Shown one piece after another: positions 1 to 64,000 of a stretch of DNA of 64,000 nucleotides (within the stretch, counting starts at the first letter, position 1; every line of letters begins with the position of its first letter). The notes under the pieces are model-generated. The model saw only the letters and a list, made by a program, of their open reading frames with translations. It was not told the DNA's origin and made no database searches. The translations under genes and the position numbers were made by a program. The DNA lies in contig OZ059895.1 of assembly GCA_964057225.1 (NCBI GenBank), positions 16,182,001 through 16,246,000 of the forward strand. Reading direction: 5' to 3'. The DNA comes from Auanema rhodensis. Taxonomy: Eukaryota > Animalia > Nematoda.

Positions 1-4
1 TTAG

Positions 5-1087
5 GCTTGTATACATGGGCTGCAAATGCTCCACAGTTTGTATCCTGCTCTCAGGATAAGACAATACGTTTCTGGGATATACGTTCAGCTCAGTCCGTTA
101 ATGTCATTCATCCAACATCAAAAACACATAGTCAGTCTACATACAGCCTTTGAAATGAACACATTTACATATAATTCGTAGGTGCACCAGTAACTTCCGT
201 ATGTGTTGATCCATCTGGCCAAGTACTTGTATCTGGCCATGAAGACGCTACCGTAGTCATGTACGATATACGTGGCGGTCGAGTTCTTCAATCATTCCGG
301 TTAGTTTATAAGTTACATATTATGATATTTTGATTTGCAAACATGTGAAAAAGAACAAAATTAATTTTCAATATCATCGTACCGCCGCCCTTTACCCGTT
401 TGTCTGTGCTTCGTCCTTCTTTATCCAAGTTCGCAAAACCAAACTACATCAAACAACACTAGAATCTTAATTACCTTGATTTTATTATCCCAGCACGTGG
501 AAATATCACGTGGAACTTATTAGATTAATATTTTGTCCTTACAAACAATCTACAACATTTTTCTTTTCTTTTTTATCATGAAAACTGTTGGAATCACAAT
601 CTTTTAAATTGAAGTACATAATTGCATAATATAGATACAAATAATTATAATTATATATGATATAGTTAACATGAATCATTTCTATATTATTAGGCCACAT
701 GGTGATGAAGTGCGAACTGTTCGATTTAGTAATGCAGCGTATTACCTATTATCAGCAAGTTATGACAGAAGGTTTTTACTTATTATATATAATATATAAA
801 TTATAATTTATTCAGAGTTGTTATAACGGATATGAGAGGTGATCTAATGGCTCCATTAATGTATTTACCTGTAGCTGAGCACACAGATAAAGTCATCCAA
901 TGCAGGTAATTTTCATATTTAGCATATAAACCTTGTATAAACTTACAGCATTAACTATAATTAGCTTTATAATAATGATTTATTCAATTCGTTTAGATGG
1001 CATCCATTTGATTTTTCATTCATTTCATCCAGTGCTGATCGTACAGCAATACTATGGGCTTTACCAACAATGCCGGGATATCAGTAA
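5..1087 (+). CDS. nmtn-1: WD40-repeat protein WDR47/nemitin, 3' part only (5 exons visible)
   Basis: Spliced translation ...[15 protein letters not shown]...[19 protein letters not shown]...[36 protein letters not shown]...[32 protein letters not shown] matches the recalled WDR47 C-terminus; stop TAA 1085-1087; 5' end lies outside the window. Confidence 0.88.
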
Positions 1088-1926
1088 TAGTTGAGAAGAA
1101 GAACAAACAAGACAACTTGAATACAAAAAACAAAAACTAAAACATTTTGCCTTATATCCATATGCAGGTTTAAACCCCAAAAAAAATATAATTTTCATCA
1201 TAAAATTATTTCAAATTAGGTATAATGATTGATAATGTTGTGTTTCATAAGCTTCATATGCTTCATTCTCCTAATCACTCGCCATTCGTCACAATTCTTC
1301 TTCTTTTTTTTTAATTTTAATTAATTATAATAATATAATGAGCTTTTAGCATATATGTATATGTATAATATTATGTATCTAAGCATCTAATGTCATTTAT
1401 TTAAGTTCTTCTTTTGCTATTTGTTGCCTTCTTTTACAGGAAGTTTTACGGGAATTTCATTTTGCTTTCTCTCAGTGCCATCCTTCTTTTTTCTTTTTCT
1501 TTTTAAATTTGCAAACTATGAATCTATTAGTTTTTATAAACAATAACAACAACAAAAAAAAACAAATAATAATAATAATAAATTTTTTTTTGTTTTAGTC
1601 AAGTTTCAAGTTTGAAATTCAAAGATTACTCGTAAGGTTGCAAGAACATGCAAGTATGTATATATGAAGATCAAAACGTTCAGATTTTTTGAAATTGAAA
1701 ACCATAGACACACAAGCTCTGTACTGTCGTCAATTGCTTATCACGATCTAAGCTGGAACTGTTTGATAAGACAAGAGCCAAAAGAGTAAAAGTCCCAATT
1801 GTTCGACTTTGATTATGAAAATACATTGAATCTTATCAATTCAGGATGTGCGGCTCCTTTAGATTTTATTCTCGTTCGATATATAAATTGCATAGTTAGC
1901 TAGCTATACAGACAGTGTTATTCAGG

Positions 1927-3571
1927 ATGGGCTTGTCAAACACGGCTCTCGTCTTACTTCTAATTCCAGCAGTTGTATCTGCTGTATGTCCCAGTGGATC
2001 TATCTATGATTCCCAGTTCAATAGGTAAACATCAAACACCGTTTTATCCATTTCCTCATGATCAAACTACAAACCATTATTATTCTGAACTATGTAGTTT
2101 ATATTCAACTTTAGATGCTACAAGTTTGACAAAGCTTTAACACCATTCCTGTTAGCTGAAGAGAGCTGTGTCTCTGTTGGAGGGCATTTGGCCTCTGTTG
2201 GCAATGGCTTTGAGAATGCTTTGCTTGTTGGTTAGTACCATCAGAATATATCAATGAAATCAAAGCGTTGTAATTCAGAAAATGCAAAACAGTTCTTCAG
2301 AAATGCTGATTTCTGGATCGGAGCTAATACACTGGCTTCAAGTAATTGGTCTTGGACCGATAATAACTCCTTCCGATATGTGAATTGGCTTGTAGGTTAG
2401 TTATGACAAACTGTTGATTCATTTTAAAATGAAAGCATAAAGTTTAAAGTGAATCAACCGCTTTATGATGTCTTACTTGCGTGAAAATGAATTCTTCATT
2501 CATTATTTCACGTGATTAAGTTCACGCAAATCATTTCACGTAAATCATTCCACGTAATTATAGGAGAGCCAAAAACTGGCAAAAACTGTGCTGCTATTAG
2601 TCAGAATACAAGCTACTGGGTGTAAGTTTTATGAAATAAAATTTTTAGAAATGATTTTTGTCAATGAAAATGTTGCATTTGCAGATCAGATTCTTGTTCT
2701 AATGCTAAGCCATTTGTATGTGTGATTCCTCAACAAGTCATCACTCCTGCACCATGTACTACAGCAAGTAAGTTCGTATGTTGGTTGAATAGTGGATGAT
2801 GCATCATCAATCAATACTTTTTTTGTGTTGAAAGAGAAAAAAATGATTTTTTTCGTGATGAGATCATTACAAATTCATTTACAGATATCTATCATTGTGA
2901 TAGTGAATGGACTTTCTTTGATGTCACATCCTCATGTTACAAAGTCAGTTCATAGAGATGTTATGAATAAATAGAATTTTTTTTCTATTTTCAGGTTCTT
3001 CTTAATGAAAACTTTGATAATGCTGAAGCTACATGTAAAGCTATGGGATCACATTTGACTTCTATTCACTCTAAAGCTGAAAATGATTTTGTTGCCGGTA
3101 CTGACTACTTTAACAAATTTTGAAATGAGAAAACATCTATTGTAGCTCTTGCTGGTACTGGATTGACTCTCGGCTGGGATCAACAGGCTTGGATTGGAAT
3201 GAGGAGAGATTCTAAGGGAGCATGGATGAATGTTGATGGAACTAAGGTCAGTTAACTTACTGGTTTCTCCAAACTGGAGCCTCAAGCTGTCCAAATGAAT
3301 TGCCGAGATAAAGTTTATGTTTTGCTATTAAGGTTGACTATTTTAACTGGGGAAAAGGACAACCTGACGATGCTAAAGGAAAAGAAAACTGCGTTCAGGT
3401 AATTACTTGCAACATCTTGAGCTTATGCTGTGACTGATGAACCTCTTCCAGATGTTGCCTGATGAATTGTCCGGAAAACATAACGATGGACTTCGTCTTG
3501 ATTGGAATGACATCCAATGTACAGACAACATGAGAGCTTATATCTGTAAAAAGCCGGCTTATCACAATTAA
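1927..3571 (+). CDS. Secreted C-type lectin with two CTL domains
   Basis: ttcag just before ATG; signal peptide MGLSNTALVLLLIPAVVSA; CYK, HLASV, FWIG, WSWTD, KPFVC in domain 1; AWIG, NWGKGQPD, ENCVQ, WNDIQC, RAYICKK in domain 2; GT-AG introns. Confidence 0.9.
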
Positions 3572-3664
3572 TTTGTATTTGTTTGTATTCTAGAGTATAT
3601 TCAATGAATAAAATATTCTGATTCAATACAAAACAATTTTTTTAACTTTGATATAGAAAAGACA

Positions 3665-3733
3665 AGAGAGAGTGAGAGAGAAACACAGAGAGAGCGAAAG
3701 AGAAACAAAGGGAGAGAGAGAGAGAGAAAAAAC

Positions 3734-3764
<31 letters not shown>

Positions 3765-3790
3765 TAGAGAGAGAGAGAGAAAGAGAGATA
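3665..3790. repeat. Degenerate (GA)n microsatellite
   Basis: Interrupted GA dinucleotide tract. Confidence 0.9.
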
Positions 3791-4853
3791 AAACAACTCC
3801 AAATACGTGCAAAAGAGAAGGAATGGAAAAGAGAGAGGGAGAATCTTATATATACTATCACAAGTTTGACCATTAATCTCCATCTGTCCTAACTACGAAC
3901 TATTCTTCTTGATCTTACCCCCTTGGTCCTTCACCCTCTTATATCTATATCCTTTTCTTACTTTTTGGCATTTCCCTCTCACTTTCTCTCTATCTCTCTG
4001 TCTCTCCTTCTCCTTCTTCCTCTCTCTTTCTAATGTTTTCATGTTTTAGTCTCCTATCTCGCATTCCATTTCCTTCAATTTTTCGAATGAAATAGACAGT
4101 CATCAAGAAGTTTATTTGAGTCAAAACGAAATCAAAATGACAATACTAATACATAATGTGATCATTTCTACGATATTTTGGTAAGAAATTCTTTAAATGA
4201 CGTTCGAATTTTTAATTTTATGATGATTTTCTCTTATTTATACATGTATGTATGTTGTATTTCTTGCTTTTTAGATGAATATCTTAATGAATAAAATGAA
4301 AATATCATTATAAACAGAGAAAGGAACACACACACACACTGAGATATGACATACATCTGAGTAGATGATGATTTGTATTTCAAATAATGCTTTAACGATA
4401 TGATAAGATATTCAGGATTCATCATCAATCTCGTATGCTTTTCATCGTATTGTCTTTATTCATTTTCCATTTTAATGTATTGGATTGTTTGAGATATCAA
4501 AGATTATTCCTGGCTATAACTTTCCACCCTCTTTCGTCCATGCCGACGACGACAACGTTGACAGAGCCTCTCCTCCTTCTCCTCCTCCTCCCCTTTATTT
4601 TCTTTTTTTTTTCATTTTCAAACTATTGTTATTGTGCTTTGTATTCGACAATATTCTTTTTGTTTCCCAAAGGAAACCTCTCAATGTCTGTTCAATCGAT
4701 CTATCGCTTTTCAGAAAAAAAATTTTTTTTTTTGCTTCAGAAATTCGATTTTGACATTTCCTTAATTCTGTGTGGATTACATTACAACTTTACATTTCTT
4801 GTTAAATTTTTTACAAAAAATAATCTTCAAATCGTCTCAAACATCATCAAACT

Positions 4854-7202
4854 ATGGGTGTTATACGGTAAGCATTTTATTTTTTTTTTAATTTAAAAAT
4901 CAAATAATTTATTTTTTATGTTTAGGGTACCTAAAATAAGTCGAAAAGATGAAGATGAAGTAGCTAAAATTAAATTTAAAAATCGTACAAGATTTATAAT
5001 TTTAATTTTAACAACTTTATGCTTGTCCATTTCACAGAGTAATGCTTTAACTTTGAATTTTACAATTATTTGTATGTCAAGTAGTTCTGAGCAAATAACT
5101 TTCACTAATGAATCTGAATATAATGTAAGTTTCTTTTCAAGTTTTAAGCTTTTTATAAGTTTTCTCATACTTCTTAATTTTGTCTTGTTTTAAGATTGAA
5201 TATGCTTCGAATTCGTTGTTTACTTCATCCCAAAAAAATATGCTCTTCTCTGTTGTTGCTATTGGTGCAATGATCACAGTATATCCTTGCATGCTTTTGA
5301 TTCAAGTTGGTTTTTTCAAGCTTTATTTAGCAGCTTTATGACTATTTTCATAATATTTAGAGATATGGAAGTCGTGGTGTTGTGACACTTTTCGGACTTT
5401 TCAGTGCCATCTGTACAGCCATTATACCATTAGCTGTCGATTTGGGCTATCCATATCTTCTAGTAGTTCGATTCCTCCAAGTACGTTTCAGTTTTTCAGC
5501 CTTTTTTCACGAAATGTCGACGTTTGCAGGGTACCGGAGTGTCGCCTGTTTTCACTTTAATTGGTATTGTAACCATTCAATGGTCTATGATTAAGCAAAA
5601 TTCATTCTATATTGCTGTATTGACATGCTTTTTCCAGGTATAATTAAATTTTTATTATATATATATAATTAGAATCGATCAATAATTGAAATTTAAAGTT
5701 TGCTCCCATGTTCACAATGCCAGTAGCTGGAGCATTATGCTCGTCCTCATATGGCTGGCAATCCGTCTATTATGTCCATGGATTTGTAACCTGTTTTCTC
5801 TATCTCATCTTCTTCTATTTCTATAGGTTTGATGAGTCACATGATTGAAATTAACATGAATATTGGCTTTCAGGGAAGAGCCACAATCACATCGTTTAGT
5901 TTCCAATAAGGAATTACTCCGAATTCGAAGAAATAAGGCTGTAACTACTGAACGTGAAGCTGTACCATATTGGGTTAGTTTCTCCTATTCTATTCTAAGC
6001 ATACATGTCACATTTCTAGAAAATTATTACTTCACCAGCTATATTAGCCTGCTGGATAACTAGTTTTGGAAACTTTCTCGGCATTCAAACTACTATGCAA
6101 TTCACACCAACTTACTTGAACAAGGTCTGCTTATCAAGCTTGTTAACAACTTTACTTTGAAACTTATTCTTTTACTTTGATCGGATGTTTGATGTTTTGT
6201 ATCTTAAGGTTATGGGATTTCCTGTCAGTCAAACTGGAGTTTTCAGTGCAATCCCACAAGTATGCTTTTAGCTAATTTCAGCTTATTTCAACTTATTTCA
6301 ACTTATTCTTTCGAATTTTCAGTTTGTGACTTTTTTCTTGAAAATCATAGCTGGAGTTCTAGCTGATAAGATGACTTGCTGTACTCCACGGCTTTCTGTC
6401 AAGATTTTCAACACTCTTGCTGTAGCTGGCATGGGTATAGCTTTCCTAATTCAAGCTTATATTCCAATGTAAGTTGTCTTATTTCAAAACTGAGAACGCT
6501 TGGGCGTTGCTTCAATGAAACAAGCTCGAGTACTATACAGTCTTGCTTCATAACTTTCATTGTGCTAAGCTGCTGAGCAGCTGGCTGAAAAGTTGAAAAC
6601 AGACAGCCTTATGCATGTATGCGTTTCAGTACAATGCCATTCACAGCGTTAGGCATATTGATATTATCAACCAGTATCATTGGATTCAATTGTGGTGCTT
6701 TTTTCCGAAGCTCAGCTATTGTAGCAGGGTATGCTCTATCAGCAAATCAAGTTTTAAATTCAATTTTAAGGCAATTTAATCATTTTGTAATGGCTGTTAA
6801 TTCATTTATAAACTGTCTATGTGCACTATTAACTCCAATTATTGTAAATGTATTCGTGGTAGATGATTCTTGGGAGGAATGGTGGTATGCTTTTCGTCTT
6901 TTCTTAAATTTTTTTATGTTTTTCTTACAAATTAAAGGTTTGTTTGGATTGTCCATGGTCTCTTCCTCATCACTGTAAATACCGTTTTTGTCATTTTTGG
7001 TAAAGGAGAACCAGCTGAATGGACTAAGACAAAAGCTGCTGCTGCTCCTAAAGAAAAGTTCCTGAATAACAATGAATCGAGCATGGAAAACTCAATGTAA
7101 GAACTCTTTAATTCTAATAGATTATTAGTAATGACGTCATTTTAATTTCAAATTTTCAGGCTTCTTACTGGGAATAGACGAGAAGATTATCTACACTTTT
7201 AA
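4854..7202 (+). CDS. SLC17-family (MFS anion:cation symporter) transporter
   Basis: RTRFIILILTTLCLSISQSNALTLNFTIICM, LFSVVAIGAM, LVVRFLQG, FTMPVAGALCSSSYGWQSVYYVHG, GFNCGAFFRSS, GEPAEWT; multi-exon; possible alternative first exon at 4137-4180. Confidence 0.88.
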
Positions 7203-8033
7203 ACCATTTTTCAATACATTTTCACAGCTTTTTTTTTTCAAAAAAAAACTTTTTCTGTTTAAACACAACTTTCAAAAGAATTGTTTTTTTTTCTCTCAGA
7301 GAAGATTTCAAAAACTTATAACTATGCAAGAATATTATAAAAACCATTTTATAAAATTTAAATTTGCTTTTAATCTTATTTGATTAATTAATCTTATATG
7401 TAATCATATACTTACTGATTAATTAATACAATAATATCATAAGATTTGAAATGAGGAAAGGAAAAACAGACATTTGAAACATACACATGGAATAGTAGAC
7501 GTCAAAAATCTGAAGGAAAATACGAAGCTCATGGTATACAATCAATCGTGAATACATGAATGTTTGTATGTATGTAGAGATTAGACGGTGAATCAGCTTT
7601 CTCGAATTTTGTGTGCCAAACTAAAGGTAATCAAATCACAATCGAAGAATAATCAGCTTGTCTGATATGGCGATTCTTAGACTGCCCCAAATGGGTTCGT
7701 TTTTTTTGGCCTTTTCGGAGTATTAACACGTTGATGATGAATCAGTATTTTTCAAGTAAAAGTAGTCATATCAGAATCGTAGAAGACATTGCTTTCGGTG
7801 ATGATGAGCAATGGGATCATCACTTTTATCAAATAATAATGACGAGAGCAGTTTTGATATGGAAAGAAGCGATAGCATAATCCCACGCAATCAGTATTAA
7901 AGCTTTATTTTATCTGATAGAATTGGTTAGTCTTTTGGATGTAATACCAAAATGCGACAGACAAATCGTTTCACTTTCTTTCTAATTTCTTTCTATTTCT
8001 AATAATTTCATTTGAACTTGCCTATTCTACAGG

Positions 8034-9684
8034 ATGAACCAACTCTATAGCTTGGTTAGTGTACTGTTGCTTACTACAGCAGTTGCAGCTGCTTCTCACA
8101 ACTGTGCAGCTGGATTCCAATACAATCAAGAATACGATCGGTTTCAATTTTTCTCAGTTGTCGTGCAGTTTTAACAATGATGTGTTGCAGATGCTACAAG
8201 TTCGTTGCTACTCCAACACCATTTGTGAATGCGGAGGAGTACTGTAAGAATAATGGAGCGCATCTAATTTCAATTCGGAATGCATATGAGAACGTTTGGG
8301 TTTCACGTAATATAACCTATACTATATCATATTGGTTATATAATAAAAATAATTTATAGAAGAAGCTAAAAAACATTTTGGAGGTCTTAATTATTTTATT
8401 GGAGGAACAACATTGTATACTAATAAATGGTATTGGACCGATAACACGACATTCTCTTACACTGATTGGATGCCAGGTACTTACTTTGAAAAAAACATTC
8501 ACAAGAGAGATTTGAAGAAGATTCGAGAGAATTAGAATTGAGTTGAATCAGAGAAAAAAAGTAATTAATACTTGAGCAGTAAAAGGAAGAAACTGAGTGA
8601 AAAGTACACTGTAATTCTTTTTAAAAAAATATTAATTTTGAAAAATTATCAAATTTTTTTTTCAAATTCTAACGGATGGCCACGTATTTATTGGCACATC
8701 TAATATTTTCAAACATATAACTAACATATTATGCTAATCTTCACGTTTATATGATCCATATAATATTTTTTTTTATAGGAGAGCCAATTTATACAAACCA
8801 ATGTATCTTGGTTAGTACAACCTTGTTCAGCTGGTAGTAAGTAGTTAATGCTCATTATCTTTTTATACTATTACATATAAATTTTCATTAACTATGTGTT
8901 ATGATAACTAAATTTTAAATTTTTTTAGCTCGACACCATGCATGATTTCCAAGCCATTCGTATGTGCTGTACCAGCTACTGCCTGCCCTCCACCTCCACA
9001 ATGTCCAGTTGTTAAAAGCTGTGCTAGTGGATGGACCTTATTTGCTGGTTCCGATAACTGCTACAAGGTATATTTCCCCACTACCGTAATTCTGTTAAAA
9101 TGATGAAACTTTGTTTGTAGGTCTTCTTTGGAGCCAGTCAATATGTTGCTGAACGTAATTGCAACAACTTCGATGCTCATTTAGCTTCAATTCACTCATC
9201 TTCAGAAAATAACTTTATTGCTGGTACGTTATCAACTTGAAAACATTAAAACATCGTTTCTATTATAGCATTAGCTAGTACTGGCAAAGCACAAAATTAT
9301 ATGGATCAAGCTTGGATTGGAATTACTCGTACTAACAATGGCACTTGGAGCTGGACTGACGGAACCCAAGTAAGAGCTTATTAAAAACGAGTTGATGTAG
9401 AAAATAATACATACACAAACCTATGCTTCGAATATATATAAACTTCAGACAGATTACGCTAATTTTGCTGGCGGAAATGGAGGACCTTACACTAATCTAG
9501 GAAACTGTGCTGAGGTATTGCTTACTCTAATATAAGTATAATAGTTAAATCCTTAACCATATAGATATTAGCGGATGAAGTTAGCGTACCTGGAAGTTCT
9601 GGACAAGAAAATCAATGGAATATCATCGAGTGTAGTAACAGATTAAGAGCATATATCTGTAAAAAGCCTGCAAGAATCAACTAA
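8034..9684 (+). CDS. Secreted C-type lectin with two CTL domains (paralog of the 1927-3571 gene)
   Basis: Signal peptide MNQLYSLVSVLLLTTAVAAA; CYKF, HLISI, WYWTD, KPFVC; second domain HLASIHS, AWIG, WSWTDG, RAYICKK; similar intron positions to the first lectin. Confidence 0.9.
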
Positions 9685-9762
9685 ACATTCTTCATATTAT
9701 ATGAGAACAAATATAAAGATGATATAATAAATAATTATGAACATAATATTGATATTAACGAG

Positions 9763-9819
9763 AACCCATATGAGATACTAAACAAGGTATGGCCTGCTAG
9801 ACTCATTGAGTTGACCATT
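9763..9819 (+). promoter_or_regulatory. Putative U1 proximal promoter (PSE-containing region), shared by all 15 copies
   Basis: Identity among U1 copies begins abruptly at AACCCATATGAGATAC about 57 nt upstream of +1, the position where snRNA proximal sequence elements lie. Confidence 0.6.
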
Positions 9820-9980
9820 AAACTTACCTGGCTGGGAGCTGCCCGCGATCATCAAGGCGGGCTCTCTACGAAGAGGCCTGATCATTGCACTTTTCGATTG
9901 GGCTGACCTGTATGGCAATCTCGAGTTGAGATTCGCCAACAGCTAAATTTTTGCGTTTGGGGATGCGTTCGCGCGTCCCT
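9820..9980 (+). ncRNA. U1: U1 snRNA
   Basis: 5' AAACTTACCTGG (splice-donor pairing), loop II ATTGCAC, Sm site AAATTTTTG, terminal GC-rich stem GGGGATGCG..CGCGTCCCT; closely matches recalled C. elegans U1; 3' end +/- 3 nt. Confidence 0.96.
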
Positions 9981-10222
9981 TACAATCTCGAATATTAATT
10001 TCATGCTTGGTAATCAGAATATCGTGAGAGTTTCACGTGAGATCCACGTACATCCACACGCTCACTTCATTTTTGAATTATAATAGCACTTGACCGGTTG
10101 TTCTTCATGTTATAAAGTTACTTCTATACTACAATCTTTCTTTTCAGGAAATTGTGATCATTGAAGCTTAGAGAGAAGATTGCGTTCAAAACTTCCGTAT
10201 TCTGCAATAGAACCACAACATG

Positions 10223-10294
10223 TCCTCGGTAGTATAGTGGTGAGTATCCGCGTCTGTCACATGCGAGACCCGGGTTCAATTCCCGGCCGGGGAG
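10223..10294 (+). tRNA. tRNA-Asp(GTC)
   Basis: 72-nt cloverleaf TCCTCGG..CCGGGGA, anticodon GTC, GGTTCAATTCC B-box, TTTT 4 nt downstream. Confidence 0.97.
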
Positions 10295-10374
10295 AATCTT
10301 TTGCTCCATATCAATTTTTTTCTCTCCCATGTAATGCCCTGAGGCTAAATTATCAGCAAATGTGTACTTTGTGT

Positions 10375-10456
10375 GATCAGGTGGCCGAGTGGTTAAGGCG
10401 ATGGACTGCTAATCCATTGGGGTTTCCCCGCGTGAGTTCGAATCTCATCCTGATCG
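10375..10456 (+). tRNA. tRNA-Ser(GCT)
   Basis: 82-nt cloverleaf GATCAGG..CCTGATC, anticodon arm ATGGA-CT-GCT-AA-TCCAT, variable arm GGGG-TTT-CCCC, T5 terminator. Confidence 0.97.
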
Positions 10457-10552
10457 AATATTTTTCTTTAATTTTCAAGAATTTTAAGAAAGTGAAACCC
10501 ATATGAGATACCAAACAAGGTATGGCCTGTTAGACTCATTGAGTTGACCATT

Positions 10553-10713
10553 AAACTTACCTGGCTGGGAGCTGCCCGCGATCATCAAGGCGGGCTCTCT
10601 ACGAAGAGGCCTGATCATTGCACTTTTCGATTGGGCTGACCTGTATGGCAATCTCGAGTTGAGATTCGCCAACAGCTAAATTTTTGCGTTTGGGGATGCG
10701 TTCGCGCGTCCCT
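10553..10713 (+). ncRNA. U1: U1 snRNA
   Basis: Same sequence as 9820-9980, 733 bp downstream. Confidence 0.96.
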
Positions 10714-11250
10714 TACAATCTCGAGTATAAATTTCATGCTTGGTGATTAGAATATCTTGAGAGTTTCACGTGAGATCCACGTACATCCACACGCTCACTT
10801 CATTTTTGAATTATAATAGCACTTGACCGGTTGTTCTTCATGTTTTAAAGTTACTTCTATACTTTTTTTTGAGAAATTCGGATGATTTTGTTTCTGTCGA
10901 GACATTAATTTTCTGAATATGCATATATGATTCTCGATGTATAAATTTAATACGAAAAATTAAAAATTATATTCTATTGAATATGAAGAAGGAAATTAAC
11001 TGATTGGCTGATTAAATAAATCATTTCAATATAATTTCCTTTTATAATAATTTAAATGAGACATATACCGTAATTATCTGCACTTAATATATTCTTGGTT
11101 TTCAGGTTTGATTGAAAAATTGAAGAAATGACAATGTTCACCGACTCAGCACTGTTTTTGTATATTTAAGCATTCAAGATCATATGTATGATATCCGACT
11201 ATCAAATAGCTAGTTTGAGCAGTATATATAAAGAGGAAGGAGGAATGGAA

Positions 11251-11386
<136 letters not shown>

Positions 11387-12538
11387 AATAGAAATAGAAA
11401 AAGAAAGATCAAATTACTTATAATGAATCAGAAATACCGTTTATTACCAAAGAGACTGAATTAACTAAAAGAGATTCAAAATGAAAATTTGGTTTAATTT
11501 GAAATAATCCTCTAGAGCTTTGAGAGATTTTTTCGATTAAAGCTCACCATTTCATATTTATGACATTTTAAAATTTCTTTTGATAGGTGGATAAACTCTT
11601 TTTACTTTTTATTTATCTTTTCTTATAACTATTTATAACAATTAGATATAAATCGTCTTATCTTTTGTCACAAATTTGGAAAAACTAATCCTATTCAATC
11701 CAAATTTCTAGTTTCATAGAATCGGACGAGTTTTTAAGTTTCCAAAACTCGTCAGTTTTAACTGTCTTTACTAATACTATGAGAATATCTCTATATCTCT
11801 TCTTATTTATTATTTATTTTTAAATTTATTTTGTATTGTTTTATTTATTTATAATTAACAAAATATATTTTAAAAATATTCAAATTGCGTTAAAATATAA
11901 AACAATAGAGATAGAGATAGTGCTAATTCAGTTGCAATTGTATGAGATTGCAGCAGTTCTTAGTAGTAGAAGTATATGAAAATGGAAGATGTATCTAGTT
12001 TTGTAGTTGGCATTGAAAACATTTCATCGTCATGTTTAACTACATATCATTATATTTGCTGATAATCGATGATTTTTATATTTAAATATAGCTTATTTGG
12101 CTATATTTAAATAGTTAATAATAATAATAATATATTGAATATATTCAAATAGATAGATACCATATAATCTATAGATTTTGCATTTAAACTGTAATACGGT
12201 TTTAGATATAAACGAGAAACCCTAAGAACTTTCATTATATTTCATTAAGCTTCATATCAATTGAATGAATTTGTTGTATACTATATAGGTAAAATATATA
12301 TATATATATATAGCTAACTATATGTCATATAAACTATAAAAACATATACAGAATGAAATAATAATTTCAACTTGTTGAAAACTATTCAAACCTGTTATAA
12401 CTCCAATCATGATTTTAATTATTATTTTCTGTTCTAATGTTATTTCGATTCCTATATTTCTTGAAAATATGAAATTTTTAGAATTTGTAGTGCCTTGATT
12501 CTATTTAGATATTTAGTTTTTTTTTTCAGTGAAACAGT

Positions 12539-14088
12539 ATGGAACGTATAATCAGATATGGAAATATCCTCAATGACCCTCTGTATAACTGCAGGTTAGT
12601 TAGCTTAAGCTTATACATCAGAAGTACTATGTGTTTCCTTTTTCTTCTTCTGAAAAATCTGATTTGATTTCTTCAATACATGAAGCTTGATGTTTAAGTG
12701 CCCGAACTCCTGAGCTACATGCTAAAGCTTTCACTGAGTCTTATCCAATATTTGGGCTGTGTTCTATTATTTATGGTCTAACAAGCGAGGTAAATTGGAT
12801 ATGATCATCTTCATCCTACCTAGTTTTATCTAGATTTTATTCATTCTCTGCATAAAGGTTATGCTGGAACCTTCCAACTTTGTCTATTCAGCTTATAAGC
12901 TGATGGTTGCTCTCTCAATCTGTGATATGGGTGGTCTTTTCTACAACAGTATATTATTCGGTAATTATTCATTTTCAAGTTTTTAAGTTTCACAAAGGCT
13001 TTGCAAGGTTTTCTTTACTTTTATGGTGTATCTTTCTGTGATGCTCCTAATCTTGTGTTCATCAGTGGATCAGTGAATGGAAGTAACTTTTTCAGTTATA
13101 CACCTCAGTCTTATTGTGCTTTTCCAGGTTTTTGGGTAACAGGCTCACTTCTATCTTCAATTCTAATCCTTAATCGATTAGTTGAGTTGAATAGTACTCA
13201 GTAAGGATTCATTCTTATAAGCTTTGTCTGATATAATCAGAAACATCTTCCAGAAATACGTTGTTAATGAAAGTTTTTAATGGAAAATATACGCCTTGCA
13301 TAATGCTGTTCCCCTTATTCTGTGGTCTGTACTATGTGATGTTCGAGCCACCAGCGATACTTAACCCAAAGATGGGTTTAGCTTATTATGAGCCTCTGAT
13401 ATATGAGAATCCTTCATCTGAGGTCAGTCAGCTTACTCTTTGTCTTTCATTCATATATTAAATACTTATTCAGTATATAAGCACAGTACTTAAATTCAAT
13501 AACACTGTTATTGTATCATTCAACAGCTTATCCAGCGTTTTTCTATGTTTTAATATATATAAATGCTTGAGAGAAAACTTTGGATCTGTCCTAGATCGAC
13601 GACGTCAAGCTACTGTAAGTCGCTATGAAGTCACATCAACAACTATAATCTTAATTATTTCAGCTTTTCTTCCAATGTTTAACTATAGTCAGTCTATGTA
13701 ACATAACAGCATTAACATATGATTTCATATTTTCCTTTGATTCTCCGCCTCTTATGAAACGGTTAGCTGGGTGGTTATATCAATTATGCACAGGTAGCAC
13801 ATATCAGCACAATCTATAAAACTGTTAATATGCCTTTGCTCAGGTTTTCCTCCATACATATATATTTGTCTGAACAAATCAATTCGCCAGGGAATCAAAC
13901 GAATTGTTTATAAATATAAACGTACCATCTTCACTTCAAGTAGTAACTTCTTATGACTTTTAAATCTTTATTTGAATTTCATCTTTTAAGGTTATGCATC
14001 CGTGCTATCAAGTCGACCTTCGAAAGTTAATTCAAGCACACCGAAACTGATGCCCAGTCAAATCGTAGCACCATATTCTTACATGTAA
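12539..14088 (+). CDS. Serpentine 7TM chemoreceptor, Srt family (srt copy 1)
   Basis: MERIIRYGNILNDPLYNCS N-terminus typical of Srt; YKLMVALSICD, FCDAPNLVFISG, ILNRLVEL, PPYIYICLNKSIRQG; last exon inferred. Confidence 0.85.
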
Positions 14089-14622
14089 CCAATCCAAAAA
14101 AAATTTGAATATAATCATTAAAAATGAAAAATAGTTCACGCGTATCACGTGTGTCACGTGTTTCACGTAACACGTGTACACACGTATGCGACGGAAACAT
14201 TCCTTATATTCAAATATTTGAACATGAAGAAAAAGAAAAAAATGCAATATTGATACAGATTAATTAAATATTATTTTATTAAAAATGTATTTTTTTGACA
14301 AATGAAATGTAGTACAAGGTGATGCTTCTGCATTTACTACTTAGAACTGAAAATCTTTTTTTTTTCGTAAAAGTACAAACAATAATTTTTTTTTGTTTTG
14401 TTTTGTTTCTGTTTTTGTTTATTTTTGAATAAATTTTTTTCACTTCGCTTTTTCAAGTTTAAACATTTTATTGTTAACGACAGTACAGAAGCAATATATA
14501 AAGCTTTTTAAGATTTTTCAAACAGTCAAAATATTTTTTGTATTTAAAATTGATTATTTTTGTTTAATTAAGTTTAACTTATCGATTATTATGCTACAAT
14601 TACACAGAACTCTGATATAACA

Positions 14623-15893
14623 TCAAGAAACATGTGTAGCTGAATTTCCATATTTTGTTGTCTCCTGTTAATGAATATGACTGCTTTTCATCTCAGTGGC
14701 ATTGATCTTAGACGGATGAATTGACCTTTCTCGTAAATATGTTTGAATACGTTTCAAGATTTTTAAAAATCTTAATTGTTCCTTGACGCACTGATCGATT
14801 AAGAATTAAATATATATAAGGGGGAAGACCTGAAGCAGATAAAGACATCTATTACATCTTCGAAATATATATGAATACCTGTACAGAGTTGATATAGGAA
14901 TCCAGCACTTTTCATAAAGATTGGTGGACATTGGAAGAAAAATATGATAAGATATTGCAAAGCTGCTATATTGCATAGACTTACTATAGCTAAACATTGG
15001 AAACAAAGCTGAAATTAGTTAAATACAGTACAGTAAGATTACGGATATAAGAGGTACCGTAGCTTGACGACGTCGATGTATAACTGAGCCAAACCTATCT
15101 CGTAATCGTTTAGTTAGATTGAAGCAAAGAAAAATGCTTAAAATGCTGTTAAATGTAACAACAATAGTATTATTAAACACGAGTAGAGGACTAATATACT
15201 GAAAATTAGTCAATAAAGTTTATTATTATACGATAAAGCACGAACGTGAGCGGTTGCATTTTCATAAATTAGTGGATCCCAAACAGCTAATCCAATTTTG
15301 GCATTCAACAACATGGATGGCTCAAAGAAAAAATAGTACAGACCACAGAATAAGGGGAAAAGCATTATGCAAGGCGTATATTTTCCATTAAAAACTTTCA
15401 TTAACAACGTATTTCTGGAAGATGTTTCTGATTATCTCAGACAAAGCTGATACGAATAAATCCTTACTGAGTACTATTCAACTCAACTAATCGATTAAGG
15501 ATTAGAATTGAAGATAGAAGTGAGCCTGTTACCCAAAAACCTGGAAAATTAATGTTTTGAAGCGTATAATGAGAAACATGTTAAAGCATATATTTATTAT
15601 AAAACTTTTTAACCTACATGCTCCTAGTGATCCATTAATGTAAATACTATTTGGAGCATCACAAAAGGTCGTACCGTAATAGTAAATAATTCCTTAAAAT
15701 CCAATTCGTGAAACTTTGATAAAGTTAAAAAGTGAAACATACCGAATACAAGACCGTTACACACTGTTTCAATCATATCACAAATAGACATCACAATCAT
15801 TATTTTATATGCCGGATATATGAAGATTGTTTGTTCAAACATTACTTTTACGCAAAAAATGAAAATTATCTGCAAATAGTAGTGTCTCCTAAC

Positions 15894-15941
<48 letters not shown>

Positions 15942-16147
15942 GTTAGTATAGCTTACCTCAGTTATAAAAGAAAGAGAAGCACATAATGCTCCATATATTG
16001 GATCAGGCTCAGTGATCGCATACTTTACAAGTTCCGGAGTTCGAGCACTTAAAAAAGGAAAAGTTTTTGAATCATAAAGATATGACTAAACCTGCAATTA
16101 TATAATGGATCATCAACTATATTGCCATATCTGATTAATCGTTGCAT
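14623..16147 (-). CDS. Srt-family chemoreceptor (srt copy 2)
   Basis: MQRLIRYGNIVDDPLYNCS, YKIMIVMSICD, FCDAPNSIYING, PPYIYLILNRSVRQG; exons checked splice in frame; stop is at 14708 if the last intron is not used. Confidence 0.83.
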
Positions 16148-17169
16148 TTCGTTTTTTCAACTTAAATTCAAATGAAAACCAAAAAAAAAAAGAAAGAAAA
16201 GAAAATTTCTTCAAAGCATTTTGAGAGCAAAACAATGAAAATGAAATCAAAATCAAAGAATAAGGAATGAGCAGCTACCCGAAGTAATATGAATGAATAT
16301 AATAGTGTTAACATGGGCTTTGAGTACGAACAAGCGCCTCATGAGCATAATTAAGATATAGAAACATATGATATAAGAATATTTAAGTTAAAAGTAGAAT
16401 TAATTTACTATTAAAATATAATTATAGATATTTATAATTAAATAATTGCAACAACAACATATCACACATGTTGACACTGGTAAGAGCTATTCAATGACGA
16501 TGTTGGTGGATTACTTTGATAGATGAAAGGCAGAAGCTGGTTTGTTGGAAGAGCAGCAACAACTGTACATGTATTTCCATGATTAATAAGCCTATTGAGT
16601 TTGTTGTTTAGACAAATGTTTCGCCTCATTATATTGTTATAATAAAATATTTTTGATTATATAAGAAAAACATTCGTTATAGTTATGATTTTTTATTATT
16701 TAATTATAAATTTCTTTTATTTTATTAATAAAAATACTTCCATTTTTAGTTTTCATGTATATTTCATTTAAGTTTGTGATTTATCAGCATCGTGATCAGT
16801 AAAGATGCAGCATTAGCCTAAGATACTGGAGCTATAAGTAGACGTCGTTGATCTGCCTCAACTTAAGTATTTCTTCGAAACAATTAGTTCAAATACCGAT
16901 GAAACAAAGTGTACAAGAAAGAAATCCAATTTAAAAGTATTCTGTTCTTCAAAATCACAATACGTCTACGTATACTGAGCATATTTTGCTAGGCGTATTG
17001 CTCAAAGATTAAAAATTTTGAAAATACATCGAACTTTTATAGATAATAATGCAATTTTAAGTTTTCGTCCAATTACAATATCATTAGAGATGAAGCTTAT
17101 ACGAGTGCTGAAGATAGAGCTTCATGGTTTGCATTGATTGAACTTTTGATTTGATCTTTCCGGATTTTA

Positions 17170-18209
17170 ATATTCGAGAGTTGACTTGCTAGCATGACTT
17201 TGGAAGCTTGACTCTGCAAGCTTGACAAGATTTTCGAAGACTATCTGTAATTTATGTAAGTTTATTGAACGAGTGGAATGTACTAGGAGTATATTTATAG
17301 ATGACAAATGTAAAAATAACATGAAAAACCTAAAGAGATATCAAGGGAATTGAAGTAAAACAGGTGATATATAGTCTGGTATAGTGCTCACAGCAATTCT
17401 TCTCATAAGAAGTAGAGAATTAAAGGAAAATATGAAATCATATGTTAATGCTGTTATGACTTCATAGCGACTTACAGTAGCTTGACGTCGTAGGTCAAAC
17501 ACTGAGCTGCAACTTTCACGTACACTTCTATATATGTATCCAAGAATACTTGAGCTGTTATATTTTCATATATAAGATTATCCCAAATGATTAATCGACT
17601 ATTGAGATCAAGAAAGTGTGAGTAATTCAAAAAATAAAGGTTTTCGTATGATTATGTTCTGATGTTGTGGTATTTGCCATTCAGAATTTTCATCAACCAC
17701 TTATTACGTTGGTTTATAATTCTTTGAAGAATTTGGTAGATGCCAAACAGGATAATGCTGTGCTACAAGATTACTGATTCTGCTTCAATTTAAACAACCT
17801 TCTTGCTATCCAAATTAATTTAGTAAGAAAGTGACATCTGATGATTTGAGAAGCATAATCATACACTTCAAGAGAGACTTTCATAACTCTTACTTCCACT
17901 CAAGTAGTCCAATGGTTTAGGTAGTATCAGAAGCAGAATAGTACCAGCCTAATAGACAAAACCTTAAATGCTTAGAACTGAACGAAACAACCATCCATCA
18001 AGGCTTGTTCATATCAAATACCCAGCAAATACAAATTACCCCGTTCATATCAAAGAGAAGTAAAAGGTTTTTCTTGCTTTTTCAAGACTTCAAGCATTGT
18101 ACAAAAGGTTAAATGGTTGAAGCATCATGAAAATGCCTAATAGTTGTCACTACCTGCAGTTGTACATCAGATCATTCACTATGCTTTCATATCGCATAAC
18201 GCGCTCCAT
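17170..18209 (-). pseudogene. Srt-family pseudogene with deletions
   Basis: Exon 1 MERVMRYESIVNDLMYNCS at 18154-18209; RRQAT exon remnant at ~17420-17535 with a deletion removing a splice acceptor; middle exons not recoverable; left boundary approximate. Confidence 0.72.
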
Positions 18210-19731
18210 TGCGAGCTTTTTGAAAATTGTGCTCCGTTAGCTTCCACGATTTGTAACATTTTAAGTTATTTATAGCAAAGAGTTGCAAAGATCAAAAAAA
18301 TAAAAACTAATAGAATATACTATGAAAATTATTTTAAATAAGATTAAAATAATAAAATAGTGATATCAGTCAACATATAGTAGAATTCCAATGGGTTTAT
18401 GAAACTAAGAAAAATTCTGATATATAGATGAAGTGCTCATATCTACACATAAGCTTTATATTTTTTCAATGAAGAATAATTTGGTGATATTGATAACATT
18501 GGTGTTATTGATCATTAAATTCAAGTTTACAAGCATGTTTTATCATAATTAATGCTTGTTATATCTTTAACTTGATCATTAGAATATCATGAAAATAGGA
18601 TGAACTTTTCAACAAGCCTCAATAATAAGTTGAAGAAGTATGCATAGTTTGGGAGGTCACATCAAATTTCAGAAATAATTCTGATTAATTCATTCTATTT
18701 ATAATTAATTAATAAAGAAATTCTTGAAAATAATGTTTTCACGCCAGGCTTCTGACGAAATATTACATATATATTACATACTTTGTATTAGTATTCTTAA
18801 ACCAATTGTACCTTTTTTTCAATGGAATAAAAAATAATAATAGAATAAGCATGTGCAACAAAATATCAAAGTATCAGTGTTATATATACTCAAACATCAG
18901 TGTTATATATACTCAAAGTTGAAGAATGGATGGCTTTGCAAGCTACAGCTGATTTCGCCTAACTTATTCAACGAGTACTTCGTGTTTTGCACATACATAC
19001 ATATTTCTTATATGATTGTTCATATAAAATATAAATATTTAGTGGTACTAACTTAGAAAAACGATTTTTATTTCATTAGTTCGAACTTCGTTTGTATTAT
19101 AATATCATTGCATTCAACATTTTAAGAATTTTTTATCATATTATTATTATTATTATGAAGGAAGTTGGTTTGTACTTTTAAGTTCGATTTCTATAATCAA
19201 AAATTTCTCTTTAACACACGTAAAATAATAATTATAATTAATATAAGTAATATTAACAGCTTTTAAAATTATATAAGTAGTGCTTAAAAGCACATTTTCA
19301 TTAAAACGTCTTGACTCTTCTTTTGCTTTCAAGTTGTATAATGAATATTATAATTGAATAATAATGCTAATAATATTTATTATAATATATATAGAAACTT
19401 ATAATGAAAATGTATAATATAAAACTAAATTTTATACTTATGATTCTAATTATATTGTGTAGTTTATCAACTAATTGCTATTAAAGATGTGCATTTGAAT
19501 ATAATATATGGAAATACGTAATAGTAATAAACGTGATAATTAAGAAAATCACCTAGACTTGTTGTAGTTGTGATAACATTTCTTTCAACCTTTGGAAGAC
19601 AAAATCATGAATTCCTATTTATACATATAATATATTTCAAATAATATATTAAAAAATATTTGTAAACGTCAAACTATTCTTATAATTGCTATGACGATGT
19701 GAATAAGCTTAGATGACAGTCAGAATGATCT

Positions 19732-21329
19732 TCAGGCCACTGGTGTAACATTATCACTTGGTACAATAGTACTTAATTTTGATGTAACTTTAAGACTTTT
19801 GGGTTGGAGATTTGGAGTATTTGTTACCGTTTTTGAATCTTAATAGCAATATTGGAATGCATACATATTGGTTCACAAATTTTACTAAATATAGAAGGTT
19901 TATACTTATATGCCATCTTGAAAACTCCTTGACGAATAGATCGATTCAGACATATGTAGATATATGGTGGTAAACCTGAAAGCAGGTTGTAAAATGCTTG
20001 TAAGAAGTAAGAAGCGCATTACTTGTACAGATTTGATGTGATATGCCAGCCATTCTTCTCAAAAATGGTGGACAATCAAAGATAAAAGTGCAATCATATA
20101 GTATAGATCCTATATTACTTAACGTAACCAAAGTTAAGCATTGAACAAAAAGCTGAAAAGATGGCAAAGATGATGATGGCTAATGGTGATTGATGGCATC
20201 ATGCATCACAATGTACCGTAGCTTGACGTCGCCTATCCATAGCTGAACCAAAGTTTTCGCTTAAGCTTTTGGATATGTTAAAGCATAAAACAACGCTCAA
20301 TAACAGATTCAATGATACAACAACAGTATTATTGATTATAAGTACGAGCATGAAGTACTGAAATGAATGAGATTAATGTTAATGAAAAGTGATGTCGACT
20401 TGTAGTGAAGCATTTTCATAAATTAACGGATCCCACATGGCTGAACCACTTTTTGGATCATATGCTAATCCAGGTTCATGAATCAAGCTGTATATTCCAA
20501 CAGATATTGGAAAAAGCATAGTAAGTGAAGTATAATTACCATTAAAGATATGAACTAAATACTTGTTTCTAAAGTTTCATAATGATTAATTCATAAAAGT
20601 TGAAGATCAGAAAGATTAAAGAAGAAAAAACAAGATGGGGAAGAGAACTAAAGAGTTCTTACTTAGCAGAATTGATTTCCACCAAACGGTTTATGATAAG
20701 AAGCGTAGATAGAAGTGAACCTGTTATCCAGACACCTGAAGGATGAAGCTTAGATTGATTAAGTAGAAAGGAATAGCATTACTTGAGCCAATTGATCCGG
20801 TTATGTATACAAAGTTAGGAGCATCGCAGAAAGTTAAACCATAATAATGAGAAATTCCTTCAAAAGTTAGAAGACAAATGACAAAATTGAATAGAAAATA
20901 CCATAGACAAAACCATTATAAGCAGTTCCACACATATCACATATGGATAATACAACCATAATCTTGTAGGCTGGATAGACAAAGTTGGAAGGTTCTAGCA
21001 TAACTTTCACACAGAGAATGAACAGAATCTATAATTTAAACGATTAGTTTTAATGACAACGAACAAGATGAATTTCAGAAGTACTTCATTGATAACACCC
21101 AGAGTGAAGCATGCAATACCATATCCTGGCTCAGGCTCAGTATAAACTTTTGCCGTTATTTCCGGAGAACGAGCACTTAAACATAACTTCTTATCAAGTA
21201 ATTAATAAGAAACAGTTGAGCAAATAGATTCAGAAAAGTTGGTAAAGATAGAAAAAAAGATAAATGGCCAAACCTGCAATTGTAAAGCGGATCATTAGTG
21301 ATAGTTCCATACTTCATTAGGCGTTGCAT
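19732..21329 (-). CDS. Srt-family chemoreceptor (srt copy 3)
   Basis: MQRLMKYGTITNDPLYNCS, VMLEPSNFVYPAYKIMVVLSICD, FCDAPNFVYITGS, PPYIYICLNRSIRQG; last exon inferred. Confidence 0.85.
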
Positions 21330-22265
21330 TCCCTAAAATTATTTTTGAAATATAAACAAAATACTTAAAATTTGAAAAGAAAATATTATGAAAATATATT
21401 TGAACTATAAAATATTTCAAATGGATGGGATATATGGGTGGGCAGCGAATACAAATACATGTCTCCTGGAATTGTGTGTAACAAGTGCAAATATGAAACA
21501 AAACTGAAGATTATGATATTCAAAAAAATATGGAAAATTCAGAAAATCAGATTGAATTTTTAGAAAACAGAGCTGAATTATACATAAAGATCATCGCAAC
21601 GCATATACAGATGTATTAACATCACACAGTGCTTCTTACCAGCTTAGATTTTGCTTCTTCAACGTTGTTGTGAATGAACAAAGACTAACATAGCAGATAT
21701 TACTGCTAATTTGAAATCTTAAAAAAGGTACTGAAATGTATTCGCACACCAATTGTGAATTTGGAAAAACGTACGTAAAACTTGACTTCAAATCGCTATA
21801 TATTCTATTTTCAGGACTAAATTGGTCATCTCATATAGTGAATGTATTCGAAATCACTTCTACAAACTCTTCTACATGATATATGCAAATTAGGTTTCAC
21901 GTAGGCTTATCATCCATATCTCTACCAGATCGTTGATCAACGACTCAATTTGTATTATAGTTATCATCAACTTACAGAATATATCTAACGTTGAGAACTA
22001 TTTGTTCTTATGCACACGTCACATAACATTTTATTTATACAAATATATTAATATAATATTGTCTATGACCTCATTCACGGATATTCATAACTATACTACC
22101 GAAAAGAAAAATTGTAGTATAGAAGTAAGTTTATAACATGAAGAACAACCGGTCAAGTGCTATTGTTATTCAAAAATGAAGTGTGCGTGTGGATGTACGT
22201 GGATCTCACGTGAAACTCTCTAGATATTCTAATGACGAAGCATGAAATTTATACTTCAGATTGTA

Positions 22266-22426
22266 AGGGACGCGCGAACGCATCCCCAAACGCAAAAATT
22301 TAGCTGTTGGCGAATCTCAACTCGAGATTGCCATACAGGTCAGCCCAATCGAAAAGTGCAATGATCAGGCCTCTTCGTAGAGAGCCCGCCTTGATGATCG
22401 CGGGCAGCTCCCAGCCAGGTAAGTTT
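22266..22426 (-). ncRNA. U1: U1 snRNA (array copy 1)
   Basis: Reverse complement of the U1 at 9820-9980. Confidence 0.95.
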
Positions 22427-22522
22427 AATGGTCAACTCAATGAGTCTAACAGGCCATACCTTGTTTGGTATCTCATATGGGTTTCACTTTCTTAAAATTC
22501 TTGAAAATTAAAGAAAAATATT

Positions 22523-22604
22523 CGATCAGGATGAGATTCGAACTCACGCGGGGAAACCCCAATGGATTAGCAGTCCATCGCCTTAACCACTCGGCCACCT
22601 GATC
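22523..22604 (-). tRNA. tRNA-Ser(GCT)
   Basis: Reverse complement of 10375-10456. Confidence 0.96.
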
Positions 22605-22684
22605 ACACAATGTACACTTTTGCTGATAATTTAGCCTCAGGGCATTACAGGGAAGAGAAAAAAATTGATATGGAGCAAAAGATT

Positions 22685-22756
22685 CTCCCCGGCCGGGAAT
22701 TGAACCCGGGTCTCGCATGTGACAGACGCGGATACTCACCACTATACTACCGAGGA
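22685..22756 (-). tRNA. tRNA-Asp(GTC)
   Basis: Reverse complement of 10223-10294. Confidence 0.96.
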
Positions 22757-22998
22757 CATGTAATCATTCTATTGTAGAATACGGAAGTTTTGAACCCAAT
22801 CTTCTCCTTGAGCTTCAATGATCACAATTTCCTGAAAAGAAAAATTGTAGTATAGAAGTAAGTTTATAACATGAAGAACAACCGGTCAAGTGCTATTATA
22901 ATTCAAAAATGGAGTGAGCATGTGGATGTACGTGGATCTCACGTGAAACTCTCAAGATATTCTAATCACCAAACATGAAATTTATACTTCAGATTGTA

Positions 22999-23159
22999 AG
23001 GGACGCGCGAACGCATCCCCAAACGCAAAAATTTAGCTGTTGGCGAATCTCAACTCGAGATTGCCATACAGGTCAGCCCAATCGAAAAGTGCAATGATCA
23101 GGCCTCTTCGTAGAGAGCCCGCCTTGATGATCGCGGGCAGCTCCCAGCCAGGTAAGTTT
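22999..23159 (-). ncRNA. U1: U1 snRNA (array copy 2)
   Basis: Full-length U1 copy. Confidence 0.95.
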
Positions 23160-23253
23160 AATGGTCAACTCAATGAGTCTAACAGGCCATACCTTGTTTG
23201 GTATCTCATATGGGTTTCACTTTATTCAATTTCTGAATCTTGAGGAAAACATT

Positions 23254-23335
23254 CGAAAAGGCGTAGATGGCAACTGAGATCAGGAAATCTCAGTGATATT
23301 GAAAAGCTTACCGTTCACTATTCAGCCACCTGATC
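23254..23335 (-). pseudogene. Degenerate tRNA-Ser-derived element
   Basis: 82 nt, colinear with tRNA-Ser at the same position in the unit; stems and B-box broken. Confidence 0.8.
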
Positions 23336-23579
23336 ACACAATGAACAGATTTATTCAGAATTAACCCTCAGGGCATTGTCACGTCTCCCTAAGCTTCAAT
23401 GATCACAATTTCCTGAAAAGAAAAATTGTAGTATAGAAGTAAGTTTATAACATGAAGAACAACCGGTCAAGTGCTATTATTATTCAAAAATGAAGTGAGC
23501 GTGTGGATGTACGTGGATCTCACGTGAAACTCTCTAGATATTCTAATGACGAAGCATGAAATTTATACTTCAGATTGTA

Positions 23580-23740
23580 AGGGACGCGCGAACGCATCCC
23601 CAAACGCAAAAATTTAGCTGTTGGCGAATCTCAACTCGAGATTGCCATACAGGTCAGCCCAATCGAAAAGTGCAATGATCAGGCCTCTTCGTAGAGAGCC
23701 CGCCTTGATGATCGCGGGCAGCTCCCAGCCAGGTAAGTTT
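23580..23740 (-). ncRNA. U1: U1 snRNA (array copy 3)
   Basis: Full-length U1 copy. Confidence 0.95.
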
Positions 23741-23836
23741 AATGGTCAACTCAATGAGTCTAACAGGCCATACCTTGTTTGGTATCTCATATGGGTTTCA
23801 CTTTCTTAAAATTCTTGAAAATTAAAGAAAAATATT

Positions 23837-23918
23837 CGATCAGGATGAGATTCGAACTCACGCGGGGAAACCCCAATGGATTAGCAGTCCATCGCCTTAA
23901 CCACTCGGCCACCTGATC
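23837..23918 (-). tRNA. tRNA-Ser(GCT)
   Basis: Intact copy. Confidence 0.96.
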
Positions 23919-23998
23919 ACACAATGTACACTTTTGCTGATAATTTAGCCTCAGGGCATTACAGGGAAGAGAAAAAAATTGATATGGAGCAAAAGATT

Positions 23999-24070
23999 CT
24001 CCCCGGCCGGGAATTGAACCCGGGTCTCGCATGTGACAGACGCGGATACTCACCACTATACTACCGAGGA
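23999..24070 (-). tRNA. tRNA-Asp(GTC)
   Basis: Intact copy. Confidence 0.96.
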
Positions 24071-24312
24071 CATGTAATCATTCTATTGTAGAATACGGAA
24101 GTTTTGAACCCAATCTTCTCCTTGAGCTTCAATGATCACAATTTCCTGAAAAGAAAAATTGTAGTATAGAAGTAAGTTTATAACATGAAGAACAACCGGT
24201 CAAGTGCTATTATAATTCAAAAATGGAGTGAGCATGTGGATGTACGTGGATCTCACGTGAAACTCTCAAGATATTCTAATCACCAAACATGAAATTTATA
24301 CTTCAGATTGTA

Positions 24313-24473
24313 AGGGACGCGCGAACGCATCCCCAAACGCAAAAATTTAGCTGTTGGCGAATCTCAACTCGAGATTGCCATACAGGTCAGCCCAATCGAA
24401 AAGTGCAATGATCAGGCCTCTTCGTAGAGAGCCCGCCTTGATGATCGCGGGCAGCTCCCAGCCAGGTAAGTTT
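24313..24473 (-). ncRNA. U1: U1 snRNA (array copy 4)
   Basis: Full-length U1 copy. Confidence 0.95.
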
Positions 24474-24567
24474 AATGGTCAACTCAATGAGTCTAACAGG
24501 CCATACCTTGTTTGGTATCTCATATGGGTTTCACTTTATTCAATTTCTGAATCTTGAGGAAAACATT

Positions 24568-24649
24568 CGAAAAGGCGTAGATGGCAACTGAGATCAGGAA
24601 ATCTCAGTGATATTGAAAAGCTTCCCGTTCACTATTCAGCCACCTGATC
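24568..24649 (-). pseudogene. Degenerate tRNA-Ser-derived element
   Basis: As 23254-23335. Confidence 0.8.
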
Positions 24650-24893
24650 ACACAATGAACAGATTTATTCAGAATTAACCCTCAGGGCATTGTCACGTCT
24701 CCCTAAGCTTCAATGATCACAATTTCCTGAAAAGAAAAATTGTAGTATAGAAGTAAGTTTATAACATGAAGAACAACCGGTCAAGTGCTATTATAATTCA
24801 AAAATGGAGTGAGCATGTGGATGTACGTGGATCTCACGTGAAACTCTCAAGATATTCTAATCACCAAACATGAAATTTATACTCGAGATTGTA

Positions 24894-25054
24894 AGGGACG
24901 CGCGAACGCATCCCCAAACGCAAAAATTTAGCTGTTGGCGAATCTCAACTCGAGATTGCCATACAGGTCAGCCCAATCGAAAAGTGCAATGATCAGGCCT
25001 CTTCGTAGAGAGCCCGCCTTGATGATCGCGGGCAGCTCCCAGCCAGGTAAGTTT
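24894..25054 (-). ncRNA. U1: U1 snRNA (array copy 5)
   Basis: Full-length U1 copy. Confidence 0.95.
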
Positions 25055-25150
25055 AATGGTCAACTCAATGAGTCTAACAGGCCATACCTTGTTTGGTATC
25101 TCATATGGGTTTCACTTTCTTAAAATTCTTGAAAATTAAAGAAAAATATT

Positions 25151-25232
25151 CGATCAGGATGAGATTCGAACTCACGCGGGGAAACCCCAATGGATTAGCA
25201 GTCCATCGCCTTAACCACTCGGCCACCTGATC
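25151..25232 (-). tRNA. tRNA-Ser(GCT)
   Basis: Intact copy. Confidence 0.96.
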
Positions 25233-25312
25233 ACACAATGTACACTTTTGCTGATAATTTAGCCTCAGGGCATTACAGGGAAGAGAAAATAATTGATATG
25301 GAGCAAAAGATT

Positions 25313-25384
25313 CTCCCCGGCCGGGAATTGAACCCGGGTCTCGCATGTGACAGACGCGGATACTCACCACTATACTACCGAGGA
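25313..25384 (-). tRNA. tRNA-Asp(GTC)
   Basis: Intact copy. Confidence 0.96.
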
Positions 25385-25626
25385 CATGTAATCATTCTAT
25401 TGTAGAATACGGAAGTTTTGAACCCAATCTTCTCCTTGAGCTTCAATGTTCACAATTTCCTGAAAAGAAAAATTGTAGTATAGAAGTAAGTTTATAACAT
25501 GAAGAACAACCGGTCAAGTGCTATTATAATTCAAAAATGGAGTGAGCATGTGGATGTACGTGGATCTCACGTGAAACTCTCAAGATATTCTAATCACCAA
25601 ACATGAAATTTATACTTCAGATTGTA

Positions 25627-25787
25627 AGGGACGCGCGAACGCATCCCCAAACGCAAAAATTTAGCTGTTGGCGAATCTCAACTCGAGATTGCCATACAGG
25701 TCAGCCCAATCGAAAAGTGCAATGATCAGGCCTCTTCGTAGAGAGCCCGCCTTGATGATCGCGGGCAGCTCCCAGCCAGGTAAGTTT
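25627..25787 (-). ncRNA. U1: U1 snRNA (array copy 6)
   Basis: Full-length U1 copy. Confidence 0.95.
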
Positions 25788-25881
25788 AATGGTCAACTCA
25801 ATGAGTCTAACAGGCCATACCTTGTTTGGTATCTCATATGGGTTTCACTTTATTCAATTTCTGAATCTTGAGGAAAACATT

Positions 25882-25963
25882 CGAAAAGGCGTAGATGGCA
25901 ACAGAGATCAGGAAATCTCAGTGATATTGAAAAGCTTCCCGTTCACTATTCAGCCACCTGATC
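25882..25963 (-). pseudogene. Degenerate tRNA-Ser-derived element
   Basis: As 23254-23335 with point variants. Confidence 0.8.
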
Positions 25964-26207
25964 ACACAATGAACAGATTTATTCAGAATTAACCCTCAGG
26001 GCATTGTCACGTCTCCCTAAGCTTCAATGATCACAGTTTTTCTGAAAAAAAATTTGTAGTATAGAAGTAACTTTAAAACATGAAGAACAACCGGTCAAGT
26101 GCTATTATAATTCAAAAATGGAGTGAGCATGTGGATGTACGTGGATCTCACGTGAAACTCTCAAGATATTCTAATCACCAAACATGAAATTTATACTCGA
26201 GATTGTA

Positions 26208-26368
26208 AGGGACGCGCGAACGCATCCCCAAACGCAAAAATTTAGCTGTTGGCGAATCTCAACTCGAGATTGCCATACAGGTTAGCCCAATCGAAAAGTG
26301 CAATGATCAGGCCTCTTCGTAGAGAGCCCGCCTTGATGATCGCGGGCAGCTCCCAGCCAGGTAAGTTT
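26208..26368 (-). ncRNA. U1: U1 snRNA (array copy 7, one substitution)
   Basis: Full-length U1; + strand T instead of C at 26283. Confidence 0.94.
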
Positions 26369-26462
26369 AATGGTCAACTCAATGAGTCTAACAGGCCATA
26401 CCTTGTTTGGTATCTCATATGGGTTTCACTTTATTCAATTTCTGAATCTTGAGGAAAACATT

Positions 26463-26544
26463 CGAAAAGGCGTAGATGGCAACAGAGATCAGGAAATCTC
26501 AGTGATATTGAAAAACTTCCCGTTCACTATTCAGCCACCTGATC
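26463..26544 (-). pseudogene. Degenerate tRNA-Ser-derived element
   Basis: As 23254-23335 with point variants. Confidence 0.8.
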
Positions 26545-26788
26545 ACACAATGAACAGATTTATTCAGAATTAACCCTCAGGGCATTGTCACGTCTCCCTA
26601 AGCTTCAATGATCACAGTTTTTCTGAAAAAAAATTTGTAGTATAGAAGTAACTTTAAAACATGAAGAACAACCGGTCAAGTGCTATTATAATTCAAAAAT
26701 GGAGTGAGCATGTGGATGTACGTGGATCTCACGTGAAACTCTCAAGATATTCTAATCACCAAACATGAAATTTATACTCGAGATTGTA

Positions 26789-26949
26789 AGGGACGCGCGA
26801 ACGCATCCCCAAACGCAAAAATTTAGCTGTTGGCGAATCTCAACTCGAGATTGCCATACAGGTCAGCCCAATCGAAAAGTGCAATGATCAGGCCTCTTCG
26901 TAGAGAGCCCGCCTTGATGATCGCGGGCAGCTCCCAGCCAGGTAAGTTT
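26789..26949 (-). ncRNA. U1: U1 snRNA (array copy 8)
   Basis: Full-length U1 copy. Confidence 0.95.
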
Positions 26950-27045
26950 AATGGTCAACTCAATGAGTCTAACAGGCCATACCTTGTTTGGTATCTCATA
27001 TGGGTTTCACTTTCTTAAAATTCTTGAAAATTAAAGAAAAATATT

Positions 27046-27127
27046 CGATCAGGATGAGATTCGAACTCACGCGGGGAAACCCCAATGGATTAGCAGTCCA
27101 TCGCCTTAACCACTCGGCCACCTGATC
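27046..27127 (-). tRNA. tRNA-Ser(GCT)
   Basis: Intact copy. Confidence 0.96.
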
Positions 27128-27207
27128 ACACAATGTACACTTTTGCTGATAATTTAGCCTCAGGGCATTACAGGGAAGAGAAAATAATTGATATGGAGCA
27201 AAAGATT

Positions 27208-27279
27208 CTCCCCGGCCGGGAATTGAACCCGGGTCTCGCATGTGACAGACGCGGATACTCACCACTATACTACCGAGGA
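27208..27279 (-). tRNA. tRNA-Asp(GTC)
   Basis: Intact copy. Confidence 0.96.
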
Positions 27280-27521
27280 CATGTAATCATTCTATTGTAG
27301 AATACGGAAGTTTTGAACCCAATCTTCTCCTTGAGCTTCAATGTTCACAATTTCCTGAAAAGAAAAATTGTAGTATAGAAGTAAGTTTATAACATGAAGA
27401 ACAACCGGTCAAGTGCTATTATAATTCAAAAATGGAGTGAGCATGTGGATGTACGTGGATCTCACGTGAAACTCTCAAGATATTCTAATCACCAAACATG
27501 AAATTTATACTCGAGATTGTA

Positions 27522-27682
27522 AGGGACGCGCGAACGCATCCCCAAACGCAAAAATTTAGCTGTTGGCGAATCTCAACTCGAGATTGCCATACAGGTCAGC
27601 CCAATCGAAAAGTGCAATGATCAGGCCTCTTCGTAGAGAGCCCGCCTTGATGATCGCGGGCAGCTCCCAGCCAGGTAAGTTT
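27522..27682 (-). ncRNA. U1: U1 snRNA (array copy 9)
   Basis: Full-length U1 copy. Confidence 0.95.
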
Positions 27683-27776
27683 AATGGTCAACTCAATGAG
27701 TCTAACAGGCCATACCTTGTTTGGTATCTCATATGGGTTTCACTTTATTCAATTTCTGAATCTTGAGGAAAACATT

Positions 27777-27858
27777 CGAAAAGGCGTAGATGGCAACTGA
27801 GATCAGGAAATCTCAGTGATATTGAAAAGCTTCCCGTTCACTATTCAGCCACCTGATC
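27777..27858 (-). pseudogene. Degenerate tRNA-Ser-derived element
   Basis: As 23254-23335. Confidence 0.8.
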
Positions 27859-28102
27859 ACACAATGAACAGATTTATTCAGAATTAACCCTCAGGGCATT
27901 GTCACGTCTCCCTAAGCTTCAATGATCACAGTTTTTCTGAAAAAAAATTTGTAGTATAGAAGTAACTTTAAAACATGAAGAACAACCGGTCAAGTGCTAT
28001 TATAATTCAAAAATGGAGTGAGCATGTGGATGTACGTGGATCTCACGTGAAACTCTCAAGATATTCTAATCACCAAACATGAAATTTATACTCGAGATTG
28101 TA

Positions 28103-28263
28103 AGGGACGCGCGAACGCATCCCCAAACGCAAAAATTTAGCTGTTGGCGAATCTCAACTCGAGATTGCCATACAGGTCAGCCCAATCGAAAAGTGCAATG
28201 ATCAGGCCTCTTCGTAGAGAGCCCGCCTTGATGATCGCGGGCAGCTCCCAGCCAGGTAAGTTT
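28103..28263 (-). ncRNA. U1: U1 snRNA (array copy 10)
   Basis: Full-length U1 copy. Confidence 0.95.
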
Positions 28264-28359
28264 AATGGTCAACTCAATGAGTCTAACAGGCCATACCTTG
28301 TTTGGTATCTCATATGGGTTTCACTTTCTTAAAATTCTTGAAAATTAAAGAAAAATATT

Positions 28360-28441
28360 CGATCAGGATGAGATTCGAACTCACGCGGGGAAACCCCAAT
28401 GGATTAGCAGTCCATCGCCTTAACCACTCGGCCACCTGATC
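28360..28441 (-). tRNA. tRNA-Ser(GCT)
   Basis: Intact copy. Confidence 0.96.
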
Positions 28442-28521
28442 ACACAATGTACACTTTTGCTGATAATTTAGCCTCAGGGCATTACAGGGAAGAGAAAATA
28501 ATTGATATGGAGCAAAAGATT

Positions 28522-28593
28522 CTCCCCGGCCGGGAATTGAACCCGGGTCTCGCATGTGACAGACGCGGATACTCACCACTATACTACCGAGGA
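28522..28593 (-). tRNA. tRNA-Asp(GTC)
   Basis: Intact copy. Confidence 0.96.
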
Positions 28594-28835
28594 CATGTAA
28601 TCATTCTATTGTAGAATACGGAAGTTTTGAACCCAATCTTCTCCTTGAGCTTCAATGATCACAATTTCCTGAAAAGAAAAATTGTAGTATAGAAGTAAGT
28701 TTATAACATGAAGAACAACCGGTCAAGTGCTATTATAATTCAAAAATGGAGTGAGCATGTGGATGTACGTGGATCTCACGTGAAACTCTCAAGATATTCT
28801 AATCACCAAACATGAAATTTATACTCGAGATTGTA

Positions 28836-28996
28836 AGGGACGCGCGAACGCATCCCCAAACGCAAAAATTTAGCTGTTGGCGAATCTCAACTCGAGATTG
28901 CCATACAGGTCAGCCCAATCGAAAAGTGCAATGATCAGGCCTCTTCGTAGAGAGCCCGCCTTGATGATCGCGGGCAGCTCCCAGCCAGGTAAGTTT
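28836..28996 (-). ncRNA. U1: U1 snRNA (array copy 11)
   Basis: Full-length U1 copy. Confidence 0.95.
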
Positions 28997-29090
28997 AATG
29001 GTCAACTCAATGAGTCTAACAGGCCATACCTTGTTTGGTATCTCATATGGGTTTCACTTTATTCAATTTCTGAATCTTGAGGAAAACATT

Positions 29091-29172
29091 CGAAAAGGCG
29101 TAGATGGCAACTGAGATCAGGAAATCTCAGTGATATTGAAAAGCTTCCCGTTCACTATTCAGCCACCTGATC
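29091..29172 (-). pseudogene. Degenerate tRNA-Ser-derived element
   Basis: As 23254-23335. Confidence 0.8.
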
Positions 29173-29416
29173 ACACAATGAACAGATTTATTCAGAATTA
29201 ACCCTCAGGGCATTGTCACGTCTCCCTAAGCTTCAATGATCACAGTTTTTCTGAAAAAAAATTTGTAGTATAGAAGTAACTTTAAAACATGAAGAACAAC
29301 CGGTCAAGTGCTATTATAATTCAAAAATGGAGTGAGCATGTGGATGTACGTGGATCTCACGTGAAACTCTCAAGATATTCTAATCACCAAACATGAAATT
29401 TATACTCGAGATTGTA

Positions 29417-29577
29417 AGGGACGCGCGAACGCATCCCCAAACGCAAAAATTTAGCTGTTGGCGAATCTCAACTCGAGATTGCCATACAGGTCAGCCCAAT
29501 CGAAAAGTGCAATGATCAGGCCTCTTCGTAGAGAGCCCGCCTTGATGATCGCGGGCAGCTCCCAGCCAGGTAAGTTT
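29417..29577 (-). ncRNA. U1: U1 snRNA (array copy 12)
   Basis: Full-length U1 copy. Confidence 0.95.
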
Positions 29578-29673
29578 AATGGTCAACTCAATGAGTCTAA
29601 CAGGCCATACCTTGTTTGGTATCTCATATGGGTTTCACTTTCTTAAAATTCTTGAAAATTAAAGAAAAATATT

Positions 29674-29755
29674 CGATCAGGATGAGATTCGAACTCACGC
29701 GGGGAAACCCCAATGGATTAGCAGTCCATCGCCTTAACCACTCGGCCACCTGATC
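29674..29755 (-). tRNA. tRNA-Ser(GCT)
   Basis: Intact copy. Confidence 0.96.
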
Positions 29756-29835
29756 ACACAATGTACACTTTTGCTGATAATTTAGCCTCAGGGCATTACA
29801 GGGAAGAGAAAATAATTGATATGGAGCAAAAGATT

Positions 29836-29907
29836 CTCCCCGGCCGGGAATTGAACCCGGGTCTCGCATGTGACAGACGCGGATACTCACCACTATACTA
29901 CCGAGGA
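29836..29907 (-). tRNA. tRNA-Asp(GTC)
   Basis: Intact copy. Confidence 0.96.
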
Positions 29908-30149
29908 CATGTAATCATTCTATTGTAGAATACGGAAGTTTTGAACCCAATCTTCTCCTTGAGCTTCAATGTTCACAATTTCCTGAAAAGAAAAATTGTA
30001 GTATAGAAGTAAGTTTATAACATGAAGAACAACCGGTCAAGTGCTATTATAATTCAAAAATGGAGTGAGCATGTGGATGTACGTGGATCTCACGTGAAAC
30101 TCTCAAGATATTCTAATCACCAAACATGAAATTTATACTCGAGATTGTA

Positions 30150-30310
30150 AGGGACGCGCGAACGCATCCCCAAACGCAAAAATTTAGCTGTTGGCGAATC
30201 TCAACTCGAGATTGCCATACAGGTCAGCCCAATCGAAAAGTGCAATGATCAGGCCTCTTCGTAGAGAGCCCGCCTTGATGATCGCGGGCAGCTCCCAGCC
30301 AGGTAAGTTT
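30150..30310 (-). ncRNA. U1: U1 snRNA (array copy 13)
   Basis: Full-length U1 copy. Confidence 0.95.
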
Positions 30311-30405
30311 AATGGTCAACTCAATGAGTCTAACAGGCCATACCTTGTTTAGTATCTCATATGGGTTTCTCTTCTATCCAATATATGAACTAGAGAGAAA
30401 ACATT

Positions 30406-30487
30406 CGAAAATGCTTAGATGGCAACTCAGATCAGGAAATCTCAGTGATATTGAAAAGCTTCCCGTTCACTATTCAGCCACCTGATC
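30406..30487 (-). pseudogene. Degenerate tRNA-Ser-derived element (terminal, more diverged)
   Basis: As 23254-23335 with three further substitutions. Confidence 0.78.
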
Positions 30488-31125
30488 ACACAATGAACAG
30501 ATTTATTCAGAATTAACCCTCAGGGCATTGTCTGGAAGAAAACAAATGAAATGTATGTATGAAAAATGTTATATGAAATGATGTATGAGTCGAATTTTAA
30601 GATGTTCTGATTATCATTTCAGATTGCATTCTATTCTTCTCCAAAACAATCCTTGAATAGAGATGTGGATTTAAGAAGTTTATAATATTCTACACACATT
30701 TTTCTAATTGATGATCAAAAGTTAATTCAAATCAAGTTATATAACCAACCTTGATTTATGTTTGTAGAAATGTTTTTGTTTCAACCGCTAATTTGAAGAT
30801 GAAATAGATTAATTAATCAAAAAATAGTTTTTATTATTATTGTGTGTGTGTGTGTATATGTGTGTCTTACGATCAACACATTTATCAAATCGAGAACATC
30901 GGCGGCGTAAGTGGTTATAAACAGAAAAGCTTCGGTTCAATGTCGATATATCTGCCAATAACAAGAATTTTTTTCTTCTTCTGTCGTCTATGAAGCCTAA
31001 TCCAAGGACTACTTCGCATTCTCCTCCTATCTCTCGTTTATCGTAGGTGTAGAAGCAGAATAAAGTGGTAGAAAGGGAAGGAAGATGAAAAGAAAGAAAT
31101 ATGAAGAGAAATTCATAGACTGCTT

Positions 31126-31173
<48 letters not shown>

Positions 31174-31318
31174 CTGTACGACTAAGCCTAATGTGATGAA
31201 GAAGAGAGGCGGAGGCAATGGGGTTTGGACGTGGGAAATGGAGAAACAGACTGAAGTTCCCGCCTCCGAAACTCCACCTCCTTCTACATTGGATTAGCCA
31301 TAACATAGTTTGAAGGAC

Positions 31319-31940
31319 ATGCTCCTGCTGTTACTAGCTACAGCTTCATTTTTGTAGGTTTTTTATTATTTTTACAGTTAGTTAGTAGTTTGAGCTTTAT
31401 TATAATCCACAAGTTCTCCGGAATTTCCATGTTGTAACATTCACTCAACTACTCATCATTAGATCTATCATCGAAGCTGGCTCCACGCCTTATTTTGACC
31501 TCACCCGATACAATGACTTCGTTGAATTTGAGGACTACGTCAGGTGCAGTTACATATCTTTTCAAAAGTATATAGTTAATAATTTTTGTTTTGTTTAGAG
31601 AAGTGGCGAGATTGAATCCTGATTTTGTACAACTTCGCAATATTGGAACATCATATGAAGGACGTCCTCTGCTTGGACTCAAGGTTAGCTTTTCGATCTA
31701 TTATGAGAGTCTGTACTGCTATATGTCCTAACCCTTGTACTTCTTGGTTTTTCCTTTTTTTCTCGATTTGATTGACAGACTATGTAATGTCCAGATCATC
31801 TTATTTTTCCTAATGAAGACAACTTGCAATATTGATGTTCACATCTGGTTCGATAGTACTTGTTCTATAAAAAAATTTAAACAATGAAATGATAGCCTTG
31901 TACTAAGCGGTCGAGAAAAAAAAATATTATTGTACTTCCT

Positions 31941-32023
<83 letters not shown>

Positions 32024-33906
32024 TCTTCTTACTTTCTGCTAAATCTCGTCTCATACACTGTCAAGTCGTCCCTTGTCGACCTCTCTTTCTTTTTTTAATC
32101 ACAAAGCATCTTCTACCTGAACTTCATTAATTGAACATTGAATTTCGAGATCATCTGCTGTTTAGTTTTAGAAGTTTAGAAGGTTTCAGATTGGATCGTA
32201 CACAAACAGAACGAAACCGGCTGTCTGGTTAGATGGTGGAAACCATGCGAGGGAATGGCCGGCTTTCCACGTAGCTGTCTACTTCATTGAACAAGTTATT
32301 CTTTGTTTTTCTTTTGTTCATCTGTAACATATTTTTGATTATAGCTTGTGAATAAATATAAAGTTGACGACACAATCACTAAATATGTCGATCTGCTCGA
32401 TATTTACGTGTTTCCTGTTCTCAATCCCGATGGCTTCATCTTTTCTCGTTCATCCAAGGCATCCATGGTGAGTCTCAGATTTTAGCTTTCAACCCTAATC
32501 TGTTTTTCATATTTAGATTCGTCAATGGCGAAAGAACCGAGCTCCGCATAACTGCTCTGGTTGGACAGCAGCCCAGAAAGGTGTATGCTGCGAAGGAGTA
32601 GATTTGAATAGAAACTATGATTTCGAGTAAGTTGATGATTACATCATGATCTTGGAAAGCGGAATCTAGTTTTGTGCTAATATGCTTGCTTATTTCAGAT
32701 TCAAGCAGACAAACTATCCATTCAACAATCCTTGTTCGGACGAATTTCAGGGTCCACATCCATTCAGTGAGCCTGAATCTAGGCAAGTTATTTCGAAGCA
32801 ATCATTTACATGAAAATTCAAAAAATACAAAAGCTTAGAGATTCTAAGTAATTATCCTTATTCAGAGCTGTTCGAGATTTTATATTATCTAAAGAAATTT
32901 ATGGAAGATTACATGCTGTTGTTTCTCTTCATACTCATGGTCAACTCTGGATCTTACCTTATAATCATCATAAAAGAACATATCCAGAGGATTATAAAGA
33001 CCTTGTTAGATATATTCTCTTCAGAATTATTTAAACTTCAAAACTTTTAGGAAGCATTAGCTGCAAAAGCAGCCGAAAGTGTCTACTCATACCGTGAAAC
33101 GAAGTACCGAATTGGAACGGCAGCGGATATGCTAGGTAGCTTGTTACTTTCATTATCTTGCGTCTAAACTTTGAAAAAAAAACTTATTATGCCGGAAAAA
33201 TGAAGACAAAAAACTTATTTGAAGGTGTTGCAAGTGGAGGGGCTACTGATTGGATAAAGAAGAACACACCAACCAAATACGTCTACGTTCTTGAATTGCC
33301 ACCTGACATGTCAAGTAAATATCTTCTTCATTCTTTGTGACAAAGATGGAACTTCAAGTTGAAATTCATTAACATTCCTCCTTATTACAGCTTGGTTCGC
33401 TTTTCAAATTAAGCCGCACTGGCTGATTCCAATCGGCAAAGAAACCTGGCTTGGCATTAAGGTTTGTGATGTTTGAAACTCGGAATTTTCACATTATAAT
33501 AGATTGAAAAAAAAGATTAAAATTTGCTACATTTAGAAAGAAAAATGTTTTTTATTAGTTAAATTTCTGTCAACTTTAGTCAGCTAAAGCTGCATCAAGT
33601 TGCTGTTTTTATGAAATATTTTTATTTGTATATGTCAAAAAGATTAACTTGAAACATTTGAAGGTGATAATGGATCAGGTTATACACGAGACAGTTCTGG
33701 TTTCAAATACTCAGCCACAGCCGTCATCTCAGTCACAGCATCAGCCGATAACACAGCAACAGCTACATCAACAAACACAACAATCAAACTTCCAGACTAC
33801 AACTCATGTACAGTTGCAACCCACGCCTCAATCCCAATCCCAAATCCGATCACGTCAGTTTCTTCAGCAACCGCTGATGCAACGAACTGATTTCACTAGA
33901 AATTGA
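31319..33906 (+). CDS. Secreted zinc carboxypeptidase, M14A family
   Basis: Signal peptide MLLLLLATASFLSIIEA (intron 31354-31462); LDGGNHAREW, PVLNPDGF, WRKNR, GVDLNRNYD, FSEPESRAVRDF, SLHTHGQ, SGGATDW, VLELPP; Q-rich tail. Confidence 0.9.
31941..32019. repeat. (TC)n microsatellite in a carboxypeptidase intron
   Basis: Direct reading. Confidence 0.92.
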
Positions 33907-34729
33907 AGTCACATCAACTACTTTACTCGTTATTACTCAAAAATTTGATGGCGAAGTTGTAAGTGATCTCTCTTCTCCGAAAAGTTATAGTTGTAAAAAG
34001 TTTCTACTATCCATCCATCGTGTCCCACCAACACCAATTCCTGAATACCAGTTGCACTACCTCCCTTAGACATTCCCACTCATCTAATTATTTTTATTTA
34101 TACAATTCTTCAGAAATCTATTGTGCCTCTCTCTCTCCAGACACAACAAAAATCGCCAGCGGAAGCCACTCATGCCTGTGGCTGACCCGTACCAAAACGA
34201 CAGACGAGATATTAGATTAAGAAAAGCTTGCAGTTCTATATAAGGGCGGAAACTGGTCCTATAGCTATGCAATGCGCTATCGAGAACCGCTTCGTCTAAT
34301 AGAATTTGAGATCTGACGAGCGTGTAACTGCTTATTCTTGAAACCATAAGTCTTTATAATAAATGAATGGCTTCTTCTTTGCACTAGGGATATCTAGAAG
34401 CATCTCCAATCTCTGTCCCTCTATCCTCCCTCTCCCTCCTCACTTGGAAAACTTTTTCTGCTCTCGACAGCAGTATTCCCCCCATCCAGCTTTTCGTCGA
34501 ATCTCTTGCTTCTGGTTTTTTTAACACACGCTTGTTTCTTTTCTCGTAAATATGAATTGATGTCTCAGTTAATATCAACGGGTCCTCATAACCTGTTTAA
34601 TTTTTCTTGGAAAATAAATATTAAAGATCGTAATTTTTTGAATATTATTATTTGAGATACTGGTAAAGTATATTACTCAAAACTGCATATTATGCATGGT
34701 TAGTGAAACATTAAAAATCTTCTGAACAA

Positions 34730-36315
34730 TTAGTTGTCCGCGTTTTCTACAGTTGGCTGAGGAGTATCTGCTCGGAACAGATCATCGATAGTCGGAATTA
34801 AAGATTTGGACTCATTTCTCTGAGCCTTAAGAGCATTCCTCATTTTTAAAATTTCAGGATCTATGTTGGTAGGGGTAATCGTTATTCCTCCTTCGGGAAT
34901 ACCATTAGCTCTTGTGCGAAGAGGATCAAGAAAAGCCTGTAACAAAAGGTTTTATCGATACAACGAACTTGATCAAACCTGTGCTGCTGATATTTCTGTG
35001 CAAGGGATGTCAGGCTCAAAATCTCGCAAATCATTCATCTGAATGTTACTCATAAGACCTTTTATAACCGCTCGATAATTTTCGGGCAAGTAGTCAGCTT
35101 CTTTTTCAACATCATCTAACAAAGAGAGAATAACTGAAGCTTCTACAAATTATTTAAAGTTATTCTGGATAGATTGACAAGCAAACCCATAGCATTAACA
35201 CCAGGCATGCTGATTTTTCCCGCTAAAGCTGTTTCAATGAACTCAGAAATCCGAGACCAGTCAAGCTTCGCTGTTTTATCCTGGAAGGGGGATAGCACGG
35301 AGTTTGTTATCTGCAATTAGAAAATGTATGAAGCTGCCAAAAATACATCGGATCGTACTTTAACATCAACAGCATTTTTTGGGGCTAATCTGGCAAAGTT
35401 TTTCTAGAAATAGCAAACATAATGAAACAAATATTCCAATACATTAAACATACAGCTAATACATTCGCCATGGTAGATTGATCAAATCCTTTTCTCATCT
35501 TGTCGACTCTAGAAATAGCTGAAGGCCATCCAACAACGGGTCTTCCTGACTTAAAAGGCGAGAAAAAGAAAAATAACTGAGAAATACTCTAAGAACATAC
35601 TTTATCAATAAGTTGAAGCCTTGCCGGTGGTTGAACATTCTTGTAGCCTAATGTGGTCCATTTAGTGACTTCATCAGAAAATCTCTCTACACGATGTTCA
35701 CTTACCATTTCTCTTATTTCTTCTAATTTCGATCTTTAAAAAGAATTTGTCTCAAAACAGATATTCATACAGAAAACGTACTGTACTTCCTCCAACGAAC
35801 GTGAACCTAATCGTGAACATATGTATTCAATAGCCTTCTGCGAAGTACCATAGCTGAAAGGCAGATTCAATTTGTAAGAACGTAGAAGCGAAGGTTAGAA
35901 CTCACGTTGTTATTCCATCATAAAGTTTTTTAAGTTCTTCACTACTCCAGTCACCTTGGTTATATCTGCCATTTTCTCTTAAACGCTGAATCAAAATGAT
36001 TTTTCTTCTCTTTCAATCAAATATTACTTTTTCCAGAGGTGTAGGCTCTACCATGACATCTTCCACATCCAGTAAATCTCCATCCTACAAGAGTTCACAA
36101 TGTTAGAAAGCAATAGACACACAGACATTTAGCCTACTTCAACATATCTGTCATTTTCTTCATCTGGTTCCATAACATCCGTAATTTTGTATCGTTCTGG
36201 TTCCATAGTATCTCTCTTCTCTAAAAATAAGAAATAAGCTTTTGTTTCAAAAACAACGTAAAATACCTGCTGATTCAGGAGCTGGATTGGACGGCAGTTT
36301 TCGTTTAGGTGGCAT
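34730..36315 (-). CDS. SANT/Myb-domain nuclear protein, SNAPC2 (SNAP45)-like
   Basis: 11 in-frame exons; MPPKRK NLS-like start; SANT repeat GDWSSEELKKLYDGITTYGTSQKAIEYICSRLGSRSLEEVQSKL; LDWSRISEFIETALAGKISMPGVNAMEASVILSLLDDVEKE resembles the recalled SNAPC2 core. Gene model solid, family call tentative. Confidence 0.65.
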
Positions 36316-36511
36316 CTAATAATATGAGGAATAGAATAATTAACAAAAAAAGATTTAATCGATAGAAAAGTGTGATAGAAACAGGTCTAATTAATAATAA
36401 CCACATATAAAAATAATTTTTTTATATTAATGCCAGTAATCATATTACTGATACAAAAAAAAACATTTTTTACACCGTTTGTATATTCAATTCGATCACA
36501 TTTCATAAAAG

Positions 36512-38579
<2,068 letters not shown>

Positions 38580-38772
38580 TTATGTTCACAATATAATCTA
38601 AAATTAAAGAAAAAAAGGAATATTCTCAAATTGAAGTCAGTCAGATAAAATAATGAATAGAACATGGTGTTAATGAGAAAGAAAAATTTCTATTATAATT
38701 CATAAAATAGGCATAACGCAATGCATATAATTAAGGAAAGAAACAAAGATCGATGGAAAGTTACAATTGGAA

Positions 38773-41000
38773 TTAGTTGCTCTCAACTTGCGTCAATTGC
38801 GAAACAAGATTATCAATACGTTGTTTGTCCTCTGATGCTTCATCACCCAAATTTGATTGATACTCAACGACAATCTGGAGAATCAAAAAGTTGGATCTCA
38901 GCAAAAGTTACGTGTTATGTGCTTACCGGTAGTAAAATCTTTGATACTTTGTCTGTTTTTAATTTCATTGAGAAAAGCTTTGAGGTCCTGTGACAAGCTG
39001 AAGGCATGTTAACACAAACATCTATTAGAACAAGAGCTACATTTTGCAATGTGTATAAGCCAGCGTCTAATCTATCCAAGTATTTCCTGATATTAGTTCA
39101 ATTAGCACTTGATGTGTCTTTTCAGAAATTACCTATCTACATCTTCGTCTTCAGAGGCGACAGCTGCATGCTTGTTTTCATACTTCCCTACCTTAGCTCT
39201 AAATCATATTTATATTATTTAATCAAGAAAATGTCATTAAAAACCTGTATTTTAAGAATAATTCAACAGCACGATCTACTTTCTCATGTTCATGCTCAGT
39301 AAATTTTGAAATAATTCTACTTCTAGCCTCTTCTTCGCAAGAACGAAGAAGGGATGCCATAATCTAAACAATTTCAGTTCTCATTTTTTGGCAATTTTAA
39401 TGAAGAAACTAACAGCGCAAACATGCTCTTCATGCTCATCAGGAGTTGTATCCTTCCGCTTAACTTGAGAAGGAGTACGCATGAATAATGGGAATAATGT
39501 TCTTAAACCTAGAGAAACAATTGTAAAATCTTCAATTATTCACATGTACATTACCTAGAATTTCTACAAACTTATTGCAATTATCTCTACCTTCGGGTCC
39601 AGTTGTAGCATGATCTAATACCTGTATAAAACCTGTTTAACTCAAGTTTTTGAAATAAGATAAAACCTTCAGCGCACTTTCACGACTTTGTTTTCTTTCT
39701 CTCAACATCAAATTCATGAGTTGGAGTCCTTCACCGTCTAAAAACTTTCCTCTGTTCTCAGCGAGCATTAAAGCCGAGCAAAGAGCATCAAATAGATTTT
39801 CCATATGCTCCCTCTCATCCAACGTTACTGGATCATGTCTTTTATAAGAAGCTAACGCCTATACATTACGCGAATATATAAAATTCAAATAAATATTTCA
39901 CTAACTCTTAAAAGCATATCGATTCCATCGACTTTCTCGGTCAATTTTTTTTTGGCTTCATCTGAAGTTTGAAGCAAGAGAGCGAGCATTTCACTTGCAT
40001 ACATCTTATTGGCATCGAATACTCCCTATAATTTTAGCTTATTATTGAAATCAAAGAAATTAAAAAAAACCTTTTGACAAGCTCTTTTCAATAACCAAGA
40101 AAAAAGACCTTGATTAACACACTCTTCAGCAGTTTGTGGTCGGAAATCGATCATCTATACGACATGAAACAGCATATTACTTTGAAAACAAAATTGGAAA
40201 TACATTTTCTACAACACTTAGAGCGTTGTGTATAGCATCGGCATCATCTTTGTTAATTTCATTCAATCTGTCGAAACTTGTTGTAAATGTTTCTATGATT
40301 CTTCCTTGAGCTAAGCTTTCTATCAATTCAGCAGCACCATCTTCGCCCTCATTCAAAATATCACCATCAGTTAACTCCTTGAAATTGACTTTGTTTTGGT
40401 CATTTTGTTAAAATTTTATTTTATTACCTGTAAAAGATTTACAGTAGAGCCAATAATATCACTATTTTCATGAGCTAATAGAGAAAGCATAACAGATGGC
40501 CCACCAGCTTCAACAAAACATCCATACAGATCAGGTTGAGTTGCAAGAGAATGCATTTCCTTATGAGTTCAAATAAACAACTAGTATTCCTAATCTAACA
40601 ACTTACTTGTACAGCATTATCTAATTCTATTTCTGATTCCATGAATTTTTTGGGATCATCAGCATTCTTGATACGCATTTCCCTGTTTCTCAAAGCTTTC
40701 TTCTCTAACTGAATATAAATTTTCATTTAAAATCTAATGAGCTAATAACAAACAGATGAAACGACTTTCTTCACATATGCTTCGTCAACAACAACACCTT
40801 GGGCAGTATCGTTCTCCAGAGCAGCTAGAATAGCTTCTGGATTCGAAAGAGCTGCATGTCTATATGCTGATTCGTCCACCTTAACCTTCTTTGAGGGAGG
40901 CTAGAGCAAAAATAATAATAAACATTCTAAGCAACTGAATTCGTACCTGATCATCATTCTTGGATGCTCTTAAAATTTCAGTGACATCAATGGATGCCAT
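38773..41000 (-). CDS. CTNNBL1: Beta-catenin-like protein 1 (Prp19/NTC-associated spliceosomal protein)
   Basis: NREMRIKNADDPKKFMESEIELD, LLAHENSDI, ANKMYASEML, EREHMENLFDALCSALM, FLDGEGLQLMNLMLRERK, YLDRLDAGLYTLQ. Confidence 0.93.
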
Positions 41001-41372
41001 TTTCCTTCAGACTTATAAACAAAGCTTTTACAGCCAGCTTTGAAATTCGAATTTGTATCAGTTTCTAATATTTTTCTACGTACGCACGCTAGACTGCGTA
41101 TTCCGCATGAGAAAATTTTGCATTTCCTTGGTTTAAGTTATAATCATTTTCTCTTTAAAATAATTCTTTTAACAGTACCGTAACCCTTAGGTTACTTTCA
41201 AGATTGCTTTAATGATTTCTGAGTAATTGATAGTGAATGAGTCAACTGTATACTTATGTCATTATCCTATAAATCAAATTAGCTTTTCCCCTATTGGTCT
41301 ATTGATTACTCGTACACCTGCGCTTCTGCTCTCGATATGGGCTTACATTAACATATTGCAGTATATTCGCAG

Positions 41373-44300
41373 ATGATAGCAGAAGAATCAGAAACTGTAG
41401 AAGGTCCTGCGACATCAGCTTTTGATAATCCACCTACTGAATCTCAAGGTGATCTTCAAGATCCAGAAAATAACGATGACAGTACACAAGAGGAGGTCGA
41501 TGAGAATTGTAAGTTCTATAATTGATATCTTTGAGAATTTTTGATTAAATTACAGTAATGTGCCGAGTATGTCGAAGTAGTGAAGGTAGTCTTTATTACC
41601 CTTGTCTCTGTACAGGAAGTATTAAATATGTTCATCAAGAATGTCTCACAGAATGGCTAAAGTATAGGTATAAGCTTAATGTTCCAGAATTTCCAATTGA
41701 ATACAACTCCTATTTTCAGTAAAAAAGAAGTTTGTGAATTATGTAATTATAAATATTCATTCCAAGCCATTTATCGACCTGATATGCCTAAGGCGTTACC
41801 GTTAAAAGATATTATCAGAGGTGTGATCTTCCCTAATTTATACTATACGAACTGTTAATTGCAGGTGTCGCTGTAAATGTCGCTCGTTTTCTAAAAACTT
41901 GGCTAGTTTATTCAATTGTAATTCTTGCTTGGTTTGGAGTCGTTCCATTAACAGCGGCTAGAATTTACAATGCTGTTTTTTATGCTTCAGTCTATGATTT
42001 TTTCTCAAAGCCGGGTAGTTTGTTACGAACGGATGCCATTTTTGGTGATATATTTAAGGTTGGTATTATTTAAAAGTGTTTGTTATCTTGGTAATTTCAT
42101 TTGTAGGGTGTTCTTTTGTTGTTCCTATTCGTTTGTATTTTCATTTCTCTTGTTTGGCTCCGTGAGCAAATCATTCATGGAGGACCACAAGATTTTCTTA
42201 ATATCCGTATGTTTTTGCTAAATGTATCAAATTATTGCTTTTATCATTTCAGCCCAAGATCCGGATGTACTAGAAGAACCTCTTCTAGCTAATAATAACA
42301 ATAATGATAATGCTAGAAGAAATAATGAAGCGAATGATATAGATCCGCCGTTTGATGTTGATGGGGTAGAGTTTCCAGAAGTAAACTTCGAAGAACAGGT
42401 ACTTTGTGACTTCTCTTGATTTCCGAATACAAGTAATATTTAGAATAATCCACTTAATCAGCAAAATGATGGTGATGCAAATGCATTCGATACAGGTAAT
42501 ATATACTTTGTTCCCTGGTCATTAATCTTTTTGTAATGTTTCAGATGAAGAGAATGATGCTCCCGATAATGTTGAAGTGGAACAGCCACAACAAGAAGAG
42601 AACTGGAGAGATTGGGACAGGTAATTTTAATGTTTTTTCTTAATTTGTTTTCTCAATATTTGAAGATTGGGCGATGAACTTACATGGCAAAGATTGCTAG
42701 GATTAGACGGTTCTTTTGTTTTTGTTGAGCATGTATTCTGGGTAATATCATTAAATACATTATTCACTGTCTTATTTGGTATGTTTAACTTCATATTTCT
42801 GTTGTTTCAAATATATTTCTTGAAGCCTATGCTCCTTATCGTATCGGTTATGCTGCTCTTTATTACTTTGGAGTTCAACAGCATATTCATTACTTTCCTT
42901 CGCTATTGGCAATTCTTTGTGGATATTTCTTAATAGCTTGCTCTCTATATATCCTTCATGGTGTTGCTGGTGTTTTGCGAATCAAAATGTGAGATTCCAC
43001 TTGATTTCAAAAAAGCTAAAACCCATTTCTTTAGGCTCTATCGAATTCTTGGCATTTCCTTTCTCATCTTGAAAGTTTTCCTGTTAGTTCTTGTCGAACT
43101 TGGGATGTTTCCTATAATCTGTGGATGCTGGATGGATCTATGCTCTTTAGTAAGTTCATTTTCCTACTTCTTCGAAGTAACAGTTAAATTTCCAGACCCT
43201 CTTCTCATCTACTTTATCATCTAGAATAATTACTTTCTCAGCTTCTCCCGTTTCCGCAGTTTTTATTCACTGGATGATTGGCATGGTTTGTTTTCTGAAA
43301 ACCGTATTGTATATTTATCTTATTTTCTAGATTTATGTTTTCTACTCAGCTTCATATGCTGTGCTTTTAAGAGAAATTCTTCGTCCAGGAGTTCTATGGT
43401 TCCTTCGAAATTTGAACGATCCAGAATTCAACCCCATACAGGAAATGATTGAACTTCCGGTGACAAGACATGTTCAAAGATTAATTTTATCCACGGTATG
43501 CTTGAAATTTTGAAATTCTTGAGTTTTTCTTTAATGTTTAAGAGTATTTTCTTTTCTACAATCTTTTTAATTGTGTACGTACCGCTTCGCTTAGTTCGCA
43601 AATTAGCCCCTGGTTGTCTACCATTCAATATGAGTGTTACTGCTGATACTCCTCTTAGCGAACTCTCATTGGAGCTTCTCATTCTTCAGGTATTCACTTT
43701 TATCTTCAAATTTCTTTCTAAATTGTCTTTTTAAGGTCATAATGCCTGCTTTGCTTGAGCAAAGTCAAGCTCGGGTAATCCTTAAGACTGCTGTTAAAGT
43801 TTGGTGTCAGATTGTTGGGCGAATTCTTGGTCTTGAACGGTAACAACATTTTGAAAGAATACTATTTTCAAAGTTTTTTCAGTTATCTTCTACCCGAGCA
43901 TGAACTTGCTGCTCCTGAGCCTGCTGTTGAACCTCAAAATGGTCCTTTGCCTGTAGGATTAGCTGCTGAACATCATGTAATTTTTTCTTGAAGTTGTTCT
44001 TGTTATCATTCCTTATTGTGTTTAGGCTTTGCTACTAATTCGAGAACCACAACCAAATAATGCTCAAATCTTCGTTAAGCCTTCTTGGTTCCCACTTCGC
44101 ATTGTTGCCCTTATATCAATGATGGCTTTGACTAGCGTGCTCATCAGTTCCATCTGTTTCTATTTACCGGGTAATAGTGATAATTCCTTTCTTAATTAAA
44201 CCTCTGCTCTTTTCAGTCACTATTGGAAGATTCTTGATGCATTCTTTAGCCGGCCTAAATAACGTTCATGATCTTTATACCGTAACCATTACATGAATTA

Positions 44301-45236
44301 TCGATAAAAATCTATATTTCAGGTTGGAAGTGGTTTATATATCTGCTGGTTAGCTGTGCGAATGATATACTTCTTGTATGAATGGTGCAACCAAGGAATT
44401 ACTCAGCTGAGACAAATTGTTTTGGGTTACACATTATTGGCAAGCTTAAGATACTCATGTAGCTGATGAATGTTTTGATATTTCAGGTATTCCGAGTGAT
44501 TGCTGTTTCATTACCAACATTGGTGATTATCCCCATGTTGATGGGAACCTATTTCCAACTTGTTCTTGTAACACCTGTTCGACTGGATCATAATCAAGTT
44601 TACTTCGATGTTATAACTTTTGCATAATTTCATTATTCAGACATCTTTGTATTTCCATTGGCAAGATTGGGCCATGGGCGTACTTCACCTAAAGATTGTC
44701 TGTGCTTTGGTCATGATGGGTCCTGATTGGTGGCTCAAAATGTCCTTCGAACAGGTAGATGAGCATATCATGCTAGAAAACTATATATCTTCCTTTCAGA
44801 TTTATCAGGATGGCTTCCATAATCTTAATGCTACTCGTATATTAGTTGCAGTAATTCTCCCGGTGGTTTTAACCCTCGGTTCTTTAATTTCCACACCATA
44901 TCTTCTGGCAAGAATGTATATTTATTTGACTGGTAAACAGCTGCGTAAACTTCATACCTTAATTGAAAAACATGTTTAGGAGCTGATCTCATGCAAGCTG
45001 TTCTTATTTACCGGATTAGCTATCCTTGCAGTTTGATTTTGCTCATAGCTTGTGCGTTCTTCCGGTGGCAATATTTAAAGTTCAAGGGATTGGCCGAACT
45101 TATTAGAAATGAAAAGTACATAAATCAGAAATATTTAATTAATATTCAAAATAATTTCAGATACTTGGTAGGAACTCAACTAGTCAACTATGAACGTGAA
45201 GCTAATGCGGCTAACATCAGTACATCCGAAAAATAG
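41373..45236 (+). CDS. marc-6: RING-CH membrane E3 ligase MARCHF6/Doa10 ortholog
   Basis: [31 protein letters not shown]; [10 protein letters not shown]; [23 protein letters not shown]; WQDWAMG; [14 protein letters not shown]. Confidence 0.95.
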
Positions 45237-45282
45237 AAACTTTACGAAATTTGTATAAACTTTTCTATATAAATCAGTTCTT

Positions 45283-46415
45283 TCATAAAAATGTTGGAAA
45301 TATGGTATTGTAAGGAGGTAATAGATTATGGTGGAAGAGCGATATTTTCCCCCATACTGGCTTAGGCAAATACTCTACTCTATGAGTTGGTTTATCAGCT
45401 TTAACTTCCACTTCATGTGGATCCATTACCCGTGTTTCTTGGTGATATGAGTCTTCTTCTGAAAATTCACATAAGAATCGAGCCTGGTTTCATCTATCTA
45501 CCTATGTACAGATGATCTCCTGGCATTACGTTCGTCAATTTAGTTTTATCAGACCATTTTATCGTTTGTGGACATATGACTGCTTTAGGATCTCCTATTG
45601 GTTTAATTGATTTCATAGATTTCTAAATGTTGTTATCAAATTCTTGAATTCATATTGGACAGTCAGTAGCATCCTACATACCAATTTACTCAATTCATAT
45701 AATTGCGGTGGAGGTAATATAACTTCTCCATCGAAAGCTTTTTTCAAAAATGTATCCGGAGTATTCCAACTGTGATCGGTCATTTCCTGCTCACACATTC
45801 GAATTTCAGGCTCTCCTGAAGTTTCTACAGTTAGATATTTCTGAAATGACTGCGATTGCCATCAATGGGAAGAATGAAGAAATCAGTTAGATATCTCCTA
45901 GGAATTGAAGTAGGAGTAAGCCAACAGCTCCACTGAGTCAGCTTGTTAGTGGCCCCTTCAGAGAAAATCTGAACAAAGATATATTCATAAGGATAACTGC
46001 ATGAAAGCAGAAACATTTTTAAATAGACTGGCATCTTTCTTAATGGCTTCTTGTAAATGTGATAACTCTTTGTTATTTACTGCGGATTCAACACCACTGG
46101 ATGTAATCAACAATCCGGTTTCCTCAAACACTTCCTGAAATTTAAACACAACGTTTAGCATAACCAAAGACTGGATTATACTCTAAGAGCTGCAACAGGA
46201 AGCGGATCCCCAATTTTTTCATCTGAAGAAGTAACAACGCCGCCAGGAAAAACTAAAGCGTTTGGCATGAATTTCGCAGTAGACCCTCGCCTCATCATAA
46301 GAACCCGTCGTGTTGTTTTACTTACTATAAATTTTGAAAAAAAATTGATGGCAAAATCTCAAGACACTTGTTTACTTATGATAATAGAAGCAGCGTTTTT
46401 CCATGGTGCTGCCAT
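45283..46415 (-). CDS. NUDT19: Nudix hydrolase, NUDT19-like acyl-CoA diphosphatase
   Basis: WKNAASII, RRGSTAKFMPNALVFPGG, AALREVFEETG Nudix box, WSCWLTP, LPPPQLYELSKL, MPGDHLY. Confidence 0.85.
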
Positions 46416-46704
46416 CTGAAAATGAGCAAATATGCGCAGCTGCTATTAAAAGAAATAATAAACTGAAGTACGAATTGAAAAAACCAAAAATTAACTGAAA
46501 AAATAAGGAAAATGGAAGATAAATTACAGTTTATTATAAGAATAAATTATGCAAAACCATATTAAGTATGAAAAAAAGAAAACCTGTCTTGTATTCATAA
46601 GCAGTTAATATCACCCTAAAACATATCACAAAAGCTGTATCCAATAGTTCGGATAATAAGTACATACGAATTGAAATTTACAAGAAAGAGAGCGGAAAAG
46701 TTGA

Positions 46705-49212
46705 TTATGCCGTTACATCAAAAAGACGATCAATAGTTATTTTAAAAGATTCTTCAGAGTATTTCATTTGTTTTTCAAAACCTCTTGTACGCTCCATGAG
46801 ATCTACAAATGGCGGAACAAGGATTCTTTTAACTTTTTCTCGAACATCTGATGCTAGTTTGGCATCTGTTATACAATACGTACGTTGAACGGAACATACG
46901 AGATCAAATTCTCGAATGAAATTCTGAATTAAAACAGTTTGAAGTCAAGTAATTAAGAAAATAAGCCCACATATAGCATATTTCGAAGACTGTTCTTATC
47001 ATCCCCAATTTTTTCAAGGCCGAAAACATGCGATAACGTAGGGTTCCAGCTAAACAAGCAACGTTATTACGATTTTTAGAGAAAAAAAAACCTTGTCATG
47101 TATTGCTCAATACACTTATCAATCTCTGCTTCATAGAACGATAGGATTTGTGTGTTCTGTTCATTGATAACTGGTAATAAAGCAGCTTCCTCGTCGGCTA
47201 ATGTCTAAACATGAATTCAGATGATGGATGAATATGACAAAAACGGAAATTAATTACTTTGGCTATGTAATGATAATTGTTCAATAAAAACAATTTAGAT
47301 AGAGTAGTATCATCATAGTTTTCGGCTTTTCGTTTAAGGGACGTTCCCAAAGCAGATAATATACGGGCTGAAAGTAGATCTTATGAAGCATGGAGCAGAA
47401 TTTGAAGCAGCATACCAAAAAGTTTGGGAAGAAGAAGAGCAGGGTTATCACCCGGAGGAGCTGTCATGGTTAGAAGTTGTTGAGTAACAGTGTGGCGATG
47501 TAAAGTTAAAGTTACAAGGAAATTTAAAGTCTAAACATGATGTATATGAAGAATTTTATATGAACAATGGTTCAACTCACATTAGCAGTTATAGGGTGTA
47601 CGTTACCATCCAAAGGAACAAACTTGTTTACATCATTTCGAAGTCCTTCAACAAACTCATTGATGTAAGCCGAAGAGTTAGTTCTAATTAATCGAACTAA
47701 TTGTTCAAAAGGAATATCTTCCATGCTATTCTGAAAGTTTAAAACATAAAATAAAATAGAGGAAATTAAGACAAACGTTAGACAAATTGGAAAGACGCAT
47801 TTGATGAGCAGCCAAAAATCGAAGAAGAGGTAGCAACGGTATTACTCCGCTGTCACTGTCTTGAACCACTCGAAGTACATGACGAACAACATACGATAAA
47901 GGTTTTGATACAACTTCTCGGAAAATCTGAAAATACAGTTGCGATGAGAAGATGTTGTGAAAACTAACTTGTGCTCGTTTTGAAGTATCAGGTATAGCTT
48001 TTTGCATAATGCCTTCTTCAACTTCCAATAAAGCCAAAAGACATCCAAATAGAACAAGAGCTCCTTCCTCAGCTGCACCACAAAGTTCCTCCTTCTTATC
48101 AATTCGTTCACTTTTTGTACTTTTCTTCAAAGCACTAAACAATTACACAATAAATAAAAAAATAAATAAACATTTCAAACTTTTTAAGAGCTGCTGAACG
48201 AGTCTGTAATCGAGCTGTTAAAGCTGAATGATGCTGAGCTACAGAAGCAATAGATTTTAACATGTTATCAGATCTAAAACAGAATTACTTACATACAGTT
48301 CAAGTAAATAACATCAAAATAAATTTACCTTATTTCAGAATAATTCTGTAAAAATTTGAAGCGACCGCGTTCTAATAGCCATGCACCAAGCTTGCAAATA
48401 TCATCCAAATCTCGGATCGTGTTAATATCTTTCGCTTTGCTACCCATGAGCTCTACACAAATAGATAAATTTCCAATTAAATAAAAAGATAAATACAAAC
48501 CATATTGGTCATCTAAGCACACAATTATAATAGCAGGATCAGCTGGTGTTGTATTCCTTTGCAACAGAGCTTTGTACTGATTTTCGAGTATTATGTAGCC
48601 CGATTCTATCGTCATTTTCTTTAAAAATAAGAACAAATACAAACAAATTCAAATACAATAAACAACAAACCATATTTTCTGTCTTATTCTGATAATTTGG
48701 ATTAGATTCAAAGAATTGAACAGCTTGACCCAAGCTATCCATGTTTTCCAAATATGACGTCAAGCTGTGCATAGGATTCGCATCCCTGAATATGAATATA
48801 TAGATAATTAATAATTCAGAAAAAGGTAATACCTGATTGTAGATTCCAATTCATGAGTTCTGCCATAGAATTGAATTGTAGCATCAATGGTATTGACTAG
48901 TCTTTGAATATCTAAAGCAATGTTATATTACACAACGCTACGAGAGAAAAGAACAACTGTGTTGCTTGAGCTGCAGCTTCCCATTAACTTCGTGCATTGG
49001 CAGGACGTTCTCCTCTAAGCTTGTTAATCTTCGTTGGAAGTTATCAATAATATCTTCAATGCCATTTTTGATTTGATCACTTTTACTAACATTTGATTGG
49101 AAACTTCTTAGCCATTCTTCCTCCTTAAGAATAAAAACTCAAAATGATAATGTTGAAAGAGTCCTACCTGTTGGAGCTTTTTGTTAATTCCTTCTATATT
49201 AGCGTCCGTCAT
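46705..49212 (-). CDS. exoc-7: Exocyst complex component 7 (Exo70)
   Basis: IIDNFQRRLTSLEENVLPMH, VPLDGNVHPITANTLNFL, SKLFLLNNYHYI, C-terminal IDRLFDVTA. Confidence 0.9.
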
Positions 49213-50376
49213 GTTAAAACCAAAATATTCATAGTTTACTCAGCATATATAGGCAGTCAGAGCAGCAACAAATAAGGTAAATTCGTACGCAAAATTTCGT
49301 AGTTATACCGTTCTCGAAAATATAATTACAGTAACTTCTGACCAAAAAAGGGTAAGTTTAAGTAATAAAATTAGAATTAAATTATACAGTATACTATTGT
49401 TGAATAATAACTTATAAAGCATTTAGTTAAAATGAAAGAAAGAATAGCAAAAAGAATAAATTTTTACTGCCGTAACTGACTTTTAGCATGAAAGGCTGTA
49501 GGAGATGGAATAAAACAAATACATTCTTCAGTAACCAATTATAAACAAAAATAATCGAAATTTTGAATTATTGATAACATAGTGATAAAAACATTTATGA
49601 GTGAATCATGACTAATCACTTCACCATGTGTGCGTCCGTTTTTGTGACACACCTACTCGTATTATATTAAATTTAGTCTTAAAACAATATATAAACTTAT
49701 AAACTTTTATTAAAATATTTGTTCTTTCATCTATTTGATTTTCCAAAATATGTTCATTTGTTTTTGAAATTATTCATTTTATATTAGAATGAATGAATAA
49801 TTATCAAAATACATTCTACTTGTGTATTCAAGTTAAGAAAATACATGTCATGCAGTAGAAGCTTATCTAAGATTCTTTTAGTTTTCCTTCTTAGATATAA
49901 CATTATTATTTATCAGTTGTTTCAAGGTTATAATAAGCTGTTGATCAATGTATACATTTACAAAACTTTCTTTATTTCTCAGAATAATGCTTCAAATTCT
50001 TTAACTTCATCAATTTTGAAGCTATATTAGGTTACTTCCCAGTAGTGCATTTTCATGATGACGTCATGACGTCATTGATAATTTACTTTATTTTCCATAT
50101 TTATATAATTAAACGAATTTGTTTTACCAATAAACTTTATTTAAATAAAAATCTGAAACGTTTGGATATGATATTTATAATAATACCAAGTAAAGCTATA
50201 AAGTCGAAATGTTAAAATTCCGTTTAAACATACGATTTGAGATATTATATTGTAATTGTACATACAATTTATACAGAGAAAAGGCTAGTGAGCACCGTAA
50301 AACTGAAGTCTGATGATCAAATGACCCGATTTGAAAGAGATTATTTCGATTAAAAAATTAAACAAAAAAGAAATTT

Positions 50377-53300
50377 TTAAACAAAAAGATGAGGAGCTCT
50401 ATATGATATCACAAGAGTGCATAGAAGTAAGAAGAAAGAAAAAGTGAAGAAACAAACACGATCAATAACCATGGCAGCAAACATCCAATCAGCTCGATGA
50501 GCATGCAAGAGTTCCTATAAGTTTTTAATTTAAAAATTGTTGAAACATTGTCCAAATTATGAAACCTCTTTGCGCACTCGTGCTGAAATAATTCGAAGTT
50601 CTTCAATAATGCCGGTATATTGCTTTTCATCGATGGATAACTTTTGAGTATTTGAATTAACAAGCGGAAGATGAGGTAGCTTAACATCGTCATGTCTCTG
50701 AAATTCATTTTAAAGCTTGTAATGAACTACGGTAACTCGAGCTTACATTAGTAGTAGACGTTGAATACTTATATGGCTCAGTAATATTAGCTAGATTAAC
50801 AGATAAATTATTATTACTATTATTTGAATTTGTATTTCCGTTATAGTTAATGCTGTTATGATGTGCTAAGGTTGTTGTAGGCAATGAAGCAGATTTTGGA
50901 TTATTCAACAACGGTAATGAGAATGTTCCACGTTCAGGATTCTTTTTGCGAACTTCTATTCTTCCGCCTGAATTCCAAAATTTCAATAATCATTCCATAA
51001 CTCCTTCTTACCGTGACAGAAGTCAAGATGAACATCTTTAGCTTTACGATCTCCACTAACCATTGAAGCTGACTTCATACCACGCTTCGCTGACATCGCT
51101 TTGTTCTTGATGTCAACTATGAAATTTTTCGATTTTCTACAAAAATTGAGAAATTACTTAGATCTTTGTAATGAAATTATAAATTACGCTTTTTCTTTCA
51201 TATCATATATTCCATTTTCACACGATAAAGTGAACTGACGAGGACGATCCATGTATAACAAGGGCGGTAACCAATGAAGCAGAACTCTTCGAACCTGAAA
51301 CATTCAGCATATTCTGGAATCAGCTGATTTCTATTCAAAACATACAAATGGCGTCATAGGACGATAACTTTCCGGTGTCCTATGATGATAGTTGAGCACG
51401 AAAACGGAACAGATAACACTGGCACCAACTTCAAACATGATGCAAGAGAAGTATACTTCTTAAATATTTCAAGTTTTTCTTGAGATTTCTAAGCTTGATA
51501 TTACCGATTAAGGGTAAAGCATCACTAGTTTGAGGCATTGATTCAGCAACCATTAACATGAAAACGCAAAGTGACATAAAGATAGTTACACCTAAATTAA
51601 ACAAAAGCCAATTTGTGACAAAGTTCTAAAAGAAATTACATAAATTTAATTTTTCTCCTGATTCAACAGGTAGTGTAAAGCCTAGCAGAGCCAAACATGA
51701 AATGAGCAAACTCGGCAAAATGAGATTAAATCTATAAGTTTTGAGGAAAAACAGTGAATGAATTCAAATAACGTCTTCAATTACCCATAATAGAGAGTAC
51801 GTCGTCGAATTGAAATAGTAAAAGTGATGTCATAATATGGTTCTGGGCAACATTCATAATAGAAAATTGATCGTTTCGAGGTGAGACCTGAAGACGAGTT
51901 GACAGAATAAGGTACTTGATAGATTGTTTAGTTAAAACCTAAAAATTCCCATTCTCCGTTTGGCTGATATGTGCCATAGGATACGGTAGAATTTCGTAAA
52001 TCTGTGAAAAATCCGGAATATGTCCAAGAACCAAATTTCATGGTACAATGCTGAAATTTGAAATTTTTTATGTTTAATGTTATTTTTTATTTTATTACTT
52101 GAGTATCAAATGGGAAGTAAGCAACATCAATCCGACAACTGGATCGAATAACTGCAGGCGGAATCCATGTAACATTGCCTGTGCTGCAAACAACGATTTC
52201 TTTTTGAGAGCTAGAGAGAGGGAAAAGGTTAGAGTAAGAGAGAGAGAGAGAGAGAGAAAGAGAAAATTTTTAAGCTCGAAAAAATAATTAATGAACATAC
52301 TGATAAACTACAGCATTAACCGGCCAAGTTGAATCAAATTGCTGATCTACGGAATTATACAGTAAGACATCCGGCTTCCAAATAGTTTTAATCGGAAGAC
52401 GTACTTCACGAATATTGCCATATTCTGATGGATCCCACGCTAGATAATGATCGACCCAACTCTAAAACATCAGACTTTTCGTCAAACTTTGCAAATTTCA
52501 TTCATTTTTCAATAATAAAATATTAAAAAATTAGAATTATGTAAATTCTTGTAATAGTATATTCTTAAGAGAAATTGTCTTTTTCCGACTAAAAGGTCAA
52601 AATTTCATGCATTTTAGTTAATATAAACAGAAGACTTTAACAAACAAACCATTCTAAGCCACACATTTGAATGCATTATCTGCTGTTTCTCATCCTAAAT
52701 TTTAAACATTTCTTCTTAACGATGTATCATAACTTCTACTAACTATATCAAGAATTTGCTGATAATCTAAGCCTAAGTATACTAGAACTGGCTCAGATTC
52801 ATTACGAACAGGACGAGCCAGCTTGTTGTAGCCATCCAGTAGCTTGGAGTATAGACGTCGTTCATGATCACCAGCCCAAACTTCTAGAATATGTATATGT
52901 GAAAATGGAGAACTTGTAGTGAAATCGAAGGGAATTTCATCTTTTTAGCATTTCTATTTGATTGTCTTTTGGTTTGCAGCACAAAAAATTGAGATTTTGA
53001 CACCACCCCCCAGATGATAAGTCAAGATTGGTTGAAGAAGCTCGACAAGCTTTAACATGATGTTGATGCTCGATAATGATGTATACCTTTAGATTGAACA
53101 ACATTGTTGTGTAGACAATGAAATAAAATGAATATTTGAACTAAAATCATCTAAAAGAGTTGTGATTGAATTCAAATATTAATAATACAAGACACAAACT
53201 ATACGCGAAAATAGCCAATTGGTAAAAGAAAATTTAATCGAAATGAGAAGGAGGAGAAGAAGGAGAAGGAGGAAGCCTTTAATTCAGTTTTTTTGAGCAG

Positions 53301-56300
53301 AAAAGGGGGGTATAGCACCGCAGTTTGAGATCAATTCGTGTCTGAGATTGAAGAGAATGGCAAAGACCAAAAAAAGGAAGAAAAAATTGAAAAAAAATTT
53401 TTCGAAAGAAGATTAAAGAGAAACAAAATTCGTTGAAAAAGGATATCCAACTTTGATCAAAACTCAAAAATATGTTTACAAAACCTTTTTTTACATCCTA
53501 ACTATACAGCTTAAAAGCTATACGATTGATGGGAATAATTAATTTAATAAAAACAATAAAGATAATTTTAATAAAAATTCAAAAAAAAGAGAAAAAGAGA
53601 ATGAAATCATAAAGCGTTTGGCTATTGATAAGTTGGATAAGTTGAAGCTCAAGCTGCTGGTAGATAATGAAGAATGAGGGCATTTCTTTAGTAGAAATGG
53701 AAAATAAATATTTTCTGTGTCATAAGCTTAAAAATTACATCTAACTTCTAACGTTAGTGCAAAAGATGAGGCAACAGCTTAAGCTAGTAAAATGGCGTGA
53801 GAATAGAGGGCGTGGTTTACATACTAACAAAGGGGTTAAACTTTTGTGCTTCACTCTTTGAATGGGATATAGAGTGTGGAAGAAGATGAGTATAAGCTTA
53901 GCATCATCAGCACACCGTTTCCCAGATCGTTTGGCAACGTTTCAAGAGTCTTCACATTCATATTTGAAGGACTATCTTAAAAACTTCAAAGGTTAATATA
54001 AAAGTTTTTAGGTTGCAGCATGCTTCCGCTAACTGTTACTGCTGACCATAAACGAGGTTAAAATCGAAAAAAAGTCAGTCAAAAGGTTTTTAATATAAAT
54101 AAATAAATAAATAGAAAAAAAAAGTATTGATTAATAGAATGTTTTGTTTATTTTGTTTTTCTAAGTTTCATTTTACGTAAGGTTGTAACAGGCTGCTTTG
54201 CTCATCATGCTCTGCTGACAAGCTATTCAATATGCTAATTATGCAGAAAATTATTTTGCTTTTCAATTTGATGCGAAGCGGTTGCATTCAACAGCCATAG
54301 ACACAATCTCGAATAAAAAAAATATTTGTTTTCTTTTTGAATATAAAAAATTAGAAAGAAAGACATATAACTCATGAGAATATATAGTAAACTCTATCTT
54401 CTAATTATGAAAATTATAAAACTTGAAAGAACAATCTTCTAGTTTCTACAGATAATACATGAATATGTGAGCGGATGTTCCTTGAGAGAAGATGCGAAAG
54501 AGCAACGGAATGCTGGAATAGAACGGCTTTTCAGGACCATGGCCGTCAGAAGCGGGCTGCAGGGAAAAGGCAATTGGGAAAGGAATATGTCAAGAGATGT
54601 CCGGCTAAAGTGATGATGAAGCTTGTAGATGGTACACACACACAAATCTCGAAACAAATGCAGTGTCTGCCATATGGAGTGTAGGGGACGGACGGAGCTG
54701 CTGTGGCTGGTTATGCTTCTTAAGATACAAATGATAATATATGATTTTCGTTCCATCTTTCTACATATGGACGAAGGAATGATTGCTTTTACTAGGGACC
54801 GCTGCTACTGCTGCTGCTGCTGATGCTGCTGCTGTTGCAACTGCTACATGGACTAGGATGTTCAAGAGACAACATGTATATACAAATCGTTGTAGTCAGT
54901 TCACATCATGATGAACTAAATCGTTCTTTTGCATGTCTTTTACTCTCCGTTCGTTATATTCTTTCTGTTTTTCTTTCTTTTTTCCTTCTCTTGCATCTGA
55001 ACTCAACTTTGTGCTCTGCTGTTATAATAATGTTATAAGCGAGAGCTGAGAATAGATCCCTCGAGACTATGAACTTATAGCCGAATGTGTACGAGGTCCA
55101 GTTTCGAGACTATCTGATTGTTCTATACTTCTTCTTCATCTTCTTCATCTCCTGCTTCCACGTTAGCTCTCGTATTCTCTTTATATTGCCTGTCAATGAT
55201 ATCCATGTTTTATGACTTATAAGGAATCATTGTTATAGCTTTGATATGGAGCAGAGTTCACATATGAAAGGAACTCAAACAGCTCTTTCTCTAGAACATC
55301 ACTTCCTCTTCTTCAGTGTACATTCCTCCTGTTTCTCCTCCTTCCATTTTCACTCTTTTATCTCTTCTCCTTCAAATATTTCATGCTTATGTGAAGATTA
55401 TTGTTACTGTAATAAAGATAGATAAATCATATTAAGAACAGGCATATCATACACACATGATCTTCCAAAGTTTAAGCTTAAAGCCTATTCAAATAGCATT
55501 ATCAACTTTATATTCAAACTTATTAAGCAGATGAGTATCTGGAGCTGATTCTGATATGTTATGTCATGCATTCGATGAAAAACTCGCATTTCACTTTATA
55601 CACTATCATGCTTGACTGAATATCATAGATCATCTTCTCTAACTGCTATGCATAATCAAACTTATTTTTTAAATTTTAGATTCTCAATACTAAGAATATG
55701 AATAATGAATGTTAAAGTTAATGAATGAACTGATATTTATAGGTAATTCTCGAAGATCTTTTCAAATGGAAAGGAGGAAATATGCTTTTCCAGGAAAACT
55801 TTATCTTCCAGCTTCATCTAGATTTATCCCAAAAGCCGATAGCTTGTCGAAAATAAAATAAAACATTTGATTGAAATACAGATGTTTCAGATGCAAAAAA
55901 AGAAGAAACAGAGAAGTTATAGCACAAGTTGTAGTAGAGGGTGTCAAGAAAACACATCGAATGTTTGTTTTTTCCACTTTTAACTAAATTCAAGTTTTAT
56001 ATATTAACATGATTACCATACATATATATATATACTATGCTATTTATATATAAAGTTTATTATATAGTTTAGATTTCGGTTGTCGTAATTCTTCGACAAC
56101 TTCATGTCCCGTCGTCTGTCCTCTTTGAAGTATATTTCAGTTGAAATTGTCTGAGAGACATTCCTAATCCTTCATGGCTATTTGAATAAATAAATCATTT
56201 TACTTCACCAAAAAGAGTTTTTCAAATTGAAAAAATTAAAGAAAAACATTGTAAAACCTTAATTCTTTAACCTGAAAGGTGGACACATATATATAGAGAG

Positions 56301-56749
56301 AGAGATAGAAGAGATCCTGTGAACTTCCTCTCTCTCTCTCTCCTTCTATCTTTCAGCTCACATGGATTCTTCAAAATTGAAAAATAGCGAAAACTATGTG
56401 CTTTCTTACAAAAAAAAAGGAAAACTCTTGCAAAAGTTCCACTTGAATCTCTGGAAATTAAATATTTTGCATTTTAAAAGTTTTTTTTTTCTTTTTTTTT
56501 TTCATTTTATCCGAAATAATTAATAGCTAAGTACAGAGAGACGCTGATTGTAGTTGTAGATGAAATAATGAAGGAAGGAATAAAGGAAAAAGCCATATTA
56601 ACTACTTGAAATATTTGAACAAGGTCGAATGTCATGCAATTCTTTCTCTTCTTTTTCCACTATTTCATGAAACTTTTCTCATCAAGACAAGAAAAAGATA
56701 AGGATTCATTCTCCTATTCCGTCGTATACTTACCCTCATACTCTCTCTC

Positions 56750-56809
<60 letters not shown>

Positions 56810-57272
56810 TCTTTCTCTTACTGTGTCCAGCCTCTTCCTCTCCCTCAATCTTTTTCTTTGATTTATCCAATCTCTTTTACTCTTTGTAGGGGTTCATATC
56901 TTCCAAAAAAAAAAAGAAAGAAAAGCCCTTTTCCTCATATATCGTTTTCTCCTCTTTTTCATGTACAAAGAAGCAAAAGTTCAACATATTTTCCAGAATA
57001 AATGATGAAATCATCTATGTCTATATGGAAGAAAAGTTTTTTTTTGAAGAAAATATTTCCATTTCTTGACAAACCTCCACTAAGATAATCGGTTAAGAAT
57101 AATAGATGAAGTGTTTTTTTACTGCAAAAAGAAGAAATTCGTATAAAAAAATTAAAGACTTAGAATCTGTCATCCATATAATGACCGTCATTATCAACGG
57201 AATGCCCATAAATTACGATAAAAAAAAAGAAAAAAAGGTTTGAAATTCAGTTAAAGTCTCTCTCCTTCTTGG

Positions 57273-57318
<46 letters not shown>

Positions 57319-57342
57319 CTTTATTTGCCCTCTTACTCTTTT

Positions 57343-57396
<54 letters not shown>

Positions 57397-57952
57397 ATCT
57401 CAAAAATAATGATCACATGATCTAAATGATTAAATGTGCTATGGTAAAATATCAAATTAATCGAAAAGTATACCCTTAAATCGATGCTATTTACCTAAAC
57501 TTTGATAAAACTTTAATTAATAAGAATGATTTTCAAATAATTAGATGAATAATAGCTTTTCATTGAGAAAATTCTCTTTGATTGAAGTCAAAATTTGAAG
57601 AAAAAACATTGCTTAAAGTAATGATTTTTCAACAAAAAAAACTTTAAAAGATGTCCTTTTGATTTTGTTTTTGTCGTTTTTACTTCATTCTTATCCGAAT
57701 GTTATGTCTTTGTTTACCTTACATCTCACATACATCCTGAGAGTAATATCTTTAAGATATCTGAGATTTACTCATTGATTATGCTTGTTTCAAGTTTCTT
57801 TTAGGTGCCAAGGGGGGATTTGAACATTTAAAATTGGAAAATGCTCTGGATTTTACACAAAACAACAACAACAACAACTTGAAAAACATACCTGCTATAT
57901 AAAGATGGCTAACAATCATTAATATACAGAAGAAACAACAATCTATTAACAT
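50377..57952 (-). CDS. acr-19: Nicotinic acetylcholine receptor alpha subunit, ACR-16 group (most like ACR-19)
   Basis: Signal-peptide exon 57892-57952, ~5 kb intron 1, [18 protein letters not shown], Cys-loop [15 protein letters not shown], loop [11 protein letters not shown]2 [26 protein letters not shown]; subunit name from recalled sequence. Confidence 0.8.
56741..57392. repeat. Three (TC)n tracts in nAChR intron 1
   Basis: Tracts at ~56741-56817, 57274-57318 and 57348-57392. Confidence 0.9.
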
Positions 57953-58485
57953 TTATCTGAAAAAAACAAGTTATATACTAATGCTAGAAGGAACAAAAAT
58001 AAAATTAAGGATATAGGAGGAGCAGCCAAATTGAATTGTTGGTGATCAGGTTGATGAGTTGAGATGGAATTATGAAATTCTTTCATATTTCTATATCAAT
58101 TCATCATAATGTTCTTCTCTTTTCATCATTAATAGTGAATTGAAATTAGCTGAAAATAGTAGCCGCCATGTGTGTGGAGGGGGTCGTCGTGGTGTTATGG
58201 CTATGATGTGAGGGTGGAATTAGACAGATGATGTGCCAAGAAGACGCAAATTTGCTTAAGGATGATCTTTCAAGCTTGGAATATGGACCTCAAGCCATGA
58301 ATAGACATTATTTTGCCTCAGGGAATAATCATTTTCACTAAAGTAGAAATAAAGAAAAAAAAGTCCGAAAATGATGGCAGGAAACTGAGAGAAGAAGAAA
58401 AAAGTTCTGCATACACTGTCAAATTAGGAGCAGAGAAAGCGTGAACGAACATGATGAAGAAAATATAGAAAAAAGGAACATAGAA

Positions 58486-58523
<38 letters not shown>

Positions 58524-58524
58524 G

Positions 58525-58565
<41 letters not shown>

Positions 58566-59408
58566 GGAGAAAGAGGGAGAGATAATTGAACAACCAATTC
58601 ATACGCCTTCACTAATATAAATGACTTTAGCTCATACAAGGACACGTGAGCCAGAATATGATCCTTCATTTTTTTAAGCTCACACACGCCTTAGGATGGG
58701 AATCTATAACATCAGAATCATCAGTTTTATAGAACGAAGAAGGAAAAATATGTACAACAAGGGTATTCAGAATGCTTCATCAGATGCTTTATCAGAGCAA
58801 AATCTTGAATAGCCATAGAGGAATACAGAAGATGTCAGTGAGCATTAAAGAAACAAAAGAAGAAAAAAAACTTTTAATGAAATGTCTTTGAGTGATGGAG
58901 AAGGAAGAAAAAGAAAGAGAAGAAGGATAAAGTATGGACGAGATGGAAGAGTTTTCGTTTAAAAAAATAAATCTGCACTTAACTAAAGAAAGAGAAACAA
59001 CCCCAAAGCTTCGTTGGTGTTCTCAACTATAAGTAGCTTTTCTTTTGTTTCAAAAATCATAAAATGAGGCTCTCTCTCCCTCCTTCTCTCTCCCTCTCTC
59101 TCTCTCTATGCTAAAAACATTCAAAGATTTCAAGAATAAACAGAATAGAGAACAATTCAGAATCTTTAATGAAAAACGTAAAATAGTAATAATGAGAAAG
59201 AAAAAAAAAGAAAAATTATTGTATGAAATTAAAATTTTCATAAAAAACTTTGAAAGTCATTCTATTGGATAAGCTTACATGTTAACGTTATCGAATGAAT
59301 TAAAGTTTGAAAGTCATTTCATCATGAATGAAACACTTTGCAACATGACTGAGGACAACAATCAAATTCGAAATAGTTCATAATTGAGGAAAAAGGAATA
59401 AGAGTGAT

Positions 59409-59443
<35 letters not shown>

Positions 59444-60309
59444 TGGGGATGAGTGGAGAGGGAATGTTTAAGAGCTGAATAGATCATGGGTAGAAAGAGA
59501 GAATAAGGACAGGGACAAATGAGAGATCATCTGAAGCAGAGTTACCGGGTGTCCGTTTTCAAATTCTGAAAACTTTTCAGCAAATATGCCAAATAGCCTG
59601 AAAATCGCCAAGCGTATTAAGCTTGGGCTGTCTTAATAAAAATCCACTGAAAGATATTAATTTTTGGATTAAATGGACATTTTTGATGATGAAAGTTCAA
59701 ATATCGTACTATATATCTCTATATATGTAAGTGTCTTCTATATACTATATGTATAGTTAGTTTAATTTAAATATAAACTGACTTATATAAAAGGAAATAG
59801 CATACATAGACAATGAACTATATGATCCATTCACGGATTATGTGTAATATGCAACATCATCAATGAAATATCGAAATAGAACCTTTCACAAGCTGGCGAT
59901 GTGCCGAGCTCAAGGAAGCTGTCACCAACTGGGATATTCCGAAAAAAGAATGAAAGATTCAACAGATGAAGTATGAAGTATGAAGTCTGCTACAAGCAAG
60001 GTACACAGAACATCTCGTCTATGCTCTACCATACACTTTAACTAGAAGGATGAGGAGAATGGGAAGTTTGTGGAGATGCTTCAAGTACAAGCATTGCACT
60101 TGAACATGCGGAAATAGAGTCATACATTGAAGTTGAATGTATTACTTGTCATCGTTAAAACCTTTTTTGTCACTACATCTTGTCAGGGGTATCTAAGAGA
60201 CGAATGAGATGTAACATGTTAAATATGAAAATTAATACATCTACATATTGTACATTGAGCAAGTGAAAAATCTACTTTTTATATTCTCTAATAAGCTTTA
60301 TATGAAGTG

Positions 60310-60360
<51 letters not shown>

Positions 60361-60952
60361 GGGGCGGGAGAGAAAAGGGGGGTTGTATGACTCTATTAAG
60401 CATCAAACATTAGGAATGTAATAACCTTAAAACTATATTCTTGAAAAGGCAACTGACGGTTACTAGTTAGCATACCCGTACACATAACTCATTAGATATT
60501 CCACGTAAACCGTCTGTTTCACGTGATACTTATTACATTTCTTGATTTTTCATTGCAATGAGCGGTTGTGTTACCTGATTGTTATGCAGCTTCATGTTTC
60601 ATGTTGCCAAAAATAATTGAAAATGCTTTAAAGCTTTATTGCAACCTTCCAACTTGAGTCCAATTAGTTTGAAATACGGAAATGCATCATGCTATTTATT
60701 GTTGTAAGTTATCCAAATTTTTTGGAAAAATAAAAAAGAAGAATCCAAACTTGGAATTTTTCTCTCTAAGCCCAGCCTTTCATGTCAGTTTGGCTTTAGT
60801 TGAGCGTTCAGTTTGAAATCAAAAGGATTAATATGAATTGAAACCTGAGCTTCTGTTCATAGCATACCATCATTAGTAAAAGATGGGTATATAAGTTATT
60901 CCATAATACATATGGTTAAACCACAAGAAGTACATTTCAAAGATGTGTGGCA

Positions 60953-61070
<118 letters not shown>

Positions 61071-61959
61071 ACTCTCCTTGAATCTCTGCATGTTCATGTT
61101 TACTACAGCTATCTTCGTCTTCAATCTACGGAAATATCTTCTATGGAACTTGACTCCCGAGAGATTCTACAACTAATTCTGGTCATCTACACAACACATC
61201 TATACCGTTGTATGTTTTGTTTTTTCCGTCTTCCACTCTTCTTCAAACACATATTGAGTTAATGTGTGTTGTCTGGAGTCACATGTGCATTACTTTGTAT
61301 CACAATAGTCGATGACAAACTTATAAAGGAAGACCATATCTTACTGATAACTTATGTTGACACATTTCCAGACATATAGATATCATATTTATATAAAAAC
61401 ACATATGTATATAATTTGAATAATCTTACTAGAAACGTAGAAATAGTCTCAGATTTCTCTTCATAATATCACACGACCGCTTACTCTGAATCAGCAACGA
61501 ATGTACAGACAGAACTTGAGAATTATCGTCGTCGTCGTCGTCGTCGTAGACAACGTCTTCATCATAATTGAAGAAGAAGAAGTAGAATATTGAGAAAAAA
61601 CCTTTTTCTTGTTTATATTCACTAAATTCATTTATAATCAATCATCTATGACTTAGGTAATTAATCTTCGCGATGAAATTGTTCTACAAGATAAGTTAGT
61701 TGTTTCTCATCTTCTAACAGCCAACCGCCCACCGCTAACCTATTCCTTAGCTCCGCCCATATAGGTGACAAACTCAGCCTGAGGAAGAGACATGTCAAAC
61801 AAAAATTAGTAGACACGTTGACGTCGAGACATTGCCAAACAAAACTTTTTTGAACATGAAGCATATACCTATTAGAATTTCTTGTTATAAGTAGCTGATA
61901 TTCAATTGAACTGAACGTAAGAGAAATACTATATTTCTATTAGTGCTATACTCTCCTTC

Positions 61960-62012
<53 letters not shown>

Positions 62013-62223
62013 TTTTTTTCTCTTAATCTTATTTTGTTTTAAATGTTTGATATGCATTTATCTGTAATTTAACATCTATTAAATGCAGAAAAACTGTCAA
62101 ATCGTGTTTCTTCTCCTAATTTTTCTAATCTAATTTGTCTATGTCTAATAAACTATTTTCTGAGATTCATTTTGCTTTTAAAGATTAATACTCTTATCTG
62201 GAATTTGCTGGTGGTGACTGCAT

Positions 62224-62795
62224 ATGGGATCAATGGTAGCTAATCAGAAAACAGTTTATGAAGAAGATCCATTTCTTCGTCACTTCTCTACACCTTGTAA
62301 TGTACGGTAAGTATACATCCAGATCTTGATGATATATATATGAAAAACTTGAAACATTAATTCAGATATACACTGTATGAGCATGCTCATTTAGCAGAAC
62401 GACAAACTCATTTTCAACGAGATCTAGAACAACGCAAAATTCCAATAGTAAGTTGTAAAAGGTTTTTGATGTGTTTGTTAAAATATTGATATGATCATAT
62501 GACTCATTGCTATACATTGACATTGTACTCGTGATCATCAAGCTATAATCACTATTGTATGTAGCATGATGTGAAGAATTGGATCATGAGATCGTTCAGC
62601 AGTTGAAAGAGTGAGAGAGTGTGAGAATGCGGGGGATGAGAAGTATGAAATGCTTATTATGGTAATGATAAGATAGCGAAGCCAAATATATATATATATA
62701 TATGTTATATATTATATATATATAGTATATTAAAAGGAAGGCATTCGTATATGAAAGCATAAAGCTCTGGTTACTTTACCTCTTCTTTCAACTTT

Positions 62796-62866
<71 letters not shown>

Positions 62867-63854
62867 GAGAGAGGTGGGGGGAGGGAGAGCGAAAGCGAGA
62901 GGCAGGAAGGACTACTCAATCTATTGTATGATAAGTTTTGTTACTTAGTTTCTCAACAATTTCTACTTTTCTTTGAATTGGAGAAAACTTTCCAGAAATC
63001 TCAAAAGACATTCATCCCATTTTTCAAAAAAAAAAACAAATTAGCATATCCCTAATAAGTATTTGATACATCTTATCGTCAAAATCACTGATGTCCTTCT
63101 TGTTTTTTCCATAATCTGGTTGGCATCTTCTATCTAACTTGTCCAGAAAATGAGCGACCCAAAAGGTAGAGACGGTCATAAAGAAATTGGAGAGTAAGGA
63201 GAGATGAGGTCGATTACCGTCTCATCTTCTTTCTTATTTCTCCTTGCTGTTACCTAGTCTGCTCGACAGCAACTTCTTATGACGGTTGTCATCTGGTCAG
63301 TCTTCTCGCTTGCCGCAAAAGATCTTATCCATCTGATGCTTGACACGACAACTAACCAACCGATGCGACAACATCGATTTTGGGTTCTTTTGCGGAACAA
63401 TACTTGATTTCTGGTACTAGGCTTTCCTCCATTTTTCGTTTATTTGTGATTCAAAAATCAGGGAAAACGACTGACAGATTGACAGTGAAAACTCCATTTC
63501 CAGACATTTGTAGAGAAGGGTATAAGCACATACATCACATGGGATCATCAAACTCAAATTGAAAATGATACTGTAAGCTTATTTAATAATTCATTTGATG
63601 CAAGTTAACTTGTCTTATCTTCAGGTGACGATTGATTCAGCTCCCTTCCTTCTGAGTGGAGTTAAAGTTAAAGCCGAAGGTAACATGAGCACAACAACCT
63701 TAACCGGCACATTGAAACTGACTTTATGTGAAAATGAAGGTAAACCAAGCGTTTTGAACAGCCTAACTTCTCTCAACCTGTTTCAGAACCGCAAGAACAT
63801 TGTATGACTGAAGAACAGTTGAACTATCTTCGCCGTCATGGTTTTCCGCTCTAA
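62224..63854 (+). CDS. bro-1: Core-binding factor beta (Runx partner, Brother)
   Basis: Exons 62224-62306, 62366-62447, 63504-63572, 63625-63739, 63787-63854 give MVANQKTVYEEDPFLRHFSTPCNVRYT..ERQTHFQRDLEQRKIPITFVEKG..APFLLSGVKVKAEGNM, aligning with recalled CBFB VVPDQRSKFENEEFFRKLSRECEIKYT..ERQARFQ..IAFVATG..APMILNGVCVIWKGWI. Confidence 0.85.
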
Positions 63855-64000
63855 GAGTATAGGCTTCATTCAGCCGGTCGATCCACATAAGTCTTCTCTG
63901 AGTGTTACGGGTTAATATTCCATCATACAAAGTTTTTTTATTCAAAAAAATAGTTCAAACATAATCATTTTCTCTGCTTTTCTGCTTCTCTATGTTTCTC

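What the first reader, a model, noticed from the sequence alone, without database searches (positions are those of the whole stretch)
22101..30530. Higher-order tandem array interleaving U1 snRNA (Pol II) with tRNA-Asp and tRNA-Ser (Pol III)
Seen: 13 co-oriented U1 genes; six are preceded by an intact tRNA-Asp>tRNA-Ser pair (733-bp unit) and seven by a degenerate tRNA-Ser without tRNA-Asp (581-bp unit). The units alternate as a 1314-bp higher-order repeat with one extra short unit near 26.2 kb. Spacer variants change in blocks along the array (AAAAAAATTG vs AAAATAATTG; GTAAGTTTATAAC vs GTAACTTTAAAAC), as expected from unequal crossing-over. Known: nematodes link SL1 with 5S in tandem repeats, and trypanosome snRNA genes use neighbouring tRNA A/B boxes. 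I do not know of a U1-tRNA(Asp)-tRNA(Ser) alternating array in nematodes but cannot exclude prior description. Inference: co-amplified splicing/translation RNA dosage in a very intron-dense genome, and a natural test of whether an upstream active tRNA gene affects U1 transcription.
Basis: partly seen in the sequence, partly recalled or inferred. Interest (0 to 1): 0.8.

Follow-up and report, generated by a model that had tools for sequence, protein, structure and literature searches.

The report
U1 and tRNA gene tandem array
A roundworm chromosome carries 13 head-to-tail copies of the U1 splicing-RNA gene, about every second one preceded by intact tRNA-Asp and tRNA-Ser genes. It is a real, tidy example of small-RNA genes amplified together, a known kind of arrangement with an unusual partner, and the scan had already noted larger sister arrays nearby.

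Summary
There are 13 co-oriented U1 genes on the minus strand between 22,265 and 30,310. Twelve are identical and one has a single change. The spacing alternates 733 and 581 bp, with one short-short step at 26.2 kb.

Six units carry intact tRNA-Asp(GTC) and tRNA-Ser(GCT). Seven carry a collinear but decayed tRNA-Ser relic and lack tRNA-Asp.

Between the mini-cluster and the array, the genes show 0 differences in 478 bases and the 96-bp U1 promoter spacer shows 0 in 96. The other spacers show 27-35 differences in 566 (p about 1e-8 or lower). So U1, both tRNAs and the promoter appear to be under constraint.

All 15 U1 genes share only positions -57 to -1. The tRNAs are therefore most likely co-amplified, independently transcribed neighbours rather than promoter parts.

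The scan had already found U1 plus tRNA-Asp arrays on the same chromosome piece, including one of about 60 units. This is a new variant of a known kind, linked small-RNA gene arrays.

Copy number and expression could not be tested.

The parts
22101..30553 (-). Whole tandem array: 13 units, made of an edge short unit, six 733-bp long units, six 581-bp short units and a 164-bp 3' tail
   Evidence: edges
30149..30310 (-). U1 gene 1 (edge short unit)
   Evidence: 107.9 bits
29416..29577 (-). U1 gene 2 (long unit)
28835..28996 (-). U1 gene 3 (short unit)
28102..28263 (-). U1 gene 4 (long unit)
27521..27682 (-). U1 gene 5 (short unit)
26788..26949 (-). U1 gene 6 (long unit)
26207..26368 (-). U1 gene 7 (extra short unit); the only variant copy, G86A
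25626..25787 (-). U1 gene 8 (short unit)
24893..25054 (-). U1 gene 9 (long unit)
24312..24473 (-). U1 gene 10 (short unit)
23579..23740 (-). U1 gene 11 (long unit)
22998..23159 (-). U1 gene 12 (short unit)
22265..22426 (-). U1 gene 13 (long unit, last)
29836..29907 (-). tRNA-Asp(GTC). Identical copies at 28522-28593, 27208-27279, 25313-25384, 23999-24070 and 22685-22756
29673..29756 (-). tRNA-Ser(GCT). Identical copies at 28359-28442, 27045-27128, 25150-25233, 23836-23919 and 22522-22605
24568..24649 (-). Decayed tRNA-Ser relic of a short unit. Like relics lie about 95-176 nt upstream of the U1 genes at 30310, 28996, 27682, 26368, 25787 and 23159
   Evidence: 50/82 identical to the intact gene, box B core broken, not called by ARAGORN or Rfam
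23741..23797 (-). U1 promoter core, -57 to -1, shared by all 15 U1 genes. A candidate PSE with an AACCC core lies near -57, and there is no TATA box
22077..22101 (-). Probable 5' fragment of tRNA-Asp at the 3' edge of the array
   Evidence: 22/25 match; one of 200 shuffles reached the score
9763..10863 (+). Inverted mini-cluster: U1 (9820-9981), tRNA-Asp (10223-10294), tRNA-Ser (10374-10457), U1 (10553-10714)

Best explanation
This is a genuine multigene array that supplies U1 snRNA. Working tRNA-Asp(GTC) and tRNA-Ser(GCT) genes were amplified along with it.

Each gene is its own transcription unit. U1 is read by RNA polymerase II from a compact promoter of SNAPc type within the last 57-62 bp upstream. 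Each tRNA is read by polymerase III from its internal A and B boxes and stops at its own T-run.

The ancestral unit was tRNA-Asp, tRNA-Ser, U1 (733 bp). One copy lost about 150 bp, including tRNA-Asp, and its tRNA-Ser decayed, giving the 581-bp type. The long-plus-short dimer (1314 bp) was then amplified by unequal exchange, and an out-of-register exchange added one extra short unit.

Concerted evolution keeps U1, its promoter and the 3' spacer alike in both unit types. Purifying selection keeps U1 and both tRNAs unchanged.

The structure, the sequence constraint and the promoter boundary are shown here. Transcription, polymerase assignment and the order of historical events are inferred.
For: **U1 is canonical.**
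- It matches the Rfam model over its full length.
- It has the ACUUACCUG 5' end, stem-loop I and II loop motifs, the Sm site AAUUUUUG and a 3' hairpin.
- Its fold energy is -63.2 kcal/mol, z = -3.4.

**The tRNAs look functional.**
- Both give cloverleaf calls at 55 and 64 bits, and their T4 and T5 terminators are read directly from the sequence.

**Sequence constraint, mini-cluster against array.**
- The genes show 0 differences in 478 bases, including 0 in 154 for the tRNAs.
- The tRNA-Ser-to-U1 spacer shows 0 in 96.
- The remaining spacers show 27-35 in 566.
- Fisher p is 3e-10 to 7e-8 for all genes and 0.0004-0.003 for the tRNAs alone.

**Promoter boundary.**
- Long and short units become identical at -62.
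- The two edge copies share only -57 to -1.
- An ACCC core near -57 also lies upstream of unrelated snRNA genes in metagenome loci.

**Higher-order repeat.**
- Dimers are 99.2-100% alike.
- Long and short units compare at 98% in the 3' spacer, 100% in U1 and -62 to -1, but 61-70% in the tRNA-Ser segment.
- Neighbouring units are most alike, and divergence grows toward the 3' end.

**Real copies.**
- Nine different sequences occur among the 12 internal units, and the truncated edge unit differs again.
- This argues for distinct real copies rather than a copied-out consensus.

**Against polymerase III making U1.**
- The T5 run inside the Sm site would stop polymerase III, and there is no TATA box at -30.
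Against: - No expression data. None of the 15 runs that hold the locus is on record as RNA, and all are kept only as contigs.
- The absence of change in the genes could partly reflect gene conversion confined to those segments rather than selection.
- The promoter motif was not scored against a nematode SNAPc matrix, because the published logos are figures that are not held as text.
- The relic segment is better conserved between the edge short unit and the internal short units (79/82) than the 30 bp next to it (22/32). This is unexplained.
Confidence: 0.75

Rival explanations
1. Functional coupling. The upstream tRNA genes, bound by TFIIIC and TFIIIB, act as an enhancer, a nucleosome-free anchor or a chromatin barrier for the U1 gene 96 bp downstream. 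Only, or mainly, the six long-unit U1 genes would then be active or differently regulated, and the tRNAs are kept for that reason.
For: - tRNA-Ser always ends exactly 96 bp before U1, and that whole spacer is invariant between the array and the mini-cluster.
- The linkage recurs in several arrays of this genome.
- Trypanosomatids offer a precedent for tRNA-dependent snRNA expression (PMC10781861).
Against: - Seven array U1 genes keep a perfect gene and promoter behind a dead relic whose box B core is broken.
- The intact U1 at 9820 has no tRNA or relic upstream at all.
- Here the tRNAs point the same way as U1. As I recall, not checked in the text read, the trypanosomatid tRNAs are divergent.
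- Trypanosomatid snRNAs are polymerase III products, whereas this U1 carries an internal T5 run.
Confidence: 0.12
2. Assembly artefact. The locus holds far fewer units, and the assembler expanded or mis-ordered a near-identical repeat. The extra short unit would also be an artefact.
For: - Units are 98-100% alike, which is hard to assemble.
Against: - Nine different sequences among the 12 internal units, arranged in an ordered gradient.
- A unique U1 variant in one copy.
- Clean, different edges at both ends.
- An independent mini-cluster.
- Nine runs from three studies hold more than half of the sampled words of the array edge plus flank.
- An earlier follow-up judged the sister array real. 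I did not check this.
Confidence: 0.08
3. Dead satellite. The units are U1 and tRNA pseudogenes that spread as a non-functional tandem repeat.
For: The tandem amplification is recent, so identity alone does not prove function.
Against: - Genes and promoter are unchanged where spacers differ by about 5-6%.
- All functional motifs of U1 and both tRNAs are intact.
- A truly dead tRNA-Ser in the short units shows what decay looks like here.
Confidence: 0.04

Closest known systems
C. elegans 5S rDNA-SL1 tandem repeat (over 100 copies of about 1 kb; PMC11822377)
   Same: It is a nematode head-to-tail array. Each unit joins a small-RNA gene read by polymerase II with a SNAPc-type promoter to a polymerase III gene.
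   Different: There the partners are SL1 and 5S rRNA, not U1 and tRNAs. The two genes point in opposite directions, whereas here all are co-oriented. No two-type higher-order repeat is described there.
U1 plus tRNA-Asp arrays of the same genome (scan notes s1-429743, s1-419735, s1-419254)
   Same: They lie on the same chromosome piece, 62-275 kb before this window. They pair U1 with tRNA-Asp in tandem units. The earlier follow-up reached the same reading, co-amplified neighbours.
   Different: Those notes mention no tRNA-Ser and no alternation of two unit types, and one note calls its U1 a variant. I could not read those sequences, so the relationship is untested.
5S rDNA-U1 and U1-U2-U5(-5S) linked tandem repeats in crustaceans, fishes, molluscs and corals (PMC3464664; PMC8167085)
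   Same: U1 genes are amplified in tandem together with other small-RNA genes, including polymerase III genes, and evolve in concert.
   Different: The partner genes are 5S or other snRNAs. A tRNA partner for U1 is not reported in those papers, and none was found in 27 metagenome U1 loci.
[quoted passage not shown] 1994, as cited in PMC10781861)
   Same: A tRNA gene or tRNA-like relic sits about 100 bp upstream of an snRNA gene.
   Different: There all snRNAs are polymerase III products and need the tRNA A and B boxes. Here U1 carries an internal T5 run, has its own conserved proximal promoter, and eight of the 15 copies lack an intact tRNA upstream.
Entamoeba tRNA gene arrays (PMC2652664), and the human 1p36 snRNA-tRNA cluster (recalled from memory, not found in the library)
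   Same: tRNA genes are amplified in tandem units, in some cases with another small-RNA gene (5S). As I recall it, U1 and tRNA genes are interspersed in a large repeat cluster in humans.
   Different: Entamoeba units hold no snRNA. As I recall, the human repeat units are tens of kilobases rather than 0.6-0.7 kb. That recollection is a lead, not a test.

Membership tests
U1 spliceosomal snRNA gene (Rfam RF00003) | Covariance-model score above the gathering threshold over the full model | tested here: met
   15 copies at 107.2-107.9 bits against a threshold of 69.5, model positions 1-166
U1 spliceosomal snRNA gene (Rfam RF00003) | 5' splice-site pairing sequence ACUUACCUG, stem-loops I-IV with the loop I and loop II protein-binding motifs, and an Sm site | tested here: met
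   Alignment to the model and the minimum-energy fold; sequence
U1 spliceosomal snRNA gene (Rfam RF00003) | SNAPc-type proximal element upstream without a TATA box (polymerase II class) | tested here: inconclusive
   The -57 to -1 block is invariant in 15 copies, has an AACCC core near -57 and has no TATA box. It was not scored against a nematode SNAPc matrix.
U1 spliceosomal snRNA gene (Rfam RF00003) | Transcribed and assembled into the snRNP | not testable with these tools
Nuclear tRNA genes (polymerase III type 2) | Cloverleaf with anticodon, internal A and B boxes, and a T-run terminator | tested here: met
   ARAGORN calls Asp-GTC and Ser-GCT. Rfam gives 55.4 and 64 bits. T4 and T5 runs lie within about 10 nt downstream.
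Nuclear tRNA genes (polymerase III type 2) | Sequence kept unchanged where neighbouring DNA drifts | tested here: met
   0 differences in 154 bases against 27-35 in 566 for spacers, p = 0.0004-0.003
Higher-order tandem repeat | Two diverged monomer types alternate, and copies of the multimer are more alike than the monomers within it | tested here: met
   Spacing alternates 733 and 581 bp. Dimers are 99.2-100% alike. Monomer types are 61-70% alike in the tRNA-Ser segment.
Nematode 5S rDNA-SL1 type linked array | The unit pairs a SNAPc-dependent polymerase II small-RNA gene with a polymerase III gene | tested here: met
   U1 plus two tRNAs in the long unit. Polymerase assignment rests on established knowledge of these gene classes.
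Nematode 5S rDNA-SL1 type linked array | The partners are SL1 and 5S rRNA in divergent orientation | tested here: not met
   No 5S or SL RNA reaches the gathering score anywhere in the window, and all genes of the array are on one strand
Trypanosomatid tRNA-dependent snRNA promoter | The snRNA gene is a polymerase III unit | tested here: not met
   A T5 run inside the gene at the Sm site would terminate polymerase III, and there is no TATA box. This is read from the sequence, not assayed.
Trypanosomatid tRNA-dependent snRNA promoter | Every snRNA gene has an upstream tRNA or tRNA-like element with usable A and B boxes | tested here: not met
   Seven copies have a relic with three mismatches in the box B core. 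One intact copy (9820) has none.

The most novel reading that the evidence does not exclude
The tRNA genes are kept in these arrays because TFIIIC-bound tRNA genes protect the tandem U1 units from repeat-induced silencing, or set their chromatin state. Long and short units would then be two differently regulated classes of U1 gene, for example germline against soma, in a worm that also eliminates DNA from body cells.
Probability: 0.1. Interest if true: 0.7.

Novelty: new variant of a known kind. Interest (0 to 1): 0.4.

Why it matters
Tandem arrays that join small-RNA genes read by different polymerases are known, for example 5S with SL1 in nematodes and 5S with U1 elsewhere. I found no description of U1 joined to tRNA genes in compact co-oriented units, nor of a two-type higher-order repeat of such units.

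With the sister arrays, the locus suggests this worm holds many times the 14 or so U1 genes reported for C. elegans. These are concentrated in one chromosome region, and tRNA-Asp is amplified with them.

The array is also a ready-made comparison. Identical U1 genes and promoters sit behind either two live tRNA genes or a dead relic, which could show whether a neighbouring polymerase III gene helps, hinders or ignores a polymerase II snRNA promoter. The value lies in genome organisation and as an experimental handle. It does not reveal a new mechanism.

Tried and rejected
1. **Reads.** The look-up of sequencing runs gave 15 runs from 4 studies under three organism labels. All are kept as contigs and none is on record as RNA. 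Depth, junctions, relatives and expression therefore stayed untested. Only local alignment and counting used them.

2. **Relatives.**
   - A metagenome scan for U1 genes starting AAAC gave 27 loci. U1 there is linked with U2, U4, U5, 5S, U3 or SSU rRNA, but never with a tRNA. The closest U1 is only about 80% alike, so these are not close relatives.
   - The look-up of encoding contigs with the 165-aa ORF beside the array found nothing.
   - The window has no long intron-free gene.

3. **Literature.** Seven searches found no U1-tRNA tandem array. The nematode SNAPc motif is published only as figures. The organism was not identified.

5. **Rejected ideas.**
   - Retroposed copies are ruled out. 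The units are head to tail, carry their promoters and have no poly-A tail.
   - The 89-aa ORFs across the tRNA pair are artefacts of reading through tRNA genes.
   - The 20-codon ORF behind a splice-acceptor-like site in the long spacer is broken by a stop in the short units and in the mini-cluster.
   - The relic is not a new structured RNA (z about -1).
   - No tRNA-Asp relic lies at the 5' flank.

Full report
**What is there**

Rfam at gathering thresholds finds 15 full-length U1 snRNA genes in the window. Thirteen lie on the minus strand between 22265 and 30310, and two on the plus strand at 9820-9981 and 10553-10714. Fourteen are identical, and the copy at 26207-26368 has one change, G86A.

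ARAGORN and Rfam agree on seven tRNA-Asp(GTC) and seven tRNA-Ser(GCT) genes. Six pairs are in the array and one pair lies between the two plus-strand U1 genes.

U1 spacing in the array, from low to high coordinates, is 733, 581, 733, 581, 733, 581, 581, 733, 581, 733, 581, 733. The array is richer in G+C (41-42%) than its flanks (30-37%).

**Anatomy of the units, in the direction of transcription (minus strand)**

The long unit holds:
- a 241-bp spacer
- tRNA-Asp (72 nt)
- an 80-bp spacer
- tRNA-Ser (82 nt)
- a 96-bp spacer
- U1 (162 nt)

Each tRNA is followed within about 10 nt by a T4 or T5 run.

The short unit lacks about 150 bp, covering the end of the first spacer, tRNA-Asp and the start of the next spacer. 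Where tRNA-Ser should be, it carries a collinear stretch of the same length that is only 50/82 identical. This stretch has two mismatches to the box A consensus as I recall it and three in the box B core. Neither tRNA tool calls it, and it has no significant fold (z about -1).

Long and short units compare as follows (U1):

| Segment | Identity |
|---|---|
| 3' spacer | 191/195 |
| U1 | 162/162 (one short-unit copy has G86A) |
| -62 to -1 | 62/62 |
| tRNA-Ser leader | 33/47 |
| tRNA-Ser body | 50/82 |
| Next 32 aligned bp | 22/32 |

Copies of the 1314-bp dimer are 99.2-100% alike. This is a true higher-order repeat.

The array starts at about 30553 with a truncated short-type unit. It ends at 22101, 164 bp after the last U1, where a 22/25 match to the 5' part of tRNA-Asp follows directly. 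One of 200 shuffles reached that score, so I call the fragment probable.

**Second cluster**

At 9763-10863, on the other strand and pointing toward the array, lies U1, tRNA-Asp, tRNA-Ser, U1, with the same 733-bp step. It starts only 57 bp before its first U1, about 80 bp after the end of a lectin-like gene. The 11 kb between this cluster and the array holds paralogous Srt-family chemoreceptor genes. That family marks the genome as a nematode's, as the scan's notes also say.

**Are the genes alive?**

U1 has every hallmark of a working gene: the ACUUACCUG 5' end, four stem-loops with the loop I and loop II motifs, the Sm site AAUUUUUG and a stable 3' hairpin.

The useful test is the mini-cluster against the array, because these two have drifted apart. 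Differences are:
- 0 in 478 bases for the four genes, including 0 in 154 for the two tRNAs
- 0 in 96 for the spacer between tRNA-Ser and U1
- 27-35 in 566 for the other spacers

Fisher p is 3e-10 to 7e-8 for the genes and 0.0004-0.003 for the tRNAs alone. The decayed tRNA-Ser of the short units shows what loss of constraint looks like at this locus. I conclude that U1, both tRNAs and the U1 promoter region are under constraint, although conversion limited to those segments could contribute.

**Promoter**

All 15 U1 genes share -57 to -1 with at most two changes. Long and short units become identical at -62, and the two edge copies share nothing further upstream. The block has an AACCC core near -57 and no TATA box near -30. 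An ACCC(G) core at the same distance precedes U1, U2 and U5 genes of unrelated metagenome loci.

Published work places the nematode SNAPc motif within 100 bp upstream of snRNA genes and finds a TATA box only at the polymerase III ones (PMC6436959). I could not score the motif itself, because it is given only in figures. The T5 run in the Sm site would stop polymerase III, which fits the established polymerase II class of Sm snRNAs.

**How it most likely works**

The three genes are independent units that were amplified together.
- **Shown:** the structure, the constraint, and the fact that eight of 15 intact U1 genes have no live tRNA upstream while keeping an identical promoter.
- **Inferred:** the history. 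A 733-bp ancestor underwent a deletion, and its tRNA-Ser decayed in that copy. The dimer was then amplified by unequal exchange, and one out-of-register exchange added a short unit.

Neighbouring units are most alike, and divergence rises toward the 3' end. Short-unit differences from the first internal short unit are 0, 3, 1, 10 and 20, as expected for local exchange. Nine different sequences among the 12 internal units argue against a copied-out assembly artefact.

**What I could not test**

Fifteen public runs from four studies hold the array edge and its flank, under three organism labels. All are kept as contigs and none is on record as RNA.

Copy number, unit order, expression and presence in the other two organism labels are therefore open.

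The window has no long intron-free gene. A single-ORF look-up found nothing.

**Comparison with what is known**

- The closest described case in nematodes is the C. elegans 5S rDNA-SL1 repeat. It has over 100 units of about 1 kb, each pairing a polymerase III gene with a polymerase II gene in opposite orientation. The same paper counts 14 U1 promoters among the snRNA promoters bound by the factor it studied (PMC11822377).
- U1 linked in tandem with 5S or with U2 and U5 is reported in crustaceans, fishes, molluscs and corals (PMC3464664; PMC8167085).
- Entamoeba has tRNA arrays, some with 5S (PMC2652664).
[quoted passage not shown] The features of that system are not met here.
- Seven literature searches found no U1-tRNA tandem array.
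- None of 27 metagenome U1 loci had a tRNA.
- I recall a human 1p36 cluster of U1 and tRNA genes with very large units, but I could not confirm it in the library.

**Earlier notes of this scan**

On the same chromosome piece the scan had already noted U1 plus tRNA-Asp arrays 62, 122 and 275 kb before this window. A follow-up of the largest, about 60 units, judged it real and read the genes as co-amplified neighbours. I could not read those sequences. My independent evidence from this window leads to the same reading. It adds the tRNA-Ser partner, the two-type repeat, the mini-cluster and the constraint test.

**Verdict**

This is a new variant of a known kind and of moderate interest, mainly as a well-defined natural comparison for crosstalk between polymerase II and polymerase III genes.

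Noticed in passing
window 12500-21500: A cluster of paralogous Srt-family serpentine chemoreceptor genes in both orientations fills the gap between the U1 mini-cluster and the array. Evidence is Pfam PF10321 on exon ORFs, plus inverted repeats up to 291 nt at 89%.
   Followed up: partly
window 3503-3558 and 9616-9671: Two paralogous gene 3' ends that look like lectin-type domains by eye (77% alike at the DNA level). The second stops about 80 bp before the edge of the U1 mini-cluster.
   Followed up: no
window 11209-11408, 31128-31172, 31941-32023 (also 3640-3800, 15861-15956): (GA)n/(TC)n tracts lie within about 0.4-0.6 kb of both U1 clusters, but they are also common elsewhere in the window. 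No special link is shown.
   Followed up: no
window 34730-36315: An earlier scan note places a SNAPC2-like SANT protein gene about 4.4 kb from the array (s1-393756). I did not examine it.
   Followed up: no
L013:239-3256 and L017:1-3707 (metagenome contigs): U3, U1, U4, U5, U2 and 5S genes stand in one row just upstream of a eukaryotic SSU rRNA gene, so snRNA genes lie inside an rDNA spacer of an unidentified eukaryote. Other contigs show U1+U5+5S (L004, L007, L020) and U5-U2-U1 (L019, L025).
   Followed up: no
window 30405-30553 versus internal short units, e.g. 24568-24700: The dead tRNA-Ser relic and its leader are nearly identical between the edge unit and the internal short units (79/82 and 45/47). 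The 32 aligned bp just downstream of the relic are only 22/32 alike. This is unexplained and may mark a conversion-tract boundary.
   Followed up: partly
window 37116-38600, minus strand: Exons of a protein kinase gene (Pfam PF00069, E = 6e-23 on one exon ORF).
   Followed up: no
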